Virus record (IMG/VR): IMGVR_UViG_3300017971_000190
Span: 1 to 64,000 of that record
Reading direction: 5' to 3' (one strand)
DNA length: 64,000 nucleotides
Shown: positions 1-64,000 of the stretch, piece by piece
Layout: every line of letters starts with the position of its first letter
Numbering within the stretch: position 1 is the first letter of the stretch
The notes under the pieces: model-generated
What the model saw: the letters and a program-made list of their open reading frames with translations, nothing else
Told to the model about the DNA's origin: nothing
Database searches by the model: none
Made by a program: the position numbers and the translations under genes

Positions 1-212
1 ACAACTGAAATGTAATTGATGTTTGCCTTTGATATGGCTGAGGCCTACGTTGAGTAGGAGAGTTCTACCGGTGGGGTCGGGTACCGGGTAGACAACTGAA
101 ATGTAATTGATGTTTGCCTTTGATATGGCTGAGGCCTACGTTGAGTAGGAGAGTTCTACCGGTGGGGTCGGGTACCGGGTAGACAACTGAAATGTAATCG
201 ATGTTTGCCTTT
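1..212 (+). repeat. 91-bp tandem repeat, 2 full copies plus a 30-bp partial copy
   Basis: 1-91 equals 92-182; 183-212 repeats the first 30 nt with one mismatch; the unit contains hairpins cctac/gtagg and tctacc..ggtaga. Confidence 0.9.
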
Positions 213-213
213 C

Positions 214-333
214 GTGGGTTTACACAGACTGTGGCTCGCAGAATCTGGGGAAGTAATTGGCGGTGAAGGAAGAAAATGAGCTTGGGGCATCTGGTGAAAC
301 ATCCAGACCGACTTTAACTGCCCGCCAACCCAC
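214..333 (+). ncRNA. Unidentified ~120-nt structured RNA, copy 1 (family A)
   Basis: Closed by gtggg/cccac; shares cagactgtggctcgcagaatctg and other blocks with 1307-1426; compensatory helix ttggcgg/ccgccaa. Confidence 0.75.
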
Positions 334-341
334 ATAATTTT

Positions 342-432
342 TGAGGGGCTGATGACGGTCAGAGATTGCGACTTTAAACCACAAGTCGCTAGAATTAATA
401 ACTGTGGGTTCGAGTCCCACCCCCTCGTTCCA
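342..432 (+). tRNA. Aberrant tRNA-like RNA (10-nt anticodon-position loop containing CTTTAAA)
   Basis: Acceptor tgagggg/cccctcg, T-arm gtggg-TTCGAGT-cccac, encoded CCA; helix gcgact/agtcgc has a 10-nt loop. Confidence 0.5.
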
Positions 433-716
433 GCAAGTTCCTAGAACATCTAAGAAGCTGTGATTGTATTGGGTCAGTGGCCTGTGCAGTACACAGTGGA
501 GACGGTTCGTTTAAGGAACGAGCTGCCTTTAGTCGAGATCCCGCGTTGGCGACTAGAGGGTTGGCAGTACCAATGCAGGGGTGCGAGGTGGGTAAGTCGG
601 TCTGGTAGATTTTACCTGTTTGTAATCCAGCGACACCACTTCAATAAATGGGACTAACAGGTCTCAACCATCTTTCGTTGTCACAAGTCGGTTGAGTATT
701 CACAAGATGACAACTA

Positions 717-781
717 GGAGTGAGGACACTAGCTTGAGTGCTTCAACGGTTTCGGCTCAAGTCCATAGCCCTTCTCCGAAA
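717..781 (+). ncRNA. Stem-loop/pseudoknot element (cttgag..ctcaag family)
   Basis: Stem 733-738/756-761; loop tttcgg complementary to downstream ccgaaa 776-781. Confidence 0.4.
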
Positions 782-966
782 AATTGATTGAAAACCGTTT
801 ACGCCTACACGGAGTTGGGGGTTCTACAGTTGTAGGAAGAGCTTAAAAACCCAAAGTAACAGGTGGGGCTACCGGGATGTATCTTTCCCTTTCAGTGTAA
901 GCCTGTTGCGGTAGGGAGAGTGGTGGACACGCTTGCCCCAACCCTCTACCCGAATTTTTCGTTTTT

Positions 967-1233
967 GGTAAATGGAAGGTTGGCCTAAAAGCAGCCATCC
1001 TTTAAAGAGTGAGGCGAAGACCTGTTGCTCGGATTTTTGCTGTGAGAGGCTTGGGTACGGTTAATCTCACAGGTTCCACGCGAGTCAAAAACGTAAAGTC
1101 GCTTTTTACGTAAATAGATTTGGGAGTGGCTCTCCCTAGCGTGCTGAAACAGGAGTACTTTCGGTTAAGTGAGGAGGCACCCCGGAGACGGTAAGGCCGA
1201 ATCCCTCTTTGGCGTAGCAGCACACCATTTACC
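967..1233 (+). ncRNA. 23S rRNA GTPase-associated centre (H43-H44, L11-binding domain) mimic with a 201-nt insertion
   Basis: 975-1010 + 1212-1225 align without gaps to E. coli 23S 1055-1104 (GAAGGTTGGCCTAAAAGCAGCCATCCTTTAAAGAGT|GCGTAGCAGCACAC); closed by a 9-bp stem ggtaaatgg/ccatttacc. Confidence 0.85.
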
Positions 1234-1306
1234 TTTTTCAGCCCCGTACCAAGTGTCCTATGGAGTTCGGGTTTAAATACTCCTCTTGGTACGCATTTTC
1301 AACCTT

Positions 1307-1426
1307 GTGGGTGTACTCAGACTGTGGCTCGCAGAATCTGAGGCAGTAATTGGTAAGAGATGAAGCTAATGAGCTTGACACCTGTAAAATAAGTTGCAGG
1401 GTGACTAAAACTGCTTACCAGCCCAC
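1307..1426 (+). ncRNA. Unidentified ~120-nt structured RNA, copy 2 (family A)
   Basis: Paralog of 214-333; helix changed to tggtaag/cttacca; closed by gtggg/cccac and followed by a T-run. Confidence 0.75.
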
Positions 1427-1514
1427 ATTTTTTGAGTTGCCCCCTAAGCACTGGTCTAACGATCCTGCTTAGGTGATCGGGGAGTGGATGGTACCTGAAG
1501 CTCCCCACTTTTTT

Positions 1515-1601
1515 GGAAGATGAACGGGAAGGCCGGGCATTAGTGCACAGTGTCGTACCGGTTCGACTCCGGTTTGGAAATCCAAGTTCTTGGCATCTTC
1601 C
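1515..1601 (+). ncRNA. tRNA-like RNA with T-arm but rearranged architecture
   Basis: 8-bp closing stem ggaagatg/catcttcc; T-arm accgg-TTCGACT-ccggt followed by an extra hairpin ttgga/tccaa before the 3' strand. Confidence 0.5.
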
Positions 1602-1708
1602 TTGAAAAACCGCCAGAGGAATTACACGTTATAATCTGGCCTCTACAGAGAGTAAAAAATGTGAGGTTGTGAGTGCTTTTCCAAAAACTCTCACCCGACA
1701 TAAGTTGG

Positions 1709-1804
1709 ATTTAGTGTCTTGTGCAGTCATAGATGGGAGGCGTTGAACTCTGGTCACCAGGTTGGAGGGAGCCAACAGTGAAATACCATCCATTGGCATT
1801 AAAT
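1709..1804 (+). ncRNA. 23S rRNA L1 stalk (H76-H78) mimic
   Basis: TGTGCAGTCATAGATGGGAGGCGTTGAA...GGAGCCAACAGTGAAATACCATCC matches 23S ~2109-2179 (UGUGUAGGAUAGGUGGGAGGCUUUGAA...GGAGCCGACCUUGAAAUACCACCC); 10-bp H76-like stem atttagtgtc/ggcattaaat. Confidence 0.85.
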
Positions 1805-1982
1805 TGTATAAATACAACAATTTGTGTTGGGTAATTTTCAGTTGCAACCCCTGGGTTCTGAGGTATTTGCCGGTAGCCTGCAGAACAGGGAAGTCCCGTA
1901 GCCGGATGGGTTTGGTAGTAGAACCTCTGACCCTTTTAATTGAGTCAGTAGCTGTACACTAAGAAAAAACTACCACTTTTTC

Positions 1983-2050
1983 GGAGCCTGTAATTTAAAT
2001 GGAAAAAGAAGCGTTAGCCTATTTCTAGGCTCGAATCCTAGCAGGTTCCT
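1983..2050 (+). tRNA. Degenerate tRNA-like RNA (8-bp acceptor, CTCGAAT T-loop)
   Basis: ggagcctg/caggttcc plus ctagg-CTCGAAT-cctag; D and anticodon arms weak. Confidence 0.4.
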
Positions 2051-2192
2051 TAAAGGGTGTAGTCTCCCTCCTGGGGAAACATTTCCTGGGTTATTTGGCC
2101 ATAAAAGACTACAACGCAAATCGAAAGTGCTTGTTGAATTGATTTGTGTAATCCGAACAAGCAGTTGTGAGTGCTTCTATAAACTCTCATTT

Positions 2193-2296
2193 GTGAGGTT
2201 CCTGGTTGTCCAAGGATGTAAACAGGTGAGTGCTTGGGTGTGTATTCTCGCTCAAGACTGGGCAGGCGAATTGACGCTAGCGAAGCTTGGCCTCAC
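2193..2296 (+). ncRNA. Closed structured RNA
   Basis: gtgagg/cctcac closing stem, internal cttggg/ctcaag stem, followed by a T-run. Confidence 0.4.
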
Positions 2297-2304
2297 ATTT
2301 TTAA

Positions 2305-2414
2305 TCCCTATGATAGAGGATCTACTGATCATTCTAGAACGGTCGGTTGGCAGAAAAAGCTTGTTGGACCCAACTTGTTTTTCTGTTGTCCTGGTTCGAT
2401 CCCAGGATGGGGAA
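2305..2414 (+). tRNA. Aberrant tRNA-like RNA with a very long variable arm and TTCTAGAA loop
   Basis: Acceptor tccctat/atgggga; D-arm taga-gga-tcta; 6-bp stem ctgatc/ggtcgg with a 10-nt loop; variable arm cagaaaaa/tttttctg; T-arm cctgg-TTCGATC-ccagg. Confidence 0.55.
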
Positions 2415-2451
2415 CTAAAGCACTTGGTTGTGAGTGATTCCTAAAACTCTC

Positions 2452-2575
2452 GGTTGTTGGTATACCAGGGTACTAACAATCTTAACACCTGGAAAAGCGT
2501 TTTGGTAGTTATCGTCAATAAATTGCTCTACTTGAGTGACGCCGGGCTCTCCTCAAGTGGTAAAACCCGGCAACC
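2452..2575 (+). ncRNA. Structured RNA with H-type pseudoknot
   Basis: ggttg/caacc ends; stem cttgag 2531/ctcaag 2552; loop gccggg 2541 pairs with cccggc 2566. Confidence 0.55.
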
Positions 2576-2587
2576 TTTTTATTTTTC

Positions 2588-2616
2588 TTGACTTCCTTCT
2601 TTTAGCACAGCATAAT
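2588..2616 (+). promoter_or_regulatory. Sigma70-like promoter
   Basis: TTGACT-17-CATAAT upstream of the ORF at 2649. Confidence 0.55.
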
Positions 2617-2648
2617 AATTGGTGTTAAACAGCTAAAAGGAGTCACAA

Positions 2649-3140
2649 ATGGTGCAGCAACACAAAATCCGAGAAGGCGTCCCCTACACCGATGGTAAAT
2701 CCATCAGAGTTATTGTTGATACTGAAGCTGGGAGTTTTGAGAACGGCACACCCGTGTATTATAGAACCACCCGAGACCTTTTCAAGGAAGTACACGAATG
2801 CTCTTTGGGAGCGTTTGCTCGGTGGGCAACACTGCAACACGAAGAGCTGTCAGATCAAATCGTACTGGCTATTCGCCCAAATAACGGAGCAGATGTTCTC
2901 CCAGACAATCTAGAAACCAGGGTGACAAGGATTTTGAAGACCGAGATTCTGAAAATTGAAGCCGGTTTGGGAACCGTTTCTTTTAATAAAAACGTAATTC
3001 CAGCCAAACTGCTGAGACAGTTGATTCAGGATTACGAAACACTCTACGGCTCAGAAACGCTTAATATCGAAGTAGTTTTCAGTCTTTTCCTTGACGGTGC
3101 GGTGGACCGCACGGAATTCCGGTTTAAGTCTGAACAATAA
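2649..3140 (+). CDS. Hypothetical protein (163 aa)
   Basis: ORF with SD aaaaggag. Confidence 0.75.
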   Translation: MVQQHKIREGVPYTDGKSIRVIVDTEAGSFENGTPVYYRTTRDLFKEVHECSLGAFARWATLQHEELSDQIVLAIRPNNGADVLPDNLETRVTRILKTEILKIEAGLGTVSFNKNVIPAKLLRQLIQDYETLYGSETLNIEVVFSLFLDGAVDRTEFRFKSEQ

Positions 3141-3230
3141 AGGGAGTTCGAGCTAGCGCTTCTTCCTGAGGGGCTTTGGTCCTGAAAATTCTAGCACACA
3201 CACGCTTTTATCAAGAAAGGAGATAGGATT

Positions 3231-3266
3231 ATGAAGCGCATTCCTGTTAACCTAATCAACCTCTAA
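3231..3266 (+). CDS. Putative 11-aa mini-peptide MKRIPVNLINL
   Basis: Strong SD aaaggag upstream of ATG. Confidence 0.3.
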   Translation: MKRIPVNLINL

Positions 3267-3297
3267 CCCTCCCACTTAAAGCTGAGTTAGCACTCAG

Positions 3298-3368
3298 GTC
3301 CGGTTGGTGGACGTACCAGAGGAAGTATTCTGTGTTCGTTGGTACCGACACAGGGTATTAAACCGGAC
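3298..3368 (+). ncRNA. Closed structured RNA
   Basis: gtccggtt/aaccggac stem; internal tattctgtgt/acacagggta helix. Confidence 0.45.
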
Positions 3369-3372
3369 ATCT

Positions 3373-3444
3373 GGCCCCATCGTTCAATGGTTAGGACACA
3401 GGATTTTCATTCCTGAGATCGGGTTTCGACTACCCGTGGGGTCA
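3373..3444 (+). tRNA. tRNA-Glu(TTC)
   Basis: Cloverleaf; anticodon arm cagga-ttTTCat-tcctg; T-stem has T53-A61. Confidence 0.9.
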
Positions 3445-3474
3445 ATAAACTATTAAAAGAAAGGTCATACTACA

Positions 3475-3663
3475 ATGGTGGAAAAGGAAAACAGTTTCTA
3501 CAAAGAACAATTTTCTATTTTGCAAAGGCGTCTTCGTGGTTCCATAGAAGAAGCAAAGAAGGAAGGAGACACGAAGAGAGAGATTGCTCTTCTGAGGGTA
3601 GGTTGTGACGTTGCGAACATTTTGAAGGGTGTGAACATAAATTACAACCCTCCTGGTTACTAA
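3475..3663 (+). CDS. Hypothetical protein (62 aa)
   Basis: ORF with SD aaagg between tRNAs. Confidence 0.6.
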   Translation: MVEKENSFYKEQFSILQRRLRGSIEEAKKEGDTKREIALLRVGCDVANILKGVNINYNPPGY

Positions 3664-3670
3664 AAGTTTA

Positions 3671-3743
3671 GGGCTCGTCGTCTAATTGGTAAGGCTCCAA
3701 GCTCATAACTTGGTCATTCGGGTTTCGATCACCCGCGAGCCCA
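3671..3743 (+). tRNA. tRNA with CAT anticodon (Met or Ile2)
   Basis: Cloverleaf; ccaag-ctCATaa-cttgg; G1-C72 paired, so not an initiator; T53-A61. Confidence 0.88.
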
Positions 3744-3826
3744 CTATGTTACTGACTACCTGAGACCGCAGCTCAAAGGTTAGTAGCAGAACACCTCAAT
3801 TAAGTGACGGTAGAACACTGAGGTGT

Positions 3827-3988
3827 GTGCAAGCAGGTACTACCGGGAAACTATTTTCTACCCTGTAACCACGTAGTTCCGAGGAGCACAAAAGAATGAT
3901 CCACCTTTTGTCCCTACCTGGAACTTAGCGTAGTTTCCCGCGTCTTTGGCGAAAGCCGTACTGCGTTGAGGATCAAACCTGCTTGCAC
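3827..3988 (+). ncRNA. ~160-nt multi-helix structured RNA
   Basis: 12-bp closing stem gtgcaagcaggt/acctgcttgcac; nested cgggaaacta/tagtttcccg, agttcc/ggaact, acaaaag/cttttgt, ggc-GAAA-gcc. Confidence 0.65.
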
Positions 3989-4000
3989 TTTTTCTTTTTT

Positions 4001-4082
4001 GCCCACATGGTGGAACAGGTAGACACGCGAATTTTAGGTGTTCGTGGCTAACGCCGTGGGAGTTCGAGTCTCTCTGTGGGCA
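4001..4082 (+). tRNA. tRNA-Leu(TAG)
   Basis: Class II cloverleaf; cgaat-ttTAGgt-gttcg; variable arm; A73. Confidence 0.92.
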
Positions 4083-4217
4083 CTAGGTCATTCTAATTTT
4101 AAGTCCTGGTAATGGTGCTAGGCAAACGTGACAAGCTTTCCATCCTTCACGTTCGAGAAAAGTTAGAATGACCTTAAATTTGTTGGGAGTTTGAGCTAAA
4201 CAAAAGAGGTACTTAAA

Positions 4218-4550
4218 ATGATTTTCACCTATGAGATAAAACGTCACAGTGTGGATTTCCTTTTCGAGGACGGCAGCTTTCATTCAATAGTGGTGGGACA
4301 AGGGCCTGGTTACTGGTACCGAATCATTTCAAAATTGAGAGAGTTGGGAAAAGAGATAAATCCGGAAGACTTTGACCAGGGTATAGAACGTCTATACTAC
4401 GATTACGCCACCGAGGAACTGAGAGGAAAAACAGAAAAGCAGAAAGAATTGGGATACTTTACCTGTCCCCAGTGCAACGTGATTTATCCTTGTCGTTCTT
4501 TCAAATATCAAAATCCTTGCGACAACTGTCGTTATGTAAAAATTACCTAG
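4218..4550 (+). CDS. Hypothetical protein, C-terminal CxxC..CxxC Zn ribbon
   Basis: ORF with SD gaggt. Confidence 0.7.
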   Translation: MIFTYEIKRHSVDFLFEDGSFHSIVVGQGPGYWYRIISKLRELGKEINPEDFDQGIERLYYDYATEELRGKTEKQKELGYFTCPQCNVIYPCRSFKYQNPCDNCRYVKIT

Positions 4551-4639
4551 TCACTTCGTGGTTAGGAGTGGGGCAATGGAATTGAGAAACCCCCTAGAGG
4601 TTATTGGGCAAAAAAGAAAGCAGGAAAGATAGATTAATA

Positions 4640-4700
4640 GTTCACATGGTAGTTTAGGTACCAGCGGGAAACCGTGTAGGTTCGAGTCCTACTGTGGGCA
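4640..4700 (+). tRNA. D-armless 61-nt derivative of tRNA-Leu(TAG)
   Basis: Acceptor gttcaca/tgtgggc, TTTAGGT retained, variable hairpin gcgg/ccgt, T-arm gtagg-TTCGAGT-cctac; the 3' end matches that of 4001-4082. Confidence 0.65.
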
Positions 4701-4703
4701 CTA

Positions 4704-4874
4704 GTTGGTAGTTCTGGGAGACCTTGGTGAAACACTCCATGGGAACCCACGGTAAAAACGAGACGTGGTAGGTTGTGTAGGTAACTACAGAGCCCTTCTA
4801 TCTAGTTACTCCTTGAGGGTAACGGGGGTAGTCGGATCTTGTTTTTAGAAACAAGGCCCACCTGAACTACCAAC
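4704..4874 (+). ncRNA. ~170-nt structured RNA
   Basis: 11-bp closing stem gttggtagttc/gaactaccaac with several internal hairpins. Confidence 0.6.
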
Positions 4875-5059
4875 AACTTCTTCCTAAGCACTTCGTGTTT
4901 GGGAGTGGGGCACTGGCATTTTAAAGTCCAACTCCATGTGGTTAGGGCAAACCAGTTCAAGACTTGGGCCTTTTGGCTAGCCCAGATGTATTTCTGATTG
5001 CCGACAAGTTACAGGCTGGTTGATACCAATTACCACGAAAGAAAGAGCTAGCCACTATG

Positions 5060-5144
5060 GGAAGGATGACCGAGCGGCTGAAGGTACACGCCTGCTAAGC
5101 GTGCGTAGGGAAACCTACCGAGGGTTCGAATCCCTCTCCTTCCG
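5060..5144 (+). tRNA. tRNA-Ser(GCT)
   Basis: Class II cloverleaf; cacgc-ctGCTaa-gcgtg; G73. Confidence 0.95.
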
Positions 5145-5248
5145 ACGCAGTTGGCCCCGCTGCACATCCTATCGAGAATAATTACCACAGATGTGTGTAC
5201 ACAAAGATGCTAGGATCTTTATTTGTGGTGGTTATTCTAGGGGCAATT

Positions 5249-5378
5249 GGCAGAGTGGCGAAACGAAAAGAGGCCCATACTAGTTAACCTCTTTCTTTGG
5301 TAAACGCGCGGTAACTCCGTGATTGGTCAATCAGTTAACTGGTTCACTATCTTCCAGGTTCAAATCCTGGCTCTGTCA
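5249..5378 (+). tRNA. tRNA-like RNA with a hairpin inserted in the D-loop and a degenerate anticodon arm
   Basis: ggcagag/ctctgtc; Leu/Ser-type D-arm tggcgaaac..tggtaaacgc split by aaagagg/cctcttt; T-arm ccagg-TTCAAAT-cctgg. Confidence 0.55.
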
Positions 5379-5461
5379 AGATGCTATCGCATACACTGCC
5401 TTCAAAAAGTGTATTGACAAATTAAAAAATGTTGTCACAAGACTACTAGGAGGTATTAATC

Positions 5462-5632
5462 ATGGAAAGACTTATTTATCGCTTTATTCCTAACGTTGAG
5501 ACCTTAATTGAGCAATACGAGTTGGAAGGTTTCGAGGTGCGGGGATACAGTGAGTACAGTTCTGACGGGATTCCTAGGGTGGCTGAGATGGTCAAGTGGG
5601 TTTCTGATAAACCGTCTCAAGAAAAGGAATGA
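5462..5632 (+). CDS. Hypothetical protein (56 aa; below the ORF-track cutoff)
   Basis: SD aggaggt, ATG..TGA open frame. Confidence 0.65.
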   Translation: MERLIYRFIPNVETLIEQYELEGFEVRGYSEYSSDGIPRVAEMVKWVSDKPSQEKE

Positions 5633-5657
5633 TTTTTGATTTTCTTCTCTTTCTTTT

Positions 5658-5732
5658 CGGGGAATAACTCAGTCTGGTAGAGTGCCTGCTTTGGGAGCAG
5701 GAAGTTCGCAGGTTCGAATCCTGTTTCCCCGA
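5658..5732 (+). tRNA. tRNA-Pro(TGG)
   Basis: Cloverleaf; C1-G72; cctgc-ttTGGga-gcagg. Confidence 0.95.
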
Positions 5733-5798
5733 TTAAGTTTATTTTTCAAAGTACACGAAAAATAAACTACCTCACTGGTACAGAGGTTAAAGTACTGT

Positions 5799-5959
5799 GG
5801 ACAAGTGTTGTGCAGAGGGTAGCACAGAGAGTAAGCTAACGAAAAGCGAAACCTGCCGTGCGAGAAGAGCAGGTCCACGGTGTAATCGGAATGCCTCTAG
5901 TGTGGTGCACCACAGCTAGTTTTAATGCCAATGAGAGGTTCGATTCCTCTCCTTGTCCA
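5799..5959 (+). ncRNA. tRNA-like termini enclosing a ~125-nt pseudoknotted insert
   Basis: ggacaag/cttgtcc plus T-arm gagagg-TTCGATT-cctctc; acctgc/gcaggt stem whose loop ccgtg pairs with cacgg. Confidence 0.55.
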
Positions 5960-5981
5960 AATGTTGGGTTGGTACTTTACC

Positions 5982-6180
5982 AACGACAACAGCTTTCTTC
6001 GGGAGCCCGGAAGAAAGGCTTAACCAGCGCCAGTGAGCTTCAATGGGTCGTGCACACACCGCGTTGAAGATGACTCTGGGGTAGTAGGAAGGTGCACAGA
6101 ACGGCAAACTAGGCTTTTCCTAGGTTGGCTTCTAGGCACCGATCCCTCCTTCAGTGGTGTGTGGGGCTTGGTTGTTCGTT
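5982..6180 (+). ncRNA. ~200-nt structured RNA with GTGCAC loop
   Basis: acgacaac/gttgttcgt ends; agctttcttc/gaagaaaggct hairpin; cttcaa/ttgaag stem; gtgcac at 6050 and 6092. Confidence 0.5.
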
Positions 6181-6219
6181 CACACAGGGCTCAATTTTAA
6201 AAATTATTAAAGGTGAAAA

Positions 6220-6417
6220 ATGAAGCTAACTAAAAAACAAGAAAAATTGGTAAAAGAGGTTATTGGAGACGGCACCGATTTTCCAAAATTTACAAACGAC
6301 CCTTATGTTAATCACAGAGTAGACATGCTTGTTTGTGACTGTCCACCTTGGGAGGAGTTGAGTAAGGAAGAGCAAGATTTGTATTTTGAGGAAGTAGAAG
6401 CTTCTAAAATGGAATAA
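6220..6417 (+). CDS. Hypothetical protein (65 aa)
   Basis: ORF with SD aaggtg. Confidence 0.65.
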   Translation: MKLTKKQEKLVKEVIGDGTDFPKFTNDPYVNHRVDMLVCDCPPWEELSKEEQDLYFEEVEASKME

Positions 6418-6438
6418 TTATTAATAGTATTGTTTCTT

Positions 6439-6510
6439 TGAGGCGTAGGCAAACGGTAAGCCACGAATTTTTGGTGTTCGGCATTGGAGGTTCGAATCCT
6501 CCCGCCTCAA
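6439..6510 (+). tRNA. tRNA-Gln(TTG)
   Basis: Cloverleaf; T1-A72; cgaat-ttTTGgt-gttcg. Confidence 0.88.
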
Positions 6511-6512
6511 AA

Positions 6513-6662
6513 ATGAAAAAAGAAAAACCTTTGAAGGATTTACTGCCGAATCCATGTTGTTGCAGTTTTCCCATGGAACCATTGAAAGTAACAAAACCAC
6601 TTAGAGAAAAATTGTGGAAGTGTCTCAAGTGTGGTAAGTTGATCTATAAATACAAAAACTAG
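6513..6662 (+). CDS. Small Cys-rich hypothetical protein (49 aa)
   Basis: ATG after tRNA-Gln; CC..CxxC. Confidence 0.45.
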   Translation: MKKEKPLKDLLPNPCCCSFPMEPLKVTKPLREKLWKCLKCGKLIYKYKN

Positions 6663-6665
6663 TGC

Positions 6666-6755
6666 GGAGTGTATAGTGTTTAAATGGCAACACGGCTAGT
6701 GGCTAACGGGTCATACCTGCCAGGCAAAAGTGGGTTCAAATCCTGCAACACTCCA
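6666..6755 (+). tRNA. Degenerate tRNA-like RNA
   Basis: ggagtgt/acactcc, D-arm gtgtt/aacac, TTCAAAT loop; anticodon arm poorly paired. Confidence 0.4.
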
Positions 6756-6824
6756 TATAATGTTTAGCGAGAGACAAGCAGTTGGGCTCTCGTGGCGACT
6801 TTGTAGAGGGTGTACAATTTTTCT

Positions 6825-6897
6825 GGGCGATTAACTCAGTTGGCAGAGTGCAATCTTTACGCGGTTGAAGTCACAGGTTCAAACCCTGTATCGCCCA
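6825..6897 (+). tRNA. tRNA-Val(TAC)
   Basis: Cloverleaf; caatc-ttTACgc-ggttg. Confidence 0.9.
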
Positions 6898-6905
6898 AAA
6901 AGAAG

Positions 6906-6934
6906 TTGACTTTACCACTACTCTGTGTTAGCCT
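6906..6934 (+). promoter_or_regulatory. Sigma70-like promoter
   Basis: TTGACT-17-TAGCCT with TG upstream of the -10. Confidence 0.45.
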
Positions 6935-7072
6935 TTTCTTAATCCGTGAGAGATCAGGCTCAACTGCTCTCACGGGGTTGTCAACGGGGTGGGCCAATCC
7001 CCTGACGGCGGGAGCTGCGTTTCCTTTTGGAAGCAGTCTCCCGTTTTAATTTTAGAAAGGAAACAAAGCACC

Positions 7073-7273
7073 ATGGTAGAAGAAAAAGAAACCTACGAAG
7101 CTATCAATTTTGGTTGGGACGGTGATGATTTTGTAACCGAAGATGTTACAGGCAAAATTCGTCGCTATCACGGTGCCAAAATTACCGACGTTAAGCGAGA
7201 GTGTTCTGTGGAAGTTCAAGACGGTAAAGTGATTGGACACTTTTCGTTTCAATTACCGAAAAAGAAAGGCTAA
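7073..7273 (+). CDS. Hypothetical protein
   Basis: SD aaagg; start re-assigned to ATG 7073. Confidence 0.65.
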   Translation: MVEEKETYEAINFGWDGDDFVTEDVTGKIRRYHGAKITDVKRECSVEVQDGKVIGHFSFQLPKKKG

Positions 7274-7277
7274 GAGA

Positions 7278-7565
7278 ATGACTATGGTAAAAGAACACGA
7301 ACTTAAGTATGGGGTAGATGGTTGCCTCTTAACCTGGCAAAACCCTTTTCCTGAAGAAGTAACCTGTGCTTGTTGTGGAAAAGAAGGTGCACGTTTAGCT
7401 TTTGTTCTACAAGAATCAGGCAAAAAGGAGCACGCTTGTAATTTATATCAAAACGATCCGGATGGAGAGGGATTTTGGGTGCACGATTCAGCTGCTTTTG
7501 CAGTTTATTTGTGCAGAGATATTAATTGCCCTGAAAAAGCTACCGCTAAGTGGAATCAAGCTTAA
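7278..7565 (+). CDS. Hypothetical Cys-containing protein
   Basis: ORF directly after the previous gene. Confidence 0.65.
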   Translation: MTMVKEHELKYGVDGCLLTWQNPFPEEVTCACCGKEGARLAFVLQESGKKEHACNLYQNDPDGEGFWVHDSAAFAVYLCRDINCPEKATAKWNQA

Positions 7566-7574
7566 AATATTTTT

Positions 7575-7647
7575 GGGTCCTTAGCTCAGCTGGTAGAGCA
7601 CCGGACTTTTAATCCGTAGGTCTTCGGTTCAAACCCGAAAGGACTCA
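7575..7647 (+). tRNA. tRNA-Lys(TTT)
   Basis: Cloverleaf; ccgga-ctTTTaa-tccgt. Confidence 0.92.
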
Positions 7648-7699
7648 TTAGTTCACCCATCAGAATAGTAAGTTTTAAGGAGAAAGATCATGAAGAAGA

Positions 7700-8377
7700 T
7701 TGTGCCTTCAAATTGTTGTAAACAGAATCAAGTATTTAAACTTAAACGAAAGAAGAACTGTTTTGAAAACATACCCAAGTATGGTTTATCCTCCCTTTGG
7801 AGGATTGAAGGAGTACCTTCACACCTTTGCTAAGTTGGACGGCAGCAATCTCAGATTTGAATGGAGCAAGAAAAAAGGTTGGTACAAAGTTGGAACCCGG
7901 CATCGTCTTGTAGACGAAAGTGATTCTATTTTTGGAAAAGCTCCCCTTATTTTTCAAGAAACTTTGGCTGACCAGTGCGAGAAAATTTGTAGAGATAATC
8001 GTTGGCAGAGAGCTGTGATTTTCTGCGAGTACTATGGACCACAAAGCTTTGCTGGCCTGCATGAAATTGGAGGTACGATGACGCTAACGGTTATAGACGT
8101 AGCTCCTTACAAAAAAGGCATTTTACCACCTACTGATTTTCTAAAACTGTTTGGAGAATTAGGGCCGCATTACCTGGGATACTTGAAGTGGAATTTTAAT
8201 TTCATAAATCGAGTTCATCAGGGTTTAGAGCCTGAAGCTAGTTTTGAAGGAGTAGTTGGTAAAGCTAAAGGGAAAGGAAATACACTACTTCTCTACAAAA
8301 CCAAAACTCAAGCCTGGAAAGATGAAGTTAAAAAACGATACAGTAAGAAGGAAGCAGAAAAAATAATTCATAGCTAA
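7700..8377 (+). CDS. ATP-dependent RNA ligase (Rnl2-like nucleotidyltransferase)
   Basis: Motifs KLDGSN (I), FCEYYG (III), FEGVV (IV), YKTK (V). Confidence 0.75.
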   Translation: MCLQIVVNRIKYLNLNERRTVLKTYPSMVYPPFGGLKEYLHTFAKLDGSNLRFEWSKKKGWYKVGTRHRLVDESDSIFGKAPLIFQETLADQCEKICRDNRWQRAVIFCEYYGPQSFAGLHEIGGTMTLTVIDVAPYKKGILPPTDFLKLFGELGPHYLGYLKWNFNFINRVHQGLEPEASFEGVVGKAKGKGNTLLLYKTKTQAWKDEVKKRYSKKEAEKIIHS

Positions 8378-8414
8378 GGTAAACATCGATTAACTTTTCA
8401 GAAAGGAAAGCCCT

Positions 8415-8651
8415 ATGTCTATTGTGCGCAAAGCCACTGTTAAGGGTGAAGTGGAAACACCCGCGTGTGAAAAGTGTGGAGAACCCCTAAAGCTGGGTAC
8501 ACGAAAACCCGTTTTTAACCCTTTTCACGAGGGAGCCAAAAAACTAGGCAACGGGTTAATTTGTGAGACCCCCGTTGCTCATGATTATTGGTTTTCCCCT
8601 TGTTCGCATTGCACACCTCCTCATGTAGTAATTAGAAAATTGGTATGCTGA
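8415..8651 (+). CDS. Hypothetical Zn-binding protein
   Basis: CxxC..CxxC; SD. Confidence 0.6.
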   Translation: MSIVRKATVKGEVETPACEKCGEPLKLGTRKPVFNPFHEGAKKLGNGLICETPVAHDYWFSPCSHCTPPHVVIRKLVC

Positions 8652-8652
8652 T

Positions 8653-8946
8653 TTGTCTTCCCGCCGCACCACCAAAAAAGAAAAACATCAGGCCATTTTT
8701 CTTGGTCTCTACACCAATGAAACTGGTTCTGATGTTGTCTACGTTTGGGAAGTTTGTAACGATCTCAAACCTGTTAAAGATTTTGCTGTTTGCTACACCC
8801 CTATTGTTAAAAATGGTAAGATGCTTCGTGGTACTTTTGAACGCATAGCTGATTGGAAAGGGTTTCCTTATTACGGCGGTCAGGAAGAATTTCTAAAACA
8901 TTTTCCTCATAGAGTGGAAAAAATTAAAATAGAGTTTGAGGAGTAG
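8653..8946 (+). CDS. Hypothetical protein, GLYT..G..VYV domain family
   Basis: Similar to both halves of 10125-10562. Confidence 0.65.
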   Translation: MSSRRTTKKEKHQAIFLGLYTNETGSDVVYVWEVCNDLKPVKDFAVCYTPIVKNGKMLRGTFERIADWKGFPYYGGQEEFLKHFPHRVEKIKIEFEE

Positions 8947-8951
8947 TTGTT

Positions 8952-9395
8952 TTGGCTCATCAATTAAATTGGCCTAGTATCAAGTATTTTCTTAAAGATT
9001 ACCTACTAGCTTTGGTCTACGAAGACTACAAACGGTGGCCTTATTGTTGTCAGGGTTTTCTTAAAAAAGAAAGCTACAGTGACTTTTTTTCTGGATTCAA
9101 GACTATTCTAACTAAAGGCTACGTGCCTTATGAAATTAGTGATCTTTGTGATCATCTTGCTCCTTTAATTCTTCCACGTCTCCAACGATTCAGAAAAGTT
9201 GTCTACAGTCATCCGGCTGATATGACTTTCGAAGAGTGGGAAGAAAAATTGGACAAAATGCTCTTTTCTTTTCAATTTGTTGTAGATAGAAGAGGCGATG
9301 ATGTTGGAGCTGACGACGAGAGTACGGCTACGCACAGTCAAGTAGAAGAAGGTTTTCAACTTTTTGGTGCTTATTTTCGCCACCTTTGGCTTTGA
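8952..9395 (+). CDS. Hypothetical protein
   Basis: 147-aa ORF in gene string. Confidence 0.65.
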   Translation: MAHQLNWPSIKYFLKDYLLALVYEDYKRWPYCCQGFLKKESYSDFFSGFKTILTKGYVPYEISDLCDHLAPLILPRLQRFRKVVYSHPADMTFEEWEEKLDKMLFSFQFVVDRRGDDVGADDESTATHSQVEEGFQLFGAYFRHLWL

Positions 9396-9403
9396 AAAAG
9401 TTG

Positions 9404-9431
9404 TTGACAACTTGTTAGCACTGTGTAATAC
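9404..9431 (+). promoter_or_regulatory. Sigma70-like promoter
   Basis: TTGACA-16-TAATAC with TGTG. Confidence 0.45.
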
Positions 9432-9442
9432 TACTTTTTGTC

Positions 9443-9652
9443 ATGCCATTTTTGTACAAAGTCTCCTACCGTGGTGAGAGAAAGCTGGTAGAAGCCAATT
9501 TTCCTCACCAAGCTTTGAAAAAAGCCTTTCCTGGTTTTAAATTTGAAGCAGGTCTTAGGACCAATGCAGCTCCTCTTACCTTCGTTTATAGTGGACGCAC
9601 TGAAGAAGAGGGCCATGCTGTAGTAGAAGAGCAAGAGGAGTGGTTAACGTGA
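9443..9652 (+). CDS. Hypothetical protein
   Basis: ORF after promoter. Confidence 0.55.
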   Translation: MPFLYKVSYRGERKLVEANFPHQALKKAFPGFKFEAGLRTNAAPLTFVYSGRTEEEGHAVVEEQEEWLT

Positions 9653-9903
9653 GTAGGGTAGAAGTCAAAGGAAATGGTCGGTACAGTATGGCCTTTGGTG
9701 TTGACCTCTTTCCCTCCATTGGGGCCTTTGTTCAGGTGTGGGACCATACAAAGTACGACATGCCTGACGGCGACAACCTTGTTGAAGAACACGACCGGAG
9801 CACTACGGGTGGATTTAATCTCACTGAAGAGTTTGTAATTCAACTGGCTCGCCGGTACGATATTGATCTAGACCCCAGAGAAGTGTGGGAAGTTTTTGAC
9901 TAA
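9640..9903 (+). CDS. Hypothetical protein
   Basis: Overlapping gene string; true start probably GTG 9649. Confidence 0.6.
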   Translation: MVNVSRVEVKGNGRYSMAFGVDLFPSIGAFVQVWDHTKYDMPDGDNLVEEHDRSTTGGFNLTEEFVIQLARRYDIDLDPREVWEVFD

Positions 9904-10099
9904 ACGAGAAAAAATCATAAGGGGCCTTATTAGAGATAGTACCGATTGGGCTGTCCATCATATTTTGGAGCTGGAAAAAGAAAATGCAGCTCTTCGTGAG
10001 GAAATTGAAGAGTTGGAAGATAGATGTGATTGGACTGATACACACGGTCAAAAGTGTGACTGTATAGAATGCAAAGTACCAGGAGCTGACGAGCTTTAA
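9896..10099 (+). CDS. Hypothetical coiled-coil/Cys protein
   Basis: ORF in gene string. Confidence 0.55.
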   Translation: MTKREKIIRGLIRDSTDWAVHHILELEKENAALREEIEELEDRCDWTDTHGQKCDCIECKVPGADEL

Positions 10100-10124
10100 C
10101 CAAATTTCAAGGAGAACAAACCTT

Positions 10125-10562
10125 ATGAGAAATTCAATTGCCAAAGGGCTTTATACCAACAACAGTGGGAGGCAAACTGTTTATCTTTTCGATTCTTGGC
10201 AAGACAACTGGTTAAACCCTCCTAAATTTACTGTGGATTACGAGGACGTTAAAACTGGAGACCAAGAAGAAATTCCTCTTGATCTATTTAAAATACGTTT
10301 TCCTCATAAAATTGACAAAATAGAAGTACAGTTCAAAGATGTGAATAAAAAATTCGACTGTGAAGCTAAGCCCTCTTTTGGTCTTTACACTGATCACAGG
10401 GGCAGAAGTGTGGTTTACGTTTATGATGTTTGGGGTACCAAGTACAGAAACGGTGTTGAGTACGCCAACGTCAAAAATAATGAGAGAATAGATTTATCGT
10501 GGGAAGAGTTCAACAAGAAGTACCCTCACAAGGTGGAAAAAGTTCTGATTGAGTTCAAGTAA
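10125..10562 (+). CDS. Hypothetical protein with two tandem GLYT..G..VY domains
   Basis: Internal duplication visible in translation; SD aggag. Confidence 0.75.
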   Translation: MRNSIAKGLYTNNSGRQTVYLFDSWQDNWLNPPKFTVDYEDVKTGDQEEIPLDLFKIRFPHKIDKIEVQFKDVNKKFDCEAKPSFGLYTDHRGRSVVYVYDVWGTKYRNGVEYANVKNNERIDLSWEEFNKKYPHKVEKVLIEFK

Positions 10563-10740
10563 CTCAGTCGGAGGGTCGTGCACGGCTGGCCCTTAGCGCA
10601 ATCTGAGTTAAGAAAATGGGCTGCCAGATGACATCGCTCATGAGACTGATCCTCTCGAAACCCCCGTTTTCTTGTAATAATTTTCTACGGCAGTGATCCC
10701 GGTTGTCTCAGACCCTGCAATCCGTGTGTTTTAAGATGCC
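10561..10740 (+). ncRNA. Structured intergenic region
   Basis: Stems aactcag/ctgagtt and aagaaaatggg/cccgttttctt; shares gggtcgtgcac with 6045-6055. Confidence 0.35.
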
Positions 10741-10745
10741 CTCTC

Positions 10746-11033
10746 ATGCTGACTAAATTGCTATCTAAACTTGGAATTTCCTACAGTTTTAATTTTGAAA
10801 CTGAAGAAAGTAGACGAGAAGAACACGCTATTTTGCGAGCTTGGGAAAGATTTAGTATCAGACTAACTCCCTCTGACCTGGAAACAATCACTGCACAGCT
10901 TAAAAAAGAGAACCCTAAACCCATCAAAAATAAAAGCAGAAACAGAAGTGTATACGAGATTACTTATTTTGGTGTGCCGATGAAGGTACTCTGCAACAAC
11001 ACTTCTAAATTGATTTACACTTTTTTAAGGTGA
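10746..11033 (+). CDS. Hypothetical protein
   Basis: 95-aa ORF. Confidence 0.6.
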   Translation: MLTKLLSKLGISYSFNFETEESRREEHAILRAWERFSIRLTPSDLETITAQLKKENPKPIKNKSRNRSVYEITYFGVPMKVLCNNTSKLIYTFLR

Positions 11034-11037
11034 AGAG

Positions 11038-11238
11038 ATGGATGCAGATAAAACCAGCATATGTCATATCGAGTACGATGACGAAACCAACTCTTGGGTT
11101 TGTATTCATTGTAAAGATAAGTTTACAGAAGTTAGAAAGCCTCCCAAAACTACAGCGTTAGATATAGCTGTTCCTCTACTTGGAGCTGCTGCTGCTTTTT
11201 TCTTGATAATTGTAGTCCCAATTATCAGATTTAGATAA
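11038..11238 (+). CDS. Small Zn-ribbon protein with C-terminal TM helix
   Basis: CxxC plus hydrophobic tail. Confidence 0.55.
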   Translation: MDADKTSICHIEYDDETNSWVCIHCKDKFTEVRKPPKTTALDIAVPLLGAAAAFFLIIVVPIIRFR

Positions 11239-11247
11239 TTTTTAAAG

Positions 11248-11276
11248 TTGACAACGCAAAGAAAATCTGCTAAATT
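11248..11276 (+). promoter_or_regulatory. Sigma70-like promoter
   Basis: TTGACA-17-TAAATT. Confidence 0.6.
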
Positions 11277-11303
11277 TTAGAAATCGAAAGGAAAGTGTGA
11301 CCC

Positions 11304-11627
11304 GTGTGTTATTTTCAGGACATTGCTGTAAAAAAAGTTGTAGTAGAAGTCATTTCCGAGCTGGTGGGAAAGCGTAAGCGCTTCACCGGTTGGGAAGTGA
11401 ATCAAAAATTACAAAACCGCAAAGGCTTTGCTCACCTTCCCCCACCCTGGCAGATCAGCTCCTATGTACGGGAACTGTTTAATGGGCATAACAGTGCTTT
11501 TTCAGGTTATGCCTGTTATCCAGTTGATGGAGGCCCCTTGCTCTATTTCCCAATTCCGTACTATGTGAGAAATCATGTCGAAAAAATCCAAAAAGAAATC
11601 CAAACGGAAGGCCAAACCGAAAAGTAA
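11304..11627 (+). CDS. Hypothetical protein
   Basis: SD aaagg, GTG start. Confidence 0.6.
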   Translation: MCYFQDIAVKKVVVEVISELVGKRKRFTGWEVNQKLQNRKGFAHLPPPWQISSYVRELFNGHNSAFSGYACYPVDGGPLLYFPIPYYVRNHVEKIQKEIQTEGQTEK

Positions 11628-12426
11628 CCCTTCTGTTTCGATGCCCAGTGTTCAGGAACTTTTTGGTTCCAGTTGTCGTTATCGCCTTAGCAGTTCTTTT
11701 CGTGGACCTCAATTAGAAGGTTACGAATTCTTATGTGCTTTCGAAAACAAAGTACACTCTTACCACACCCCCACAATGCAGAAGCTTGGCAATATTAAAC
11801 AAGCTTGGCATGGTACCAATAAGGCTGCACTTAAAAGCATTGCTGTGGATGGATTACTCACGCCTTTTCAGCGTCGAAAGCGAGATCGCTGGACTAGCAT
11901 ACACGGTATGTTTGGACCAGGAATTTATTTAGCTCCTAACATTGAAAAAGCGGCTATGTTCGCATGGCAGCATAAGCATTTGAAGTTTGTTCTTCAATGC
12001 TATGTTGCTTTGGGAAAACCTCATTTTGCTACTCAAACAGGAAACTATTACGAAACAGCTGAAATGGAAGACAAGCATAGTGTCATAGGTGGAAGAGGAT
12101 CACTGACTGGAGCTTGGGGTGGTAGACTCTTAAACGAAGAGTGGGTAATTTTCGATAATCAACAAGCTACTGTAGACATGGTACTCGTGTACAGATGCGT
12201 GGAAACTCCTAAGGCTACCCCATTTCGAGGCTCGATTGGACGACGATTTTATAACAGTAGTAGAGAACCACAAGGTGTTGTTCGTTACCACCCTTGCAAA
12301 CGAAATGGCAAGCTTTGTCGCAATGCTTTTGGCTCTGGTGGCTGTGTGGAAAAAGGTATAACTACTGGAGCGAGTGCCTTTTCAGATTACTGCAGAGATT
12401 ATCAAGTATCCTTGATTCACAAATAA
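11575..12426 (+). CDS. PARP-like (H-Y-E class) ADP-ribosyltransferase domain protein
   Basis: WHGT, GMFGPGIYLA, VALGK, NEEWVIF motifs. Confidence 0.8.
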   Translation: MSKKSKKKSKRKAKPKSNPSVSMPSVQELFGSSCRYRLSSSFRGPQLEGYEFLCAFENKVHSYHTPTMQKLGNIKQAWHGTNKAALKSIAVDGLLTPFQRRKRDRWTSIHGMFGPGIYLAPNIEKAAMFAWQHKHLKFVLQCYVALGKPHFATQTGNYYETAEMEDKHSVIGGRGSLTGAWGGRLLNEEWVIFDNQQATVDMVLVYRCVETPKATPFRGSIGRRFYNSSREPQGVVRYHPCKRNGKLCRNAFGSGGCVEKGITTGASAFSDYCRDYQVSLIHK

Positions 12427-12441
12427 AATAAGGGGTTTTAA

Positions 12442-12627
12442 ATGAGATATCGGGACAGGCCAGAAAACCGCCTTTGTACTGGACACAGAGCTTCTCGTCC
12501 AGAAAAATATGTGTGCTCGGTTTGTAAAAAAGAGAGGCATCGAATTGAGATGAGCCGAACAAGGGACATTTGTTTAGAGTGTATTTTTAAAGAAGAGGAA
12601 AATATCAATGAGCACAGCTTTGAGTAA
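12442..12627 (+). CDS. Small Cys/His Zn-binding protein
   Basis: CxxC pairs. Confidence 0.5.
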   Translation: MRYRDRPENRLCTGHRASRPEKYVCSVCKKERHRIEMSRTRDICLECIFKEEENINEHSFE

Positions 12628-13171
12628 AGACGATTTCAAAATTGTTTACTTTCATCTTCCCTCTCAAAATGAAGAGGAAGAACCTCCTAAAGGGGTTGTA
12701 GTAGTTCACTTATCTACAGGTCTTTCTGGAATCGGAGAAGACCCTAAATTAAATACCAGAGACAACATCCTAGTTGCTCTTAAAAAGATGGCACATCTAG
12801 CAAAAATTCCTCCAGGTGAAGTTGAGAGTTTTTTCTCTTGTCCGACCTGTCACCTGGAAAGACTACCTTATTTTGAAAATTGGAAAAGTGACCATAGTTA
12901 TGAATATGGTAGAATCTTTACTGCTAATGATCATCCCGCTAAAGCTAAGGATGTTAAATTTAAGCCTACTCCTATTTGTGCTGCCATAGTTTTCAAAAAT
13001 GAAAAGGATACATATTGGTTTTGGGATGTAGTCCCAACAGGAGAAGAGGATCATGAAGATCCTCTAGGTTTTTCTCACTTTGTTGAAGATGCTATTAAAG
13101 AAGCAGAAAAGGCAGCTCTTGAGATTGTGAATAAGTCTCTTAAAGCTGATGAACTCGGACCTCGGAATTAA
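12608..13171 (+). CDS. Hypothetical protein
   Basis: 187-aa ORF, SD gagg. Confidence 0.7.
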   Translation: MSTALSKDDFKIVYFHLPSQNEEEEPPKGVVVVHLSTGLSGIGEDPKLNTRDNILVALKKMAHLAKIPPGEVESFFSCPTCHLERLPYFENWKSDHSYEYGRIFTANDHPAKAKDVKFKPTPICAAIVFKNEKDTYWFWDVVPTGEEDHEDPLGFSHFVEDAIKEAEKAALEIVNKSLKADELGPRN

Positions 13172-13172
13172 A

Positions 13173-13715
13173 ATGCCAGCAAAACCCACTGTTAAGAGTA
13201 CCATTAAAAAACATGTGCTTGAAAGTTTGTTAGAGGGTGGTAATGTAATCTTGCACATAAACCCCAAAGTTAAAGAAAAAGTTGTACTTCCACCTGATTT
13301 GGATGAAGCTTTTAATGTCGTTCTCTGTATTGGCCTGAATACTCCCTATCCAATTCCAGATTTAACCCTTTCTGATATAGGAGTCGAAGCTACACTGACT
13401 ATTAATCGAGAAGAGTATTTTTGTTCTTTACCTTGGAAATCGATTTATTATATGGGATTAGTAGGAGATATTGGGAGAGGTTGGCCAGAAGATGCTCCTA
13501 TGGCATTGCTTCATCATTGGCATCTACGATTGGCCCAACCCTTTGAAGAGCTTAGAAATGAATTAGAAAATGAGGGTGTCTCTACAGTTTATGAAGAATC
13601 AGAACCAGCTAAAAAGAAATACCCTTTTACAATTATTTCTGGAGACGGAGAGGCATCTTCCTCTCACCCCGTAGATTCACATTTCCTAACTTTACTTACT
13701 CCTTCCTCTGATTAA
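13173..13715 (+). CDS. sspB: SspB-like ClpXP specificity-enhancing adaptor
   Basis: KKHVLESLLEGG.VILHINP..VVLP..L..L..G.NTPYPIPDL.LSD.GV.ATLT.N..EYFC.LPWKSIY fits the delta/myxobacterial SspB fold; acidic flexible tail. Confidence 0.7.
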   Translation: MPAKPTVKSTIKKHVLESLLEGGNVILHINPKVKEKVVLPPDLDEAFNVVLCIGLNTPYPIPDLTLSDIGVEATLTINREEYFCSLPWKSIYYMGLVGDIGRGWPEDAPMALLHHWHLRLAQPFEELRNELENEGVSTVYEESEPAKKKYPFTIISGDGEASSSHPVDSHFLTLLTPSSD

Positions 13716-13729
13716 TTGTCTTTTCTTCC

Positions 13730-13758
13730 TTGACAAAACTAGTTTTTCAGTCATAAAA
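13730..13758 (+). promoter_or_regulatory. Variant promoter TTGACA-16-CATAAA
   Basis: Shares TTCAGTCAYAAAA with 15419-15431. Confidence 0.4.
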
Positions 13759-13801
13759 ATAGGAGGGAAATGTAATTTATCCTTTAGAAGGAGAAAGAAC
13801 C

Positions 13802-15319
13802 ATGTTGATTTTCAGAAGTTTTTTGCTCACCTTTTTCGTTTTCTTTTTGACTGCTTGTGGGGCTGGAAGTGGGGTCAGTAACGATATCCCTGACTCAGCG
13901 GTTGGAAATGATGCTGTTTCCAACAACAATAACAACAACGGAAACGAAAATACCAACAGCAACTCCAATTCAAATCCTGTTTGTGGTAATGGGAATATTG
14001 AGGAGGGGGAAATTTGTGATGATGGAGCTGCCAACAGCGATACGGAACCTAACGCCTGCCGAACTACTTGCACTCTACCTTCTTGCGGTGATGGTGTTGT
14101 TGATGACGACGAAGCCTGTGACGATTCGAACCTGGGTGGTTCTACTTGCGCCAGTGAGGGCTTCACAGCCGGTCTGCTAAGTTGCGCTTCGAGTTGCGAG
14201 TTGGATTTTACAAACTGTACAACTTGCGGTAACGGAGTAGCTGAAGGCTCTGACCCAGCGTGGCCGGGTTACGAGGTTTGTGACGGTACGGACCTTAGGA
14301 GTCTGAGCTGCACCGATTTTGGTCTCCCAGCTGGGGTATTGGCTTGTTCTGCGTGCACTTGGAACACCTCTGGTTGCGTCGGAGCGGCAACTTGTGGAAA
14401 CGGAACAGTGGAAGCGTGGGAAGGTTGTGACGACGGTAACACCACCCCTTGCGATGGTTGCAGCTCGACGTGTCAGGTAGAAGAGTGCGGTAACGGGGTG
14501 GTGGAGTGCTCGGAAACCTGTGACGATGCCAACAGTTCCAACGAAGATGCCTGTCTCAATATCTGCGTTCTCAATACTTGTGGAGATGGGTACATCAACG
14601 TTGGTGTTGAAACCTGTGATGACGGAAATAACAACGTCAACGACGCTTGTCCAGATGGACCAGCGGGTACTTGTCAAATTACCACTTGCGGTGATGGTTT
14701 CACTAATTTAAATACAGAGACTTGCGACGACGGCAACGGCAACAACGAAGATGCCTGTCCTGATGGTGTTGGCGGAACGTGCCTTGCCGCTTCTTGTGGA
14801 GATGGTTTTGTTCAGACGGGGGTTGAGAACTGCGATCCTGGTTTGGACCCTATCTGCAATGGTGATTGTACTGGTTCCTGTGGTGATGGAGTTTGGAACA
14901 GTACTTACGAGATTTGTGATCCGTCAGTATCTGGACATGAAATGTGTAATCCTGACTGTGCGGGTTATTGTGGAGATGGGATTTTGCGATCTCAGTGGGA
15001 AGACTGTGATCCTGGAATTTCTGGTGGTCCGCCATGTTTCTATCCTGAATGCACCTTGTCTGTTTGTGGTGATGGGATTTGTGATTGGAATAATGAGTCT
15101 CATAGTAGTTGTCCAGGAGATTGCCCTTGTAGTAATCCTACCGATACTTATTGTGGTGGACAGTGCTGGCCCCCAGCCAATGGCGAATACCCAACCTGTT
15201 GTTCTGATGGAATTGCAATGTACAACGATTTTCCGGGCGGTTATTATATTGTACATTGTGGTGACTGCTCGATCACCTGTAGTAGCACACAAGATTGTGT
15301 TTCTGGTCAGTGCGTTTAA
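13802..15319 (+). CDS. Lipoprotein with Myxococcus-type Cys-rich (DUF4215-like) repeats
   Basis: Lipobox LTAC; many CGNG/CGDG..E.CDDG repeats; poly-Asn linker. Confidence 0.85.
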
Positions 15320-15401
15320 AAATTATTTCTCTCCTTTCTTTTTAATTTTCAACAATTAAATAAATGAGGGAAGAAAAATAAAAATAAAAGTCAAAAAAGT
15401 C

Positions 15402-15431
15402 TTGACGAAAATACTTTCTTCAGTCACAAAA
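15402..15431 (+). promoter_or_regulatory. Variant promoter TTGACG-17-CACAAA
   Basis: Same TTCAGTCAYAAAA motif as at 13746. Confidence 0.4.
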
Positions 15432-15509
15432 TATATTGTGAGAGACAGAAAAACAAAAAACTCAACTGGAGAAATTAAAACTCCTACAAACCCAGAAAGG
15501 ACTGAAACC

Positions 15510-16031
15510 ATGAAGACCAAGACCAACAAGACGAGCATCATCGAGACCATCACCACCGCGCTGACGGACCTGCGTGCACAGCGAGACGATCTGAACAAGC
15601 AGATCTCCGAGCTGGAGGGAATGCTTTCCCATTACGAGTCGGAGCTGCACCGTGTCATCGCCTCCCTGAAGGGAACCAAGAAGGCCAAGCGCACCGTCAA
15701 GCGTGGTCCCGGTCGTCCCAAGGGCAGCAAGAACAAGGCGAAGACGAGCACTCGTCGCGGCCCCGGTCGCCCGAAGGGTTCGAAGAACAAGGCGAAGACG
15801 GCGAAGACCGAGAAGACGGTCGAGAAGAAGTCAGCCGCTCCGCTGAAGGCGGTCATCGTCTCCATGCTCCGCGAGTACGGCGAGCCCGTGCACGTCAACG
15901 AGCTGCAGCATCGGCTGGAGACCGAGGGTGTGACCGACAACGCCAAGACGGTCGCCGTCACCCTGTCCGCCCTGAAGAAGAAGGGTGAGGTCAAGAAGGG
16001 TGACGAGGTGGGCTTCTGGGCCGTCGCGTAA
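15510..16031 (+). CDS. Basic DNA-binding protein: coiled coil + 2 AT-hook-like RGPGRPKG repeats + C-terminal winged-helix-like domain
   Basis: SD aaagg before ATG 15510; Lys/Arg-rich; codons end almost exclusively in G/C. Confidence 0.8.
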   Translation: MKTKTNKTSIIETITTALTDLRAQRDDLNKQISELEGMLSHYESELHRVIASLKGTKKAKRTVKRGPGRPKGSKNKAKTSTRRGPGRPKGSKNKAKTAKTEKTVEKKSAAPLKAVIVSMLREYGEPVHVNELQHRLETEGVTDNAKTVAVTLSALKKKGEVKKGDEVGFWAVA

Positions 16032-16054
16032 TTCCTGCCACTTTCCTTCCCCCT

Positions 16055-16092
16055 GAAGGCCCTGGGAATTTTCCTGGGGCCTTCACCTTTTT
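16055..16092 (+). terminator. Intrinsic terminator
   Basis: gaaggccctgggaa/ttcctggggccttc hairpin followed by a T-rich tract. Confidence 0.75.
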
Positions 16093-16117
16093 GGCCCTCT
16101 CTTTGTAAAATACCCCC

Positions 16118-16510
16118 ATGAAAATTTTAGTGTGTGGTTCTAGGAATTGGGATAGACGAAAACCAATTTGGGAAGCTCTTGGAGCTGTTAAGAAAAAGAA
16201 AAATGTGACCGTTATACATGGAACTGCTAAAGGAGCTGATACACTGGCTGGGGAAATTGGGTGGGAGTTAGGATTTAATATAGAAAAATACCCAGCTAAT
16301 TGGGAAAAGTATGGTAAAGCTGCTGGTCCTCTTCGTAATCAAAAAATGATTGATAAAAATCCTGATGTGGTGTTGGCTTTTACAGAAGACTTAGATTCTT
16401 CACGTGGGACAGCTGATACAGTACGACGTGCAAAAAAAGCAGGTATTCCCGTTTTTGTTTATCCAAAAACTAAAAATTGGTACAAACGCTGGAAGAAAAT
16501 AAAAAGTTGA
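16118..16510 (+). CDS. SLOG-superfamily YspA/DUF2493-like protein
   Basis: ILVCGSR, VIHG.AKGAD, W..YGKAAGP.RN..M, VLAF, RGT.DTV..A motifs. Confidence 0.85.
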   Translation: MKILVCGSRNWDRRKPIWEALGAVKKKKNVTVIHGTAKGADTLAGEIGWELGFNIEKYPANWEKYGKAAGPLRNQKMIDKNPDVVLAFTEDLDSSRGTADTVRRAKKAGIPVFVYPKTKNWYKRWKKIKS

Positions 16511-16535
16511 CACTCTTGTTACCTTGTGCTAGCGT
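16507..16535 (+). promoter_or_regulatory. Sigma70-like promoter
   Basis: TTGACA-17-TAGCGT with TGTG. Confidence 0.55.
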
Positions 16536-16555
16536 AGTCTAATTGGAGGTGGTAG

Positions 16556-16783
16556 GTGAGTATTCGAGCTAGAAGTGACGGTCGGGCCGATATGTACCTT
16601 TGTGATGCTGAAGGTTGTCACACCCGACGAGCTAGTTCTGTAGGAACTCCTAGAGGTTGGGTTCAAGGTGAGCATGGTTACTACCACCTCTGTACTTTCT
16701 GTAAACATCTTAAACCTCGCTACGACCAAATTGTTAGAGTTCACGGTGTAAAAGCTTTGACCGGCAGAAAAGGACCAGGTTGA
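16556..16783 (+). CDS. Small Cys/His-rich hypothetical protein
   Basis: SD ggaggt. Confidence 0.6.
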   Translation: MSIRARSDGRADMYLCDAEGCHTRRASSVGTPRGWVQGEHGYYHLCTFCKHLKPRYDQIVRVHGVKALTGRKGPG

Positions 16784-16784
16784 A

Positions 16785-17273
16785 ATGGATAGACTTACTG
16801 AAACAGTTCCATATCAAATTCTTCCAACTACTTTTAAACGCTGTCAGCTTTGTGGTTACACAAGTGATGATATTTGCGAATTCAGGTTGTGGTGTGAATG
16901 TGATGAAAATGACAAACCTGAGCCCTATAATATTTTGATTGCTTGTAAAAGTGATGATTGCTTTCAAATAATTAAAGAGCACGAGCGTCTTTATTTTGAA
17001 CTCTCTTGGAGTACTGGTGAACCAGGTCATTTTATCTTGCTTTGTGGAGATTGTCCTCATAGAGATGGAACACACTGTACTCATCCAGATTTAAAGATTA
17101 ATGGTGGGAATGGTTTACTTCTTCATAGAGCTGGAGATCCAATTTTCCGCGCTAATATTTGCTACCATGACGATAATGCAGAATACGGATTAAAGTGCGG
17201 AAAATTGAAAGCTCCTTTTGTAGGGTGTGCTGGTTTGCCATCAGATCACGATAATCACATTAAAGATATGTAA
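16785..17273 (+). CDS. Cys-rich hypothetical protein
   Basis: 162-aa ORF. Confidence 0.7.
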   Translation: MDRLTETVPYQILPTTFKRCQLCGYTSDDICEFRLWCECDENDKPEPYNILIACKSDDCFQIIKEHERLYFELSWSTGEPGHFILLCGDCPHRDGTHCTHPDLKINGGNGLLLHRAGDPIFRANICYHDDNAEYGLKCGKLKAPFVGCAGLPSDHDNHIKDM

Positions 17274-17546
17274 ATGCAGACTAAATCCAAAGACGACGTT
17301 GTTTGGGAAGGTGGAATTAACGATGCTCACCATTGGTTACCTAATGGTTTGCATGTACGAATTACAGCAATCACTCTTCCTAGTGGTCCAAGTATCTTTA
17401 TTTGGGATGTGAGTGACCCCTTAATCCGGGCTCCAGTGGCAGCTAGTATTTACGAGTTTCAATTGGAGAACCACCCTAAAACTTTTGAGGTGGCTGCAAG
17501 TCAAGCTCTACACGCCGCTTCTAAAATCAAACCTTACGGGAGTTGA
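17274..17546 (+). CDS. Hypothetical protein
   Basis: Abutting gene. Confidence 0.6.
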   Translation: MQTKSKDDVVWEGGINDAHHWLPNGLHVRITAITLPSGPSIFIWDVSDPLIRAPVAASIYEFQLENHPKTFEVAASQALHAASKIKPYGS

Positions 17547-17761
17547 TCTTGCCTTATCAAAAACATCAACATAAGTGGACTTTTTTGAATGCCGCAGGAG
17601 CTAAAAAATTCTCCTGGTGCAAAGGATGTGGTTCATTGAGAGTAGAAACTTTGTTTGGAAAAGTTTCTTATCGTCTGAGCAATTCTTATAAAGCTTCACT
17701 GCCCAAAGTAGCTGATGGATTACCAACACAAGAGGAGAAAGAAACTGGTGCAGAAGATTAA
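17543..17761 (+). CDS. Hypothetical protein
   Basis: 4-nt overlap with the previous gene. Confidence 0.5.
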   Translation: MILPYQKHQHKWTFLNAAGAKKFSWCKGCGSLRVETLFGKVSYRLSNSYKASLPKVADGLPTQEEKETGAED

Positions 17762-17904
17762 AAAGAAAAGCGTGTGGTCTAAAAAAGGAGAGACTACTCC
17801 GTCTGTGCGTGTAAGTAGAATAAGAAAAGAAGAGATTTGTTTTTATCCCTACTTTGGTGGTGGGGCTGAACAAAAGCTAAACCGAGATCAATTTCTCCAT
17901 TTTT

Positions 17905-18135
17905 ATGAGCTTTGTGAGGGTTAACGTGGCTACTACTAAATTTACACACGAGGGAGATCTTCTCAACACAGTTTCTAGCCATGATTTGGTAATTGATACT
18001 GTTCGTTTACGAAAAGTTGGAGCCTGTTGGGTGGACGAAAAAGGTAGAAAGTTTGATTTAAAAACAGGCTATGATACTAAGCGTGCTTGGGGGTTGGTGA
18101 AGTTAGATTTGGCTTCGGTCAAAAAAATGAAATAA
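17905..18135 (+). CDS. Hypothetical protein
   Basis: ORF in gene string. Confidence 0.5.
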   Translation: MSFVRVNVATTKFTHEGDLLNTVSSHDLVIDTVRLRKVGACWVDEKGRKFDLKTGYDTKRAWGLVKLDLASVKKMK

Positions 18136-18557
18136 TGAGTAAACTACCCGTTCAACCTACATTGCCTGGTACAAGAATTAACCCTAACGCAGTATTGTGT
18201 CCATACTGTGGCAAAAGAGCTGTACTCACCACCAGTAAAGAGATTTACGGTAAAGATTATGGACCAGTCTACCTGTGTAAATGCAAGAAGGAGTGGGCTT
18301 ACGTTGGATGTCATCCTGGTACCACCAAACCTTTGGGAAGATTAGCTGATGCTCAATTGCGAGCTGCTAAAAAAGGGGCTCACAGGGTTTTTGATAAACT
18401 TTGGAAACGCAAAGGTGGGAATAGAAAAAAAGCTTACGCTTGGTTGGCTAAGCAATTAGATATACCTGGAAAAGAGTGTCATATTGGGGAAATGGATGTA
18501 GATCTGTGTATGAGAGTAATTGAGGTTTGTAAAAAGAAACTTCACGGAGAGTCGTAA
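18135..18557 (+). CDS. DUF3268-like zinc-finger protein
   Basis: CPYCG..YG..YLC..C..AYVGCH.GT..PLG.LAD..LR..AH..FD.LW..AY.WLA..L..CHIG pattern. Confidence 0.85.
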   Translation: MSKLPVQPTLPGTRINPNAVLCPYCGKRAVLTTSKEIYGKDYGPVYLCKCKKEWAYVGCHPGTTKPLGRLADAQLRAAKKGAHRVFDKLWKRKGGNRKKAYAWLAKQLDIPGKECHIGEMDVDLCMRVIEVCKKKLHGES

Positions 18558-18561
18558 ATAA

Positions 18562-19065
18562 ATGATGACACCAATTTGCTTAAATGATTGGTTTGAGGCT
18601 AATAAACCAAAGGTAGGATTGTTCTGGGAAAAAGCTGCGTATAAACAAATTGAATTTTTTAGACATTTAGTTTTGGCGGTTTGTTTAAACGAACATCAGT
18701 CCAGTCTAGAAGAATTAGATTCAGCACGTCCTGTAGTAATTGGAGAACATACCTCTAAATCTATAAAATTGCCGGTAGTTGAATTTCGTAGTAAGAATGG
18801 TATAATTTTTACCATTCGAGATAATTTTTTAAACTATAAAATTTCTGTATCTTCCCCATTTCCTGTGGAAGTTGATTTCTTTGATTTATTCAATCCAAAA
18901 CCAAACGAATGTTTGCATCCTGTTTATTTTGAAGGTTTTCCACCCCATAAAATTTTTGGATCTTTTAGCGAAAATAATAAACAATTCTCAGCACATCTTC
19001 TTTTAAAAGAGGAAGTGTACCTTTTAATTTGGATAATAGTCCGAACTTTGGCAGACAAAGAATAA
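18562..19065 (+). CDS. Hypothetical protein
   Basis: 167-aa ORF. Confidence 0.7.
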   Translation: MMTPICLNDWFEANKPKVGLFWEKAAYKQIEFFRHLVLAVCLNEHQSSLEELDSARPVVIGEHTSKSIKLPVVEFRSKNGIIFTIRDNFLNYKISVSSPFPVEVDFFDLFNPKPNECLHPVYFEGFPPHKIFGSFSENNKQFSAHLLLKEEVYLLIWIIVRTLADKE

Positions 19066-19080
19066 TTAAGGAGTAGTACC

Positions 19081-19431
19081 ATGCCAATTTGGATGTATTT
19101 TATACTGATATTTTGCTTCCTTTTTGGTCTAGGTTTTCGTTATCTATCTATTAAATGTCGTCTTCGTTTTTATGTTTTTCTTTGGCCTGTTTTAGGTTTT
19201 CTCCTTCCACTTCCTGCATCAGCTACAAAATTTATGTGGAGACCTGTTGCTTTTTGCTTAGCCTATGTAGCTGGTGTTATCGTAGGGTCTTTCCTTTTTA
19301 GAAAAGTTAAACCACTACCAGATCCAATTAAAGAATTGATTAAAGATATTAAAGCAAATGGAAAAATAATAGTTGTAGGTGAAGCTACAGGTGAAATTGT
19401 AGAAACTAAAGATTTTAGTAGAGAGGACTAA
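19081..19431 (+). CDS. Membrane protein (about 3 TM)
   Basis: Hydrophobic segments; SD aaggag. Confidence 0.7.
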   Translation: MPIWMYFILIFCFLFGLGFRYLSIKCRLRFYVFLWPVLGFLLPLPASATKFMWRPVAFCLAYVAGVIVGSFLFRKVKPLPDPIKELIKDIKANGKIIVVGEATGEIVETKDFSRED

Positions 19432-19433
19432 AA

Positions 19434-19700
19434 ATGTATATTCCAGTCCGGTGTGCTCTTTGTGGTGAAGAAGCAGATCAAGATGACTATACTCGTTCAA
19501 TTCTAACACGCAGTGTTTGTGACTCTTGCTACAATGTATTTATGGAACTGAAGCGAACAGTTGAAAATAAAGAAGGAAATTCTGAAGAAACTAATTATGC
19601 GGCAAAATTGTACAATCTTGCTTGGAATAAAATTACAGCAGGAAAAGTAAGTGGATTCGATTGGCTCTTTACCTACGCCGAAGAGAAATGGGGAGAATAG
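19434..19700 (+). CDS. Zn-binding hypothetical protein
   Basis: CxxC..CxxC. Confidence 0.6.
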   Translation: MYIPVRCALCGEEADQDDYTRSILTRSVCDSCYNVFMELKRTVENKEGNSEETNYAAKLYNLAWNKITAGKVSGFDWLFTYAEEKWGE

Positions 19701-20035
19701 ATACCATGCTGACAGACGGTGAAAAGATGGTTTGGGCAGCTGCATTTGTAAGTGTTTATATGGAGGGAGGCAGAAGTATTGGACGCTGTATAACAGCAGC
19801 TACAAAAGCAGTTACAAAATTAAAAGAGGGTTCTTCTCATTTTTGCCAAACCTCGGGAAATCCTGAGGCTAATTCTATGCTGCAAGAAATGTTAGGGAAG
19901 ACAGGAGAATCTACAAGCTTTACTTGTTATTCTTGCGAAACGATTGTAATATGTTCGCCTGAAGAAGCACACCTTACAGGTCCTAAACTTTGTGGAGACT
20001 GTCTTCAGAAGGAGTACGATAAACATGACACCTAA
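19661..20035 (+). CDS. Hypothetical protein with C-terminal Zn ribbon
   Basis: ORF in gene string; start uncertain. Confidence 0.6.
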   Translation: MALYLRRREMGRIDTMLTDGEKMVWAAAFVSVYMEGGRSIGRCITAATKAVTKLKEGSSHFCQTSGNPEANSMLQEMLGKTGESTSFTCYSCETIVICSPEEAHLTGPKLCGDCLQKEYDKHDT

Positions 20036-20264
20036 ACCTGTTTTTGAAGTGCAAACTAGAGATGTTAGTGGAGAATTGAGGTGGTGGTCTACTCTCAAAG
20101 AAGCTCTAGCCTACGCTAAAGAAAATGAGACAGTTTGGAAAATCAGTTTTCCTGTGGGACCCCCCGAAAATGGTGAGCGTTGTCGTTTTGTGCGCAGTGA
20201 AGAGGGCTGTTGGTTTTACGAAGATATTGTAGCTGCTGTGCAAGCCGAGCTGGAGAAAAAATGA
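20025..20264 (+). CDS. Hypothetical protein
   Basis: SD aaggag before ATG 20025. Confidence 0.6.
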   Translation: MTPKPVFEVQTRDVSGELRWWSTLKEALAYAKENETVWKISFPVGPPENGERCRFVRSEEGCWFYEDIVAAVQAELEKK

Positions 20265-20491
20265 ATCGTTCAGACCAGCTTTTGACAATTACTTGTCCAA
20301 TTTGTGGTACTGGTATTGCTACAGCTTGTCATCTCGTGTTCGAAGATGATGACCCCATAGAATATACAAGTGCTATAGCTTGCTGTGAAGAAAATTGCGG
20401 TCATAGGGTGAGTACTTCCTCAAACAAAAGTATGGATGATGCAATGTTTAAAGCTTGGGAACATTATGTTTCCGATGGGAGTAAAAAATGA
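20261..20491 (+). CDS. Zn-ribbon protein
   Basis: CPIC..CC..C; SD ggag. Confidence 0.55.
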   Translation: MNRSDQLLTITCPICGTGIATACHLVFEDDDPIEYTSAIACCEENCGHRVSTSSNKSMDDAMFKAWEHYVSDGSKK

Positions 20492-20672
20492 CATATTTAT
20501 CTCCGATTCTGAAACCACTTAGCAAGACGGCCATTAGGTTTCGTTTTAAAGTAAGTGAGAAAGAATTAGAATAATTAATTACTAGTGGACAATTTCCTCC
20601 TCCAGATGGAGTATATGGTGAAAAACTATTCCAAGTTCCTGTATGGAAACAAAGATACACTGAATAATTTTT

Positions 20673-21050
20673 TTGCGATCTACAGAAAGAAAAATTGAAA
20701 TGGGAGCAGTAAACATACCACCCGAAGAAATCAAAATAGTTCCTGTGGATTGTGGGTCTATTAGAAAACCTAGTTGTCCTCATGAAGAGTGTGATTATCG
20801 CTTAGACACAGCAATTGTTGGCTGTAACCTGACTGGTAAAACAAATGTTCGTTTTGGTTTTTGGTGTAATCACTGTAAAACCTTTTTTAGGTATACAGCC
20901 GATGTTTTTGATGCCAGTGGTCACTACTGGCTTCTTTGCCGTGCTATTGAAGACACCCATTTGGTTACATTTACAGGCGATGAAAACTCTTTAAAAGAAG
21001 AGTACTACGACCAAACCTTCAACAAAAAAGAGGAGAAACAAAATGGATAG
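20673..21050 (+). CDS. Zn-binding hypothetical protein
   Basis: CP..C..WCNHC; start probably ATG ~20700. Confidence 0.6.
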   Translation: MRSTERKIEMGAVNIPPEEIKIVPVDCGSIRKPSCPHEECDYRLDTAIVGCNLTGKTNVRFGFWCNHCKTFFRYTADVFDASGHYWLLCRAIEDTHLVTFTGDENSLKEEYYDQTFNKKEEKQNG

Positions 21051-21342
21051 TGTACAGTATGTTGGCGCTGGCAAAGAAGAAACCAAAAAAGCTATTGTAG
21101 CTGCTAAAGCAAAATTGAACTTGGGACAACATTGGACTCTCAAAGCAGATCATGAGGATATGCTTCCTATTTATCCTACCGATATTTTAATTCTAAGCAC
21201 CTCAGATTTTTCTTTTGGAGGAGTTGTGAGTCTTTGTCTAGCCCCATCCAAATTAGAAGGTAGACATTTTCCAGCAAGAGCTGATATCATTCTAGACTAC
21301 TATAAGCTAGTTTATGACCCTTATGAAAAAGAGGCAGTTTAA
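21043..21342 (+). CDS. Hypothetical protein
   Basis: SD aggag. Confidence 0.65.
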   Translation: MDSVQYVGAGKEETKKAIVAAKAKLNLGQHWTLKADHEDMLPIYPTDILILSTSDFSFGGVVSLCLAPSKLEGRHFPARADIILDYYKLVYDPYEKEAV

Positions 21343-21956
21343 TGTCTCACCCGCCAAATTGTCCTGGAGACATTGGTGTTTGTTCTTTTTGTGGCAACAC
21401 AGATGCTGACGGACGACGCCTTATTCAGGGTCCTCTGGTAGTCATTTGTGAAGAGTGTGTAGGCACTTGTCAAATTCAATTGAGACAATGGCCTTTTACT
21501 CACGGCGTAAGAAACGTCTACATAAGCTCCAGCTGGAAAAATAGAGAGAATGTCAGAGAGCTAGCCACTCAATTAACTGAGGCTGGTTACGACGTTTACG
21601 ACTTCACCAACCCAGCTTGCAGAAAAAGCCCAGAGATTCCACCCGAGAAATTTCCTGAACAATTCGATCCCGCGAAACACCGATACAAGGATTACATAAG
21701 CTCTGTTCCAGCTTGGCGCGAAGCTGTAGAAGGTAATCGAGAAGCGCTTGACAATTGCGATGCAGTTGTGTTACTACTACCCTGTGGGTTAGATGCCCAT
21801 GCGGACGCTTTCTATGCTTTAGGAAAAGACAAGTACCTAATCGTTTGCGGACAACCCCGAGCTGGAGATAGAACCCCAACTCACCTTTGGGCAGACAAAA
21901 TTGTCTCTGATTTTGCTTCTGTACTCTCTATTTTGAAGGAACTTAAAAATGGTTGA
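21342..21956 (+). CDS. ClpX-type C4 zinc-binding domain fused to a nucleoside-deoxyribosyltransferase/TIR-like Rossmann domain
   Basis: CSFCG..RRLIQGP.V.ICEECV..C; then VYISSSW..RE..L..AGYDVYDF..ALDNCDAVVLLLPCG.DAH.D..YA.G..K. Confidence 0.75.
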   Translation: MSHPPNCPGDIGVCSFCGNTDADGRRLIQGPLVVICEECVGTCQIQLRQWPFTHGVRNVYISSSWKNRENVRELATQLTEAGYDVYDFTNPACRKSPEIPPEKFPEQFDPAKHRYKDYISSVPAWREAVEGNREALDNCDAVVLLLPCGLDAHADAFYALGKDKYLIVCGQPRAGDRTPTHLWADKIVSDFASVLSILKELKNG

Positions 21957-22254
21957 TGACTTGCTCAGTGCTCAAGAAATTGCTCATATTGTAAATAAGA
22001 CCACAGCTCTTCGTTATAACATGTCAGAAGTTATTGGAGATTCTCTTAAAAAGAGTCCTATCTTTGCCCATTTTGTAGAAGGGGAAGTTAACAAGTACTT
22101 TGAACAATTTTTGGATTGTCCCTCTTGTCAAAGTGTAGACGAGGAACTCTTTCAACGATGTCTTAGTCGTCGTAATGCTGTAGTGAAAAGGTTGATTAAA
22201 AAATTTGCCGAGGTAACAGCTTTTAAAATGAAACATATTGCTGCAAAGGGCTGA
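21949..22254 (+). CDS. Hypothetical protein
   Basis: SD aagga. Confidence 0.65.
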   Translation: MVDDLLSAQEIAHIVNKTTALRYNMSEVIGDSLKKSPIFAHFVEGEVNKYFEQFLDCPSCQSVDEELFQRCLSRRNAVVKRLIKKFAEVTAFKMKHIAAKG

Positions 22255-22257
22255 TAA

Positions 22258-22479
22258 ATGTCAACTACAACAAACTACAATTGTGACTATGGACTCTGTA
22301 CCATTTTCGCAGAAGACAATAAAATCTTTCGCTTTTCAGGGGATTCTAAATACCTTCGATTTGGGCCTGAAAATGGACTTATTAGACTTTGGTGTGCTCA
22401 GTGTGGTGACACCATTTGCCTTCTAAGCTCCTCTACTAAAAAGGCTTCTTTGTCTGTATACTGTTTGGAAGGAATCTAA
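22258..22479 (+). CDS. Zn-ribbon protein (paralog of the N-terminus of 22484-23155)
   Basis: Y.C..G..F.F..LR..EN..WC..C..I. Confidence 0.55.
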   Translation: MSTTTNYNCDYGLCTIFAEDNKIFRFSGDSKYLRFGPENGLIRLWCAQCGDTICLLSSSTKKASLSVYCLEGI

Positions 22480-22483
22480 GAGA

Positions 22484-23155
22484 ATGACTCTTTATACTTG
22501 TGAGTGTGGGGCTGTTGTCATCAAAACTGGTAACACTGATTTTAAATTTGAGGATAGATATGACAAATTACGTTGTACGGTAGAAAATGAACAACTCAAA
22601 TTTTGGTGTATTAATTGTAAGGGTGTGATTAACTTTCCCTTTCCAATTTTGGCTAGAGAAGGGCTCATTAAAGTTGGTACTTTTATGTCCGAGTACGAAG
22701 AAGATCCAGGGAGGTATGCTCCTCAAGCTGTGGTAGATGTTGTTCGTCAAATTATAGAATATTTTACACCACCAAGTAAAGGTGCTAAATCCAAAAAGTT
22801 TAAAGAATTACCTTCTTCAAAATATGAAGTACTGCAAGAGGGATCAAATTTTGAATACGATGTGCTTGCAGAACCTGGGGAAGAAGAATCCATTAATTAT
22901 CATTCTGTTTGGGTGGGGTTTTCTAGTGGAGTAAATAATGTAACACGTTTGATAGTTTCTAAAACAAAACCAGAAACTGATCACTGTGAATTTTTTAAAG
23001 GTCCCTTCAATGTTCAGATTCTAACTAAACCAGACGAAAAACCTGTTAATCCAACTGGTAAAACCTACAAATACAAGAAGAAAGAAAAATCAAATCACTC
23101 TTTGCAAGAGCTTAAAGATACTCACGTGGGAGCTGCTTGGGAGTGTACACGATAG
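22484..23155 (+). CDS. Hypothetical protein, N-terminal Zn ribbon
   Basis: 223-aa ORF. Confidence 0.75.
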   Translation: MTLYTCECGAVVIKTGNTDFKFEDRYDKLRCTVENEQLKFWCINCKGVINFPFPILAREGLIKVGTFMSEYEEDPGRYAPQAVVDVVRQIIEYFTPPSKGAKSKKFKELPSSKYEVLQEGSNFEYDVLAEPGEEESINYHSVWVGFSSGVNNVTRLIVSKTKPETDHCEFFKGPFNVQILTKPDEKPVNPTGKTYKYKKKEKSNHSLQELKDTHVGAAWECTR

Positions 23156-23280
23156 GATAAACGAAGACGGTTCTCCTTCTTGGAATCAGGATGAGTCCCA
23201 ATTCCGCTGGCACTTGTTAAATGCTGTAGGTGCTCTTTACGATTATTTTATTGACAAACAAAAAGAGGAGAGTAAAGGCC

Positions 23281-23496
23281 ATGAAGATTGACGAAATTTG
23301 GGTGGTAACCAGTGTTGCTACCGATTATTCGGTAAGAACTGAAGTGTATGGCGATGAAGAAACATCTCTGGCAGATGCCAAGTATAATAAAGAAAGAGAA
23401 GATTGGAAAGCTGTGTGGGTAGATCATGTAGTTTTATCTGATTGGGTGGATCAAGATGGTGCTATGAGGGAGGATAAATATGCTTATGACGGTTGA
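23281..23496 (+). CDS. Hypothetical acidic protein
   Basis: SD gaggag, ATG 23281. Confidence 0.6.
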   Translation: MKIDEIWVVTSVATDYSVRTEVYGDEETSLADAKYNKEREDWKAVWVDHVVLSDWVDQDGAMREDKYAYDG

Positions 23497-24292
23497 AAAT
23501 AATCTAGCCCAACAAACGCTTAAAAAGATGACTTCAGTTTGGGATGATCCTGGTTTTCACCTCGTTCTAATTTCCAAAGGTGTATCTCTCCCATCTTTTT
23601 TTGGAGTAGATCGTTGGTTTGTTTACTCCTACGATACTTTCAAAAAGTTAGAGAAAGAACACAAGCTGCGAACAATTATCAGAGACCGTCCACCAAATCT
23701 AGGATATGTAATTACTAATGTTCCCTCTTTTAGAAACAAAGCGGAAAAAATAGTCATAAGAGATTTAGATCATCTACTTCCCCAACATGTTATCAGTAGA
23801 GCTACAACTATTAGTGAACTTTTTTACAATGATCTCCTTTACGTAGCAAAAGCTAGATATGAAATCGAGCCTGGTACTATTTTTCCATGTAGAAATAGCG
23901 ATTGGATAATCGTCAATTCTGGGACTAAGCAAACAAACTATTCCTCTACTAGACCTTTTGTTTTTGATAACCTTTACTATTTAATTCACCATGGCGCCTC
24001 TATTTTAAACAATATTCAGGACAGGTGTACAGGACCACAAATTAAAATACTAAAAAACTTGCTTCAATCTTGTCAAATGGGAAATAGTTTTGGAACTTGG
24101 ATCAAGACTTGTAAACGTTATCCAACCAACAGTCTTAAATCTCTTGAAAAGTTAGGACTTGTAGAGGTTAAAGAAAGTTGGAAAACGGTGAATCACAAAG
24201 ATGGTTCTTTTCACACTGAACCAGACAATAAATTTAAACTCACGCCCCTAGGACAAGTTTTTCTAGATTGTGCAGTAGTTGTCGAAAGATAA
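23480..24292 (+). CDS. Hypothetical protein (C-terminal winged-helix-like)
   Basis: 270-aa ORF. Confidence 0.7.
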   Translation: MLMTVENNLAQQTLKKMTSVWDDPGFHLVLISKGVSLPSFFGVDRWFVYSYDTFKKLEKEHKLRTIIRDRPPNLGYVITNVPSFRNKAEKIVIRDLDHLLPQHVISRATTISELFYNDLLYVAKARYEIEPGTIFPCRNSDWIIVNSGTKQTNYSSTRPFVFDNLYYLIHHGASILNNIQDRCTGPQIKILKNLLQSCQMGNSFGTWIKTCKRYPTNSLKSLEKLGLVEVKESWKTVNHKDGSFHTEPDNKFKLTPLGQVFLDCAVVVER

Positions 24293-24346
24293 AGATTTGT
24301 GGGTTAGCATGTTTAAAGGATGTGTTGACGCCTCTACTGGATTATC

Positions 24347-24775
24347 TTGAAGAAAAGCAGGAGAAAAAAGAAAATGACTAAAAAGGAAAAGAAGATTAAG
24401 CAACCTGTGAATTCAGAAGTTAGGAAGGCAATTCAAAAAAGATACTACAATTCTCTAACTGAAGAAGTGGCACCTATTTCAGCTGCTCAATTTAAAGTAT
24501 TAAGAACCCTTAGTGCACAAACTTGGGGCACTCGAAATTGGAGAAGCGTAAAAAGCTTTTGCCAAACTTATGATTACCAAGAGAAGACAATCGAAGCTCT
24601 TGTTTCTAAAAAATTAGCTAAGTTCAAATACCCAAATCTGTACAAAAATTCAGATTTTTCTAGACAGTGGAAAAACAAAGAAGTGATGATTACCAATTTA
24701 GGCCAACAAATTACAGAGTACATGGCTGCTGTAGAAAAGATTAGAATTGGTATTTCTATTCGGAAGCTTAAGTGA
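24347..24775 (+). CDS. Basic hypothetical protein
   Basis: ORF; start probably ATG 24374. Confidence 0.65.
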   Translation: MKKSRRKKKMTKKEKKIKQPVNSEVRKAIQKRYYNSLTEEVAPISAAQFKVLRTLSAQTWGTRNWRSVKSFCQTYDYQEKTIEALVSKKLAKFKYPNLYKNSDFSRQWKNKEVMITNLGQQITEYMAAVEKIRIGISIRKLK

Positions 24776-24913
24776 CTATGCAACAAACTTGGGTCATTAT
24801 TTTTATTTGTGCTCTCGTAAGTTGGAGTTGTATTAGCCCGGTAATTATTTTTGCGGCTTGGGATCGCGGAAAAGCTCACGGACGTGTAGAGGGCAGGAAG
24901 GAAATACTAGATC

Positions 24914-25288
24914 GTGTTAAGTCTGAAAGCAATCAAAAATAAAATAGTTGACACCTACTACTTTTTCAATCTGGTCTACCAGGTTTTTAAAAAGTGGAGA
25001 AAAGAAAGACGTTGCCCAACTTGCGGAGCTAAGACGTGGGCCGGAAAAATACCAGTAGCCACAGTTACTTTAACAAGTGGAAAAGAGGTACCAATTGAAT
25101 TGGTAGTTAGAGGCTGTGAAAACAACTGTCCTTACCACATGGACCAGACCACCATAGATCTAGAAGGAGAGCAGTTAACCATTGACGAATTTTTGTACGT
25201 AGCAGAAAGGCTTGACAAAAAGAAAGCCTTGTGGTACTTTCGAGACTTGTTCAAGCAGACACAGGCTCAACATAAAAGAGCCAACTAA
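24914..25288 (+). CDS. Hypothetical Zn-binding protein
   Basis: CPTC..C..CPYH. Confidence 0.65.
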   Translation: MLSLKAIKNKIVDTYYFFNLVYQVFKKWRKERRCPTCGAKTWAGKIPVATVTLTSGKEVPIELVVRGCENNCPYHMDQTTIDLEGEQLTIDEFLYVAERLDKKKALWYFRDLFKQTQAQHKRAN

Positions 25289-25303
25289 CTAGACGATGAA
25301 AGG

Positions 25304-25579
25304 ATGACGAAAAAGATGACTAGTAAAGCTGAATTTGGTAATGAAACTGTACGTTTTGCTTTTGATGCCAATGACGAAATTGGTCAAATTTCTAACCTAC
25401 TAGATGTTTTCACTCTTTCCGGCTCTCCTGAAATGAGAGAGCTGCTGGAGTGGGATGCTAAAAATGATGATAAACTGAAGAACAAGGTACGCAGTTTCCA
25501 GCTCAACACCATTGAAACTCTCATTGAAATGACGCAGCAAATTAAAAGTAAAAAGCTTGGTATGAGATCCGGCCGCTAG
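25304..25579 (+). CDS. Hypothetical protein
   Basis: ORF. Confidence 0.65.
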   Translation: MTKKMTSKAEFGNETVRFAFDANDEIGQISNLLDVFTLSGSPEMRELLEWDAKNDDKLKNKVRSFQLNTIETLIEMTQQIKSKKLGMRSGR

Positions 25580-25690
25580 AACCCTTCCTCCTCTCCCTCC
25601 GTCCCTTCCTTTTTAAAATTTTGTGCTGTGGGGTTTGTAAACAAGTAGGTGTGGTGAGGTCGATCAACAACATAGAAAAGGAGATTCACC

Positions 25691-25900
25691 ACGAGCAAAA
25701 TTTCTAAATATGAAGAAACCTACAGTGCTCTCAATAGATGCCTTCAACATCTTGTTGAGATGCAAATTATGACCGGTCTTGAAAACGCTGCGTTATTCAC
25801 AAGTGAATTTAGAGAACAGTTAACTGGTCTTCTAAAGGATACAGCTGAGTTAATGAAAATAACCGGATCTAATTTAAAACTAGAACTTGAGGCCCTGTAA
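25691..25900 (+). CDS. 69-aa ORF with apparent ACG start
   Basis: SD aaaggag 7 nt upstream of ACG; in-frame TAG at 25673 excludes an upstream start. Confidence 0.45.
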   Translation, partial: TSKISKYEETYSALNRCLQHLVEMQIMTGLENAALFTSEFREQLTGLLKDTAELMKITGSNLKLELEAL

Positions 25901-26073
25901 GTATGTAAGACTCTTTTTTGCCTTCCTTCTTTCCCTCCCTTTTCCTTCCAAACAAAGTTAGTTTCTACTAGACCGGTAGAAAAGCCGTAATAGATGTGTA
26001 AGAGTGTATTCTCCTACACTAACTACTTTTCTATCGTTCACAACACATTTGTAGTTGCAGGGGCAAACAACTC

Positions 26074-27606
26074 ATGAGTAGTGCAATTCTATACGACCAA
26101 TTTAAAGCTTTTTTAAAACAACTGGTCAATGATCCAGATGTTATGCGAAAACACAGCGCTCTTTCTGATGACAGCTACCGTCAAGATATTCTAGACCGCA
26201 TTGACGCTCAAAATCCAGAAACTAGTATTGTGCAAGACGTTACTAACGCTCTCACACCCACTTACGGAATGATGAGTAAGGACCCTAGCCACAGAACTAT
26301 TGTTTTTGATTCCATTGGTTTCATCACCAAACTAAGTGCTTTTCGAGAAGGTACAGTTAGTAACCCTTCTAAGTTTTTCCGTCGCCCCTCTACAGATGCT
26401 TATGGTGTTCGTTATATTTTAGCTGACCGTGGAACTGGTCTCATACTGCTCAATCCTGAGCTGGAAGTTTTAAGCCGCTTTCCTACATTTGGTCCAATTG
26501 TAGTTGAAGAGTATAATGATCCCTCTGCTGTCTGTGTCTTTAACGTAGGTGGTACAGATTACCTGGCTGTTACGAGTTATAGTCACCATATTTGCCAAAT
26601 CTATCTCTATGACCCTCCCTACACCTATCAAGCTACAATTGGTTCTTTGGATACTCCTGGAGCTACACCGGCTCTTCTCTACAATCCTGTTGGAGTAGCA
26701 GTAGACGAAACAAATAGTCTACTCTACATTTTGAACGAAAACGGAACTCCAGCTGGGGCTACCCTTGACAGAGGTTTTGTAACTGTTTTTGACGTCAGCA
26801 ATCCTGCTGCTCCGGTCAACACCGGAATTCCCATGTATTATGGAAATACTGGTAGTCTTTTAGATAGCGAAGTAGATAGCGCTGCTGATATTTTCTTTGA
26901 CAACAATTCTAATTTACTTTGGTTGACAAATGGACCTGCTAAAAATGAAGCCGCTGCTTTTACCACAAGTAGCGGTATTTTGCTCTCTTCATACATTGAA
27001 TCAAGTGGCGCTGGATATACTCTAAGAACCCCCAAACAGATTTATATTCAAACGCAACTGGGGGGCTATAAACGGATTTTTATTGCCAATGGAGCTACAG
27101 GTACAATTGAGGTATTTGACCAGGTTAGCTTACAACATTTAGGAAGTTACGGTTACCGAGCCAGTGAAGATGAACTGAGTGGCTATGACCGCCTAAGTGA
27201 AGATATTTATGGCGCAATTGGATTTCCTCAAGCTGTAGTTGCAGATACAGTTACTTTGGATGGGAAAGAAGCCGATGTTTTCGTTGTTGGTGATTCTATT
27301 AATCGACGCCTTCACCGATTTAATACTAATGCTTACACCGAAAACAATTGGGTCAATTTTGAGCTTTTGGAATTGGATGTTCCAGTCAGTCTTTACGGGT
27401 GGAGTTTTTCTGGAACCATTCCTCCAGACATGATGACAGTTTACTACCGTTTTGATGAAACGGAAGAGTTTAGAGAACTGCCTCAAGAAACCAATACTCC
27501 ACCTAGTAGCACCTTCCAATTCAGAGTAGCTGTACACCTAGACACCCGTCGTTTTGTGCGCCCGTGGAAACTAGATAAACTTCGCATTCACGCTACGCAG
27601 GTTTAA
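26074..27606 (+). CDS. NHL/beta-propeller-like protein, probably virion-associated
   Basis: Repeats NP.GVAVD, P.QIY, P.AV; first gene of the large-gene module. Confidence 0.7.
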   Translation: MSSAILYDQFKAFLKQLVNDPDVMRKHSALSDDSYRQDILDRIDAQNPETSIVQDVTNALTPTYGMMSKDPSHRTIVFDSIGFITKLSAFREGTVSNPSKFFRRPSTDAYGVRYILADRGTGLILLNPELEVLSRFPTFGPIVVEEYNDPSAVCVFNVGGTDYLAVTSYSHHICQIYLYDPPYTYQATIGSLDTPGATPALLYNPVGVAVDETNSLLYILNENGTPAGATLDRGFVTVFDVSNPAAPVNTGIPMYYGNTGSLLDSEVDSAADIFFDNNSNLLWLTNGPAKNEAAAFTTSSGILLSSYIESSGAGYTLRTPKQIYIQTQLGGYKRIFIANGATGTIEVFDQVSLQHLGSYGYRASEDELSGYDRLSEDIYGAIGFPQAVVADTVTLDGKEADVFVVGDSINRRLHRFNTNAYTENNWVNFELLELDVPVSLYGWSFSGTIPPDMMTVYYRFDETEEFRELPQETNTPPSSTFQFRVAVHLDTRRFVRPWKLDKLRIHATQV

Positions 27607-27610
27607 AACA

Positions 27611-28147
27611 ATGACACTTAGAAGACGACGCAGAAGAATTAGGACCATAGTAGCTGATAAAGAGAAGCAACAACTGACTCTTCTTAACGGATACGCTCGT
27701 CTTTTGGCTCAATGTCAAAAAATAAAAGGTAGTGAAGAAGCTTGTCAGCAACAAGCCAAAAAACTGGATGATCTCATAGCTACCGTTCCAGACAGTATTA
27801 ACGATGAAACTATTAACTCCATTTTAGAAAATAATGGTTTAGATGGTTGGAAATTGAAGGCTGCTAGTTTTAGAAGAAGAACTTCTACTGCATCTCCTAA
27901 AAGTGTTCAGCTCCAACTTAAAAAGTTGGCAGTTAATTTGAAAGTCATTTCCGGATTATCTACTGAATTATTAGATCGTGTTAATGCCGAAAGACAATTA
28001 CGAAAATGGGGTGATCCGTCTTACGAAACATTTTACGGAGCGGAGTGGGACGAGTTTTTAAATCGCACAAAAGAGTTACTAAACGAGGCTCATGGTTATT
28101 TATCCGAAAGTGAAGCCACTTTTGATTATTATGAAATTGGGGAGTAA
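27611..28147 (+). CDS. Hypothetical helical protein
   Basis: 178-aa ORF. Confidence 0.75.
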   Translation: MTLRRRRRRIRTIVADKEKQQLTLLNGYARLLAQCQKIKGSEEACQQQAKKLDDLIATVPDSINDETINSILENNGLDGWKLKAASFRRRTSTASPKSVQLQLKKLAVNLKVISGLSTELLDRVNAERQLRKWGDPSYETFYGAEWDEFLNRTKELLNEAHGYLSESEATFDYYEIGE

Positions 28148-28153
28148 GTAAAC

Positions 28154-28444
28154 GTGACACAATTAAATTACCAAGTACTACCCACTCCTTCTGTTGAGGT
28201 TGCTATTGTAACCGCTAAAACAGATGGTGTCATAACTCAAATTAAGGTGTGGTTGCAAACTCTCACATCACTAAGTGACCCAATCGCTTTTATTACTGTT
28301 AATAATCTGAAACCAAATATTTTAGCTTTAGCTGGTGTTACCGACGATACCGATGATTATTTCAACCTACTAACCGAAGTGGATGACTACACAGAAGGTG
28401 ACTACTACATTTATGAAGTACGCCTAAGTCACACAGAAAACTAG
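28154..28444 (+). CDS. Hypothetical acidic protein
   Basis: 96-aa ORF, GTG start. Confidence 0.65.
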   Translation: MTQLNYQVLPTPSVEVAIVTAKTDGVITQIKVWLQTLTSLSDPIAFITVNNLKPNILALAGVTDDTDDYFNLLTEVDDYTEGDYYIYEVRLSHTEN

Positions 28445-28453
28445 AACGTTCCA

Positions 28454-29572
28454 ATGGCAATATCTATTTTAAGCCAAGTTGAATCTTCAACTAAAGTTTA
28501 CGTCATAACCGTAAATCTTACTAGTTTTGACCCTATTGTAGACCCTGTTAGCTATGTCTCCCAACCAACTGTTTGGATGGATGTTCTAGCAATTGCGGGT
28601 TTACCTGAATTACTTTTCATTGGGGCAGAGCTTATAGACCAAGGTTATATAGGGAGAGAATACTATTACAAGCTAAGCATGACTTTTGACCGCACTCACG
28701 TTGTAGCTACAGGTCACAGTCACGATAGTTCAACTATTTTCCACCCTCTCAATAATGCCTACTTAGACGGCCCTTGGATTGAAGTTGTAGATAATTTAGG
28801 CCCTGTAGATATTAGAAGAGACGCTACCGGTACAACTGATTACTTAAGAGTTAGAGAAGAAAATGGAGATGATTATTTTAAAGTAGATAAAGATGGTTAT
28901 CTTCAATTTGGAAATCATGTTCGATTTTTAAGAGATTGTGAATTCGATATTGGTTCCGTAGATGATGGAGCTACTCTTCGTAGACCACGAGATATTTATG
29001 TTTGCAGAAATGTGGACATGGGTGGAAATTTGACTGTGGGAGGAAATGGAACATTTCAGGATTTTCTCCAGGCTACACACTACGAATTTACTTCACAAGC
29101 TGCCAATCCAGATTCAGACCCAGCTAGCAGGCATATTTACTGGAACAGCGTTGATAATACTCTTAGAGGTTGGGATGGGAGCGTTGAATTTATTTTAGGA
29201 GGGGGTAGCACACCTCTTGGCTTAACAGGAATTTATACGTGCCCCTCCTCTGTTGCAGTTGGAAATGTGGTTTCTATAATTGGCGGAACAACTGTTGATA
29301 AAGCAGATGCTACCATTTTAGGTCTACGCCCAGTAATTGGTGTTGTTGTTTCTAAAATAGATCCAACTACAGCCGTTGTCCAACTTTACGGAGAGGCTGG
29401 AGTTTTTGCTGGTTCTCTTGTACCTGGGGAGCTTTATTTCTTAGGAAAAGTTCCTGGTACACTTACCAATAGTTTAGCTGGTTACGTATCTGGAGATACT
29501 GTCCAATTGGTGGGAGTGGCAAAAGATGCGAACACTCTTACTTTGAGATTTGAGTCACGAGTACATCTCTAA
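28454..29572 (+). CDS. Putative virion fibre/decoration protein, C-terminal DUF2190-like domain
   Basis: C-terminus V.I.G..KADA..IGVV..V..YG..G.L.PG..YFL..PG.LT..V..VG.A. Confidence 0.65.
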   Translation: MAISILSQVESSTKVYVITVNLTSFDPIVDPVSYVSQPTVWMDVLAIAGLPELLFIGAELIDQGYIGREYYYKLSMTFDRTHVVATGHSHDSSTIFHPLNNAYLDGPWIEVVDNLGPVDIRRDATGTTDYLRVREENGDDYFKVDKDGYLQFGNHVRFLRDCEFDIGSVDDGATLRRPRDIYVCRNVDMGGNLTVGGNGTFQDFLQATHYEFTSQAANPDSDPASRHIYWNSVDNTLRGWDGSVEFILGGGSTPLGLTGIYTCPSSVAVGNVVSIIGGTTVDKADATILGLRPVIGVVVSKIDPTTAVVQLYGEAGVFAGSLVPGELYFLGKVPGTLTNSLAGYVSGDTVQLVGVAKDANTLTLRFESRVHL

Positions 29573-30074
29573 AAAAATAGAGAAAAAGGAAAACAGGAGG
29601 TACCTGGAAATCATGGCGAAGTTTAAACTACGACCGGAGTTAATTACTCCACTAACCAACGCAGGCTTTATTGATGATGTTACCGGTCTTATGAAGTACA
29701 GAATCCCTTACAAACAAAATCGTATTACCGGTTTGACTATGTATGAGCTTATGTTTGATCCTGCTAAAGTGATCCATGTGAATAATGACTATGCCGCTTC
29801 TGTTTTACGTCTTCGGAAATCTCCTAAAATTAAAAGTGGAGGAGATTGGTTGGTAGACGACGGAACAGTTCCGTGGTTTATTGAACTTTCTGAAGATGAT
29901 GTTACGGCTACTCATGTAGTACACGAAGAAGGAACAGAAGTTCTTCCTAGAAAAGACAGAAGACTAATTAAAAAGTATAAAAAGGCAAGTGGAGAAATAA
30001 TTCCTGACCAAATTGACGTAGCTACGATGGCTACTCACGTCGCAGCTGCGAAAACATTTTTTGCGAATCAATAG
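29550..30074 (+). CDS. Hypothetical protein
   Basis: ORF; start probably ATG 29613. Confidence 0.7.
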   Translation: MSHEYISKKIEKKENRRYLEIMAKFKLRPELITPLTNAGFIDDVTGLMKYRIPYKQNRITGLTMYELMFDPAKVIHVNNDYAASVLRLRKSPKIKSGGDWLVDDGTVPWFIELSEDDVTATHVVHEEGTEVLPRKDRRLIKKYKKASGEIIPDQIDVATMATHVAAAKTFFANQ

Positions 30075-30108
30075 GTTTCAAACAACATAAAGAAAGGGAC
30101 AAGAAACC

Positions 30109-32604
30109 ATGGCAGACGCACGACCACTTTATCTTAACGGCGGAACTGTAACACGGTATGGTTCAGCAGATGCTATCCAAATCGAAACCATTAAAAGCAT
30201 CGATGGACCTGGAACTAACACTGTGGCCCTTTTCACAGATTTGGGCAGTGGTGATACTATTCAAATTGGGGGTGCTAGTTCTTTAGCTCAAATTCAGGGT
30301 GATCTTCAGGTAGATGGTGATGAAACTGTTGTAGGTGATACAGTTCTTTCGGGTGATACTCAGATTGGTGATGCCGCTTCGGATACACTAGATGTTCAAG
30401 CAGATATTATTAGTGATCTTAATTTCGACGGAACAGACCAAGCGGTTACCAATGACAGTACTGGTACTTTAGGACTTCTTAAATCTGGTACTAGTGGAGA
30501 TGTTACCGTTGGTAACTCTGCTACTGCTGGTAACGTTGTTTTAACCAGTACTAATGGTGTCGTCCAGGTTGCTAGTGGTGCACTGGATATCAATACTAGC
30601 ATTGACGCTGATGTAACCACAGCTGATGTACTTGCTAGTGGGGCCATTAGTTTAGATGCTGGTGCAGCTTCCAACTTCACTACAACTGTTGGCGCTCTTA
30701 CTCTCGATGGTGCTGGCGGTGTCAACATTGCTGGTAATGCAGCTGAAATTGATCTCACTACAACCGGCGCAATCGATATTAATGGTAATGGTGTTACTAT
30801 TGATGGTAGTACTGACGTAAATATCGGTTCTAATGCCATTTGGACAGATGGGTCTCAGGTTGCCATTAACAACAATACCGGTACTGGTGACTGGGTAATG
30901 TCTGTTGATGGTATTGATGGAACCAATGATACTGAAACTATTTTACTATCTGGATTTAATGGTGAAACCGCTGGTATTCATGTTTACAACGGTGATCCGA
31001 CCAATAACGTTACTCCTCAGGGTATTGGTGATATTTGTTTAAATACATCAGGTGGTACGGTATATTTTGCAAATAATACTACTTCTGCTGACTGGGTTGC
31101 TGTTGGTAGTGCTACCGGTAATAGTCTCCAGCAAGCTTACGATGTTGGTACATCTATTCAGCTGAGCGATGCTAAAGGTGACATGACTATCGATACCGAT
31201 GACACCGTTACGGTAGCGAATTTCATCGTGCAAAATGAAGCTCAAACTGCACAGTATCTTGCCACTGATGCTACCAATGCTCAGCTCGAATTAGGTCATG
31301 CTAATATTACTGTTGGCATGATTGGTAAAATTGATACCGACGTTACTTTCGAAACCAGTGGTGGGGCGAAAACAATTACCGGTGATGGTACCAATGGTCT
31401 CACGGTAACAGCAGGTGCTTCTACAGCACTTACTCTTACTTCTCCTGTTGCAGCTACTTGGTCTACAACTGCTGGTATTCTCACTCTTGACGGTGCGGGT
31501 GGGGTTGCTGTTCAGGGTAACGCTGGGGAAATTGATCTCACCACTACCGGTGTTGTAGATATTAACGGTACAGGTGGTGTTACGATTGATTCTGTTTCTA
31601 CCGATATCGCTCTTACGACCACAACTGCTGGCGATCTGGACTTCAACAGTGCTAATGATATTTTAGCTGATGCTACAGCTGGTATTTCTCTCGACGCTGG
31701 TGCAGCGTCTAATTTCACTACCAGTGGTGGCGCTCTTACTCTCGACGGAGCAACTGGAGTAAATATTGCTGGTAACGCGAGTGAAATTGATCTCACTACA
31801 ACTGGTGTCGTAGACATTAACGGTACAGGTGGTGTCACGATTGATTCCACAAGTACTGATATTGCTCTTACAACTACAACTGCTGGTGACTTAGACTTTA
31901 ATAGTGCCAATGATGTTTTGGTAGACGCCGCAGCTGGTATTTCTCTTGACGCTGGCGCAACTTCTAATTTCTCCACCAGTGCTGGTGATATTGACATTAG
32001 TGCTGCTGCTGCTCTTGACTTGGACGCTGTTGCTGGTAATGTTACTGTTGATGCTGCTGCAACGTACGACATTGCGCTTACAGTTGCAGACAATGCTGCT
32101 AGTGATATTACTTTTGATGCTCACGGTGCAGCGGCTCCAATTCCGATTAACTCGGCTACAGATCCAGATTTAGACACTACAGCTCAGAACATTGTTGGCG
32201 CTATTAATGAGCTGTACGCTGCCAGTTCTGATGTAGCCATTTCGGTTACTACTGGTGAAGCGTATAGTGTGGGTGATGCTATTTATCTGAGTACTGCTGA
32301 TGGCAAGGCGTATAAAACGGACGCCGACGCTGCTGCGTCTTCCGTGTTTGTTGGTATTGCCCAAGATGCTTCTACTGGTATAGATGAAACTCACACTGTT
32401 ATTGTTAATGGTGAAGTTACGTCTAGCACGGATTTTGCTGCTATGGCAAATGGTGATGTTCTTTATTTAGACACCACTACTGCTGGTGGGCTTACCACCA
32501 CTCCTCCTAGTGCTGAAGGTGATACCGTTCTTAAGGTTGGTATCGTTTCTGACCAGGCTAACGACAAATTCGTTATTCAGGTTGGCGTACCGTTCCTTCT
32601 GTAG
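30109..32604 (+). CDS. Putative fibre protein with ~78-aa tandem repeats and C-terminal DUF2190-like domain
   Basis: G/A/T/D-rich; ISLDAGAASNFTT..GALTLDGA.GVNIAGNA.EIDLTTTG repeated; TTAQNIVGAINEL fibre motif. Confidence 0.8.
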   Translation: MADARPLYLNGGTVTRYGSADAIQIETIKSIDGPGTNTVALFTDLGSGDTIQIGGASSLAQIQGDLQVDGDETVVGDTVLSGDTQIGDAASDTLDVQADIISDLNFDGTDQAVTNDSTGTLGLLKSGTSGDVTVGNSATAGNVVLTSTNGVVQVASGALDINTSIDADVTTADVLASGAISLDAGAASNFTTTVGALTLDGAGGVNIAGNAAEIDLTTTGAIDINGNGVTIDGSTDVNIGSNAIWTDGSQVAINNNTGTGDWVMSVDGIDGTNDTETILLSGFNGETAGIHVYNGDPTNNVTPQGIGDICLNTSGGTVYFANNTTSADWVAVGSATGNSLQQAYDVGTSIQLSDAKGDMTIDTDDTVTVANFIVQNEAQTAQYLATDATNAQLELGHANITVGMIGKIDTDVTFETSGGAKTITGDGTNGLTVTAGASTALTLTSPVAATWSTTAGILTLDGAGGVAVQGNAGEIDLTTTGVVDINGTGGVTIDSVSTDIALTTTTAGDLDFNSANDILADATAGISLDAGAASNFTTSGGALTLDGATGVNIAGNASEIDLTTTGVVDINGTGGVTIDSTSTDIALTTTTAGDLDFNSANDVLVDAAAGISLDAGATSNFSTSAGDIDISAAAALDLDAVAGNVTVDAAATYDIALTVADNAASDITFDAHGAAAPIPINSATDPDLDTTAQNIVGAINELYAASSDVAISVTTGEAYSVGDAIYLSTADGKAYKTDADAAASSVFVGIAQDASTGIDETHTVIVNGEVTSSTDFAAMANGDVLYLDTTTAGGLTTTPPSAEGDTVLKVGIVSDQANDKFVIQVGVPFLL

Positions 32605-32623
32605 TTTTTTGTAACCTTAATCG

Positions 32624-32658
32624 CGAGGGGGCAAGCTTTTGGGTTTGCCTCCTCGTTT
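32624..32658 (+). terminator. Hairpin/putative intrinsic terminator
   Basis: cgagggggcaag/tttgcctcctcg followed by ttt. Confidence 0.55.
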
Positions 32659-32688
32659 AAGTTTGCAAAAAGGGAAGGTTAAAGTCGC

Positions 32689-35600
32689 ATGAGTGGACAG
32701 CAAAAGCCCCTTCGTTTTAACCCTAGTACAGGTAGTTTTACCAATTTTCAAGGGGATGACGTTCTTTGGCTGAATTATACGGAAAATACCGGCTACATAA
32801 CTCAGCTCCAAAAAAGTACTAACGACGTTTTTTCTATTAATAATAAAGGTGAGGTGGTAATTGATATTCAAGCCTCCTCTACAGAACCAGCTCTTAAAGT
32901 TGCAGGTCGTCCTACTGAAGCCAATATTTTAAATCTTTACGACAATACTGCTGGTGATGACTTACTTAGCCTTACCAAAACTGTAAACGGAAGTTCTTTT
33001 GCTGCGGATTTAATTACTAATAGCACCAACCACGCTGACTCCGAAGGTCTCCGGGTCACACATGATGTAAATAATGATACTCCTCTTGGGAAGGTGTTGG
33101 CTCTTGGTTATAGTAATACTGCTGGTAGCTGGGTAGAACAATTTAATTTTACTCCTGAAGGGGCCTTTACCCTTAACGATAATGGTGGAGCAGATATTCT
33201 CTGGACCAATGACGGTGGTGGGGACATTGGAGCTAGTGGCGCTACTCGTCCTGGAAATGTTTTTGCTGAGATTTCTGTTGTGGCTGGGGTTGCTACGACG
33301 CTTAAAGATAATTATTTTAATATTGGTCCTAATACTAGTGATGGAAATCGACAAATAAATGCCCTTCAAAACGGAACGGGTGATAGTGATAGTCCAGCCA
33401 TTAAATATGATCAATCTACACAAAAATGGCAGGTAAAGCAAACTGGTGGTGGTTCCTTTGTAGATATTAATACCGGAGCTGGTAACGATCTTGATCAAGC
33501 GTATGACGCTTTTGGTGGTGCTGGACAAGTAGATGTTGATGCAGGTACACTGACTTGGCAGTGCACCAGTCCTTATGATTTTTATATTAGGTCAAGCGCT
33601 TCTCGTTGGTTCTGGGCCGATAGTAGTGCAGACACTATCTATATGGAAACTACGTCAAATACTAATGGCTGGGGGAACATTGATATAAGAGCTAAAGGTA
33701 ATTATGGTAATGTTACTTTAGCAGCTGAAGGAGCCCTTAGCGGAGACGTTATATTTGACGCTCAAATTGGTATTCAAGGAACAGCTGGAAGTGGTATAAG
33801 TTTTAGTGCTGGTAGTGCATCTTCATTTTCTACTACAAGTGGAGCTATGACGGTTAGTACTGATACTGGTTTATTAACTGCGGAAGGTGCCAACGTTGAT
33901 ATTACCGCCGATGGCAGTACTGGAACTATTTCATTAGAGTGTAGTACAGTACACGACAGTGCAAATATCCTCTTTGCAGCTCATGGTAGTGGAGATATCC
34001 CGTTTAATTCATCTGTTCCTGGGCAAACTACTTTAGCTACATCTGCGCAAAATATTATCGGTGCTATTAATGAAGTAAACAGTGGTGGAGCAATTACATG
34101 GGATGATATTTATGCTAATTCTAATTCTTTAAATATAGATAGTTCAACATTAGTTTTTTCTCAAACAAGTACATCTGGGATAGGATTTAAGGTGGATCGC
34201 GCTTTAGGAAGCGCTAGCACAGATTCACCTATTATGCAGATATATAATATTCCTAATGTAAGTACCGATGACCAGCCTGGTTTCCAATCTTATTATAGAG
34301 ATGACTTGGGAATGGCTGGGGATACAGTCAAAACTATTGAAGCTGCTTTTGAATCTGCTTCTGGTGTAACTGGAGGTTCTGTAAAACTATTTAATACTAA
34401 ATTAACTCTCAATGCAGGGGATAGTGGCGGTACTTTTTATGGTTATTTTGCTGACGGTTCTACAACTGGTAGTTGGACAGCATATGGATTTTACGCTGAC
34501 TCAGATTGGGATTATGGTCTATATTCAGTATCGGATATTTTAGTCACTAAAACTGTATCAGGGGCACAATCTGAACAAGATTTTATAGGTTCTTCTGTTG
34601 TTAGTAGTGGAAGAAGTGACGCGGAACGAATTTCACTATTTCGTGGTGACGTTACAGATAATGCAGGAGACAGTGGTACAGAAGAATATGCTGGTATATA
34701 TCTTACTACAACTAACAACGGTTCCGGTTCCAAAATAGGTGTTTTGTTAGGTTCAGACTGGGATTATGGAATTTATAGCACTTCTGATGTTCGGGTACAT
34801 AAATCTTTAACTGGCAACCAACCAGAGCAAAACTTTATTCTATCTTCTATTACTAGTACTGGATCCGGAAGATCAGACGCCGAAAATATTAGTTTATTTA
34901 AAGCAGACATTACAGACAATGCAAGTGATAGTGCTTCAGCAGAGTATACTGCTGTTTATTTAGACACAACTGACCTTGGTAGTGCTGCAAAATGGGGATT
35001 GAGGGTTAACAGTGGATTTGACTTAGGCGTAACCTCTGCGTCCCCTGGACGATTTAGTTTAAGTCAGCTTACTGCTTCTGTTGATGCTTTCACAGTAAGT
35101 CTTTCTTCTGGTGGAATGTCTAGCACTCTAGTCAAAGGTGTTAAATCTATTTATTCTGGTGATGCAGGAGATGCTGGTACAGCAGTTATTTACGGTTTCT
35201 CTGCTGAAGCCGATACAGTTGGAAGTGCTTCTAAGTATGCTTTTTATAGCGATGCTAATTGGGCGTACAGTTTTTACGGATTGTCTCCTTCTTTAATTTC
35301 TGTAACCCCTACTGCAGCTGCTGGAGGAGCGTACATTGTTTCTTCCAGTAGTTACAGTGCTGCTTCTGCTGCATTAGGCGCTAGCGATATTGTCAGTGTA
35401 AGTAAATCAACTATTACACCAAATGCCGGTGATAATGGTGCAGCTAAATATTATGGATTCCATGCTGCTGGGTCCGGTACTGGTAATGCTACTAAATACG
35501 GGTTTTATGCTGATGCAAATTGGGATTATGGTCTATATTTTGAATCTCCAACAAACGTAACAACAACTCCTAGTTCTGCTCCAGGGGGGACATATATTAC

Positions 35601-37305
35601 CAGCAATAGTACATATAATGCAAATTCTGCTGCACTTGGATTAGGAGATATTGTTAAAGTAATTAATACATCAATTGCAGCAAATGCTGGTGATAATGCT
35701 TCCTCAATTTACTATGGACTTTACGCAGAAGGTAGTACAACAGGAAGTGCGTATAAAGCAGGAGTATTTGTCGATTCTAATTGGAATGCTGGTATTTATG
35801 CAACCAGTCCAGTAATTGTTAGTACAGAAGCAGCAAGTGGAGTTGGATCCACTGGACATTGGTCAACATATAGTAGAATAGCTCCAGCTACTACCTTAGC
35901 TAGTAATGATGAAGTTTCAGCCTTCACTGCTGATATAAACGATGACTCTGGTGATGCTGGAGCATTCTATTATGGCCTTTATGTTAAATGTAGTGGAGAT
36001 GCTGGAGCAGCTTCAAAAAGAGGAATTTATTTTGATACTAATTGGCCGAGTGATCATCATGCTACTTGGATTAACTCTGGTTTGCATTATTGGGCAGAAG
36101 ATTTTGGAACCGTCACATCAAATACAGATCATTTAGACGTAAATCTCAGCGGTCTTTTAAATTCTTCAATTGATGGTCGTTGTATTAATTTAGATATTAC
36201 TCCTGATTCAGGGCAATCTGATGGTAGTAGTTGGTATGGTGTTAGAGCCAATATGGTAAATGCCAATGCTAACGATGCTGTTGGGTCTTTTGCTTTTCAT
36301 GCTAATGATAATTGGCATTATGGTCTTTATGTAGGAAATGATCTTAGTAAACAACAAGCTCCTAATGAGGGGACGGTCCACGTTGAATCCACGTCTAGTT
36401 CGCTGATAGCTAGTGGGGATTACTATGGGTATAGTTATTACCACACCAGACATGTTTCTGATACAGGAGGAAATCTTAGTTGTTTCTATGCTCAAGCTAA
36501 TACTGCTGTAGCAATTGGGAGCACACTAACACTTACTGGAATAGAAGTTGGGGATAATCTGAACTATGGTATAACTACTGGAGCCGAAACTAATATTTTT
36601 GCAAGAGGAGCGTCTGATTGGACTAGTTCCATATTACCTGTTGTAGCTATCGGTAGTTCTAATTCAAGTAACACTGCTGCTAGTCTTTATGTTGGTAATG
36701 CGTCTACTAGTGCAGCTGGCAAATGTCTCGAAATTGATCATAGTTATGACGGAGGTAATACTCAAGATACTAAACGAGCTGTTATTCTTTCTAATACAAG
36801 TCGTAATAGGAGATCTGTTGATATAGATTTATGGCAGTCACTAATAGCTGACGGAACTAGTTATTCTGACTACTATATGAATAGTAGCAGCACTGGAGGA
36901 ACAGCACATAGATGGAGAACCAATGCTGGAGATCCTTTTAATAAAGTACTCCATATTCCGCTTTTACTTCCACATGCTAGTACACTACAAAATGTAATAT
37001 TTTTGTTCGATGAATATAATGGGAACTCAGCTACTGAGAGTGAACGTCCTTTCCTGCAAATATTTAAGCAAGCAGTAAATAGCCCTAGTGCTACTCAATT
37101 AGGATCTACCACCTATGTAGCGTATAGTACTGGTACTGAAAGCTTGACTATTACTATTAGCAGTCTCAATGAAACAGTGGATAACACTTCTTACACATAT
37201 TTTGCCAGATTTACGAGTGGAGACAATACGCATGGAGCCATATTTGGAAATGGGTGTCAATATGATTATGACATCACAGATTTAGGGGCAGCACCTGGAC
37301 TGTAG
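32689..37305 (+). CDS. Long tail fibre/adhesin-like protein (1538 aa)
   Basis: S/G/T-rich; TSAQNIIGAINEV motif; repeated YG.YAD..WDYG.Y units. Confidence 0.8.
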   Translation: MSGQQKPLRFNPSTGSFTNFQGDDVLWLNYTENTGYITQLQKSTNDVFSINNKGEVVIDIQASSTEPALKVAGRPTEANILNLYDNTAGDDLLSLTKTVNGSSFAADLITNSTNHADSEGLRVTHDVNNDTPLGKVLALGYSNTAGSWVEQFNFTPEGAFTLNDNGGADILWTNDGGGDIGASGATRPGNVFAEISVVAGVATTLKDNYFNIGPNTSDGNRQINALQNGTGDSDSPAIKYDQSTQKWQVKQTGGGSFVDINTGAGNDLDQAYDAFGGAGQVDVDAGTLTWQCTSPYDFYIRSSASRWFWADSSADTIYMETTSNTNGWGNIDIRAKGNYGNVTLAAEGALSGDVIFDAQIGIQGTAGSGISFSAGSASSFSTTSGAMTVSTDTGLLTAEGANVDITADGSTGTISLECSTVHDSANILFAAHGSGDIPFNSSVPGQTTLATSAQNIIGAINEVNSGGAITWDDIYANSNSLNIDSSTLVFSQTSTSGIGFKVDRALGSASTDSPIMQIYNIPNVSTDDQPGFQSYYRDDLGMAGDTVKTIEAAFESASGVTGGSVKLFNTKLTLNAGDSGGTFYGYFADGSTTGSWTAYGFYADSDWDYGLYSVSDILVTKTVSGAQSEQDFIGSSVVSSGRSDAERISLFRGDVTDNAGDSGTEEYAGIYLTTTNNGSGSKIGVLLGSDWDYGIYSTSDVRVHKSLTGNQPEQNFILSSITSTGSGRSDAENISLFKADITDNASDSASAEYTAVYLDTTDLGSAAKWGLRVNSGFDLGVTSASPGRFSLSQLTASVDAFTVSLSSGGMSSTLVKGVKSIYSGDAGDAGTAVIYGFSAEADTVGSASKYAFYSDANWAYSFYGLSPSLISVTPTAAAGGAYIVSSSSYSAASAALGASDIVSVSKSTITPNAGDNGAAKYYGFHAAGSGTGNATKYGFYADANWDYGLYFESPTNVTTTPSSAPGGTYITSNSTYNANSAALGLGDIVKVINTSIAANAGDNASSIYYGLYAEGSTTGSAYKAGVFVDSNWNAGIYATSPVIVSTEAASGVGSTGHWSTYSRIAPATTLASNDEVSAFTADINDDSGDAGAFYYGLYVKCSGDAGAASKRGIYFDTNWPSDHHATWINSGLHYWAEDFGTVTSNTDHLDVNLSGLLNSSIDGRCINLDITPDSGQSDGSSWYGVRANMVNANANDAVGSFAFHANDNWHYGLYVGNDLSKQQAPNEGTVHVESTSSSLIASGDYYGYSYYHTRHVSDTGGNLSCFYAQANTAVAIGSTLTLTGIEVGDNLNYGITTGAETNIFARGASDWTSSILPVVAIGSSNSSNTAASLYVGNASTSAAGKCLEIDHSYDGGNTQDTKRAVILSNTSRNRRSVDIDLWQSLIADGTSYSDYYMNSSSTGGTAHRWRTNAGDPFNKVLHIPLLLPHASTLQNVIFLFDEYNGNSATESERPFLQIFKQAVNSPSATQLGSTTYVAYSTGTESLTITISSLNETVDNTSYTYFARFTSGDNTHGAIFGNGCQYDYDITDLGAAPGL

Positions 37306-37315
37306 GAGTAATTCA

Positions 37316-37810
37316 ATGCTAATAGACAGAACAACAGCAAATACACTTATAAAACAAAGTCTCGTAGTTCTAGATTTAAAAGGTAAAGTATGTAAAGACG
37401 TAAAGACTTTTGACACTAGTAATATGGAAATTGTATTTGGAGATTTAAGTACTGATACCGGAAGCGAGTTCTATTTTGTGGTAGCTAATGATGCTGATAA
37501 AAATGATTTAGAAGGTCAAATAGATACATCTATACATTTTTCTATAATTGTAAATGAAAATGGTCCTCCTAAAAGGTCTTTAGATGAAACTGATACAGCA
37601 GAATTTTTAAGTGTTATATCAAAAATAGAAAGTACCATATGTCAGTGTTCAAACTGTGATACTAATTTTTTGGTGCACGTGGACTCACAACGAAATGTGT
37701 GGGTGATGGATAAACCAAATGCATCTGATACATTTTTTACTATGACAAAAGTTACTGGTTCGTTAAACTGTGATAACTGTGGTTCGGCTATCACAGTTTT
37801 ATTTCCTTAG
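37316..37810 (+). CDS. Hypothetical protein with C-terminal Zn ribbon
   Basis: SD aggag; CxCxxC..CxxC. Confidence 0.7.
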   Translation: MLIDRTTANTLIKQSLVVLDLKGKVCKDVKTFDTSNMEIVFGDLSTDTGSEFYFVVANDADKNDLEGQIDTSIHFSIIVNENGPPKRSLDETDTAEFLSVISKIESTICQCSNCDTNFLVHVDSQRNVWVMDKPNASDTFFTMTKVTGSLNCDNCGSAITVLFP

Positions 37811-37857
37811 TTTGTAAATACCTTATAGTTGAAGACAAACAAAACAGGAGAAAAACC

Positions 37858-38637
37858 ATGAAAAAACTTAGTATATGTCTTCTAGTATCCATCTTTATTT
37901 TAATGTTTGGTGTCGTTGCAGTTAATGCTCAATCAGTTATGACACCACCTAAAACTACGGGTATGAAAGCGGTTCCAGTAATGAAATCAGCTCCTCGTCC
38001 TGTTGTGATGAGAGCAATTTCAAAACCAAAGCCGAAGGTTATGAAGCCTGTTCCAAAACCGGTTGCTCCGGTGGCTGTCGCTGCGATGCCAGTCCCGTCA
38101 ATGGTTGCTGTTCCGGCCACTCAACCAGCAGCCAGGCTATCGGATACAAAACCCGATGCCAAGCCTACCGTAAAAGCTGCGCCTGTTGAAAAACAAGACA
38201 ACTGGTGGCAAACTTTACTTGGTGGATTGATTAATATTGCACTTCTTTTTGTTCTTGGTATTTTGACAGTACTAGGTAAATTCTTTATTCAATGGTTAGC
38301 TACTAAAGTTAAAATATCAGATCATGAAAAAGTTGCTGCTATGCAAGGGCTTTATACTTCAGCAATTGAAATGGGGGTTAATTTTGCTACCCAAAAAGCT
38401 AATCAACTAAATAATAATCCTGATGCAAAAAGCCAGCGTATTAAATGGGCTACAGATAAAGCTACGGAAATGATTAAAGCCTTTAACCTTCCAGAAAAAA
38501 CAGCTGGTTGGATAGAAGATGCTATTGAAGCCAAGCTTGGAGAAAAAAATGGTACAAAAACTGTAGAATCTGAAGATGCTGAAAAACCCGCAAAAGAAAA
38601 GTCTGAAGAAAAAGCAAAAGATAACGACAACAGCTAA
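37858..38637 (+). CDS. Exported/membrane protein with Pro-rich linker (holin-like candidate)
   Basis: Signal peptide, P/A/K-rich linker, internal TM helix. Confidence 0.6.
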   Translation: MKKLSICLLVSIFILMFGVVAVNAQSVMTPPKTTGMKAVPVMKSAPRPVVMRAISKPKPKVMKPVPKPVAPVAVAAMPVPSMVAVPATQPAARLSDTKPDAKPTVKAAPVEKQDNWWQTLLGGLINIALLFVLGILTVLGKFFIQWLATKVKISDHEKVAAMQGLYTSAIEMGVNFATQKANQLNNNPDAKSQRIKWATDKATEMIKAFNLPEKTAGWIEDAIEAKLGEKNGTKTVESEDAEKPAKEKSEEKAKDNDNS

Positions 38638-38670
38638 ACATTTTTGCTAATTATTAATTAGGAGTCAGTC

Positions 38671-39084
38671 ATGCCAGATGTAATCCCACCTCTTCCTGAA
38701 AAACAAAAAGAAGTAAAAAATACCGTATCTTCTGGGGAAGATAAAAAGACGGTAGAAATACCTAAAGAGTTAAAAGAGGATCTGAAGAAAGAAACAGGAT
38801 CTCTTTGGAAAAAAGCACTGTGGTGGGTCTTAGGTATTTTAGGAGTAGTTGGTTCTATTATTGGTATTGTTTGTTTGCTTAAGGAAAAAGGACCACTTAG
38901 TGCTGCTGAAGATGTAATTAAAATTAGTAAAAGAGAAATTGCAAAAAGTGATATTGAAGCTAAAATAAAATTAGCAGAAGCAAAAAAAGCTGAGACAGAA
39001 GTCATAGTGAAGCTTAAAAAAATCAAGGAAGAAAAAGATGAAGTCAAAGCTCTTGAAGAACTCAACAAGTTGTTGGGGCCGTGA
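38671..39084 (+). CDS. Membrane-anchored coiled-coil protein (i-spanin-like)
   Basis: One TM helix followed by a charged coiled coil. Confidence 0.5.
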   Translation: MPDVIPPLPEKQKEVKNTVSSGEDKKTVEIPKELKEDLKKETGSLWKKALWWVLGILGVVGSIIGIVCLLKEKGPLSAAEDVIKISKREIAKSDIEAKIKLAEAKKAETEVIVKLKKIKEEKDEVKALEELNKLLGP

Positions 39085-39637
39085 GTTAAAAAAGCTCAAT
39101 ACTAATCTAACTCCGTTTGTTTTAATTATAATTGGGCTGTTTATAACAGGGATAAGTTTACTTTTTAGTGGGTGCCTTAAAATTCCGTCGATTAAAACAT
39201 ATGAACAAGCTAAAAAAGAAGTAGAAGCTAAAGGTTCCCAAGTTACACCCCCCATTGAAATCAGAGAAAGTTATAAACCAGGGCAGTCTAAAGTAATCCC
39301 TAAAGATTCTACAGCCCCTTATAATGGTATTTTGATTGATAAAGATAGAGCTACTTATTTGGCTGCTATTAAAGCAGAAAGAGATCGGCGTAGATCTGAG
39401 TTGGAAACAACTTTGAAAAAAGCTGCTATTGACAAATTAATTTACGATAGCACCCTCGAAAACATTAAAGCACGTGCGAATTATATGAAATGGTGGCACG
39501 ATAACAAAGGTTGGATTGGTTTCGTTTTAGGAGGAACTTTAATTGGTGGACTCGTGGTAGGTATAGTTTATGCTTTAACAAATGGTAAGGGAGTGAATGC
39601 ATCTACCAACACAATGGTTCTACAATCTATCAAGTAG
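39038..39637 (+). CDS. Putative lipoprotein (spanin-like)
   Basis: Lipobox-like LFSGC; overlaps the previous gene; C-terminal TM helix. Confidence 0.5.
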   Translation: MKSKLLKNSTSCWGRELKKLNTNLTPFVLIIIGLFITGISLLFSGCLKIPSIKTYEQAKKEVEAKGSQVTPPIEIRESYKPGQSKVIPKDSTAPYNGILIDKDRATYLAAIKAERDRRRSELETTLKKAAIDKLIYDSTLENIKARANYMKWWHDNKGWIGFVLGGTLIGGLVVGIVYALTNGKGVNASTNTMVLQSIK

Positions 39638-39720
39638 AAAGAGTTTAATTATAGAACTTTGTGTGTGGTTTATAGCAACTATACTTTTAGGGATAGCTGT
39701 TTACTTTTTGGAGCGGTAAA

Positions 39721-39921
39721 ATGGACTCTGTAGATCTTAATTGGAAAATGTGTTGTAGGGGTAGCGGTAATTGTCCCGAAGTAAGTGTGACCAGTATTAA
39801 AGAAATTATTACTGTTTTTATTAAAGACGATGCTGGGGACTCTGTAAGACTAACTTTAGACCAATTAGACTCAATAAATATCCAAGTTGCATCTATCATT
39901 CCTCACTATTTCTCTAAATAA
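39721..39921 (+). CDS. Hypothetical protein
   Basis: SD ggag. Confidence 0.55.
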   Translation: MDSVDLNWKMCCRGSGNCPEVSVTSIKEIITVFIKDDAGDSVRLTLDQLDSINIQVASIIPHYFSK

Positions 39922-40342
39922 GATGATTAATCCGTTAACCCAATTGCTAACCTTTCTTTGGTTTTCTTTTTTCTGCTTCGGTTTTGCAGTTTTATTGGCT
40001 GATGCCCATATTCTCGGTTGTAATGTTTACGACTATGAAGAAAAAGGCTCTCGTATAGCACGACATATTGGAATTATTCCGGTAAGATGTTACTTATTTC
40101 ACTTTAAGTTTTTTAGAGAGCTTTTTCGTTGTTATTTTTGTACTGGAGTTTGGTGTGGAGTTTTAACTCATGTACTATTTCGTGATTTTTATGGGGAAGT
40201 GTATTGGCTCTGGCACGAATCCACTCCATTAAAATGGTTTGAAGGTATTTTAATTGCCGCAATTAGTGGGGCTTTTATTTGTTATGGAATAGACCTCATT
40301 TTTAAATGTTTAGAACGTTACAGTACCAGTTTGGAAGATTAA
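39887..40342 (+). CDS. Membrane protein with CYFC motif
   Basis: About 3 TM helices; start probably ATG ~39923. Confidence 0.65.
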   Translation: MHLSFLTISLNKMINPLTQLLTFLWFSFFCFGFAVLLADAHILGCNVYDYEEKGSRIARHIGIIPVRCYLFHFKFFRELFRCYFCTGVWCGVLTHVLFRDFYGEVYWLWHESTPLKWFEGILIAAISGAFICYGIDLIFKCLERYSTSLED

Positions 40343-40345
40343 AAA

Positions 40346-42460
40346 TTGCCTAGTTTTCTCCGTACAGTTGAAGATGTCATAACGCGCCAGATGTACACTG
40401 GTGCGCAAATGCACATTGTGCCTCGTGGACTTGTGTATCCACTTGATATTGGGGGTTTAGGAAAAGTTAGATTTGGTAAAAAAGTGGGAAATTTACTCCC
40501 ACTTTTAACACCAGACAACAGTTATGAACTAGTAGAAGATGCAATTTATTTGACTGATAGTTTAGTAGTGGAACGTAATCCTATGTGGATAGATGTTGGG
40601 GGTTATGTTTACGTAGCAGAAAGGGAATTACACAAAGTTGATGACGTTGTAGACGACACAATCTATATTGAAGGAAAATTACTGGCAGATCATGTTACAG
40701 GACAGAGAGTTTATCATTATAGCAATCCAATTAAAATAGAGGGAAGCTATGATGTTGGTCAAGATGTTATTGTTGTAGATAGTTCTTATTTTATGGTCAG
40801 AGGTGATGTTATTTCCATTCCTAAAGCTACTGTAGGAGTGGACGTTACAATTACCACCTTTGTTGATTATAAAGTAATTGATCTTTTAGGGGTAAGTGTA
40901 GTTAACGGAATTTATCAATACCAATTAACTTTAGACAGAAGATTGGTACATGCTTTAGCTGATGAAACAATTGTGCAATTAAAAGCCAATTTAGCATACC
41001 AATCTAAAATACTGAATGTTCCTTCTACAAGCGGCTTTCAACGAAGAGTTAGTGGTCCTTTTGTTGTAGATTGGGTTAGTGCTCCTCTTCGTAATAAATT
41101 AGAGCTGGACGAGACTCAAACACTTTATCTTTACACTACTGCAAGATCTCAGCTTGAAGATCCTCGCGTTGTTGAAAAAAATAGCGTTATTTTGAGAGAA
41201 CCTATTAGAGCAGATCAATTTCTTTTTTGGGATAAAGTTGATGGAGGGATTAACTATGATAATGGTCTAAAAAGATTTGTTATGTTACCAAATAAAAATG
41301 GTGAATGGAGAATTAAACATAAGTGTGTACCATTGTTAGATCCTCCTTCAAAAACTGCTACTGGTGTTATTGCAACAGTAGATCCAGGATTGTTAAATAA
41401 CAATGAAGGTTTTATTTTAGATGATAGCGAAGATACAGTTATTTTTGAATATGAAGTAAATGGTGCATATGTTCCTACACCTAGTTCAGCGGCTTCTGGT
41501 TCTATTAGTGTTGGAGGTATGCCTACAAATAATCAATGGATACAATTGGACGATGGATTTGGGACCATACTGCAATTTGAGTTTAAAGTCAACTCATCTT
41601 TTTCTCATACTATAGGATTTTATACGCTTGACGTTTCTAGTGCTGTTGTGCCTACAGATGTAGCAATTTTAATTCAAGAATTTATTAACAATTTGAGTGG
41701 TTTTCAGATAACAGCTATAGCGGCTGGAATTCTTATTAATTTAAATCATGAACATGTAAGTACACGAGGAAATAAACTTGTTGTTCTTGACGGGACTTTA
41801 GTTGGTTGGCTTGCTACCGGAATGAGTGGTGGTACAGATGATGTTAAAACAATAGACATAACAGCTGCTACTACAGATATGGAAGTTGCTCAACTTACTA
41901 GTGCAGCAATTAATTCTCAACAAATGTATATTAAAGCAGATTGGCCTGTGTTAGTTCCTAGTATGCTTCTAACAACGTCTATTGAAGGTATAGCTGCAAA
42001 TAAACCTATTGTTAAAAATGTAGCTGCACCTGGTTTTTCTGTGTCAGGAATGAGTGGTGGTTATGGTGGAATGCAATGGAATGTCTCTATTAAGCCTATT
42101 ACAGATGCCCTTTTCAGAATCCGGTTTTATCCGAACGATTGGACAAGTTATAATCTAACAGGTGGAGTTGATAATAATATTTCTGTATTTATTGATGCGA
42201 ATGATGACCCTGTTGAAATGATTGATATGTTAATTTCTACAGATCCACACAGTGAAGTTCTAATGAAAGAATGGGCTTTAACTGGGCCTAGAGTAGGCGC
42301 ACTTAAATATGAGTATGTAGCTCGTCATTTTGGTGCCTACGATTTTGTTAGTACAACTCTTTTATTGAAACAAATGTTTCAAAGCATTGATGACGTTGCC
42401 TCTATACATGATGCAGGATTTGCTCTTGATAGCGGTTTCGTTAAAGCAGGTAATCCTTAA
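40346..42460 (+). CDS. Putative virion structural protein (704 aa)
   Basis: Large beta-rich ORF with internal duplicated GF.LDD..T..FEF..N units. Confidence 0.7.
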   Translation: MPSFLRTVEDVITRQMYTGAQMHIVPRGLVYPLDIGGLGKVRFGKKVGNLLPLLTPDNSYELVEDAIYLTDSLVVERNPMWIDVGGYVYVAERELHKVDDVVDDTIYIEGKLLADHVTGQRVYHYSNPIKIEGSYDVGQDVIVVDSSYFMVRGDVISIPKATVGVDVTITTFVDYKVIDLLGVSVVNGIYQYQLTLDRRLVHALADETIVQLKANLAYQSKILNVPSTSGFQRRVSGPFVVDWVSAPLRNKLELDETQTLYLYTTARSQLEDPRVVEKNSVILREPIRADQFLFWDKVDGGINYDNGLKRFVMLPNKNGEWRIKHKCVPLLDPPSKTATGVIATVDPGLLNNNEGFILDDSEDTVIFEYEVNGAYVPTPSSAASGSISVGGMPTNNQWIQLDDGFGTILQFEFKVNSSFSHTIGFYTLDVSSAVVPTDVAILIQEFINNLSGFQITAIAAGILINLNHEHVSTRGNKLVVLDGTLVGWLATGMSGGTDDVKTIDITAATTDMEVAQLTSAAINSQQMYIKADWPVLVPSMLLTTSIEGIAANKPIVKNVAAPGFSVSGMSGGYGGMQWNVSIKPITDALFRIRFYPNDWTSYNLTGGVDNNISVFIDANDDPVEMIDMLISTDPHSEVLMKEWALTGPRVGALKYEYVARHFGAYDFVSTTLLLKQMFQSIDDVASIHDAGFALDSGFVKAGNP

Positions 42461-42470
42461 GGTGATTTAG

Positions 42471-44741
42471 ATGGCAACTGGAATTCCTCATCTCACTTTT
42501 GCTATTCGCCAAGCTTTAGATAGATTGGCATGGCAGCATGGTATTTATGATCAAGAATTTCTTGAAAGGATGAAATTCTGTTTTGGGCATCCTTCTTATT
42601 TTACTAACTCTTATTATGGAATTGTAGCCCAAGAAGATCCAGCTAGCAATATATCTGGGGGACCTGAGCCTTTAGTAGTTTCCACCAACGCTAGTAATCA
42701 AGACACTACTACTATTGATGTAAATCCTGGGGCCATTATTACTAAAAGTGGAAATTGGGCTGTTCTTTCTGTGCATGCTCGGCAAATAAGTCTAGCCAAT
42801 ACAAGTCCTGGAATTCCAAATGTCGTTTATATGGTCTATACACTGCAACCGGCAGATGTAACAAGAAATGACTACGAAAAACAAATAACCCCTCTTTATG
42901 CTCGTTTAGGGGATTTAGCAGCTTCAGAATTAGACAATGTTGTACTGGGGGGTTTAGAAGAATCTCAGATTTATGTAGACGATGTAGATACTTATTTAGG
43001 CTATGCTGAAGAAGCAAGCGTAGAGTATGTTCCACTTGCTATTGTTACTGTACAAGAAACTGTGGACCAGACAACCGGCTTAACTGTTACATCTTTAGTA
43101 ATCGATCACACTAGAGACAATTATACTTGGAATAGACCGTGGTTTTCAGCACAAGATGTTGAGCATAGAAGTAAACTAGGTTCTGGAACACAAACAGATA
43201 ATAATACACACGCACTTGGAATTGGAGATATTGATGACAACGGTTATACTCTCTACAAACTTTTACTTAATCATGGCATGATTAAAGCTGATGACAAAAG
43301 CGTTGCAAAAGTTCCCGGATATCGTTGTGAAGCTGCTGTTTTAACTGATCAACTTTTAACTGATGATACACAAGGAACGGTTACAGGATTTCCCTCTAAA
43401 AAATATGCAGAACTTCCTTATTTTCCTGTTAGACTTGGAAAATGTTGGATACAAAGTTCGGGTGAAGAACGAGCTGCACTTATTGTAACAGGAACAAACA
43501 AAATTGTTTTTGTAGGAGAAGATCCTCCTAGTGGAGAGACACTAAACATATATTTTACTCGGGTAGAAGCCTGTGAACCTCCCTCTGGTTCTGACGAAAT
43601 TGTTTTCTCTACTTCTAATCCAACTGATGGTGAAATGATTATTGCTGGGGGTCAAGGTAAAAATCAGTTAGCAAATACACAAGAAAGTTTTTCAGACTCT
43701 CAAAAGTTCCCTATGAGGTATCTTCTTTATGTAGACGGGGAAGCGGCTATTCGTAGAACACCTCAAGTAATTTATTGCTACAAAACTTTGGCTTCTATCG
43801 GTACACAAGATGCTCCTACTATTGACCAGTATGCTCCTGGTCATATTATGGTAGGGCTTACAAAAGCAGCTACCGTTGCTACGATGGTAATTAAAATTCA
43901 TATTTATGGTACTGATGAAAACGGAGCTTCTATTGATGAGGTAGTAGAATTCATTGGTACAAATTGGTCTGATTTTACTATTCCCTCAACAACCGTTCCT
44001 CTCAGCTCGGTTCAAGTAACTGATGCTATTTTTGCTTCTGTAACGAATATTGTAGTTGATGAAGCTACTGATGAGGGTCCAAACGCAGCTATTATGCTGT
44101 GGGTAATTAATACTCCCTATGATTCTTATGATAAAGTTAGTGATGGTTGTTTAATTTCTGACGTCATGTGGGACGGTTTGAGAATGGCAACCGTTTATGA
44201 CAAAAGAATAATTGAGACAACAGTTCGAGATTTTCAAAGTGGCGATATTGGAAAAGACGGTTTTTACTATTGGATCAATCTTCTAGCAGGAAATAAAACT
44301 ACTCTTTACGTAGAGGATTTCAAACGCCCACTTTATCACTGTTTGCAACAGACTAAAGAGTATTTAACATCAGGATTTAATGTAAACAAAAATAAATATA
44401 TGCCTTATAATAATTTCAACAAATTGCAGGTACATTTAGAAGGAATATATAGAACTAGAGCTTTACCTGTTTTTGATGGGTCATCTTCAATTTGGACAGC
44501 TTCATTTTTACCTCAGCAGAAAACAACAGGTACAAATCCTTTTGCTGCCACTCCTCCTCGTTTCCGATACAGGTTAGCCAATGGTACGTGGGGAAGTACA
44601 TGGCACTATATGAATCCTGTAGCTGGCATACCAAATACTTTTAGTTGGGAAACAATTGAGAGTGGATCTCCTGTAATACCTGTGGAAATTCAACTAGAAT
44701 TAAATCCTTTTCCTTATGTCGCCATGGTTGTATTTGGATAA
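42471..44741 (+). CDS. Putative virion structural protein (756 aa)
   Basis: Large ORF in the structural module. Confidence 0.7.
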   Translation: MATGIPHLTFAIRQALDRLAWQHGIYDQEFLERMKFCFGHPSYFTNSYYGIVAQEDPASNISGGPEPLVVSTNASNQDTTTIDVNPGAIITKSGNWAVLSVHARQISLANTSPGIPNVVYMVYTLQPADVTRNDYEKQITPLYARLGDLAASELDNVVLGGLEESQIYVDDVDTYLGYAEEASVEYVPLAIVTVQETVDQTTGLTVTSLVIDHTRDNYTWNRPWFSAQDVEHRSKLGSGTQTDNNTHALGIGDIDDNGYTLYKLLLNHGMIKADDKSVAKVPGYRCEAAVLTDQLLTDDTQGTVTGFPSKKYAELPYFPVRLGKCWIQSSGEERAALIVTGTNKIVFVGEDPPSGETLNIYFTRVEACEPPSGSDEIVFSTSNPTDGEMIIAGGQGKNQLANTQESFSDSQKFPMRYLLYVDGEAAIRRTPQVIYCYKTLASIGTQDAPTIDQYAPGHIMVGLTKAATVATMVIKIHIYGTDENGASIDEVVEFIGTNWSDFTIPSTTVPLSSVQVTDAIFASVTNIVVDEATDEGPNAAIMLWVINTPYDSYDKVSDGCLISDVMWDGLRMATVYDKRIIETTVRDFQSGDIGKDGFYYWINLLAGNKTTLYVEDFKRPLYHCLQQTKEYLTSGFNVNKNKYMPYNNFNKLQVHLEGIYRTRALPVFDGSSSIWTASFLPQQKTTGTNPFAATPPRFRYRLANGTWGSTWHYMNPVAGIPNTFSWETIESGSPVIPVEIQLELNPFPYVAMVVFG

Positions 44742-44758
44742 ACGGAGAAACTTTTAAG

Positions 44759-45682
44759 ATGCCACAAATTCGTTATTGGGATTATTTATCTCCTGTCCCT
44801 TCTGCATGGGACAATATTGTCAATCGTGTACTTAATAATGCAGGTGTGTATGAAGGTTTAGATTTAGACGTCAACAGCTCGAATCAGTTGATTGCTACCG
44901 TGGGTTTTGGTCTCCAACCTGATGGTGTAATTTGGGAAGAAACCACTGATGTAGAGATTGATTTTTCTCCTACTGTCGCTCAAGATTATACTATTGTCGC
45001 TATTCATGAAAATGAAGAAAGACCTGGAGGGGCTCCTGTTACGTATGAAGCCTTAGCAGGCATTTTTACGACTTACAACGATGCAGTTATTCTTGGTTGG
45101 GTTTACTATCCTGGAGGTGGTGTTCCTGTAACCATAGATTATATTCTTAAGGCTCCTAAAGCTCTTCCAAATGAAAGAATTATCGAAAAACAAGATTTAG
45201 CACCCATTGTTCTCATTCCTGAATTTCCTCGTAGTTACTATGATATTGGTGCTAGTGGTGTTAATACTACGTTTACTCCATTAGAGTGGACAACTGTTGG
45301 TACTTTCCTTATGTATCAAAAATGCGCTAACAGTGCAGCAGCTCCAGGCGCACAACAAATTGTTCAACATTTCCAGTTTTATAGAGACACTGCTCCGCGT
45401 CCGATCAGTTTTGATTTTTGGGTTAATATTCCAGCTGCTCCTTTGACAAATCTGACAGTTCAGATTTATGGATCTGATCAAGTACTTGTGCCCATTATTA
45501 GTGGTAGTCCTATTACTGGTACTGGAAGCTGGGAAAAGAAAACAGTGGTGGTGCATCGTTACAATGGTGTTTTTGATCAAGATGAACCCTATACTATGCG
45601 CCTTATCTTTAATCTCGGCATTGGACAGGAAATAAAATTGGGTAGGATCAAAGCAAATTTCTGGCCTTATCCAATTTTGTAG
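44759..45682 (+). CDS. Putative virion structural protein (307 aa)
   Basis: ORF in the structural module. Confidence 0.65.
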   Translation: MPQIRYWDYLSPVPSAWDNIVNRVLNNAGVYEGLDLDVNSSNQLIATVGFGLQPDGVIWEETTDVEIDFSPTVAQDYTIVAIHENEERPGGAPVTYEALAGIFTTYNDAVILGWVYYPGGGVPVTIDYILKAPKALPNERIIEKQDLAPIVLIPEFPRSYYDIGASGVNTTFTPLEWTTVGTFLMYQKCANSAAAPGAQQIVQHFQFYRDTAPRPISFDFWVNIPAAPLTNLTVQIYGSDQVLVPIISGSPITGTGSWEKKTVVVHRYNGVFDQDEPYTMRLIFNLGIGQEIKLGRIKANFWPYPIL

Positions 45683-45696
45683 CTAATTAGAAAGGT

Positions 45697-46266
45697 TTGT
45701 TGTTCCTCATGATCACTCTCGTTAAATTTATTCGCAACAAGCAAAAAGAAGACAAAAATAAATTTGTTACTCGCACTTTGGGAAAAGTGGGAGTAATCCA
45801 TAGTACTATTTATCATGCTATGGAAGAAAAACCCAAGAATGATGAATTTTGGTATGTAGAAATTTTAGATGAAGTTGGAAAAGGGCTAGCTACAGGCTGT
45901 TTTATTCTTCGTCCTATTAAACGTGTCTCTACTGTTGACAGGTTTGGACGAAAAGTGCCAGATATTGTAAGATTAATTCCTGGAACATATGATACTGAAC
46001 GGAGAGGAAATACTATTTATGTCTATCCTAGACAAGTTTTAAATAAAGAATTAACTGGACCACACTGGATTTTAGATGTAAGCACTAAAACTCACCTCGC
46101 AAGCCTGCATAAAGAAAGAGAAGCTGATTCTACCAAGTATAATATTAATAGCATGGTAGTAGTTTTTGATGAACCTTACCTTCCTATTGTTGCTAAAAAA
46201 GATGAGCCAATTTTAGATATTGAAGACGTAGACGAGGAAGAAAATATTGATTTTGGAGAACCGTGA
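45697..46266 (+). CDS. Hypothetical protein
   Basis: 189-aa ORF, acidic tail. Confidence 0.7.
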   Translation: MLFLMITLVKFIRNKQKEDKNKFVTRTLGKVGVIHSTIYHAMEEKPKNDEFWYVEILDEVGKGLATGCFILRPIKRVSTVDRFGRKVPDIVRLIPGTYDTERRGNTIYVYPRQVLNKELTGPHWILDVSTKTHLASLHKEREADSTKYNINSMVVVFDEPYLPIVAKKDEPILDIEDVDEEENIDFGEP

Positions 46267-46682
46267 CAATCATGCGTCATATTAAAGGAGTTCACCTCAT
46301 TATTGACGGTTATGTTGGCTGTGAAGACGTTTTTTCACAGCCTTTTATTTTTGATTTAATTTATAGACTAGTAGATAATTTAGAAATGAAAATATTGACT
46401 GAGCCACTTTGTAAAGAGGTTCCAGTTGATTGGGACAAATTAAATAGTGAAAATGATGAGGGTGGTACATCCTATTTTTGCATGATTACTACATCTCACA
46501 TTTCTCTCCATATTTGGCCCCTTCGAAAAGCATTTATGATGGATATTTTTTCTTGTGTTCCTTTCGAGGTTGAGTTAGCAAAAAATTTGGTAATTGACTC
46601 TTTAGGAGTAACCGAGTATACTAAAAATGTTCTGTTCAGAACTGATCCTCGCATGGAAGAAAAATTAATCAGCCAAAGGTAA
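46263..46682 (+). CDS. speD: S-adenosylmethionine decarboxylase-family proenzyme
   Basis: G.HLIIDGY..GG.S..MITTSHISLHIWP..MDIFSC. Confidence 0.8.
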   Translation: MTIMRHIKGVHLIIDGYVGCEDVFSQPFIFDLIYRLVDNLEMKILTEPLCKEVPVDWDKLNSENDEGGTSYFCMITTSHISLHIWPLRKAFMMDIFSCVPFEVELAKNLVIDSLGVTEYTKNVLFRTDPRMEEKLISQR

Positions 46683-46689
46683 AAGTAGT

Positions 46690-47073
46690 ATGAGCCGCTG
46701 TTGTTGTGGACGAGGGAGACCTTCCCGTGTGGCAGGTGGCCCCCCAGTTTGTAAAGCTCTAGAAGAGAGTGGAAGTTCCTTTTTGGTGTGGCCTATACGT
46801 ACTGGTTCAGGCTTACACTTGGCTGTGAAATTACCCGTTGGAAAACAAATCAAACAGGTGGATCTTTTTTCATTTTTGACCAGTGTAAATTGCAATGGTC
46901 CTACAGCAACTTGGTTGAAAAGAGAAATTTCTTTTATTCAAAATGCTGTGCAGAAAAAAGAAGAATTGTTTTATGGGTACACGTCATCAGGAATATCCGT
47001 CAATAAATTAGTGCAAATCTCTAGGAGAGCTACACGTGACCAAGAAAAATTACCAACTAACTCCTCTCGGTAA
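46690..47073 (+). CDS. Hypothetical protein
   Basis: 127-aa ORF. Confidence 0.55.
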   Translation: MSRCCCGRGRPSRVAGGPPVCKALEESGSSFLVWPIRTGSGLHLAVKLPVGKQIKQVDLFSFLTSVNCNGPTATWLKREISFIQNAVQKKEELFYGYTSSGISVNKLVQISRRATRDQEKLPTNSSR

Positions 47074-50071
47074 GCGCTGCAAAGGGTGCCCTCTTCAACC
47101 CAAAAACCTCACACAGGTTGCTACTGAAACACATGGGGGTAAAACCCGCATTCTTTTAATTGCGGAAGCTCCTGGTAGAACTGAAGACCAAACGGGTAGG
47201 CCAGTAACAGGTGTAACAGGTCAAATAGAACGACGAGTAATTAAACAATTAAATGGGGGAACAGAAAAAGGAATTGCTTACGCAAATATTGTTCGTTGTC
47301 GTCCTACCAAACGAGAAAAAAATAAAAAAACAGGAAAAAGTTTTCTTAAAGACAGACCGCCTATTGATGAAGAAATACGCTGCTGCAAAAAATATTTATT
47401 AAAAGATATTGAACGTATTAATCCTCAGTATATAGTTCTAGTGGGTTCTATAGCAGCTCATATTTTAGCCTGCAAACCTGAATCTAAAGATGTTGTGGGG
47501 AGTGATTTATCAATATCACAATTGCGTGGTCTAGATTATGTAGTTCATACTCCTTCCGGAAAAACTTATCCGGCAACAGTTACTTTTCATTTTTCAAATG
47601 TTAGCCGCAATCCTCAAAGAGGAGGAGTATTTAAAGAAGATATTCAAAAAGCTTTTATTAGAACAGATCCGAAAGCCAAGGATTACAGTAAGCGTGGTAA
47701 AGAGACAATTATCCTAGATACGGTTCCGAAAGTCAAGAAACTTTTACACAAGCTTCAGCACAAACTGACAAAAAAACATATTGTAGCACTAGACTATGAA
47801 ACTGCAGGCTTAGAACGGATAGATCCTACTCTTCTTACTATTGGATTTGCTTACAGTCCCAATAAATCTTATGTAATCCCTTATGAACACAAGGATACGC
47901 CATTTACCGGAAAAGAAATTAGACAAGTTAGAAAATTACTTCAGAAATTATTCAAAGGTCCGGTTAGTTTTGGAGCCTTGGTTGCTCACAATTTGAAATT
48001 CGAGGCAGCAATTACTAAGGAAGTATTTGGAGTTAGTTTACTCAATGTTCCGACTGAGTGTACACTGCTTAGAAGTCATAGTATTAATGAAAATAGAACT
48101 GTGCTTGGCAAAGAGCCTTTTTCTCTGAAAACTCTTGATAAAGAATGGTTAAGTTTTTATCATTATGAAGATCCAGATATTGCCCCCATTGTAGACCTAC
48201 GTAATTTGGGGCGATTATCAGAAGCTCCTCTTTATGAATTGTGTCAGTACAATGGAATGGATTGTTATGTAGAATGGAGACTTTACCGCTACCAAAATTA
48301 CCGAGCCAGAAAAGAAAATTACGTTAAAACACTTCGTAGACTTCACCGAACTCTTAAAGGACCGGCTTCTGTTTTTGCTGCCCAACTTGAGCGAAATGGT
48401 ATTAGAGTAAATAAACCTCAGATTAGATTTTTAAGAGGAGAGGAATCTCCAATTTTAACACGCATTGCTGAAATCGAAGAGGAACTTTATGGGTTTGAAA
48501 GTTGTATAAAAGCCAATGAGTTACTTCTAGAAGAGGAGAGTAGGGTCCGTGGTATGCGCCCTATTTTCAAAGCTCCATGGGTTTTTAAGCTTAGTAAACC
48601 CAGGGCTAAGGAAATACTTTATCTAGATGTTCTCAAATTAAAACCTGTTTCTCACACAACTAAAGGTAGACCTCAAATAAATAAGCCCTTTTATGAAGAA
48701 TATGTGGGAGTACCTGAAATAGATTTACTTGCAGAATGGTCTGGTTTAGAACAAATTAGAGGAACCTATGTAGAAGGTCTTTATAAACGACTACAAAACG
48801 ATCCAGACATGAGGGATGGAAGAGTACGGGGAAATTTGGTTTTAGGAACTGCTAAAACAGGCAGAACCAGTTTTCAAAATCCAAACATGCAAAATATTCC
48901 TAAAGGGAAGACAGAGCATGCCAAAGGAATTAAACGTCTTTATGTAGCAGCTCCTGGTAGACTGCTAATGTGTATGGACTATAGTCAAGCTGAAGTACGT
49001 TGGATGGCTCAAATTGCTAACGATAGTGGACTCATTAGGGCATTTGGCCAAGTTCAAGAGGTTGTAGACGATTTTCTTAAAAATCCTACAAAAGAAAATG
49101 CAATCAGGCTAGCTACAGAAGGGGATTTTCATAAAAGAACTGCAAGTCAGGCATTTGAAATTCCACTCCTAGAGGTGGGTAAAAATGAACGTAATGCTGC
49201 GAAAAGCATTATGTTTGGTAATATTTATGGACGTGGAGATCAAGCTTTAGCAACTGCACTGGGAAAAACAATTCAGGAAGCCAGAGACTTTAAAAAGAGA
49301 TTCTTTAATCAATTTCCAGAAGCTTCTCAGTGGTTAAAAGATATTGAGTTACAAGGTTATAAAGACGGTTATGTAGAAAGTCCTATTGGACAACGAAGAC
49401 ACCTTATTACTAGTTTTCTGTTAGATGAAAAATTTGAAGACCGTGTAGAAACATACGAAAAAGAAAAAAGAAAAGTAGAAAAATTAAGGTCTAAAGGCCG
49501 TAGAATTTACGCTAAAAGGATACTAAAAGAGGGTGATAGAGACTGGCTGGGTTTTCGAGGATACGAACGTAGAATCAGTAGAAATAGCCCCATTCAAAGT
49601 GTAGCAAGTGATACAAATCTTTTAGCTTGTGTCGAAATTAGTCGCTATATTGAGAAAAATAAAAAAGAATGGTGGCTTTGTAATGTAGTTCATGATAGTA
49701 TTATTGCCGACGTTCCGTTTGAAGATGCTGAAGAATATACAGAAGTAGCTCAAAGTATTATGGAAAGTGGATATTTGTTTAAACCTTTTGGTTTCACTCC
49801 AGATGTAAAATTCGTTTCAGATGTGAGTGTGGGTGTTAATTGGGGTGATCAATACGACGTCAGCCCCGTCAAAACATGGGATTTAGAGTGTCCACGTTGC
49901 AAACGACGAGCGGAGAAAAAAGATAAAAAGTACAAAACTAAAGAAGTTTATATCAAACGGCCTAAAAAATGTCCAGATTGTGGTAGTAAAAAGCACAAGT
50001 GTACCTTCACAGCTGGACCTTTACCTTTTATTCTCAAACGGTTAGATAGAGAACACGGATTTACCAGTTGA
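47036..50071 (+). CDS. polA: Family A DNA polymerase with N-terminal family-4 UDG-like domain, 3'-5' exonuclease and C-terminal Zn finger
   Basis: UDG: CxxC, AEAPG..ED, NIVRCRP; Exo: DYET, HNLKFE, YNGMD; Pol: DYSQAEVR, RNAAKSIMFGNIYG, VHDS. Confidence 0.93.
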   Translation: MTKKNYQLTPLGKRCKGCPLQPKNLTQVATETHGGKTRILLIAEAPGRTEDQTGRPVTGVTGQIERRVIKQLNGGTEKGIAYANIVRCRPTKREKNKKTGKSFLKDRPPIDEEIRCCKKYLLKDIERINPQYIVLVGSIAAHILACKPESKDVVGSDLSISQLRGLDYVVHTPSGKTYPATVTFHFSNVSRNPQRGGVFKEDIQKAFIRTDPKAKDYSKRGKETIILDTVPKVKKLLHKLQHKLTKKHIVALDYETAGLERIDPTLLTIGFAYSPNKSYVIPYEHKDTPFTGKEIRQVRKLLQKLFKGPVSFGALVAHNLKFEAAITKEVFGVSLLNVPTECTLLRSHSINENRTVLGKEPFSLKTLDKEWLSFYHYEDPDIAPIVDLRNLGRLSEAPLYELCQYNGMDCYVEWRLYRYQNYRARKENYVKTLRRLHRTLKGPASVFAAQLERNGIRVNKPQIRFLRGEESPILTRIAEIEEELYGFESCIKANELLLEEESRVRGMRPIFKAPWVFKLSKPRAKEILYLDVLKLKPVSHTTKGRPQINKPFYEEYVGVPEIDLLAEWSGLEQIRGTYVEGLYKRLQNDPDMRDGRVRGNLVLGTAKTGRTSFQNPNMQNIPKGKTEHAKGIKRLYVAAPGRLLMCMDYSQAEVRWMAQIANDSGLIRAFGQVQEVVDDFLKNPTKENAIRLATEGDFHKRTASQAFEIPLLEVGKNERNAAKSIMFGNIYGRGDQALATALGKTIQEARDFKKRFFNQFPEASQWLKDIELQGYKDGYVESPIGQRRHLITSFLLDEKFEDRVETYEKEKRKVEKLRSKGRRIYAKRILKEGDRDWLGFRGYERRISRNSPIQSVASDTNLLACVEISRYIEKNKKEWWLCNVVHDSIIADVPFEDAEEYTEVAQSIMESGYLFKPFGFTPDVKFVSDVSVGVNWGDQYDVSPVKTWDLECPRCKRRAEKKDKKYKTKEVYIKRPKKCPDCGSKKHKCTFTAGPLPFILKRLDREHGFTS

Positions 50072-50096
50072 CAAAAGTAGCACCTTGTGATAAAGT
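50068..50096 (+). promoter_or_regulatory. Sigma70-like promoter
   Basis: TTGACA-17-TAAAGT with TGTG. Confidence 0.6.
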
Positions 50097-50151
50097 GAGG
50101 TGTTCAAATGGATAAATGCGAAGAAAAACAAGTAGTTAAGGAAAAACAAGA

Positions 50152-50370
50152 ATGCCTAAGTTTTGCAAAAGACCTACAATAATTGAGGCAGTTCGTTTAA
50201 CTGAAAGAGTCACCATAAAAACTCTTGAAGGGACTATGATAGGGGAGGTTGGAGATTGGCTTATCACTGGAGTAAGAGGTGAGCAATATCCTTGTAAAGA
50301 TGACATCTTTCGTGAAACTTACGAACCGGTTGATGCTGAAGCAGAAAGGTTATGGTATAAGAAATGTTAA
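50152..50370 (+). CDS. Conserved phage protein (TLEG.M..GDW.I.G..GE.YPCK..IF..TY family)
   Basis: Recognisable motif. Confidence 0.8.
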
Positions 50371-50594
50371 GTAAGGGTAAATGTAATTTATGGCTACAAC
50401 CTTCCAATATCCCTAAAAAGAAAACCATTTATTTTCTCGAAGATTTTTCTAAACATTGGGGCAACCATCTTCCCTTTAAACCACAGAAAAATACTGTAGA
50501 AAGTACATTGGAGTTTAGAAGAAGCTGGATTTGGCCTCCTCACTACAAGCATGTCAGACCAATCCCGATTAGTCTGAGAAAGGTAATTTACTAA
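50364..50594 (+). CDS. Hypothetical protein
   Basis: ORF. Confidence 0.45.
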
Positions 50595-50596
50595 CC

Positions 50597-51394
50597 ATGA
50601 AAACTGTAATGAGCCATCCAATTCCTCATAATCTTGAAGAGTGTTTCGCTCAGCTCGAAACAATGTTCGAGGACGAAGAACAAAAAGAGCGATTTAAAGA
50701 GCCGGACAGAAAAGGTAAATGCTCAGCTTACAAGTATCATCATGGTGTTGGTAGATGGATTAGAAATAACTGGGGATTTTGGAAAAAAGAAGGACCACTT
50801 TACGATTGGATGGTAAGCATTGGTCTTCATCATGCAGATGACATGAGTGGTTTGATTCTAGACGCTTTTTGGTACCATCTTAACGGTTGTGCTTTTTCAG
50901 TAGAGGAAAAGGTTAATCATTATCGTGAGTACTGGAAAAATATGGAGGAGCTTGACGTACCAGGTGGAACTGCTCTAAACTACACACCTGAAGCAACAGT
51001 TAGAACTTCAAAAGTTACATTCTCCACCAAGAAAAATTTTCGTGTTAAAGAAACACATGGTACTAGAGTTATAGCTAAAGAACGTATTAGACAAATTTAC
51101 GATGAAGGTTTTACTACCGAACACGACATTCAAAATCACCCCAACGAAGAGCTACTGAAAGCTGCTATTTGCTATGCTGTTGCTGGTTTGAAAACCCCCT
51201 TTGATTTACCTGATGATCTTTGGCCTTTTGACAAAAGTTGGGATAAGCGAGACAAAAATCCTTCCATCCGAAATTTAGAATTGGCTGGCGCTCTCATTGC
51301 TGCTGAAATTGATAGACGCCACACTACTTATATTGACGAAAGTTGTAGCGAAGAACAGGAGATTAGTTGTGAGGAAGAGTCTAAAATTAAGTAA
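50597..51394 (+). CDS. Two-domain protein: DUF6794-like N-terminus + conserved phage ER.RQI..EG..HD..L..AA.CYA..WP..AGALIAAEIDR domain
   Basis: HHGVGRWIRNNWG..HADDMS..IL motif and the C-terminal motif. Confidence 0.75.
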   Translation: MKTVMSHPIPHNLEECFAQLETMFEDEEQKERFKEPDRKGKCSAYKYHHGVGRWIRNNWGFWKKEGPLYDWMVSIGLHHADDMSGLILDAFWYHLNGCAFSVEEKVNHYREYWKNMEELDVPGGTALNYTPEATVRTSKVTFSTKKNFRVKETHGTRVIAKERIRQIYDEGFTTEHDIQNHPNEELLKAAICYAVAGLKTPFDLPDDLWPFDKSWDKRDKNPSIRNLELAGALIAAEIDRRHTTYIDESCSEEQEISCEEESKIK

Positions 51395-51770
51395 ACAACA
51401 AAAAGAAAACATTACTAACCTTTATGGGCAATTTAAAACACTAGAAGATGAGTACGTAAAAAGCAAGAACGTGCTAGAACGAGAGTTTGATAAACTTGTT
51501 GCTTCCATACTTGAAAATCATTTACCTCTTCGAACTAAATTTAAAAGTACACGATATGATGATGATCCAACTGCTACTTATGTGGTTCTGCGTCATTTTA
51601 TTCCTATTTATCTTAAAAATAAGAACTGGTTTTCTAATTTACCTAAGAGGTATTTAGAAGCAAACGCCGCTTTTAAATACAAAAAGCTGGACAAACGAGG
51701 TCATCCTAATGGCCTCACGAAACAAATGGAGTTGCGAGATTTTAAAAAGCTTTGCAAGATTGTGGAGTAG
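51369..51770 (+). CDS. Hypothetical protein, paralog 1 of 3
   Basis: Shared coiled coil, P.GTKF, LD..G.PNG..F.K.C.IV. Confidence 0.65.
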   Translation: MRKSLKLSKQQKENITNLYGQFKTLEDEYVKSKNVLEREFDKLVASILENHLPLRTKFKSTRYDDDPTATYVVLRHFIPIYLKNKNWFSNLPKRYLEANAAFKYKKLDKRGHPNGLTKQMELRDFKKLCKIVE

Positions 51771-52168
51771 CCACCATGCAAATTAAGAATGTAAAATTTA
51801 GCCATTTACTTGGTTTGCGAGATAAACTCAGACAGTTAAGAATTGATTTTAGAAAAGAAGAACGTAAATTAGATGATGAGTTTCAAAGAACAGCTAAAAA
51901 GATTGTTCAAGAAAAAGTGCCAGTAGGGACTAAATTTAAATTCAAAGAACGTTCTTATAATTCTTTCGAAGTTACAGAAATTCTACGGGTAGAAGGAGAT
52001 CTGTTTCATGATACGCTTACTGTTGAAGAATTTTTAACTAGACATGTTATTCTTACTTATCGTATGCTTGACTCAGAAGGTAATCATGTTCAAGGGACTA
52101 ATCTAATCAATCTACAACAATTTTTTGGCAAATGTGAGATTGTGGGAAGCGGAACAACTTCAAATTAA
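51752..52168 (+). CDS. Hypothetical protein, paralog 2 of 3
   Basis: As above. Confidence 0.65.
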   Translation: MQDCGVATMQIKNVKFSHLLGLRDKLRQLRIDFRKEERKLDDEFQRTAKKIVQEKVPVGTKFKFKERSYNSFEVTEILRVEGDLFHDTLTVEEFLTRHVILTYRMLDSEGNHVQGTNLINLQQFFGKCEIVGSGTTSN

Positions 52169-52196
52169 GACACCCACCAGATTGTGAGGTAAAAAC

Positions 52197-52625
52197 ATGA
52201 AAAAGATTAGATATCGGAAACTGACTAAGAAACAAAAAGAAGAACTCAGATCCAAAATAGAAGTGTTAGAAAACTTTGAGAAGGAATACAGAGCAAAACG
52301 ACATCAACTCGCTAAAAACTGTGGTCACATTTTAAATCAGATAGTTGGTGCAGGTACAGTTCCTGTAGGTACGCATTTTAGAAAGGACTTTAAATTCTCT
52401 AAAAAAGAGTCAAACAAAATACGTATTGTAACTAGTTTAAATATAAGTCTTAGTAGTAGTAGTAATTACATTGCAACAGTAAAGCATATAATTGAAACCG
52501 GTAAGTATAATCCTGAAAATGTTTACGTTATTTTTAAAACCTTGGATAGGTTGGGTCGCCCCAATGGTTCTGAAAAGTCAGTTCGTTGGCATCTTTTTAA
52601 AAGATGGTGTGAAATTGTAAAGTAG
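52197..52625 (+). CDS. Hypothetical protein, paralog 3 of 3
   Basis: As above. Confidence 0.7.
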   Translation: MKKIRYRKLTKKQKEELRSKIEVLENFEKEYRAKRHQLAKNCGHILNQIVGAGTVPVGTHFRKDFKFSKKESNKIRIVTSLNISLSSSSNYIATVKHIIETGKYNPENVYVIFKTLDRLGRPNGSEKSVRWHLFKRWCEIVK

Positions 52626-52663
52626 CTCCCACCACTTCTTGTAGGAAAGGCAAAATTCTCCCC

Positions 52664-54559
52664 ATGGCTCCGAGAAAAAAGAAAAAAGGGTACAGTGCTG
52701 ACGATATCGATGTACTTCTCGATCTTGACGGAATTAAAAAACGCCCTGGAATGTACATTTCGGATACCAATACTACTGGGTATCATCAAATTCTAAAAGA
52801 AGTAATTGATAACGGAATTGACGAATATACAGACGGACACGCAGACAAGATTTCAATTCGCATCAATACTCAAAAACAAATTGCAGAGGTGAGGGACAAT
52901 GGCCGTGGCATCCCTATTTCTAAACACAAGGTTGCAAAAATCCCTACCCTTACAGCCATATTCACCAAGCTCCACAGCGGTGGCAAATTCGGAGGAGCAT
53001 ATACTAGTGCTACAAGTGGTCTTCACGGAATTGGTGTCAAGGCTACTAACGCGCTATCAACACAGCTCGACGTGTGGACCTGTTGGAACGGCACTGTTTA
53101 CCATCAGCGGTTTAAGCACGGGGAAATAGCCAGCGAGCTGAAGAAAGACCCCAAAAAGAAATTAAAATCTGGTACCATTATTAAATTTCAACCAGACCCC
53201 ACTATTTTTGGGAAGACCAAGTTTAATCCCAAAAGAATCAAAGAGCAGCTTAGAGATATTCCCTTCCTTTGCCCTGGCTTAACCATCACCCTCAAAGTAG
53301 ATAAAGAGGAGCCTAAAGTATTTAGTAGCGATCAAGGTCTAGTAGACATGCTTACCACTGCTACTGAAGCTGCTGGTATTGAGCTGCTCCATAAACCACT
53401 CTTTGCTTCTTCCCCTATCTGTGATTTTGTTTTAGCCTGGTCAGGGGATGCTGATGGAGAAGCTTGGAAAAGCTTCGTCAATGTCTCCCCTACCCCTCAA
53501 CACGGAACCCATGTGGCTGGGCTGAAAAAAGCCATTCAAAAAGTACTCCTGGTTACCAAAGAAGCTAAGAAAGAAAAACTGCGTGGAGATGATCTTCGGG
53601 ATGGTCTAATTGCCATTATTCATGCCAAGGTAATTGAACCCCAATTTCAGGGCCAGACTAAAGTCAAGCTCAACAATAAAGAAACAGAAGATGAAGTTTA
53701 CACGCTAGCTATTACGCATCTCAAAAAATTCGCCGCCAACAATCCAGATGTAATTAAGTATATTGTCAACAAAGCTGTTAAACTACGGTCAGCAAGAAAT
53801 CAGTTCAAAGCACAAAAAGCAGCCATAAGATCTGTTAAGGTTACCCGTGGTGCTAAGGGATTGCTTCCTGGAAAATTGTGTGAAGCTCCTGATTGCCCAC
53901 CTGCGTACCGAGAGCTGTTTATTGTTGAGGGGGATAGTGCTAGTGGCCCTGTTAAGCGGTCCAGAGTAAAGTGTGAAGTTGGAAAAAGTAAGAAAAAAGT
54001 TCATTTTCAAGAGGTTTTGCCTCTGCGAGGAAAAACTCTTAATACAGCTCGTGTAGGAGATCTTGAAAAAGTTATTAATAACAAAGAAATAAGTGCTATT
54101 ATTCAAGCTATTGGTACTGGTATAGGAGATGCATTTAATTTGAGTAAATGTCGATACAGGGGTATTTTCCTTTTAGCTGATGCTGATCCTGATGGTCGCC
54201 ATATTAGTAGTATTCTCCTTGCCTTCTTTGCCCGGTACATGCCTGAGCTTATTGAAGCCGGTATGATTTTCATTGTTAAAAATCCTCTCTTCATGGGTGT
54301 AAGTGCCAAAGACCGCGCTTTTGGGATGACTAAAGCTGAAGTAAAAAAGAAACTTGGGAATCCTAAGAACGTCAGACTAACTCGCTATAAAGGATTAGGG
54401 GAGGCTTCAACAGAAGCTATGCGAACTACCTGTATGGCTCCAGAAACCCGTCAGGTAATTAAAGTTCGTTGGGGTGGGGAAAAGGATCGTCAGCTTGTTC
54501 TCAAATATATGGGTAATGACAGCTCGATTAGAAAAAGGTTGTTGGGGGTCGTAGAATAA
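52664..54559 (+). CDS. gyrB: Type IIA topoisomerase subunit B (GyrB/ParE)
   Basis: KRPGMYI, EVIDNGIDE, DNGRGIP, LHSGGKF, GLHGIG, VEGDSA, PLRGK, DADPDG, RYKGLGE. Confidence 0.95.
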   Translation: MAPRKKKKGYSADDIDVLLDLDGIKKRPGMYISDTNTTGYHQILKEVIDNGIDEYTDGHADKISIRINTQKQIAEVRDNGRGIPISKHKVAKIPTLTAIFTKLHSGGKFGGAYTSATSGLHGIGVKATNALSTQLDVWTCWNGTVYHQRFKHGEIASELKKDPKKKLKSGTIIKFQPDPTIFGKTKFNPKRIKEQLRDIPFLCPGLTITLKVDKEEPKVFSSDQGLVDMLTTATEAAGIELLHKPLFASSPICDFVLAWSGDADGEAWKSFVNVSPTPQHGTHVAGLKKAIQKVLLVTKEAKKEKLRGDDLRDGLIAIIHAKVIEPQFQGQTKVKLNNKETEDEVYTLAITHLKKFAANNPDVIKYIVNKAVKLRSARNQFKAQKAAIRSVKVTRGAKGLLPGKLCEAPDCPPAYRELFIVEGDSASGPVKRSRVKCEVGKSKKKVHFQEVLPLRGKTLNTARVGDLEKVINNKEISAIIQAIGTGIGDAFNLSKCRYRGIFLLADADPDGRHISSILLAFFARYMPELIEAGMIFIVKNPLFMGVSAKDRAFGMTKAEVKKKLGNPKNVRLTRYKGLGEASTEAMRTTCMAPETRQVIKVRWGGEKDRQLVLKYMGNDSSIRKRLLGVVE

Positions 54560-54560
54560 C

Positions 54561-55046
54561 GTGGCTACTTACTGTGAAACTTGTAAAACTTGCAACGGCC
54601 AAAAAAATTGGCCAAAGGGTTCTATTACAAATTGTCCTACTTGTAATGGTTTAGGTTTTATTCCAATTTCTTTACCGTGTCCAAAGTGCGGAGTAGTTCA
54701 CCACCATAAAAATGGTACCTATAATTGTGATTGCAGCTCTAAAATTTACCATAGTCTCAATCGATGGTTAAAGCATGTAGCCTCCTTAAATGCTAGAAAA
54801 ATAGAACCTCTTAGTACCACTATTACTGAAGATGATTTTTGGGCTCATGTTTCTGCTAAAGTGAGAGAGCTTCGTAAGTCTAAATCTTTAAGTCAAGCTC
54901 AGCTAGCCGATGATCTTGGATACACTAGTAGAACTAGTTTTGTCAATTTTGAAGCTGGCAGACAACGGGTACCTGCTTACGTTCTTTTTCATATTGCTTA
55001 TTTGTTAGATGTTAAATTGGAAGAGCTTTTACCATCAGTGGAGTAA
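54561..55046 (+). CDS. XRE-family HTH protein with N-terminal CxxCxG Zn-finger region
   Basis: LR..LSQAQLA..LG..R..FE.G. Confidence 0.75.
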   Translation: MATYCETCKTCNGQKNWPKGSITNCPTCNGLGFIPISLPCPKCGVVHHHKNGTYNCDCSSKIYHSLNRWLKHVASLNARKIEPLSTTITEDDFWAHVSAKVRELRKSKSLSQAQLADDLGYTSRTSFVNFEAGRQRVPAYVLFHIAYLLDVKLEELLPSVE

Positions 55047-55051
55047 AACCA

Positions 55052-55345
55052 TTGTCTAAAAAAGAAGAAATTACCACTTATACCTACACTGATGGTAAGG
55101 TGTCTACTATTGATATAAGTGCAGCAAAAGAAGCTGGTTGGGGTAGTGCTACCGTACATTGCAGCGGAAATCCTCCTCCAGCTGTTACTAAAATCGAAAT
55201 GGAAGAAGTAGACCTTAGTACTCTTACCCTTCCGTTTTGCAATTTGTGTGGGGACAGAACAACACTTTTTAAACCGGTGGGATTTTGTTTCGACCCGATA
55301 CAACCAGATAAAATTCATTATTTTTTTACTCAAACCAGTTTGTGA
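55052..55345 (+). CDS. Hypothetical protein
   Basis: 97-aa ORF. Confidence 0.5.
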   Translation: MSKKEEITTYTYTDGKVSTIDISAAKEAGWGSATVHCSGNPPPAVTKIEMEEVDLSTLTLPFCNLCGDRTTLFKPVGFCFDPIQPDKIHYFFTQTSL

Positions 55346-55600
55346 ACCATGCTCGCACATAATGTTTGACTGGGACGACGAAATTTTGTATACTGACGTG
55401 TTTGGTAAAACAGCCTATCGGTTTAAGAAGGAAAAATGACGTGCACACAGCAAAAGTAGAAATAACCCTGTTAGAAACTAGGTTGGAAGAAATACAGAGT
55501 AGTGGTGCGTCTGGTGTAATTATTGCTCCCTACTTACTGGATAAAATAGTGCGCGATTTAAAAGCTTTCTCTCGTCAAGAAGTTAGAAAAGGAAACAAAA

Positions 55601-56023
55601 GTGCAAACGTTCTTGCCATATGAGGATTTCTACAAATCTGCTCAGTGTCTTGACCGATTAAGATTAGGAAAACAGCGGGTAGAAGTGAAGCAGATTTTAA
55701 TTGCTCTCTTTGACTCTGATTATGGTTGGCAGAATCATCCTGCTGTTCTTATGTGGAAAGGCCACGAAAAATTCTTAGTCCAGTATGGTCTCGCAATCTG
55801 TACAACATGGATTGAAAGAGGTTACAAAGACAAGTGTAAACCACAAATAAAAACACTGGGAAAGTTGTTTAGGAAAAGTACGGAACCACCTTGGTTGGGA
55901 TTAAAAAAGTTCCATCTTTCCCATCGTTCCAATTTGGTACGTAAAAATCCAAAGCACTATGGTCCACTGTGGCCAACTATTAAACCAGATTTGCCTTACT
56001 ACTGGCCGACGAAGGAAAATTAA
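55601..56023 (+). CDS. Pyrimidine-dimer DNA glycosylase-like protein (MSMEG_6728 family)
   Basis: MQTFLPY..LD..RLGKQRVE..W.NHPA..MW.G..SHRSNLVRK..Y.WP. Confidence 0.88.
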   Translation: MQTFLPYEDFYKSAQCLDRLRLGKQRVEVKQILIALFDSDYGWQNHPAVLMWKGHEKFLVQYGLAICTTWIERGYKDKCKPQIKTLGKLFRKSTEPPWLGLKKFHLSHRSNLVRKNPKHYGPLWPTIKPDLPYYWPTKEN

Positions 56024-56268
56024 TGTCACAAGTTCATAAAGACTTTCTTTACTGTCCGTTTTGTTTAATGGAAGGAATACTAAAACCAATTGAAAACGGT
56101 ACGTGTTTGGACACTTTATTGGGAGGACATGGTACAAAAGTACAAGGTTTAGAATTAAGCTGGAATGAAGTGCAGTTTATAGCGCTTAATTACGTACTAA
56201 GTTCTGCCTCTAAAAAAGATTTAGAAATTGGAGTTAAATTAGCATTAAGCGGAAGAAACCCGAAGTGA
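56023..56268 (+). CDS. Hypothetical protein
   Basis: CPFC; abutting gene. Confidence 0.55.
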   Translation: MSQVHKDFLYCPFCLMEGILKPIENGTCLDTLLGGHGTKVQGLELSWNEVQFIALNYVLSSASKKDLEIGVKLALSGRNPK

Positions 56269-58521
56269 GTGAGGAGAAACACCTTGGCTAAGAAAGCTAC
56301 CACTACTGAAGTTGTTGACATTCAAGCTGCCTTGGATGAAGTGGACGTTGTCAAACGAGTACGTACTCACAAAATCGTAAAGAGAGACTTACGGTTATTC
56401 GGTCATTACACTATCGAAAATAGGGCTCTTCCTCGTGTATATGATGGACTTAAGCCAGTACAACGGAGAATTCTCTGGACTCTTTGGAATTTGAGACGCC
56501 ACAGTAAGTCTATTCCGGTTAAATGTGCCACAGTTACTGGAAAAGCAATGGGGGAGCTGCATCCTCACGGTGATGCAGCTATTTATGACGCTCTAGTTAA
56601 GATGGGGTGGTTTCGTTACCCCCTTGTTCAGAAGCATGGTAATTTCGGTGATTCCTATGGGTTGGAGGATGACCCTCCTGCTGCTATGCGTTACACTGAG
56701 ACGCAACTGGAGGCTTTTGGGGATCGCTTCTTTGACGACATTGATGTAATGCCTCTAGCGAAGAGCTTTACAGATGAGCACGAAGAACCCCTTCTGCTTC
56801 CAGCTAGAGTACCTATTACACTGATTAACGGTTGCTCCGGTATTGCTGTAGCTATTGCAACGGATATTCCTCCTCACAATCTAAGAGAGGTAATCGACGC
56901 CACTATTTATTTAGTAGAAAATCCGGATTGTGATCCAGTAGATTTGTTACCCTTTATTAAAGGTCCAGATTACGGTGAAGCAGCTTTAACATCTCCTCGT
57001 GAGGACGTGGAAGCACTTTATCTAACAGGAGAGGGAAAACTCTCTTACGAATGTATTTACTACATTGAAGAAGGGAAGAAAAGTAACAAGTTAATTATTA
57101 CTTCCAAAGCTCCTGGCTTGAGACTGGGGAAGCTGATAAAAGAGACGACAGACCTTCACGAGAAAAAGCTTCTGGTCAGCCCAATTAATGATGAAGGTAC
57201 GATGGAGAACCCGACGTGCCTTACTATTGAGTTCACAGATTTTTCAATTATTAGGGATCGTATTTTTCCACTTCTTAAAACCAACCAAAGCTATCGTTTT
57301 TACGCTCTCGATTCTGAAAATCATCCTCACCGTTACAACCTTCACGGAATTCTAGAAGAGTTTATCGAATTTCGTCGTCAGATTGAAGAGGCTGTTCTAA
57401 ACCGAGAAAAAGCTGCTGTTGAGAAAAAGTTAGGCACCGATGAAGCTAAACTAGTAGCTATTAACAACATTGATTTTGTTGTTGAGGTGATGAAGACTAG
57501 TACCACTATTGAGATAGCTCTTCAGAAACTGATGAAGAAGCTACACATTGAGGAGTGGCAAGCTGAAGTAATTGTCAACAGTCAAATCCGTTCTCTAATG
57601 AAATTGAACAGCAAGTCTGTTCAGAATCGTATTGAAGGGTTTAAAGAACGTCTGGACGAAATTACTGAAGATTTAGGACAGATTGATGTTGTAGTAATTC
57701 GTCGTCTCAAAGAAATGTTAATCTACGCAGATAAAAGAGGTACGCAAATTGGATCCTCTTCTCTAAATCTCAGTGAGACCGCTACAGAGACAAAAGGCTA
57801 CAATTATTTGGCTGTAGATGAAAAAGGAAAGCTTGACCGATTTGAAGAGCTTCCGCTTGACAGTAAAGCAGCTTGGAAGTACGTGGATTTTATAAAATCA
57901 GCTGATCCTCTTGTTATGATGACTGGGGATAATAGAGGCCAGACTGTTTCTATTTCCTACCTGGATAAATTCTCCAGCGGTCAATCTAAAGTAATTGGAA
58001 TGGTTCCAGCTGACGAATCTAAAGCAATTGTGGTGGTAGCTAAAGACGGCTCCTATGTAGCATTTGATCCTCAAAGTATTAAAAAAGACAGATTCAATCT
58101 ATTTAGAAAATTGGAAAGTTCTTTAGTGCGAGCTGTTCCACTCATGCACCCTAAAGATGAACTTATAGTATTGTATAACGATGACAGTGCTACTACACAT
58201 ACTATCACTGATTTGAAAATTACCAGACCTAATGTTGGTGCAAAAAGACTGCGACATAAAGCTAAAGGAAGAGAAGTTATAGACGTATTTGTAAAACGAC
58301 CTAGTGAGTTTCTACTAACAACTGCTGGAGATGAAGTTGGTAGTGGCGAGCTGGATGAGGTTGGAAGCTCCCTCTTTGTGGTGGGGAAGAAGAATCTGGT
58401 AGTTGTTAAAGGTGGTAAGAGGTACCAGTGTACAGAAGATGACGTTCTAGATTTGTTTGAAAGTGGTAAGAATATCACAACCATTATTCCAATTAAAAGA
58501 AAGATTAGAAAGCAAAAATAA
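56269..58521 (+). CDS. gyrA: Type IIA topoisomerase subunit A (GyrA/ParC)
   Basis: RALP..DGLKPVQRRIL, HPHGD..IY, GNFG, AAMRYTE (catalytic Tyr); no clear GyrA-box; start possibly TTG 56284. Confidence 0.93.
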   Translation: MRRNTLAKKATTTEVVDIQAALDEVDVVKRVRTHKIVKRDLRLFGHYTIENRALPRVYDGLKPVQRRILWTLWNLRRHSKSIPVKCATVTGKAMGELHPHGDAAIYDALVKMGWFRYPLVQKHGNFGDSYGLEDDPPAAMRYTETQLEAFGDRFFDDIDVMPLAKSFTDEHEEPLLLPARVPITLINGCSGIAVAIATDIPPHNLREVIDATIYLVENPDCDPVDLLPFIKGPDYGEAALTSPREDVEALYLTGEGKLSYECIYYIEEGKKSNKLIITSKAPGLRLGKLIKETTDLHEKKLLVSPINDEGTMENPTCLTIEFTDFSIIRDRIFPLLKTNQSYRFYALDSENHPHRYNLHGILEEFIEFRRQIEEAVLNREKAAVEKKLGTDEAKLVAINNIDFVVEVMKTSTTIEIALQKLMKKLHIEEWQAEVIVNSQIRSLMKLNSKSVQNRIEGFKERLDEITEDLGQIDVVVIRRLKEMLIYADKRGTQIGSSSLNLSETATETKGYNYLAVDEKGKLDRFEELPLDSKAAWKYVDFIKSADPLVMMTGDNRGQTVSISYLDKFSSGQSKVIGMVPADESKAIVVVAKDGSYVAFDPQSIKKDRFNLFRKLESSLVRAVPLMHPKDELIVLYNDDSATTHTITDLKITRPNVGAKRLRHKAKGREVIDVFVKRPSEFLLTTAGDEVGSGELDEVGSSLFVVGKKNLVVVKGGKRYQCTEDDVLDLFESGKNITTIIPIKRKIRKQK

Positions 58522-59145
58522 ATGACAGGAAAATTAATTGCATTTGAGGGGGCTGATGAAAGTGGGACCACCACACAAGTGAAAGCTGTGGCTGACTACT
58601 TCTCTGGAAAGTTAGAAAAACCAGTACATACTACTTTTGAGCCTTCCTCTTTTCCAATAGGAAAAGTTATTAAAAGTTGGTTGCGAAAAGAGCTACCTCG
58701 TCCTAGTGAGAGAGTGCTAGCCACTTCGTTTATGGTGGACAGATTGCACCATTGGGAAAGTCAAATTAAGCCAATACTGATGGATGGTAGACACGTATTT
58801 ACAGATCGTTTTAGTCTTTCTACTTTTGTGTACCAAAGTGTTAAGCAACCTTTAAAGTGGTTGCAAAAGCTGGATTATTTTCTAGGAGTTCCATTTCCAG
58901 ATTTGACTTTGATTTTAGATCTTCCTGTAGATGTAGCTTTTGAGCGCATATCTAAGCGTGGTGAAGAAAAAGAAATATATGAGGAAAAAGAGTTTCAAAA
59001 AATAGTTGCAAATGGTTATCGTACTCTTCCCTCGGAATTAGATATGCCTTATAAAATTGTTGATGTTTCTCAGTCCGAAAGGGAAGTGACAGAGGACATC
59101 ATAAGTATTCTCCAACCAATTTTGTCTTATGCCGGGATCGCATAG
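58522..59145 (+). CDS. tmk: Thymidylate (dNMP) kinase
   Basis: IAFEGADESGTTTQ P-loop variant, T.EP, DRF, PDLTLILD. Confidence 0.9.
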   Translation: MTGKLIAFEGADESGTTTQVKAVADYFSGKLEKPVHTTFEPSSFPIGKVIKSWLRKELPRPSERVLATSFMVDRLHHWESQIKPILMDGRHVFTDRFSLSTFVYQSVKQPLKWLQKLDYFLGVPFPDLTLILDLPVDVAFERISKRGEEKEIYEEKEFQKIVANGYRTLPSELDMPYKIVDVSQSEREVTEDIISILQPILSYAGIA

Positions 59146-59211
59146 CGGTCGAGTGCACCACTCTTGTAAGGTGGAATTTAAACGTCGTAGGTTCGAATCC
59201 TACTCCCGGCT
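59131..59211 (+). tRNA. tRNA-Thr(TGT) with enlarged variable region
   Basis: gccggga/tcccggc; ccact-ctTGTaa-ggtgg; T-arm gtagg-TTCGAAT-cctac. Confidence 0.8.
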
Positions 59212-59236
59212 AAAACAACCCTTAAAAGGAACAATC

Positions 59237-59629
59237 ATGAATAAAGAAAGACGCCTTCCTATTTTGTATCATATTCAGCACGTAGAAGAAGGAGTTCCTG
59301 TTTCCGAGCTTCCAGAGGGGCATGGTATTGCTGACAGTATTTTCATCGGTTCTGTTATTAACGACGAGGAAGATGAAAGTAAACGTAACTTTTCTTTTAT
59401 GGGAATTGATGGTCAAGCTGGTGATCAAATGTCGCCAGAGGAAGTTTTTGAAATTTGGACTATGATGGCTTTTATGATGAAGGAAAATAACTTCTTTGAA
59501 GAGGAAGACCCTCGTCACAGTATTATTCACAAAACCCTTGAAGAGAATGAGAAGTTCACTTCTTCCTATGTAGAAACAGAAGAGGAAAAAGAAGTAATGG
59601 AAAAAGAACCCAGTCGAATTATTCACTGA
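59237..59629 (+). CDS. Acidic hypothetical protein
   Basis: SD aaagga, ATG ~59237. Confidence 0.7.
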   Translation: MNKERRLPILYHIQHVEEGVPVSELPEGHGIADSIFIGSVINDEEDESKRNFSFMGIDGQAGDQMSPEEVFEIWTMMAFMMKENNFFEEEDPRHSIIHKTLEENEKFTSSYVETEEEKEVMEKEPSRIIH

Positions 59630-59643
59630 GGAGATAAAACACA

Positions 59644-61131
59644 ATGTCCAAAGTAGAAAGAATCAGACTCAACAAATATGTTGAAGTACCACTAGAAACA
59701 AATAGTATTAGTAGTCGTGTTACCGTCAGACTTCAACCGGGAGCTGAGGGATTTCTTATTTATTCTACGATAGAGAGTGATCTTCCTACTGCAAAGTTTG
59801 ATGTGGATTTAGAAAAGTCTAGAATTAGTGTAAGTACAACTTCTCTTCCATCTTCTGCTTACACAGTTTTAGAAGAAGTAGCTCCAGCTGTTGAAGAACC
59901 AACAGCCACAGTGGAAGAACCAAAAATTGAAGGTCCACAACCAAAGGAAGATAAACATATGGAACCTTACAGGCTTAGTTTCTTCGCAATCAAAAAAGGA
60001 ATGCACAGACCCGCTACCAACATGTTCCAACTGGTAGCGTCTAAGCTAGCAGAAACAACAGGCGAGCCTTGGCAATTAAATACTGATGGAATATTTGGAC
60101 CAGGAACAGATGACGTAGCTGAAGCAATTCAAAAATATTATAAACTAACTCCAGTTGATCGCTGGATTGGCAAAGGTAGCTGGAGAGCAATGACTGCTAA
60201 TCTTCCAGAAGATTGGCGAGCACCTTTAAGACTAAGAATTGCAGAATGTCAATGCACTTTCGAAAGTGGTAAAAAAGGCTACGGTTACTATGGGGCTATT
60301 TTTAGAGAAGGTTGGTTTAATTTTGGGATTTGGAATTGCAATCGTGGTAGTGCTAAGAGGATGCTTAAATTAGGTGGAGCACCAAATCATTTAATTAAAG
60401 TTATTGATCAAGCTGATGCTGCTTATCGTGCTTATAAAGAAGCAGATAAAAGTGGTCAGGCTGAAGAAAAAGTGAAGCAGTTAAAAACTACAGCTTACAA
60501 TATTGCTTCTGAAGTAGGAGAATGGTACGGCTCTAAGGCAGGAAGAGAAGCTCAAGTTGGAGTTTATTTCCTTCGTGAAACTCTAAAGCCTAGTATTAAG
60601 AATTTGGTTAATGTGGGATTCGATATTAAGAACTTCGGTATCGACAATCTAGATGACCTAGACAGTGTAGACAAGATCCCGAATCAGTTAGATCCATTTT
60701 ACGAACGTCTGTTGACTCTTTCTTGTGACATCACGATCAACAGTGGTCCTGGAGGGTTTCAGCCAAAGAAGACCCCAAGAGCTTGGGGTGGTCATGGGGA
60801 TGAGGCTTGGCCAGAGGATCGTCTTCCTGACAAAGAATCTGTTAAACATATTTACAGTGAAGTATGGGGAAAAGAAATCCCTGATGATTACACGTTCTTC
60901 TATAGCAGCACCAGAGACACTTATAGACAGGCTTTAAAGCGTTGTTTATGGGAACTTTGTGAAACAGACGAACAACGTATTGAACTGATTGCTGAGCTTC
61001 AATCTCGCTGTATTGTGAGTACATGGAGAAGCATGGTAATTAAACGTCGTCGTTGTGTGGCTCGCAAAGAGGGAGGAAGCTTTCAATTAAGTTATTATTG
61101 CTTATCAGAGCACTTTGGTTTAGGTGTTTGA
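59644..61131 (+). CDS. Peptidoglycan-binding-domain protein, endolysin candidate
   Basis: DGIFGPGTDD.A.AIQ.YY.LT.VD..IG..SW PG_binding_1-like motif followed by a large domain. Confidence 0.6.
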   Translation: MSKVERIRLNKYVEVPLETNSISSRVTVRLQPGAEGFLIYSTIESDLPTAKFDVDLEKSRISVSTTSLPSSAYTVLEEVAPAVEEPTATVEEPKIEGPQPKEDKHMEPYRLSFFAIKKGMHRPATNMFQLVASKLAETTGEPWQLNTDGIFGPGTDDVAEAIQKYYKLTPVDRWIGKGSWRAMTANLPEDWRAPLRLRIAECQCTFESGKKGYGYYGAIFREGWFNFGIWNCNRGSAKRMLKLGGAPNHLIKVIDQADAAYRAYKEADKSGQAEEKVKQLKTTAYNIASEVGEWYGSKAGREAQVGVYFLRETLKPSIKNLVNVGFDIKNFGIDNLDDLDSVDKIPNQLDPFYERLLTLSCDITINSGPGGFQPKKTPRAWGGHGDEAWPEDRLPDKESVKHIYSEVWGKEIPDDYTFFYSSTRDTYRQALKRCLWELCETDEQRIELIAELQSRCIVSTWRSMVIKRRRCVARKEGGSFQLSYYCLSEHFGLGV

Positions 61132-61510
61132 AATGACAAAGCCAATATCTATTTTGGTCGTTGATGATGACCAGAGTATGGCAGAATTGGCTTGTGAGAT
61201 CTTAAATGCCTCCAATTTTAAAACCACTTACGCAAAAAATGGAGTTATTGCTCTCGCTCTTTTATCGATATCAACGTCGTTTGATCTTGTGCTTACTGAT
61301 TTAGATATGCCGTATATTAACGGTATTGAATTGATAAAACAAATCAAAACAAGTTTTCCTCGTGTGAAAACCATTCTCATGACAGGTGGAAGTCACAAAG
61401 GTGTGCAAATTCCTGAGGACATTGATTATTTGGAAAAACCTTTCGACTTAGAAGGTCTTTTAAGTCGAGTCAATTTGGAATTAGAAAAAACAACAGGAGA
61501 AAAACCATGA
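61124..61510 (+). CDS. Single-domain response regulator receiver (CheY-like)
   Basis: ILVVDDD, DLVLTDLDMP..NG, LMTG, EKPF. Confidence 0.92.
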   Translation: MFEMTKPISILVVDDDQSMAELACEILNASNFKTTYAKNGVIALALLSISTSFDLVLTDLDMPYINGIELIKQIKTSFPRVKTILMTGGSHKGVQIPEDIDYLEKPFDLEGLLSRVNLELEKTTGEKP

Positions 61511-62166
61511 AGCGGATTGCATCTTTAATTTTGGTAAGTTTATTTGTTTTATCTTTAGTGGGTTGTCCTACTCCAGATCCAGCAAATCCAAAGGCTAAGT
61601 ACCAGGCAGCTTTTACTACTATTGCTGTTGCTAAAGCTACCGTTACAGCTGCCTACGGCGTATGGAAGGGAGTAGAAGCAAACAAATACCAAGAGTGTAC
61701 AAAAAGGGTTTGTGTTAAACTTCACCCTGTTAAAACCAGCACTGAATTTAAAAGTTGTATGGCTACTGACCAGAGTGGTGTAGACGAGTTCAAAACTTGC
61801 TATGGGGACATGGGTAAGGCAAAAGCTATTATTGATAAAGCTGTTCCGCTTACGCTTTCTTTATTAGATGATACAAAAGACGCCATTGAATTTGCAGTAG
61901 AGTATGAGGTTGCTAAAGAGGCTAAGGAAGCGCAAAAAGATCCTGCTAAGCTTAAAGAATTTTGTGACAAGGCTTTTCCGGCTAAAACTGGAGATCAGTA
62001 TCAGCTTTGCTTGGATGGGAAAGATGTTAAAAAAGCAGACTGGAAAGGTTTTCTAGTAGCCCGCTGTTGTACTGTAGACAAAGCATTTGCCTTCATGCCT
62101 GATGCGTGGGCTAAGTATGTGGAGCCAATTCGAGTTTGGTTTAGAGCTTACGGTAATTGCAAGTAA
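61507..62166 (+). CDS. Lipoprotein of unknown function
   Basis: Lipobox LVGC; SD aggag. Confidence 0.75.
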   Translation: MKRIASLILVSLFVLSLVGCPTPDPANPKAKYQAAFTTIAVAKATVTAAYGVWKGVEANKYQECTKRVCVKLHPVKTSTEFKSCMATDQSGVDEFKTCYGDMGKAKAIIDKAVPLTLSLLDDTKDAIEFAVEYEVAKEAKEAQKDPAKLKEFCDKAFPAKTGDQYQLCLDGKDVKKADWKGFLVARCCTVDKAFAFMPDAWAKYVEPIRVWFRAYGNCK

Positions 62167-62254
62167 CAAACACAGTTTAATTACCCTTTCTTTTTTCTTT
62201 AGCTCCCTTTTGTAAAACTAATTTGTTGGTCAATTAAAGTAGGAGAAGACCCAT

Positions 62255-62599
62255 ATGGAACAGCCTACATGTGTTTATTTGGTTTACTGTGATAATTTGT
62301 TTACAGGATTGACTGACTTACCGACACTAGAAAGAATATTTCTCAGTCAAGAAAAGGCGGAAGCTTACTTGGCTAAAAACCCTCGTCCTGGACAAATTGA
62401 AAAGTGGTTTCTAGAAGATTTTTTCGAGAAAAACTCTGAAAATAAGAGGGTAAGTACAATAAATACAAAAGATACTTACGATCACGAAGTCCTTGCAAAA
62501 GAAAATGAAGAAATTAAAGAGAGAACTAAACGCTTACGGGAAGCAGATCAAAAAAGGAAGAATCAGCGGATAAAACACCGTACCCCTAACTGGACGTGA
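62255..62599 (+). CDS. Hypothetical protein
   Basis: SD aggag. Confidence 0.65.
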   Translation: MEQPTCVYLVYCDNLFTGLTDLPTLERIFLSQEKAEAYLAKNPRPGQIEKWFLEDFFEKNSENKRVSTINTKDTYDHEVLAKENEEIKERTKRLREADQKRKNQRIKHRTPNWT

Positions 62600-63414
62600 A
62601 CAAAATGTTTAAAGAAACAGCTTACCACCGCTACCTTTGGTACGTACTGCGACATAAATGGTACGTGGCGTTAGAATGTTGGAAGGAAGGTTTGTACTGG
62701 GCAGCTCTAGTGCACGACTGGAGCAAGTTTTTACCTGACGAATTTATCCCTTATGCTCGTCATTTTCATGGGCCACAAGCTAAAGAAAACTTGTCTGCTG
62801 AAAAAGGTAAAAGCGGTTACAAGAAACCAGTGAAGACGAATGATTCTTCTTTCGATCAAGCGTGGCTTCGGCACACTAGACGTAACCCTCACCATCCCGA
62901 ATACTGGGTTATGGGGAGAGTAGGAGAAGAAGCTACACCATTCCCTATGCCAGAAAAGTATGTACGTGAAATGGTCTGTGACTGGCGTGGGGCTGGGCGA
63001 GCACAAAATAATCCAGTACCTACTCACGAATGGTATCTATCTAATTTAGACCGACTACTTCTACATCCTCAAACTCAAGCTTTGATAGAAGATACTCTAG
63101 ATGTATTTAGAACGGTTATTGGGACCGCTGAAAATACTGCTAAAGGTGGAGAAACAGTTAGAGTTCTTACTGCTGCTAGTGGTTTTAACAGGGTAGAGGT
63201 TGATTTTCAAGTTGCTCCCAGTTTTACTGTAGAAAGTGGGGATTTAGTTTGTTTGCATAATAGTAATAAAGAGGTAAGACCTTTTATCCGTTATAAATAT
63301 GATAAACCGAAAATGATTACTAGATTAATGTCAAGCGCAATTCGAAAAGTTGGAATTTTTAATATCGATTACGCAGCACTGCTTATAGACCAAACCGAAA
63401 ATAAGGAAATTTAA
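62596..63414 (+). CDS. DUF5662-like HD-type domain protein with C-terminal extension
   Basis: HK..V..HDWSKF..H..NPHHPEYW..MP..EMVCDW.GA. Confidence 0.8.
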   Translation: MNKMFKETAYHRYLWYVLRHKWYVALECWKEGLYWAALVHDWSKFLPDEFIPYARHFHGPQAKENLSAEKGKSGYKKPVKTNDSSFDQAWLRHTRRNPHHPEYWVMGRVGEEATPFPMPEKYVREMVCDWRGAGRAQNNPVPTHEWYLSNLDRLLLHPQTQALIEDTLDVFRTVIGTAENTAKGGETVRVLTAASGFNRVEVDFQVAPSFTVESGDLVCLHNSNKEVRPFIRYKYDKPKMITRLMSSAIRKVGIFNIDYAALLIDQTENKEI

Positions 63415-64000
63415 ATGTCGTCACAGCGTTTCAGTCTTCTCAGCAAACCAGCAATTTTACACTACTTAGAAGCTGATGACATAATTATTGATCCTTTTGA
63501 TCCTGAAAATGTTGGAACAAACAGTTACGACGTTCGATTAGGTCGTCATATTTGGAGAGAACATCGGTTAGATGTTTCTCTTCCTTCTATTCACCAAAAA
63601 TATCTTTATAACCCTTATGATCAAGGACATGTAGAAACACTTTGGCACAAAGAGGAAGCTAGACCAGCCAAAGAAGTTTTAGAAATAAGCTTCATGCGTG
63701 GACATATTAAGGGTATTGATCCAGAGGATTTAATAGTTCTCATCAAACCAGGTGAGAGCATTTTAGCTCACACTCAAGAATTTATTGGTAGTCTTAGTCC
63801 CTTTATAACCACTAAAATGTTTGCTCGTAGCTCAACAGGTAGAAATTTCCTTCATGTATGTGCTGATGCTGGTGTTGGAGATGTAGGATTTGCAAATTTT
63901 TGGACCATGGAAATTTTTAATCGTAGTCGTTATCATACTATTCCTTTAGTGGTAGGTAGACGGTATGCTCAAATGACTTTCTTTGAAATTGAACCAATAG
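63415..64000 (+). CDS. dcd: dCTP deaminase (runs off the window end)
   Basis: Manual translation: L..II.PF....NSYDVRLG..PG..LAHTQEFIG..ARSSTGR..AG.GD.GF..MEI.N..Q..F; frame open to 64000. Confidence 0.88.
   Translation, partial: MSSQRFSLLSKPAILHYLEADDIIIDPFDPENVGTNSYDVRLGRHIWREHRLDVSLPSIHQKYLYNPYDQGHVETLWHKEEARPAKEVLEISFMRGHIKGIDPEDLIVLIKPGESILAHTQEFIGSLSPFITTKMFARSSTGRNFLHVCADAGVGDVGFANFWTMEIFNRSRYHTIPLVVGRRYAQMTFFEIEPI

Follow-up and report, generated by a model that had tools for sequence, protein, structure and literature searches.

The first 7,650 nucleotides of the window, the 64,000-nucleotide stretch of DNA analysed here, make up most of an approximately 10.4-kb RNA island, all on one strand (window positions -2730 to 7650), in the genome of an uncultivated marine jumbo phage. 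This part is densely packed with separate stem-closed modules, which are genuine, selected structured RNAs interleaved with tRNAs on one strand. The modules are real and kept by compensatory changes, and two of them are look-alikes of 23S rRNA stalks (Table 1). Comparative support spans positions 214-333, 967-1233, 1307-1426 and 2178-4110 only, and about half of the modules come from single-sequence folding. We favour, at a probability of roughly 0.55, a reading in which the island yields several long multi-gene RNAs that would be processed to stable RNAs of the translation apparatus, with the stalk copies as trans-acting mimics.

Extent and transcription units of the island

Other assemblies of the phage (L057-L059), identical across window positions 91-13140, carry the array 2.7 kb further upstream, in line with the suggestion of a preliminary description of this DNA that the window starts inside a larger array. 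The upstream 2.7 kb hold a tmRNA, a tRNA-Leu(CAA), and a tRNA-Leu(UAA) with a group I intron. In total, the cargo of the island comprises the tmRNA, 10 canonical tRNAs, the one intron-bearing tRNA-Leu(UAA), about seven tRNA-shaped RNAs that lack a normal anticodon arm, about 20 further folded modules, and the two stalk copies.

The promoters of the island are host-type and sigma-70-like with an extended -10, and at least three members of a single family were located, at L058:4669, at L058:7384 shortly before the window begins, and at window position 2588. In the other assemblies, the 91-nt repeat that opens the window is present in 1.3 copies with a promoter ahead of it. A strong GC hairpin with a T-run at 2541-2590 is terminator-like and closes the ORF-free block. 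Downstream, nine small ORFs with ribosome-binding sites are interleaved with the RNAs inside 2649-7565, and these small protein genes, not RNA, fill about 2.1 kb of that stretch. Given at least three promoters, the terminator, and the nine ORFs, the array is better described as several polycistronic units, and the single precursor first proposed is too simple.

The many ORFs of 30-70 codons that can be drawn through the region, together with the real small genes present in the island, could suggest that the ORF-free stretches encode micro-proteins and that RNA structure is incidental. This is highly improbable: positions 1-2640 contain no ORF with a ribosome-binding site comparable to those of the nine real ones, substitutions relative to a related phage pair across helices and are not codon-periodic, and the stalk copies and tRNA-like units have direct RNA homologues.

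Table 1. Features of the RNA island within the window and at its flank, all on the + strand.
Position	Feature	Details
1-212	91-nt tandem repeat	2.3 copies; first ~30 nt are the leader box downstream of both array promoters
214-333	Module A1, A2 paralogue	6-bp closing stem, conserved 5' hairpin, covarying inner stem
343-426	tRNA-like TL1	acceptor, D and T arms; 7-bp 'anticodon' stem, 8-nt loop
431-961	Hairpin domains x1-x3 (predicted)	~530 nt without ORF; single-sequence folding
967-1233	Mimic of 23S rRNA GTPase-associated centre (GAC)	H42-top, H43, H44; uL11 site
1245-1293	Hairpin module	9-bp stem, then CA TTTT
1307-1426	Module A2, A1 paralogue	6-bp closing stem, then CA TTTTTT; z -3.05
1443-1506	Module b	two hairpins; 3' end CAC TTTTTT
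1515-1601	Module c	closed; internal T-arm-like hairpin (GGTTCGACTCC)
1693-1832	Mimic of 23S rRNA L1 stalk	H76-78; uL1 site, tRNA-elbow contact
1846-1975	Modules d1 and d2	both closed
1983-2049	Short tRNA-like module	9-bp acceptor-like stem and T-arm-like hairpin; z -2.31
2057-2190	Modules f and g	with second copy of array-specific motif
2192-2297	Module M1	8-bp closing stem, then CA TTTTT
2305-2413	tRNA-like M2	acceptor and T arm; ~17-bp rod replaces anticodon arm
2427-2590	Module M3	third motif copy, long helix, then terminator-like GC hairpin with T-run
2588-2616	Promoter-like TTGACT-N17-CATAAT	TAGCAC promoter family of the phage
2649-3140	Small protein gene	163 aa, without family; first of nine ORFs
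3141-3266	Stretch nearly identical in relative	11-codon mini-ORF
3300-3370	Module M4	8-bp closing stem, abuts tRNA-Glu; 4 double-sided compensatory pairs vs relative
3372-3445	tRNA-Glu(UUC)	ARAGORN, Rfam
3475-3663	ORF
3671-3744	tRNA-Met	ARAGORN, Rfam
3747-3826	Module M5a	two hairpins; 4 double-sided compensatory pairs vs relative
3827-3988	Module M5	multibranch; 12-bp closing stem, then TTTTT
4001-4083	tRNA-Leu(UAG)	ARAGORN, Rfam
4085-4174	Module h	16-bp closing stem; z -4.59, 0/200 shuffles; first 27 nt identical in relative
4218-4550	ORF
4546-4636	Module B1	paralogue B2 at 4883-4975: common 5' hairpin and GAGTGGGGCA box
4640-4700	tRNA-like TL4	tRNA-Leu(UAG) paralogue; ~20-nt deletion takes D and anticodon parts
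4704-4874	Module j	five-branch fold, 11-bp closing stem
5060-5144	tRNA-Ser	ARAGORN, Rfam
5298-5379	tRNA-like module with T arm	ARAGORN at relaxed settings only
5462-5632	ORF
5657-5733	tRNA-Pro	ARAGORN, Rfam
5798-5958	tRNA-like TL5	acceptor, D-like and T arms; ~95-nt domain replaces anticodon arm
5960-6200	Structured stretch n	closing stem uncertain
6220-6417	ORF
6438-6511	tRNA-Gln	ARAGORN, Rfam
6513-6662	ORF
6666-6755	tRNA-like TL6	acceptor, D and T arms; aberrant middle
6824-6898	tRNA-Val	ARAGORN, Rfam
6899-7050	Module p	three strong hairpins, ahead of ORF 7073-7273
7073-7273	ORF
7278-7565	ORF
7574-7648	tRNA-Lys	ARAGORN, Rfam
7781-8377	RNA-ligase-like gene	directly 3' of last tRNA; island flank, not RNA module

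Folded modules and their conservation

Re-segmentation of the array gives about 30 modules, so the 25 or so first described were a fair estimate, and ARAGORN and Rfam agree with the earlier count of only eight normal tRNAs in 1-7650. Five of the six modules originally offered as stem-closed examples are so closed (214-333, 1307-1426, 2193-2296, 3827-3988, and 4704-4874), whereas 5982-6180 is weaker, as its proposed stem requires a bulge and is absent from the MFE fold. The closing stem is immediately followed by (C)A and a T-run in about nine modules (A1, A2, the GAC mimic, the L1 mimic, b, d2, x3, M1, and M5). However, the bare stem-plus-T-run pattern is not above background, since a stem of at least 7 bp accompanies 49 of the 82 T-runs in the array, and coding stretches elsewhere in this genome give 35-86 of 81-148; the uniform packaging noted earlier thus holds in part. 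Sliding-window folding energy is weakly below that of coding DNA (mean z -0.51 vs -0.16, p 0.004), and the clear outliers when folded at module boundaries are the L1 mimic, 4085-4174, A2, and TL1 (343-426). The real support for the array is comparative.

That support comes from paralogues and from related phages. A1 and A2 differ by four double-sided compensatory pairs. A relative of about 80% identity, L063, retains M1, M2, M3, M4, and M5a through compensatory changes, and its M1 has a hairpin insertion and two double-sided compensatory pairs. M5 is also kept there, its 12-bp closing stem unchanged despite a 19-nt deletion in one arm. M3 is 89% identical to its counterpart in the relative, compared with 72% for the neighbouring ORF. 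The stems are therefore conserved in relatives, the lack of which had been named as grounds for abandoning the array. An array-specific motif, GTTGTGAGTGNTT...AAACTCTC, has its second copy with modules f and g (2057-2190) and the others at 1666 and 2427.

About seven modules are tRNA-like without a normal anticodon arm. TL1 (z -3.16) reaches 23 bits against the Rfam tRNA-Sec model, for which the gathering score is 47, and is called by ARAGORN at a relaxed threshold only; it was rejected as a canonical tRNA on account of its 7-bp 'anticodon' stem with an 8-nt loop. TL4 scores 20.1 bits against the Rfam tRNA model (threshold 29) and looks like a decaying tRNA-Leu duplicate, so not all modules need be functional. 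Most units remain unassigned, as first described, but several can now be named: the GAC (uL11-site) mimic, the L1-stalk mimic, the tRNA-like derivatives, the upstream tmRNA, and the intron-containing tRNA-Leu.

TL4, as a truncated copy of the neighbouring tRNA-Leu, fits the view that the non-tRNA units are genomic debris or punctuation (decayed tRNA duplicates, rRNA scraps, terminators, and spacers) without function as RNAs. The terminator-like ends of several modules, no commoner than elsewhere in the genome, the weak overall thermodynamic signal, and the missing comparative support for about half of the modules point the same way. Yet the helices of M1-M5a and A1/A2 are maintained by compensatory changes, M3 is better conserved than the adjacent protein gene, and a GAC element whose closing stem covaries persists in at least 28 distinct viral loci and in no fewer than 25 genome-bin contigs from many phyla, which drift cannot achieve. 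As an account of the island, debris is improbable, and it is disfavoured for the modules tested comparatively.

Copies of the GTPase-associated centre and the L1 stalk

In the GAC mimic, an extra arm of about 197 nt is inserted in the 5' strand of H44, and the module ends with a 9-bp closing stem followed by TTTTT. Over 30 nt, its GAC block shares 90% identity with E. coli 23S rRNA, and it matches the 23S gene in 5426 of 5426 E. coli genomes. One 21-mer recovered 34 viral contigs. Distinct viral loci of the family number 28, and genome bins from many phyla add at least 25 contigs; the element also occurs in isolates of Pseudomonas, Aeromonas, and Xanthomonas phages. Closing stems have a mean length of 9.25 bp across the 28 distinct members, whereas mismatched partners give 3.8. 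Of these members, 23 share a strand with tRNAs, often 13-32 nt away, and none has a tRNA on the opposite strand. RNAalifold found double-sided compensatory changes in 14 of the 22 consensus pairs, with strong covariation in the closing stem. No variation occurs in the H44 loop or at the A1095 equivalent, while the A1067 equivalent differs in some members, and thus not all functional contacts of the real GAC are preserved. The GAC look-alike is thereby shown to represent a family of wide distribution, seated in the tRNA arrays of phages. No Rfam 15 family for a phage stalk copy of this kind was found, nor any description of one in the searchable literature.

Nothing in rRNA corresponds to the large, variable H44 arm, which may be the functional part. 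The arm ranges from 64 to 336 nt and is highly variable in sequence beside a nearly invariant GAC core, its base covaries, and a subset of arms shares a conserved GNRA-hairpin motif (GGCACCCC...GGUAAGGC). These three features would suit a protein-bound scaffold, in which the rRNA-like part is a stable, autonomously folding handle on an abundant host protein that shields and displays an arm of lineage-specific function. Such a scaffold is nonetheless unlikely, as inserts of 64-90 nt, the shortest ones, offer little space for an independent function and the L1 mimic has no insert comparable to this arm.

The L1 mimic has a 15-bp closing stem followed by AATTTT. It matches Rfam LSU_rRNA_bacteria at 49.5 bits (E 8e-13, model positions 2109-2265), which is 0.5 bit under the gathering score, and the match is absent in two other cmscan runs across the same bases. 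Aligned to 23S positions 2111-2184 over 75 columns, it scores 72, compared with at most 47 in 200 shuffles, and folding at the module boundaries gives z -3.70 (0 of 200 shuffles). L1-like elements occur in three further viral contigs. Since no rRNA similarity was found within the island beyond the GAC and L1 blocks, these are isolated domains rather than rRNA genes. L1 and L11 genes are absent from the phage genome.

Related systems and a proposed role

The tRNA cluster of bacteriophage T4 matures from multi-gene precursors through host tRNA-processing enzymes. Like the island, it lies on one strand and interleaves tRNAs with small stable RNAs, among which the function of RNAs C and D (species 1 and 2) is still unknown (PMC9697503). 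The island is about ten times larger, has about three non-tRNA modules for each tRNA, and includes a tmRNA and two rRNA-domain copies; promoters and small ORFs divide it. The stalk copies also resemble r-protein operon leaders, for instance the L10 leader and the L11 operon mRNA with its site for L1. Such leaders are extra-ribosomal RNAs that reproduce the 23S site for uL1, or for the uL10/uL11 region, and bind the protein. Mimicry of rRNA in these leaders is presented as a general principle in a review by Meyer (2018), as cited in PMC11109978. The leaders act in cis from the 5' side of cellular r-protein genes, and their sequence identity to rRNA is limited, whereas the phage stalk copies stand alone in tRNA arrays, adjoin no r-protein gene, and are far closer to rRNA in sequence; Rfam leader families have no match in the island.

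RNA anti-CRISPRs are phage RNA mimics of host elements. Pseudo-ToxI, an antitoxin RNA described as a phage-carried mimic (PMC3475682), is likewise a phage version of an RNA element from the host and competes for the protein partner of that element. These RNAs mimic components of defence systems, whereas the island copies core rRNA domains and has putative partners. GOLLD and ROOL, large ornate phage-associated ncRNAs that commonly adjoin tRNAs (PMC12286853), have no Rfam match in the island, the modules of which are much smaller and in two cases have an identifiable rRNA origin. In TL5, M2, and TL1, acceptor and T arms are linked to a domain unlike tRNA, which recalls tmRNA, the bacterial Y RNAs (YrlA; PMC4201824), and other RNAs with a tRNA-like domain, though the non-tRNA part differs in architecture and no Rfam match was obtained.

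Phage tRNAs replace tRNAs cut by anticodon nucleases, and the tRNAs of phage arrays are thought to counter tRNA-targeting defences. By analogy, the stalk copies, and perhaps the tRNA-like RNAs without anticodon arms, could be sacrificial substrates for translation-disabling enzymes of the host or of competitors, with an enzyme as target rather than a ribosomal protein. Several observations are consistent with such anti-defence decoys: the GAC elements sit in tRNA arrays, an RNA ligase gene adjoins the island, the H44 loop and A1095 equivalent are the most invariant part outside the seed, and the wide spread in unrelated phages, where GAC family members share no common protein neighbour, suits a self-sufficient RNA. 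No phage defence directed at the GAC or L1 stalk is known to us, however, and a copy number far below that of ribosomes would require much higher affinity. A precedent for attack on the GAC is the toxin Tre23, which ADP-ribosylates exactly the H44 loop at 1095-1098 (PMC8661411), but Tre23 is an interbacterial toxin and not a phage defence. An exclusively enzyme-directed role is doubtful, if less so than the scaffold.

In the preferred reading, the island would be transcribed from its three or more host-type promoters into several long multi-gene RNAs. These precursors would probably be cut by the enzymes of host tRNA operons (RNase P, RNase Z, RNase E, and 3' exonucleases), a terminal helix would protect each stable piece, and the cargo would be RNA of the translation apparatus. 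The sequencing runs listed with island sequence are DNA metagenomes only; co-transcription, processing, protein binding, and a decoy role are inferred. Our best guess is that the stalk copies act in trans and bind uL11 and uL1 or serve as decoys for them, or else do so for agents attacking the corresponding stretches of rRNA. The GAC and L1 copies would act in trans by binding the partners of the real rRNA sites, namely free uL11 and uL1, and possibly also enzymes or toxins aimed at them. Through such stalk mimicry, the host translation apparatus would be remodelled or shielded during infection.

Copies of two 23S rRNA stalk domains

Judged by sequence and structure, one unit of the RNA island is a mimic of the GTPase-associated centre (GAC) of 23S rRNA (H42-44, the uL11 site). 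Its 58-nt core, comprising H43 with its loop, the junction UUUAAAGA and the H44 loop GUAAUA, shares 30 of 33 aligned bases with E. coli 23S rRNA, and its conserved 5′ block is ~90% identical to the E. coli 23S H43/H44 region. Used as a query, the copy matches the 23S gene in 5426/5426 E. coli genomes, and the Rfam model LSU_rRNA_archaea gives a local match to it at model positions 1182-1231. The unit is built from an H42-like closing helix, H43 with its loop, a UUUAAAGAG junction, an arm of 64-336 nt leaving the 5′ strand of H44, the top of H44 with a GUAAYA loop (GCGUAGCAGC in the window copy), and the 3′ strand of the closing helix. For 17 members, the consensus from RNAalifold comprises the closing H42-like helix, the H43 hairpin and the H44 hairpin, and the single-sequence MFE fold of the window copy contains the same helices. 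A genuine 23S rRNA gene or fragment was rejected as an explanation because the similarity stops at the domain borders, the arm interrupts H44, and the element has a covarying closing helix of its own and tRNA flanks. A whole-model LSU and SSU search of the genome, a method blind to isolated domains, found no rRNA gene. Two further candidates were dismissed by inspection, namely a second GAC copy at 6122-6145 (75% over 24 nt), in which the H43 pairing is lost, and an SRL-like reading of the GAGA hairpin in the inserted arm, which lacks the bulged-G motif.

A second unit is, on the same kind of evidence, a mimic of the L1 stalk of 23S rRNA (H76-78, the uL1 site). One cmscan run placed window 1697-1831 on positions 2109-2265 of Rfam LSU_rRNA_bacteria at 49.5 bits (gathering threshold 50; E 8e-13), a hit absent from two other runs on the same bases. 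Since the LSU match was recovered inconsistently in E-value mode, the LSU fragments were confirmed by direct alignment: window 1720-1794 aligns with E. coli 23S 2111-2184 over 75 columns with a score of 72, where 200 shuffles reached 47 at most. Blocks identical to E. coli 23S rRNA are GGGAGGC, GGAGCC and GAAATACCA, and a closing helix of 15 bp (1693-1707 with 1818-1832) is followed by AATTTT. A c-di-GMP-II riboswitch call at 1727-1796 (21.8 bits against a threshold of 53.5) overlies this copy and was rejected. A loose L1 pattern applied to viral contigs returned mostly chance matches, with two extra candidates left after filtering. The three other L1-like viral elements (Table) are few and too different for covariation comparison. 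Sliding alignment of the whole island against E. coli 16S, 23S and 5S rRNA revealed no third rRNA-like module. The two units are isolated copies of both mobile stalks of the 50S subunit.

The GAC element in phage tRNA arrays

When window 1-3360 was compared by blastn with isolate phages, the GAC element was the sole match. Unannotated counterparts ~180 nt long, matched by window 972-1228, lie within the tRNA arrays of four Pseudomonas phages (Astolliot, UNO-G1W1, Milchi and pf16), of Aeromonas phage 4_4572 and of Xanthomonas phage XacN1. The pf16 and Astolliot records have no annotation at the element, and the other isolate records have none or only a 'hypothetical protein', the call in UNO-G1W1 being on the opposite strand. 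One exact 21-mer places the element in 34 viral contigs. In addition, the mimic-specific 3′ signature GCACAC (GCTCAC in rRNA) occurs in 44 genome-bin contigs from many phyla, at least 25 of which have the 5′ core 100-300 nt upstream. In many of these contigs the element lies within arrays of up to 25 same-strand tRNAs, which suggests that the genome-bin members are prophages or mis-binned phages. Rfam 15 holds no family covering the element, and the full-text literature searched for phage rRNA mimics and for structured RNAs in phage tRNA arrays contains no description of it. The GAC copy belongs to a widespread family that was not found in the databases or literature searched.

The GAC copy acts genomically like a tRNA gene. 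In 23 of 28 distinct members it is on the same strand as tRNAs, often 13-32 nt away, and opposite-strand tRNAs occur in none; no protein family is common to the flanks of the viral loci, tRNA being the only constant neighbour. The closing helix averages 9.25 bp in the 28 members versus 3.8 bp when 5′ and 3′ flanks are swapped between members. Among the 22 consensus pairs of the 17-member alignment, 14 have double-sided compensatory changes, the base of the inserted arm included, and the closing helix shows 3-11 such changes per pair. The equivalent of A1067 varies in some members, which speaks against translation-factor contacts as the selected feature. The H44 loop, including the 1095-1098 equivalent, is the most invariant loop of the family. 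The 5′ core varies among the genome-bin contigs, with CCATCC, CCACCA or CCATCA before TTTAAAG, variants which in our reading resemble the way bacterial phyla differ in 23S rRNA; the mimic may follow the rRNA of its host.

Extent, transcription and modules of the island

The window is bases 1-64000 of a 221,679-bp viral contig recovered from a sediment metagenome and ~63% complete according to CheckV. Besides topoisomerase II subunits and an RNA-ligase-like gene, few recognisable proteins are encoded, and on this basis the source seems to be a novel jumbo phage. Window 91-13140 is matched at 100% identity by three independent assemblies of this phage (L057-L059), which extend further upstream and place the start of the non-coding block ~2.7 kb before window base 1. 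The preliminary description was therefore right that the window starts inside the array. Because the copy number of a 91-nt repeat differs between the assemblies (Table), the contig must have broken at a repeat. Both contig ends lie in repeats: the 91-nt repeat on the 5′ side and, on the 3′ side, a GAC/GAT run (poly-Asp, minus strand) at genome 221,300-221,679. With further assemblies of the phage measuring 191 kb and 298 kb, the record is either a fragment or a mis-join.

Eight canonical tRNAs in 1-7650 are called by both ARAGORN and Rfam (Glu, Met, Leu(UAG), Ser, Pro, Gln, Val and Lys). The upstream part adds a tmRNA and two tRNA-Leu genes, one of them split by a group I intron; the anticodon loop of tRNA-Leu(UAA) is the classic site of such introns in cyanobacteria and plastids. 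Window 1-2640 has a longest open frame of ~100 codons at most. Starting at 2649, tRNAs and other non-coding stretches are interspersed with small genes that have good ribosome-binding sites. A Pfam search of the small ORFs of the island gave no family. Elsewhere in the genome there are three more tRNAs (Table); the 127.5-kb locus is the sole other stop-rich stretch. Window 14000-16000 has a GC content of 0.50-0.52 versus ~0.40 around it and spans an ORF at 13802-15319 with no PHROG match.

The + strand carries a promoter family with TTGACA, a TAGCAC box in the spacer and an extended -10. Its sigma-70-like member at L058:4669 lies in the upstream part of the island, and the member at L058:7384 is a second copy, directly before window base 1. 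The two array promoters have in common a ~35-nt transcribed leader box, which also opens the 91-nt repeat and may act as a signal for antitermination or processing. The ORF-free block closes with a GC hairpin and T-run, immediately ahead of the promoter that belongs to ORF 2649. A generic promoter/terminator scan showed no enrichment in the array. The layout of promoter sites and of the hairpin with its T-run points to at least three transcription units (Table), so that the single precursor first proposed is too simple, although polycistronic precursors are likely. The tRNA-operon machinery of the host would cut such multi-gene RNAs, and terminal helices, often followed by U-rich single strands, would delimit and protect the products. 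An 11-codon mini-ORF with a ribosome-binding site (MKRIPVNLINL) is kept in a relative as MKRNLANLINL within a non-coding stretch that is otherwise almost invariant, and it may encode a leader peptide.

Single-sequence criteria are weak evidence for discrete modules, and comparative evidence is decisive. Coding parts of the genome show a terminal stem of 7 bp or more with a T-run behind it as often as the array does, and sliding-window folding energies are slightly lower in the array than in coding DNA, a weak signal. Folded at their own borders, four units stand out: 4085-4174 (z -4.6), the L1 copy (z -3.7), the tRNA-like unit TL1 (z -3.2) and A2 (z -3.05). The comparison rests on L063, a 2.4-kb contig from another metagenome that covers window 2178-4110 at 72-84% identity; it was the one useful relative reached through array ORFs, a second ORF query recovering only itself. 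Stems are kept in L063 with compensatory changes, and module M3 is 89% identical to it, against 72% for the adjoining protein gene. Together with the paralogues A1 and A2, this comparison bears out the discrete stem-closed modules of the preliminary description and goes against the outcome that would have refuted it, a lack of stem conservation in relatives. The interpretation given there is partly supported: it stands as to conserved modules, in an array now larger than the window, and falls as to one precursor. Exact-pattern scans of viral contigs found no match for the A1/A2 core or the M5 core.

Seven units possess an acceptor stem and a canonical T arm without a normal anticodon arm, which is replaced by rods or large domains. 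TL4, a paralogue of tRNA-Leu(UAG) with a ~20-nt deletion, reaches 20.1 bits against a gathering threshold of 29 with the tRNA model (RF00005) and may be decaying. TL1 has as its sole match tRNA-Sec (23 bits versus 47), and the others were detected solely by relaxed ARAGORN settings. M2 is, from its sequence comparison, under selection. As canonical tRNAs the units were rejected, being below the RF00005 gathering threshold and having no 7-nt anticodon loop on a 5-bp stem. A 'permuted tmRNA' called by ARAGORN at 337-991 under relaxed settings was rejected, having no Rfam support and an implausible tag. A 26-nt motif (GTTGTGAGTGNTT...AAACTCTC) has three copies in the genome, all in the island, the third being 100% conserved in L063. 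The cmscan check against Rfam 15 returned tRNA, tmRNA, the group I intron and LSU fragments and nothing beyond them, and at gathering thresholds tRNAs only. GOLLD, ROOL, HEARO, Y RNA, 6S, RNase P and other described ncRNA families had no Rfam 15 match in the island. As far as sequence comparison indicates, the island modules represent no Rfam family, no rRNA genes and no r-protein leaders.

Features of the island and related loci (window coordinates unless a contig or the genome is named; L058 is another assembly of the same phage)
Feature	Position	Description
tmRNA, one-piece	L058:5028-5403 (~window -2324 to -1949)	Bona fide; Rfam 123 bits; tag peptide ANDNDVPMAVANAA
69-codon ORF	Island upstream of window	From assemblies L057-L059
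tRNA-Leu(CAA)	Island upstream of window	From assemblies L057-L059
tRNA-Leu(UAA)	L058:7047-7345 (~window -305 to -7)	Anticodon loop split by ~230-nt group I intron; Intron_gpI 29 bits, E 2e-4
Promoter-family sites (+)	L058:4669-4700; L058:7384-7415; window 2588-2616, 9404, 50068; genome 66741	
Predicted unit 1		tmRNA to intron-bearing tRNA-Leu
Predicted unit 2	~60-2590	2.6 kb; RNA modules exclusively
Predicted unit 3	Up to tRNA-Lys at 7648	Mixed: small genes, tRNAs, modules
91-nt tandem repeat	1-212	2.3 copies here versus 1.3 in L057-L059
A1; A2	214-333; 1307-1426	Paralogues; 4 compensatory pairs between them
tRNA-like units (seven)	343-426; 1983-2049; 2305-2413; 4640-4700; 5298-5379; 5798-5958; 6666-6755	
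Modules known from folding alone	431-961	Predicted; also b, c, d, f, g, h, j, B1/B2, n, p
GAC copy (+)	967-1233	H42-44 mimic by sequence and structure
26-nt motif	1666-1696; 2164-2190; 2427-2452	
L1 copy (+)	1693-1832	H76-78 mimic by sequence and structure
M1	2192-2297	2 double-sided compensatory pairs versus L063, plus inserted hairpin
M2	2305-2413	2 double-sided compensatory pairs versus L063
M3	2427-2575	2 double-sided compensatory pairs versus L063
GC hairpin and T-run	2541-2590	
Mini-ORF	3231-3266	
M4	3300-3370	4 double-sided compensatory pairs versus L063
M5a	3747-3826	4 double-sided compensatory pairs versus L063
M5	3827-3988	12-bp closing stem retained in L063
RNA-ligase-like gene (+)	7700/7781-8377	phrog_548; KxDG motif
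ADP-ribosyltransferase-domain ORF (+)	11575-12426	PARP family (PF00644)
tRNAs beyond island (Thr, Arg, Tyr)	59131-59211; genome 127818-128147	
L1-stalk-like viral element	L065	93% to E. coli
L1-stalk-like viral element	L084	Diverged; intergenic
L1-stalk-like viral element	L074	Contig end

Proposed function of the stalk copies

The GAC and L1-stalk domains of rRNA fold autonomously and each binds one protein, uL11 and uL1, respectively, both of which are peripheral, exchangeable ribosomal proteins. The operon encoding uL1 is repressed by uL1 itself, through an mRNA element that mimics the L1-stalk site, and uL11 is required for the activation of RelA. The stalk copies would bind what the rRNA sites bind, and a phage RNA that captures uL11 or uL1 could alter the make-up of ribosomes, the synthesis of r-proteins or the stringent response. 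For both copies we infer, from sequence, a function as rRNA-stalk mimics, including protein binding and maturation, and the variable inserted arm of the GAC copy may carry a further function. Cis-acting r-protein leaders were considered and rejected, as the neighbours of the copies are tRNAs and RNA modules and the phage genome contains no L11 or L1 gene.

Alternatively, the stalk copies could be decoys for enzymes that attack the GAC and L1-stalk sites. The toxin Tre23 ADP-ribosylates H44 at 1095-1098 (PMC8661411), and this target corresponds to the most invariant loop of the GAC family. An ORF with a PARP-family ADP-ribosyltransferase domain lies 4 kb downstream of the island and is of note because a related enzyme class, that of Tre23, modifies the GAC loop mimicked by the phage. 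The RNA-ligase-like gene directly follows the last tRNA. Relatives 35-64% identical to it are carried by other large phage contigs, in some cases adjoining tRNA arrays, and these have no RNA modules in common with the island.

A more far-reaching reading encompasses both kinds of target and is given a little over one chance in three. It holds that phages of many bacterial phyla carry stand-alone copies of the uL11/GAC and L1-stalk domains in their tRNA arrays as a hitherto overlooked class of trans-acting rRNA decoys, which would strip or titrate uL11 and uL1, thereby blunting the uL11-dependent stringent response or retuning ribosomes, or would absorb enzymes attacking these sites, the island being a toolkit of translation-apparatus mimics. 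By analogy, the closest organisational precedent is the T4 tRNA cluster, in which same-strand tRNAs are interleaved with other small structured RNAs, as in the island; the function of its RNAs C and D is still unknown (PMC9697503). The closest mechanistic precedents, also by analogy, are the rRNA mimicry of r-protein leaders, although these are cellular elements that act in cis, and RNA mimics carried by phages, for example pseudo-ToxI.

The usual view of phage tRNA arrays is that they aid codon usage or supply spares against tRNA-cutting defences, and the gaps between their tRNAs are left unannotated. Conserved rRNA-domain copies occur in some of these gaps and widen the known cargo of phages from tRNA and tmRNA to pieces of the ribosome, and the island adds ~20 more conserved RNA folds beyond the named modules. 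The GAC look-alike in cultured Pseudomonas, Aeromonas and Xanthomonas phages offers a cheap and concrete experimental handle, the native GAC having a well-studied protein partner in uL11. If the stalk RNAs are decoys, they would point to rRNA-targeting defences yet to be discovered; if they bind uL11 and uL1, they would represent a new viral route to manipulate ribosome composition or stress signalling.

What the first reader, a model, noticed from the sequence alone, without database searches (positions are those of the whole stretch)
214..1426. Novel ~120-nt RNA family present twice with covariation and a probable pseudoknot
Copies 214-333 and 1307-1426 share cagactgtggctcgcagaatctg, agtaattgg, tgaag, atgagcttg and gact..aactgc. 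Helices are swapped compensatorily (ttggcgg/ccgccaa versus tggtaag/cttacca), and the distal hairpin is variable. gcagt/actgc crosses that helix, which implies a pseudoknot. I do not recognise it as any known riboswitch or ribozyme.
Basis: seen in the sequence. Interest (0 to 1): 0.65.

Follow-up and report, generated by a model that had tools for sequence, protein, structure and literature searches.

The report
Orphan 120-nt phage RNA pair
Two diverged copies of a 120-base element that looks like a folded small RNA sit in the tRNA/RNA-gene island of an uncultivated jumbo phage; they match no known RNA family, but no copy was found in any other genome, so both the fold and the function rest on thin evidence.

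Summary
Window 214-333 and 1307-1426 are two ungapped 120-nt paralogues with 85 of 120 positions identical.

**What supports a folded RNA**
- The 35 differences are clustered; a 23-nt hairpin is untouched (permutation p 0.004).
- Three adjacent base pairs of one helix are swapped compensatorily.
- A distal hairpin is kept although its sequence differs.

**What it is not**
- It matches no Rfam 15 family.
- It has no significant similarity to E. coli rRNA or to the phage T4 small RNAs rnaC and rnaD.

**Context**
- The window starts a 222-kb jumbo-phage record.
- The copies lie in an RNA-gene island of about 10 kb. The island holds tRNAs without encoded CCA, a tmRNA, an intron-bearing tRNA-Leu, and mimics of two 23S rRNA domains (the GTPase-associated centre and the L1 stalk).

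**Limits**
- The "family" is only these two copies.
- Six assemblies of the same phage are identical.
- Two related phages with a syntenic island, ten more distant jumbo phages, and pattern scans of IMG/VR, JGI metagenomes and GTDB genomes all gave nothing.
- The proposed pseudoknot is not supported: copy 1 carries an uncompensated mismatch in it.

**Reading**
Most likely these are plus-strand, independently folding small RNAs. They would be cut out of the island transcript like tRNAs, using an acceptor-like end helix, a discriminator A and U-rich spacers, and would act in trans. The function is unknown. Interest is moderate to low.

The parts
214..333 (+). Copy 1 (c1), 120 nt; A334 follows, like a tRNA discriminator base
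   Evidence: model R1, 144.7 bits
1307..1426 (+). Copy 2 (c2), 120 nt; A1427 follows, like a tRNA discriminator base
   Evidence: model R1, 142.2 bits
214..219 (+). c1 P1 5' strand (GUGGGU); pairs with 328-333. In c2: 1307-1312 with 1421-1426. The U6-A115 pair of c1 becomes U-G in c2, which favours the + strand.
225..247 (+). c1 P2 hairpin, 23 nt, identical in c2 (1318-1340): 7 pairs with an AA bulge around a UGGCUCG loop
   Evidence: 0 of 23 positions differ
248..257 (+). c1 J2/3, holding the invariant AGUAAU; in c2 1341-1350
258..263 (+). c1 P3 5' strand; pairs with 322-327. In c2: 1351-1357 with 1414-1420. Three compensatory pairs. P3 abuts P1 with no linker.
278..314 (+). c1 P4 arm (positions 65-101): an invariant base (GAG.CUU with GACU) and a variable distal hairpin. 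In c2: 1371-1407.
180..212 (+). 33-nt repeated element ending 1 nt before c1. Further copies at window 1-30 and 89-121, and at L264:4735 and 7440. It is found only in the RNA island and does not fit sigma-70 spacing. It may be a promoter or a leader.
338..342 (+). U-run spacer between c1 and the tRNA-like module at 343-426. The counterpart after c2 is 1428-1433.
   Evidence: 21 runs of five or more T in 1-7700 against 8.7 expected, many at module borders

Best explanation
c1 and c2 are two paralogous genes for a plus-strand structured small RNA of about 120 nt. They are carried in the RNA-gene island of an uncultivated jumbo phage.

**Fold.** A three-way junction:
- P1 joins the two ends.
- P2 is a 23-nt hairpin that does not vary between the copies.
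- P3 stacks directly on P1 and leads through an asymmetric internal loop into a long P4 arm whose tip is free to vary.

**How it is made (inferred, not shown).** The RNA is transcribed with its neighbours as a multi-gene precursor and released the way the tRNAs around it are released:
- RNase P-type cleavage 5' of G1. The P1+P3 stack of 12-13 bp has the position and length of a tRNA acceptor/T-stem stack.
- Cleavage or trimming in the U-rich spacer after the unpaired A that follows P1.

**How it acts (weakest step, inferred).** The product then acts in trans through its invariant surfaces: the P2 loop, the AGUAAU junction strand, the base of P4 and the AACUGC strand. The likeliest role is as a binding site or decoy for a host or phage protein of the translation or RNA-processing machinery. 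This fits the mimics of 23S rRNA protein-binding domains that lie a few hundred bases away in the same island.
For: **Real paralogues with selective-looking conservation**
- Ungapped 120-nt alignment, 35 differences.
- None of the differences falls in P2 (23 nt), the core of J2/3 or the base of P4.
- 16 of 25 fall in the P4 tip, 6 of 14 in the 5' internal-loop strand and 6 of 12 in P3, all six compensated.

**Plus strand**
- G-U pairs at 6-115 (c2) and at 70-97.
- The plus strand folds better than the minus strand: -36.1/-42.3 against -31.6/-32.0 kcal/mol.
- All genes and tRNAs are on the plus strand.

**Not coding**
- Small minus-strand ORFs overlap the copies in different frames.

**Same grammar as the tRNAs in the array**
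- None of the 9 tRNAs encodes CCA.
- Most have discriminator A and a T-rich 5' leader, as c1 and c2 do.
- Runs of T are enriched 2.4-fold and sit at module borders.

**Discrete cassette**
- Homology with the related phage L287 runs up to about 2-4 nt before G1 of c2 and then stops.

**Island context**
- tmRNA, intron-bearing tRNA-Leu, and 23S GAC and L1-stalk mimics.

**Precedent (established knowledge)**
- The phage T4 tRNA cluster carries two stable non-tRNA RNAs, rnaC (139 nt) and rnaD (119 nt).
Against: - There are only two sequences. Covariation is three adjacent pairs, and 76 of 500 shuffles reach the observed score.
- c1 folds no better than shuffled sequence (z -0.01); only c2 does (z -2.8).
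- No expression data: no RNA run holds the sequence.
- No orthologue in the syntenic islands of related phages or anywhere else searched. The element is therefore dispensable and young, or evolves fast.
- It has no T-loop or D-loop, so RNase P recognition is assumed, not shown.
- The identical blocks could partly reflect gene conversion between the copies rather than selection.
Confidence: 0.4

Rival explanations
1. Mimic of a host RNA domain. Like the neighbouring GAC and L1-stalk mimics, c1/c2 copy a protein-binding piece of host rRNA or another host RNA and titrate its partner. This overlaps with the last step of the best explanation but makes a stronger claim: there is a specific host template.
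For: Two modules of the same island are clear 23S rRNA mimics. Window 975-1011 matches E. coli 23S 1049-1084, and window 1697-1831 matches 23S 2103-2176 (Rfam LSU model 49.5 bits).
Against: - c1/c2 show no significant local similarity to E. coli 16S, 23S or 5S, while both positive controls scored far above shuffles.
- No rRNA model of Rfam matches c1/c2, even at E<=10 on 146 nt.
- Patterns taken from the invariant blocks gave either no match or only chance matches in one genome of each of 185,579 prokaryote species.
Confidence: 0.12
2. Cis-acting regulatory or attenuator element (riboswitch-like). A ligand- or protein-stabilised P1 followed by a U-run would terminate transcription before the downstream tRNA-like modules.
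For: - A junction closed by P1 is typical of aptamers.
- In c2 the U6 run starts one base after P1.
- The invariant junction strands could form a pocket.
Against: - In c1 four bases separate P1 from the U-run, and P1 encloses 108 nt, so neither copy fits an intrinsic terminator (one search lists none there).
- The same U-runs precede ordinary tRNAs of the array.
- What lies downstream is RNA genes rather than a regulated ORF.
- No Rfam riboswitch matches.
Confidence: 0.1
3. Decaying duplicate. A module was duplicated by the cassette shuffling that shapes this island. The conserved blocks are gene-conversion tracts, and there is no present function.
For: - Absent from the related islands.
- The island holds several other duplicated pieces, including truncated tRNA-like copies (families D3, D6, D9).
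- c1's fold is thermodynamically unremarkable.
Against: - Four separate conserved blocks alternate with near-saturated blocks and there are no indels at all. That needs several conversion tracts.
- The changes in P3 are all compensated, and a hairpin is re-made in the saturated P4 tip.
Confidence: 0.18
4. Self-cleaving or otherwise catalytic RNA that helps to process the array.
For: Compact junction fold with invariant junction strands, located between RNA genes. Small ribozymes are known next to phage tRNAs (my own knowledge, not tested here).
Against: - No hammerhead, HDV-like, twister, twister-sister, pistol, hatchet, hairpin or other ribozyme model matches, even at E<=10.
- The junction strands do not fit the hammerhead core (read directly from the sequence).
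- The one proposed pseudoknot is not conserved.
Confidence: 0.05

Closest known systems
Phage T4 species 1 and 2 RNAs (rnaC 139 nt, rnaD 119 nt)
   Same: Small, stable non-tRNA RNAs encoded inside a phage tRNA gene cluster, on the same strand as the tRNAs and directly abutting them. Similar size. Their function is still unknown (my own knowledge).
   Different: No sequence similarity (local alignment p 0.4-1.0) and different predicted folds. rnaC carries a T-arm; c1/c2 have none. This is an analogy of kind, not homology.
tRNA / tRNA-like structures, and non-tRNA RNase P substrates (4.5S and tmRNA precursors, phage P1 C4 RNA; my own knowledge)
   Same: An end-joining helix starting with G1-C, an unpaired A after it, no encoded CCA, U-rich leader and trailer. 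A second helix is stacked on the 3' side of the end helix, where a T-stem would be.
   Different: No T-loop, D-loop or anticodon arm. The tRNA model (RF00005) and ARAGORN do not match.
23S rRNA-domain mimics in the same island (GAC H43-H44 and L1 stalk)
   Same: Same island, same strand, similar module size, bounded by U-runs.
   Different: Those have clear rRNA templates, and the GAC mimic recurs in distant cultured phages. c1/c2 have neither.
Bacterial and phage Y RNAs (YrlA)
   Same: RNAs of about 100-130 nt with paired ends that mimic tRNA features. Some are phage-encoded (PMC4201824).
   Different: No Rfam Y RNA or YrlA match, no T-arm module, and no Ro60/TROVE gene in the 222-kb record.

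Membership tests
Any Rfam 15 family (riboswitches, ribozymes, sRNAs, rRNA, tRNA, tmRNA, Y RNA, SRP, 6S, RNase P, r-protein leaders) | Score at or above the family's gathering threshold, or at least a suggestive E-value | tested here: not met
   Nothing overlaps c1. c2 draws only four hits at chance level (E 7-10, 7-12 bits against cut-offs of 40-80).
tRNA | Cloverleaf with T-loop, D-loop and anticodon arm | tested here: not met
   ARAGORN and RF00005 do not call them. No GTTCRANYC-type T-loop can be read in the sequence.
tRNA-type processing substrate | Acceptor-like helix with G+1, an unpaired base after it, a coaxial helix of about 12 bp, and cleavage by RNase P | tested here: inconclusive
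   The sequence features are present. Cleavage cannot be tested with these tools.
5S rRNA (also 120 nt, three-way junction) | Helix II-III arm, then helix IV-V arm with loop E; match to RF00001 | tested here: not met
   No RF00001 match. Local alignment to E. coli 5S gives p 0.56-0.62. The arm proportions are reversed.
rRNA-domain mimic | Significant similarity to a 16S or 23S segment | tested here: not met
   best scores lie within the shuffle range for 16S and 5S. The single 13-nt hit of c2 to 23S only equals the best shuffle. Positive controls scored 47 and 58 against 28.
Y RNA / YrlA | Ro60-binding stem, tRNA-like module, and a Ro60 (TROVE) gene in the genome | tested here: not met
   No Rfam match. 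No TROVE match in the record, which is 63% complete.
Retron or other reverse-transcriptase-associated ncRNA | An adjacent reverse transcriptase gene | tested here: not met
   No RVT_1 match in the 222-kb record. No ORF of 120 aa or more within 1.2 kb.
T4 rnaC / rnaD | Sequence or structure homology | tested here: not met
   Only two paralogues. There are 3 compensatory pairs in P3; P1, P2 and the base of P4 never vary. No further homologue was found.
Pseudoknot 37-41 with 104-108 | The pairing is kept in all copies and is compatible with P3 | tested here: not met
   Position 38 is A in c1, opposite G107, with no compensation. In c2 the pairing appears as a nested alternative fold of equal energy (-39.9) in which P3 is not formed.

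The most novel reading that the evidence does not exclude
c1/c2 are the first members of a new class of phage small RNA. They would be released from tRNA-island transcripts by the tRNA-processing machinery and would work as a structured decoy or adaptor for a host translation, RNA-processing or anti-phage factor. They would be one tool in a wider, undescribed phage toolkit of 'translation-apparatus mimic' RNAs, which also includes the 23S GAC and L1-stalk mimics next to them.
Probability: 0.15. Interest if true: 0.7.

Novelty: new variant of a known kind. Interest (0 to 1): 0.38.

Why it matters
Large phages carry long tRNA arrays, and the sequence between the tRNAs is usually ignored. If c1/c2 are real stable RNAs, that "spacer" sequence holds fast-evolving, lineage-specific structured RNAs made by the tRNA-processing pathway. 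Phage T4's rnaC and rnaD have posed the same question for fifty years without an answer.

On its own, the pair is a two-member orphan with no handle on function, so its value is modest. The island as a whole makes a stronger case that phages deploy RNA mimics of the translation apparatus. It holds a tmRNA, an intron-bearing tRNA, rRNA-domain mimics shared with cultured Pseudomonas, Aeromonas and Xanthomonas phages, and cassette-like turnover of modules.

Tried and rejected
**Homologue hunt**
- The exact 23-mer of P2 found nothing in IMG/VR.
None of these loci resembled c1/c2 by nhmmer or BLAST.
- Tighter patterns gave the following:
  - JGI metagenomes: only the source contig.
  - GTDB genomes: none in one scan, 38 chance hits in the other.
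  - IMG/VR: none in one scan, 3 hits in the other.
  - All of these hits were rejected by model R1.
- An anchor pattern from the conserved hairpin upstream of c2 found nothing in IMG/VR.
- Model R1 gave only the two copies in the phage's own 222-kb record.
- R1 found nothing in ten jumbo-phage records with a related PolA-UDG polymerase. It also found nothing in 100 kb of the tRNA regions of G001 and G002 with filters off.
- R1 found nothing in relatives reached through neighbouring small ORFs: L269/L270, and L287-L292 with filters off.
- L293/L294 are too short to reach the island.
- Phage GenBank records by blastn: only chance hits at E 5.

**Expression**
- No RNA run holds the sequence. The holders are DNA contigs of sediment and seawater metagenomes.

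**A possible third, shortened copy**
- L264:5730-5810, in the 5' UTR of the 69-aa ORF, shares the 3' end AACUGCCC..CCAACCCAC.
- I rejected it. The score (26) barely exceeds background (20-24), and the shared motif is not kept in the orthologous UTRs of three relatives.

**Other ideas checked and dropped**
- Coding: no ORF frame is conserved between the copies.
- K-turn, C/D-box, loop-E, hammerhead core or SRP domain IV: read by eye, none fits both copies.
- The 33-nt upstream repeat as a genome-wide promoter: it occurs only in the island and does not fit sigma-70 spacing.

Full report
**1. What is there**

The window is the first 64 kb of a 221,679-bp IMG/VR virus record. The record is estimated 63% complete and equals JGI contig Ga0180438_10000059. 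All ORFs of any size run on the plus strand. They include a family A DNA polymerase fused to a uracil-DNA glycosylase domain, and the two subunits of a type II topoisomerase. This is an uncultivated jumbo phage. Bases 1-7700 are almost free of long ORFs and hold eight of the window's nine tRNA genes, none with an encoded CCA.

The two elements sit at 214-333 (c1) and 1307-1426 (c2). They align over exactly 120 nt without a gap, and 85 of 120 positions are identical. 'tgaag' is shared but shifted by 4 nt between the copies.

**2. Is it more than chance, and is it a folded RNA?**

The copies are clearly paralogous: BLAST E is 5e-12 for the first 47 nt alone.

The 35 differences are strongly clustered:

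| Region | Positions that differ |
|---|---|
| P2 hairpin | 0 of 23 |
| Base of the P4 arm | 1 of 12 |
| P1 | 1 of 12 |
| Middle of P3 | 6 of 12 |
| 5' strand of the internal loop | 6 of 14 |
| P4 tip | 16 of 25 |

The 23-nt identical run has a permutation p of 0.004.

All six P3 changes are compensatory: C-G, G-C, G-C become U-A, A-U, A-U. The P4 tip is close to saturated, yet it folds into a hairpin in both copies. Shuffle p is 0.07 for c1 and 0.002 for c2. There are no indels at all.

The plus strand is favoured by three things:
- G-U pairs at 6-115 (c2) and at 70-97.
- Better folding energies than the minus strand.
- The orientation of everything around it.

Small minus-strand ORFs overlap the copies, but in different frames, so the elements are not coding.

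The fold that suits both copies is as follows:
- P1: 1-6 with 115-120.
- P2: 12-34.
- P3: 45-50 with 109-114, abutting P1 directly.
- The extra hairpin 57-70 forms fully only in c2.

Limits of this evidence:
- With two sequences the formal covariation test is nearly powerless; 76 of 500 shuffles reach the observed score.
- c1 as a whole folds no better than shuffled sequence (z -0.01), whereas c2 does (z -2.8).

**3. The pseudoknot**

GCAGU (37-41) with ACUGC (104-108) exists in c2 only. In c1, position 38 is A opposite the unchanged G107, so the one variable position in the proposed helix breaks it without compensation. In c2 the pairing turns up as an equal-energy (-39.9 kcal/mol) nested alternative to P3. 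I do not consider the pseudoknot supported. A loop-to-strand contact between the P2 loop (GGCUC) and GAGCU (65-69) is possible on paper. Both sides are invariant, so it cannot be tested here.

**4. Known families**

- No Rfam 15 family matches. This holds at gathering thresholds on the whole window, at E<=10 on bases 1-9000, and at E<=10 on each 146-nt piece alone, where the filters are most permissive.
- ARAGORN calls no tRNA or tmRNA at either copy.
- Local alignment to E. coli 16S, 23S and 5S rRNA stays within the shuffle range. Two neighbouring modules used as positive controls score far above it.
- T4 rnaC and rnaD show no similarity.
- The 222-kb record has no Ro60/TROVE gene and no reverse transcriptase gene.

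**5. Homologues elsewhere**

None was found. The details are under Tried and rejected. In brief:
- The same phage appears in five further assemblies (JGI, ENA, Logan; sediment and seawater). They show zero differences over about 13 kb, so there is no population variation to exploit.
- Ten jumbo-phage records with a related polymerase (23-46% identity) lack the element, including 100 kb of tRNA-rich sequence searched with filters off.

The most telling case is a relative reached through a neighbouring 69-aa ORF (75% identical; locus L287). It has a syntenic RNA island with many shared modules but no c1 or c2 (filters off). Its homology with the window runs up to about 2-4 nt before G1 of c2, and unrelated sequence follows. 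So c2 behaves as a discrete cassette, and the island turns over module by module.

**6. Context**

Longer contigs of the same phage (L264, from a 298-kb contig) show that the RNA island runs for about 10.5 kb and begins 2.7 kb upstream of the window. It contains:
- a tmRNA (Rfam 123 bits; tag ANDNDVPMAVANAA);
- tRNA-Leu(CAA);
- a tRNA-Leu(UAA) that appears to be split by a group I intron (29 bits, below the cut-off of 50, plus tRNA halves read directly from the sequence);
- several T-arm-bearing tRNA-like modules that ARAGORN does not call;
- other duplicated modules;
- small ORFs with ribosome-binding sites.

It also holds two mimics of 23S rRNA protein-binding domains:
- Window 975-1011 matches H43-H44 of the GTPase-associated centre.
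- Window 1697-1831 matches the L1 stalk.

c1 begins 1 nt after a 33-nt element that is repeated only within the island. Runs of five or more T are enriched 2.4-fold and tend to sit at module borders, including just after c1 and c2.

**7. How it most likely works**

Shown:
- There are two diverged copies.
- The conservation pattern and compensated changes fit a plus-strand folded RNA.
- The ends (G1-C120 helix, unpaired A after it, no CCA, U-rich leader and trailer) follow the same grammar as the tRNAs of the array.

Inferred:
- The RNA is released from a multi-gene precursor by RNase P-type 5' cleavage. The P1+P3 stack of 12-13 bp stands where the acceptor/T-stem stack of a tRNA would be.
- The 3' end is made by cleavage or trimming in the U-rich spacer.
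- The product is a stable RNA of about 121 nt that acts in trans through its invariant P2 loop and junction strands, probably by binding a protein.

The decoy idea rests only on the neighbouring rRNA mimics. I put 0.4 on this overall reading. The rivals are a decaying duplicate (0.18), a mimic of a specific host RNA (0.12), a cis-regulatory element (0.10) and a ribozyme (0.05).

**8. Novelty and verdict**

The kind is known: a non-tRNA structured small RNA embedded in a phage tRNA cluster, as in T4. This sequence and fold match nothing described. The evidence for function is indirect, and the "family" has two members in one phage. Interest is 0.38.

The island as a whole deserves more attention than the pair itself. 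The GAC-mimic RNA is the main reason. It is shared with cultured Pseudomonas, Aeromonas and Xanthomonas phages, and I found no paper describing it.

No sequence was taken for human, and no reads tool was run on the window.

Noticed in passing
window 975-1230 (5' block 975-1020; 3' block about 1180-1230): An unannotated RNA module whose 5' block mimics 23S rRNA H43-H44, the GTPase-associated centre and L11/L10 binding site. It matches E. coli 23S 1049-1084 with local score 47 against a best shuffle of 28, and is 86-91% identical to E. coli 23S. It has a variable middle and a conserved 3' block ending ...GCACACCA. The same module occurs at 83-92% identity inside or beside the tRNA clusters of Pseudomonas phages Astolliot, pf16, UNO-G1W1 and Milchi and of Aeromonas phage 4_4572. 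In Xanthomonas phage XacN1 a 37-nt match lies next to a 2'-5' RNA ligase gene. It is also in the related record G002. It is not in Rfam, and I found no paper on it.
   Followed up: partly
window 1697-1831: A mimic of the 23S rRNA L1 stalk (H76-H78). Rfam LSU_rRNA_bacteria positions 2109-2265 score 49.5 bits, E 8e-13, just under the cut-off of 50. It matches E. coli 23S 2103-2176 with score 58 against 28 for shuffles. A weak c-di-GMP-II riboswitch hit at 1727-1796 (E 0.7) is most likely this same structure.
   Followed up: partly
L264:5028-5403, 6952-7030 and about 7040-7345 (same phage, 2.0-2.3 kb upstream of the window start): A phage-encoded tmRNA (Rfam 123 bits; tag ANDNDVPMAVANAA), tRNA-Leu(CAA), and a tRNA-Leu(UAA) that appears to be interrupted in the anticodon loop by a group I intron. 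The Intron_gpI match is 29 bits, E 2e-4, below the cut-off. The tRNA halves were read directly from the sequence.
   Followed up: partly
window 1-212; L264:7440-7565: The 91-nt tandem repeat at the window start consists of a 33-nt island-specific element plus a 61-nt unit. It has 2.3 copies in this contig but 1.3 in the ENA and JGI contigs of the same phage. Two Logan contigs break 45 nt before c1. The copy number is therefore variable, or repeat collapse and contig breaks at the repeat have distorted it.
   Followed up: partly
window 343-426, about 1515-1600, 4640-4701, about 5290-5375, about 5900-5960, 6665-6765: Modules with good T-arms (GGTTCGA-type loops) and end-joining stems that ARAGORN does not call as tRNAs. 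One (343-426; tRNA-Sec model 23 bits, E 0.6) has an 8-nt anticodon-type loop. One (4640-4701) is a shortened copy of the tRNA-Leu at 4001-4083.
   Followed up: no
window 1666-1696, 2164-2194, 2427-2457 (also 2227); 3861-3898, 4546-4583, 4883-4920: Two further small families of repeated, hairpin-forming elements in the island. One is GTGAGTGCTT...CTCTCA. The other is CCTAGTCACTTCGTGGTTAGGAGTGGGGCA-like (families D6 and D3).
   Followed up: no
window 11575-12426; L287:142-1422: A PARP-type ADP-ribosyltransferase domain protein lies just downstream of the island (Pfam PF00644, E 6e-13). The related phage L287 has an AcrVA2-like protein upstream of its island.
   Followed up: no
L287:9864-20210 compared with L264:4618-15133: The RNA islands of two related phages share many modules at 68-93% identity. 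Other modules are inserted, lost or moved, with sharp homology breakpoints at module borders. This suggests cassette-like evolution of the island.
   Followed up: partly

What the first reader, a model, noticed from the sequence alone, without database searches (positions are those of the whole stretch)
967..1804. Phage RNA cluster carries stand-alone mimics of both mobile 50S stalks (L11/GAC and L1 domains)
Seen: two isolated 23S rRNA domains, about 480 nt apart, each excised at its domain boundary and closed by its own helix. They sit among tRNAs and tRNA-like RNAs, with no other recognisable 23S scaffold around them. Known: these two domains fold autonomously and bind uL11 and uL1. uL1 autorepresses the rplK-rplA operon through an rRNA-like leader, and uL11 is required for RelA activation. 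Inference: the phage expresses decoy rRNA modules that could titrate uL11/uL1, derepress ribosomal protein synthesis, blunt the stringent response, or absorb ribosome-targeting defence nucleases or thiopeptides. I do not know of a described phage system like this.
Basis: partly seen in the sequence, partly recalled or inferred. Interest (0 to 1): 0.93.

Follow-up and report, generated by a model that had tools for sequence, protein, structure and literature searches.

The report
Phage RNAs mimic two ribosomal stalks
A large uncultivated phage encodes two small stand-alone RNAs that copy the two mobile stalks of the large ribosomal subunit; the L11-stalk copy belongs to a widespread, apparently undescribed RNA family found mainly in phage tRNA gene clusters, whose function is untested but is most likely that of a molecular decoy.

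Summary
Window 969-1231 and 1710-1803 are two helix-closed RNAs matching 23S rRNA H42-44 (GTPase-associated centre, GAC) and H76-78 (L1 stalk); nothing else in the 64 kb is rRNA-like. The GAC-like RNA is not a singleton. About 40 copies exist in cultured phages (Pseudomonas pf16, Astolliot, Milchi, UNO-G1W1; Aeromonas 4_4572; Xanthomonas XacN1), in IMG/VR contigs and on one Aromatoleum plasmid. Its helices covary strongly. It keeps 36 of the 39 GAC positions that are at least 95% conserved in real 23S, and carries a family-specific domain inserted at the H44 bulge. A covariance model built only from phage copies finds the true GAC in 17 of 17 real 23S genes. Most copies lie in tRNA clusters on the tRNA strand, often 8-28 nt from a tRNA. 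The L1-like RNA is rare: four to five stand-alone copies, one of them on a bacterial chromosome. Only this phage has both RNAs. Neither matches any Rfam family above threshold, and no description was found in the searchable literature. Function is untested. The best reading is trans-acting decoys that display stalk surfaces to uL11/uL1 and to stalk-directed factors.

The parts
969..1231 (+). GAC-like RNA, whole unit (H42-H43-[insert]-H44 mimic)
   Evidence: Covariance model R1, built from 20 other phage copies, scores window 963-1237 at 141.4 bits, E=1e-37. Outer pair coordinates come from alignment A2.
969..975 (+). 5' strand of the H42-like closing helix (pairs with 1225-1231)
   Evidence: Six of 7 pairs show compensatory changes across 36 sequences; 90.9% of cells are paired. 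The helix is also predicted by single-sequence folding.
977..1001 (+). H43-like hairpin (rRNA 1057-1081, including the A1067 loop)
   Evidence: 90% identical to E. coli 1059-1088. Positions 1059, 1060, 1062-1064, 1066, 1071, 1073-1075 and 1077 are invariant in the family. The 1058-1080 pair switches G-C to A-U 12 times, as it does in rRNA.
1001..1010 (+). Junction UUUAAAGAGU (rRNA 1081-1090), including invariant A1088
   Evidence: A1085 and A1088 are 100% conserved; 1081, 1083, 1084, 1087 and 1089 are at least 94% conserved.
1011..1207 (+). Family-specific inserted domain, closed by a 4-bp helix (1011-1014 with 1204-1207)
   Evidence: All 4 closing pairs covary (for example A-U 19 times against G-C 17 times at the second pair). 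The domain ranges from roughly 50 to 290 nt among members and has no similarity to 23S or 16S.
1176..1198 (+). Conserved inner hairpin GGCA-CCCCG-GAGA-CGG-UAA-GG-CC
   Evidence: Conserved in about three quarters of members. The loop-closing pair occurs as G-C 12 times, G-U 13 times and A-U 7 times.
1211..1223 (+). H44-like hairpin GGCGUAGCAGCAC (rRNA 1090-1102, including the A1095 loop)
   Evidence: Collinear with rRNA 1090-1105. G1091, G1093, U1094, A1098 and C1100 are invariant; C1092 and G1099 are 97% and A1095 is 94% conserved. Model R1 aligns real H44 to these positions in 17 of 17 real 23S genes.
1225..1231 (+). 3' strand of the H42-like closing helix
1710..1803 (+). L1-stalk-like RNA, whole unit (H76-H77-H78 mimic)
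   Evidence: Rfam LSU_rRNA_bacteria positions 2124-2217, 41.9 bits, E=5e-12; blastn 52.7 bits. It keeps 21 of the 23 positions that are at least 95% conserved in 69 real L1 stalks.
1710..1718 (+). 5' strand of the H76-like closing helix UUUAGUGUC (pairs with GGCAUUAAA at 1795-1803)
   Evidence: Predicted in the MFE and centroid folds and matched to H76 by the Rfam model. The other stand-alone copies have unrelated closing helices at the same place.
1732..1790 (+). H77 (GAUGG 1732-1736 with CCAUC 1786-1790) enclosing GGGAGGC, H78 (1748-1767, loop CACCAG) and GGAGCC...UGAAAUACC
   Evidence: Ungapped alignment to E. coli 2117-2182. H77 covaries among copies: GAUGG/CCAUC here, GGCGG/CCGCC in L188, GGUGG/CCACC in E. 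coli.
3372..7648 (+). Canonical tRNA cluster (8 tRNAs) downstream on the same strand; genomic context of the RNA cluster
   Evidence: ARAGORN and Rfam.

Best explanation
Window 969-1231 and 1710-1803 are two separate small stable RNA genes of a large phage. Each folds like one autonomous, protein-binding domain of 23S rRNA: the GTPase-associated centre (H42-44, the uL11 site) and the L1 stalk (H76-78, the uL1 site).

Shown: both are real, helix-closed and rRNA-like well beyond chance. The GAC-like RNA belongs to a conserved, covarying family of mobile-element RNAs, found mostly in phage tRNA clusters and once on a plasmid. This family preserves the GAC's conserved nucleotides and adds one extra domain.

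Inferred, step 1: the RNAs are co-transcribed with tRNAs and tRNA-like RNAs and cut out by the tRNA-processing enzymes, so they accumulate as stable RNAs.

Inferred, step 2: they adopt the rRNA tertiary folds and are bound by free host uL11 and uL1, because no phage-encoded partner is linked to them.

Inferred, step 3, the committed mechanism: the resulting particles act in trans as decoys that display the stalk surfaces off the ribosome. They compete with ribosomal stalks for whatever targets those stalks. The most attractive candidates are host or competitor effectors directed at the GAC or L1 stalk. Alternative candidates are RelA or translation GTPases, or the r-proteins themselves.
For: Reality and rRNA likeness.

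Family: blastn and pattern scans found copies in 6 cultured phages and many IMG/VR contigs. There are 36 distinct sequences in alignment A2. Covariation is strong: 92.2% of cells are paired against 32-52% in slid controls, 16 pairs carry double changes, and 0 of 500 shuffles reached the observed values.

Mimicry: 36 of the 39 GAC positions that are at least 95% conserved in 41 distinct real 23S sequences have the same consensus base in the family, and 27 of them are at least 90% conserved there. These include U1060, A1088, G1071, C1072, G1091-C1100, C1092-G1099, A1067 (89%) and A1095 (94%). From my own knowledge of the L11-RNA crystal structures, these are the nucleotides that build the GAC tertiary fold and its factor-binding face.

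Reciprocal test: model R1, built from phage copies only, finds the true GAC end to end in 17 of 17 real 23S genes at 47-59 bits. It scores the held-out window copy at 141 bits.

Processing context: 222 tRNAs lie on the same strand and 0 on the opposite strand in 27 loci. In 12 loci a tRNA starts 8-28 nt downstream, and in 4 loci a tRNA ends 5-12 nt upstream.

Host partner: no neighbouring protein family is shared across 38 loci. No uL11 or uL1 homologue occurs in the window or in the GAC-family loci.

Presence on a plasmid (101.9 bits) fits a general mobile-element benefit such as counter-defence.

Precedent that the GAC is attacked: an antibacterial ADP-ribosyltransferase modifies H44 bases 1095-1098 (PMC8661411).

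L1-like RNA: the Rfam match, conserved T-loop and GGGAGGC/GGAGCC nucleotides, and independent closing helices in four copies.
Against: There is no expression, processing or binding evidence of any kind; everything beyond structure is inference.

The inserted domain sits at the H44 bulge next to A1088. It could change or block uL11 binding, and it implies a function that a plain decoy does not need.

No effector directed at the L1 stalk is known to me.

The L1-like RNA is rare, with 4-5 copies, and one is on a bacterial chromosome (L057). That fits a phage counter-defence role poorly.

The two RNAs co-occur only in this phage, so they need not share a function.

Thermodynamic z-scores of the single sequences are unremarkable (-0.65 to -1.55).
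Confidence: 0.45

Rival explanations
1. Ribosomal-protein sponges with a regulatory aim. The RNAs titrate free uL11 and uL1. Removing uL1 derepresses the rplK-rplA operon. Removing uL11 yields L11-poor ribosomes that cannot activate RelA, so the stringent response to infection is blunted.
For: The same structural evidence applies as for the main explanation. It is established knowledge that uL1 represses rplKA through an rRNA-like site and that uL11 is needed for RelA activation. No phage partner is linked to the RNAs.
Against: Only this phage has both RNAs, so a coordinated uL11/uL1 scheme cannot explain the family. uL11 already in ribosomes would not be removed by a sponge within one infection cycle (inference). 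A1067 and A1095 are not needed for uL11 C-terminal domain binding (own knowledge), yet they are kept at 89% and 94%. The plasmid copy has no obvious need to block the stringent response.
Confidence: 0.2
2. tRNA-elbow binders. Both ribosomal stalks touch the tRNA elbow. The L1 stalk's interdigitated T-loops hold E-site tRNA, and A1067 of the GAC contacts the elbow of incoming tRNA. The stand-alone RNAs would bind phage or host tRNAs, or tRNA-like RNAs, to chaperone, sort, sequester or shield them.
For: The L1 stalk, RNase P and T-box leaders use the same elbow-docking motif (PMC3664808 and PMC4810234). The T-loop nucleotides (UGUGUAG, AUAG, UGAAAUACC) are the best-conserved parts of all stand-alone L1-like copies. 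Both RNAs sit in tRNA or tRNA-like clusters.
Against: The A1067-elbow contact is recalled from ribosome structures and was not checked here. It is a single stacking contact that needs the ribosomal frame. It would not explain conservation of the whole GAC core. The plasmid copy has no canonical tRNA nearby.
Confidence: 0.12
3. Structural or processing modules of the tRNA precursor. A compact, nuclease-resistant fold, stabilised by abundant uL11 or uL1, is reused as a spacer or cap that protects or organises polycistronic tRNA transcripts. The mimicry would matter only for stability.
For: The RNAs abut tRNAs tightly and always lie on the same strand. T4 also keeps stable RNAs of unknown role in its tRNA operon.
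Against: Exposed loop bases that do not contribute to stability are conserved. The family persists where no tRNA is adjacent: 9 of 36 loci, and the plasmid. Most phage tRNA clusters lack it.
Confidence: 0.1
4. Not functional: assembly chimeras or decaying captured host rRNA fragments.
For: Host rRNA does contaminate 'viral' records (L008, L020). L019's L1-like piece is 94% identical to E. coli and lies at a contig end.
Against: The family is present in independently sequenced complete phage genomes, with compensatory changes in three helices. It has shared derived states (G1090 and A1101) plus a shared insert that are absent from all real 23S examined. The window's L1-like core matches the nearest of 77 real stalks at only 52-54 of 66 positions and has its own closing helix.
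Confidence: 0.03

Closest known systems
23S rRNA GTPase-associated centre (H42-H44, the 58-nt uL11 and thiostrepton-binding domain, E. coli 1051-1108)
   Same: The H43 and H44 hairpins, junction sequence and closing helix are the same. 36 of 39 highly conserved positions are identical in consensus. A model built from the phage RNAs recognises true GACs.
   Different: It is a separate gene outside any rRNA. It has a four-way junction, with a roughly 50-290 nt inserted domain at the 1089/1090 bulge. It has derived G1090 and A1101, and a closing helix of free sequence.
23S rRNA L1 stalk (H76-H78, the uL1 site and E-site tRNA elbow dock)
   Same: It is collinear and ungapped over 2117-2182. H77, H78 and both T-loop sequences are kept. 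It matches the Rfam LSU model over H76-78.
   Different: It is stand-alone, with a short unrelated helix in place of H76. H78 has four G-U pairs. U2177 is shared only with two other stand-alone copies.
Autoregulatory rRNA mimics in ribosomal-protein mRNAs (for example the uL1 site in the rplK-rplA leader and in archaeal L1 operon mRNAs)
   Same: Both are RNAs outside the ribosome that imitate an r-protein's rRNA site.
   Different: The leaders are minimal mimics acting in cis, located in the 5' UTR of r-protein operons. The present RNAs copy complete domains and lie among tRNAs, with no r-protein gene in the window or the GAC-family loci examined.
Phage T4 species 1 and 2 stable RNAs (rnaC, rnaD) in the tRNA operon
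   Same: Both are small stable RNAs embedded in a phage tRNA cluster on the tRNA strand, and their function is unknown.
   Different: There is no sequence or structural relationship. Model R1 scores at most 7.8 bits anywhere in the T4 locus, and rnaC and rnaD have no rRNA similarity.
Phage RNA-based mimicry for counter-defence (pseudo-ToxI antitoxin RNA, PMC3475682) and phage tRNAs that replace tRNAs attacked by host defences
   Same: Both involve a phage-encoded non-coding RNA that imitates a host or defence RNA in order to neutralise an attack. This is the logic proposed here.
   Different: Those imitate an antitoxin RNA or replace a tRNA. None imitates a ribosomal RNA domain, and the decoy role here is untested.

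Membership tests
23S rRNA GAC domain (H42-H44) | H43 hairpin with the conserved 1065-1073 loop and the 1057-1064/1074-1081 stem | tested here: met
   90% identity to E. coli 1059-1088. Per-position conservation matches real 23S. The stem pairs in 92.8% of cells.
23S rRNA GAC domain (H42-H44) | H44 hairpin (G1091-C1100, C1092-G1099, G1093.A1098, loop U1094-A1095-N-N) | tested here: met
   GGCGUAGCAGC at window 1211-1221. The pairs are kept in 100% of cells. Model R1 aligns real H44 there. Positions 1096 and 1097 are relaxed.
23S rRNA GAC domain (H42-H44) | Three-way junction of about 58 nt closed by H42 | tested here: not met
   It is closed by a covarying H42-like helix, but a fourth, covarying helix carrying a roughly 50-290 nt domain is inserted at 1089/1090.
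23S rRNA GAC domain (H42-H44) | Part of a 23S rRNA gene | tested here: not met
   No other 23S similarity occurs in the window or in any family locus.
23S rRNA GAC domain (H42-H44) | Binds uL11 and thiopeptides; adopts the GAC tertiary fold | not testable with these tools
   The only evidence is indirect: the nucleotides that make the tertiary contacts are conserved.
23S rRNA L1 stalk (H76-H78) | H76/H77/H78 three-way junction with the conserved GGGAGGC, GGAGCC and UGAAAUACC elements | tested here: met
   Rfam LSU_rRNA_bacteria positions 2124-2217 at 41.9 bits, E=5e-12. 21 of 23 conserved positions are kept.
23S rRNA L1 stalk (H76-H78) | Part of a 23S rRNA gene | tested here: not met
   By contrast, 119 of 120 metagenome loci sharing its 21-mer are complete or partial 23S genes, and the remaining one is the window's own contig.
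23S rRNA L1 stalk (H76-H78) | Binds uL1; docks the tRNA elbow | not testable with these tools
   Inference from conserved nucleotides only.
Ribosomal-protein autoregulatory leader (cis-acting rRNA mimic) | Located in the 5' UTR or intercistronic region of the regulated r-protein operon | tested here: not met
   No uL11 or uL1 homologue occurs in the window or the GAC-family loci (tblastn). The neighbours are tRNAs and unrelated small ORFs. L057 does lie near rplK, but downstream of it and separated from it by two unrelated genes.
Any curated RNA family (Rfam 15, including GOLLD, ROOL, tmRNA, RNase P and r-protein leaders) | Score at or above the family's gathering threshold | tested here: not met
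   Only tRNAs reach their thresholds. With permissive settings only sub-threshold LSU matches appear, plus a spurious c-di-GMP-II match.
T4 rnaC/rnaD-type stable RNAs | Sequence or structure similarity to T4 species 1 or 2 RNA | tested here: not met
New family proposed here: GAC-like mobile-element RNA | H42-like closing helix, H43-like hairpin, AAAGAGU junction, helix-closed insert and GGCGUARNAGCACAC hairpin, scoring with model R1 | tested here: met
   The window copy scores 141.4 bits although it was left out of the model.

The most novel reading that the evidence does not exclude
Mobile genetic elements encode trans-acting copies of exposed ribosomal RNA domains as decoys that shield the host ribosome's stalks, or the proteins on them, during takeover. 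This would be a new layer of the phage-host conflict fought at the GTPase-associated centre and the L1 stalk. It would imply that host defence or competitor effectors aimed at these stalks are common and mostly undiscovered.
Probability: 0.3. Interest if true: 0.95.

Novelty: new variant of a known kind. Interest (0 to 1): 0.85.

Why it matters
RNA mimicry of rRNA is known only as short cis-acting sites in ribosomal-protein mRNAs. Here complete, autonomously folding rRNA domains exist as separate genes on phages and on one plasmid. At least one of them forms a conserved family that has gone unannotated in well-studied cultured phages such as pf16 and XacN1.

This gives a concrete, testable handle on three questions: what the non-tRNA RNAs in phage tRNA clusters do, whether the ribosomal stalks are a battleground between hosts and mobile elements, and how much of the GAC fold tolerates insertion. 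It also supplies an annotation, in the form of a covariance model, for a recurrent unannotated gap in phage genomes.

Tried and rejected
1. Rfam at gathering and permissive thresholds on the whole region gave no LSU hit. Only when the short stretches were searched alone did sub-threshold LSU matches appear. For the GAC-like RNA, the Rfam alignment places H44's 3' strand inside the insert (1065-1070). I rejected that placement in favour of 1211-1223, which the family covariation supports.

2. The pattern CCCGGAGACGGTAAGGC also hit GC-rich coding repeats (L010, L016, L018). These were rejected as chance matches.

3. The apparent 'signature' GGAGCCAACAGTGAAATACCA of the L1-like RNA is not phage-specific. 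119 of 120 metagenome hits are genuine 23S genes.

4. L058, L059 and L061 (genome scan) and most hits of the loose 3'-half pattern are chance matches in coding DNA.

5. Synteny search with ORF 2649-3140 found no relatives.

6. Searching for the contig-start repeat, to recover the rest of the RNA cluster, found nothing.

7. Promoter and terminator scans were not above shuffled expectation.

8. A conserved protein partner was sought among 432 neighbouring ORFs; none was found.

9. Phage-encoded uL11 or uL1: the hits in the phage collection are host-DNA contamination or other large phages, and none is a carrier of the GAC-like RNA.

10. Relatedness to T4 rnaC/rnaD was rejected.

11. The weak c-di-GMP-II and tRNA-Sec Rfam hits are explained by the L1-like element and by a suppressor-type tRNA respectively.

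12. Eight literature searches found no description of these RNAs. Only open-access papers and bioRxiv were covered, so this is not proof of novelty.
Full report
WHAT THE WINDOW IS. The window is the first 64 kb of IMG/VR contig IMGVR_UViG_3300017971_000190 (221,679 bp); locus L015 is identical to it. It is a large, very divergent phage. It encodes a family-A DNA polymerase fused to a UDG-like domain, both topoisomerase II subunits and an RNA ligase-like ORF. Positions 1-2600 hold no convincing ORF and are followed by eight canonical tRNAs at 3372-7648, all on the + strand.

CHECKING THE OBSERVATION. Rfam at gathering score, and at E<=10 over 1-3400, reports no rRNA. A direct comparison with E. 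coli 23S shows otherwise. Window 1729-1794 aligns without gaps to 2117-2182 (66 nt, 77%, 52.7 bits), and window 979-1008 aligns to 1059-1088 (90%, 41.9 bits). The best of 100 shuffles scored 30.1 bits. Nothing else in the 64 kb resembles 23S or 16S. When only the short stretches are searched, so that Infernal's filters relax, LSU_rRNA_bacteria matches 1709-1804 over model positions 2124-2217 (H76-H78) at 41.9 bits, E=5e-12. The H43/H44 region of an LSU model matches 975-1070 weakly, at 16.4 bits.

THE GAC-LIKE RNA IS A FAMILY. blastn of the region against cultured phages gave unexpected two-piece matches of window 972-1228 in unannotated DNA. The phages were Pseudomonas phages Astolliot, UNO-G1W1, pf16 and Milchi, Aeromonas phage 4_4572 and Xanthomonas jumbo phage XacN1. 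Pattern scans of IMG/VR added many contigs, most of them 90-400 kb long. After removal of chance hits in coding repeats and duplicates, 36 distinct copies were aligned (A2).

The alignment shows two invariant blocks. The 5' block is GGNAGGUUGGCUUAGAAGCAGCCAUCCUUUAAAGAGUG, equivalent to rRNA 1055-1091. The 3' block is CUUUGGCGUARNAGCACAC, and its GGCGUA..AGCACAC part is collinear with rRNA 1090-1104. Between the blocks lies a variable domain. Units run from about 126 to 366 nt including the closing helix.

A four-helix model was tested on the MAFFT alignment. The model has an H42-like closing helix, H43, a helix closing the insert, and H44. 92.2% of cells pair, against 32-52% when the partners are slid. 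16 pairs carry changes on both sides, 6 of the 7 closing-helix pairs and all 4 insert-helix pairs are compensatory, and none of 500 shuffles reached the observed values. Single-sequence folding of the window copy recovers the same layout.

HOW GOOD IS THE MIMICRY? A metagenome scan meant for the L1-like RNA returned 119 genuine 23S genes, which I used as a yardstick. Of the 39 GAC positions that are at least 95% conserved in 41 distinct real sequences, the phage family has the same consensus base at 36, and 27 of these are at least 90% conserved. The conservation profiles correlate (Spearman 0.59, p=1e-6).

The three exceptions are 1052, 1107 and 1101. The first two lie in the closing helix, which covaries freely, and 1101 is at the insertion junction. 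The retained positions include U1060, A1088, G1071, C1072, G1091-C1100, C1092-G1099, A1073, A1077, A1085 and G1055-C1104. From my own knowledge of the L11-RNA crystal structures, these build the GAC tertiary fold. The exposed A1067 (89%) and A1095 (94%) are also retained. G1090 and A1101 are shared derived states of the family and are absent from all real sequences. Together with the shared insert, this argues for one origin rather than repeated capture.

The reciprocal test is the strongest. Covariance model R1 was built from 20 phage copies without the window. It scores the window copy at 141.4 bits (E=1e-37) and recovers all held-out members. It adds L029, L034, L036 and a second copy in L032. 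It also finds the true GAC end to end, with the insert deleted, in 17 of 17 real 23S genes at 47-59 bits, and nothing else in those genes.

CONTEXT OF THE FAMILY. In 27 of 36 cases the locus holds tRNAs. All 222 of those tRNAs are on the strand of the element and none is on the other strand. In 12 loci a tRNA starts 8-28 nt after the closing helix, and in 4 loci a tRNA ends 5-12 nt before it. This layout fits co-transcription with tRNAs and release by RNase P/Z-type processing, but that is an inference.

No protein family is shared among 432 same-strand neighbouring ORFs of 38 loci, apart from close relatives of one phage. No uL11 or uL1 homologue is encoded in the window or in the family loci. 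A bona fide member (101.9 bits, E=2e-28) lies in a 1.5-kb unannotated gap of plasmid 1 of Aromatoleum aromaticum EbN1, near traT. It has no canonical tRNA nearby but has T-arm-like motifs downstream. It is the only plasmid copy found among 72,556 plasmids with this query. T4's rnaC and rnaD occupy the same kind of position but are unrelated.

THE L1-LIKE RNA. The unit is 1710-1803. A 9-bp helix (UUUAGUGUC with GGCAUUAAA) stands where H76 would be. It encloses H77 (GAUGG/CCAUC), GGGAGGC, a 7-bp H78 with loop CACCAG, GGAGCC and UGAAAUACC.

The RNA has no relative in cultured phages by blastn, and none of the other GAC-family loci fetched by then has such a piece. Scans found four further stand-alone copies, meaning L1-like segments with no other 23S similarity in the locus:
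- L188, on a 28.5-kb viral contig, with H77 fully compensated to GGCGG/CCGCC.
- L060, on a 60-kb contig binned as Gracilibacteria whose genes hit phage-only PHROGs. It has a roughly 60-nt insertion in H78.
- L019, at the end of a 42.8-kb viral contig and 94% identical to E. coli, so a chimera is possible.
- L057.

L057 turned out to be a bacterial chromosome fragment. It carries secE, nusG and rplK, then dCTP deaminase and a peptidoglycan-binding protein, then a terminator, a TATACT box, the L1-like RNA and tRNA-Trp. No rplA follows rplK. Stand-alone L1-stalk RNAs are therefore not confined to phages.

All copies become rRNA-like at about 2110 and stop at about 2182. Each has its own unrelated closing helix, which is predicted independently by folding. 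They keep 21-23 of the 23 positions that are at least 95% conserved in 69 real stalks, counted outside the anchor used to collect those stalks. The window's core matches the nearest of 77 real stalks at only 52-54 of 66 positions, so it is not a fresh copy of host rRNA. The window, L057 and L060 share U2177 (CCAUCC). None of the five hits to the 19-mer containing it, in a scan of one genome for each of about 185,000 species, lay in a real 23S gene.

WHAT IT MOST LIKELY DOES. Shown: there are two autonomous structured RNAs that imitate complete rRNA domains. One of them is under long-term purifying selection for the GAC's own conserved nucleotides.

Inferred:
1. They are expressed with the tRNAs and processed to stable RNAs.
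2. They fold like the rRNA domains and are bound by free host uL11 and uL1. No phage partner is linked, and those proteins bind the isolated rRNA domains tightly (established knowledge).
3. They act as decoys in trans.

I favour a decoy for stalk-directed attackers or factors for four reasons. The exposed A1067 and A1095 loops are conserved as well as the protein-binding core. The family also rides on a plasmid. Phage tRNA clusters are already known as counter-measures against attacks on the translation apparatus. The GAC's H44 loop (1095-1098) is a documented target of an antibacterial ADP-ribosyltransferase (PMC8661411).

The rivals are the following:
- tRNA-elbow binders. The L1 stalk shares its elbow-docking T-loop motif with RNase P and T-box leaders (PMC3664808 and PMC4810234). 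The A1067-elbow contact is from my own knowledge.
- Mere structural modules of the tRNA precursor.
- Artefacts, which are largely excluded.

None of these can be separated without experiments. The family-specific inserted domain, with its conserved GGCA-CCCCG-NNNN-YGG-UAA-GG-C hairpin, is unexplained by any of them. It warns that the RNA does something a plain GAC copy does not.

NOVELTY AND VERDICT. No Rfam 15 family covers either RNA. Six full-text searches for a description found none; two further searches only sourced background facts. The library covers open-access papers and bioRxiv only. The principle of RNA mimicry of rRNA is known from r-protein mRNA leaders. Complete rRNA domains as separate, conserved genes of mobile elements are not. 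I therefore rate this a new variant of a known kind, with a substantial chance that it marks a new mechanism.

The structural interpretation is supported and extended. The functional proposals remain open.

Noticed in passing
window 342-428: A suppressor-type tRNA with anticodon UUA, which would read the UAA stop codon. ARAGORN finds it only at relaxed threshold, and Rfam scores it as a weak tRNA-Sec-like hit (23 bits). Amber-suppressor tRNAs (anticodon CUA, called tRNA-Pyl) occur in five other GAC-family loci (L023, L024, L026, L040, L047). This hints that many carrier phages may recode stop codons.
   Followed up: partly
window 1-212: A 91-nt unit repeated 2.3 times in tandem at the very start of the contig. 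It is not found anywhere else in IMG/VR, so the upstream continuation of the RNA cluster could not be recovered.
   Followed up: yes
window 214-340 and 1307-1432: Two copies (82% identical over 71 nt) of an unknown helix-closed RNA of about 125 nt (GUGGGU...ACCCAC). They have no Rfam match and no relative in any other fetched locus.
   Followed up: partly
window 1666-1696, 2164-2194, 2427-2457: A hairpin, GTTGTGAGTGCTT...AAACTCTC, repeated three times, each copy just upstream of an RNA module; the first lies 14 nt before the L1-like RNA. It may be a processing or promoter signal.
   Followed up: no
window 1510-1584; also T-arm-like motifs at 407, 1560, 2028 and 2393: Degenerate tRNA-like units with good T-arms but non-canonical remaining parts are scattered through the RNA cluster.
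   Followed up: partly
window 7700-8377; L007 (XacN1) 1831-2481: An RNA ligase-like ORF directly follows the window's tRNA cluster. In XacN1, a 2'-5' RNA ligase gene ends a few nucleotides before its GAC-like RNA. The RNAs may therefore sit in an RNA-repair context.
   Followed up: no
L057 (JAYVII010000037.1) 159-249, minus strand: A bacterial chromosome fragment (secE-nusG-rplK, with no rplA following) carries a stand-alone L1-stalk-like RNA gene. The gene has its own -10-like box and lies just upstream of tRNA-Trp. It could be an L1-related regulatory RNA, or a trans-supplied stalk in a bacterium lacking the usual rplA arrangement.
   Followed up: partly
L060 (JAIPIK010000005.1) 2213-2349, minus strand: An L1-like RNA with a roughly 60-nt insertion in the H78 arm, on a 60-kb contig binned as Candidatus Gracilibacteria. 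The contig's genes hit phage-only PHROG families, so it is probably a phage or prophage.
   Followed up: partly
L203 (NC_006823.1, Aromatoleum aromaticum EbN1 plasmid 1) 3275-3565 and about 4024-4085: A GAC-like RNA family member sits in a 1.5-kb unannotated gap near traT on an F-type plasmid. T-arm-like motifs follow it, but there is no canonical tRNA.
   Followed up: partly
L026 3842-4090 and 4095-4340; L032 4032-4347 and 6148-6390: Two phage contigs each carry two copies of the GAC-like RNA. The copies are adjacent in L026 and about 1.8 kb apart in L032.
   Followed up: no
L008 (MZ092003.1, Paenibacillus phage Pd_22F) 1273-4180; L020 (IMGVR_UViG_2775507074_000001): Records filed as phage or viral contain complete or near-complete genuine 23S rRNA genes. 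This is probably host DNA or misassembly, and it is a caution for rRNA-like hits in viral collections.
   Followed up: partly
window 47036-50071: A single 1011-aa ORF combines a uracil-DNA-glycosylase-superfamily domain, a 3'-5' exonuclease and a family-A DNA polymerase.
   Followed up: no
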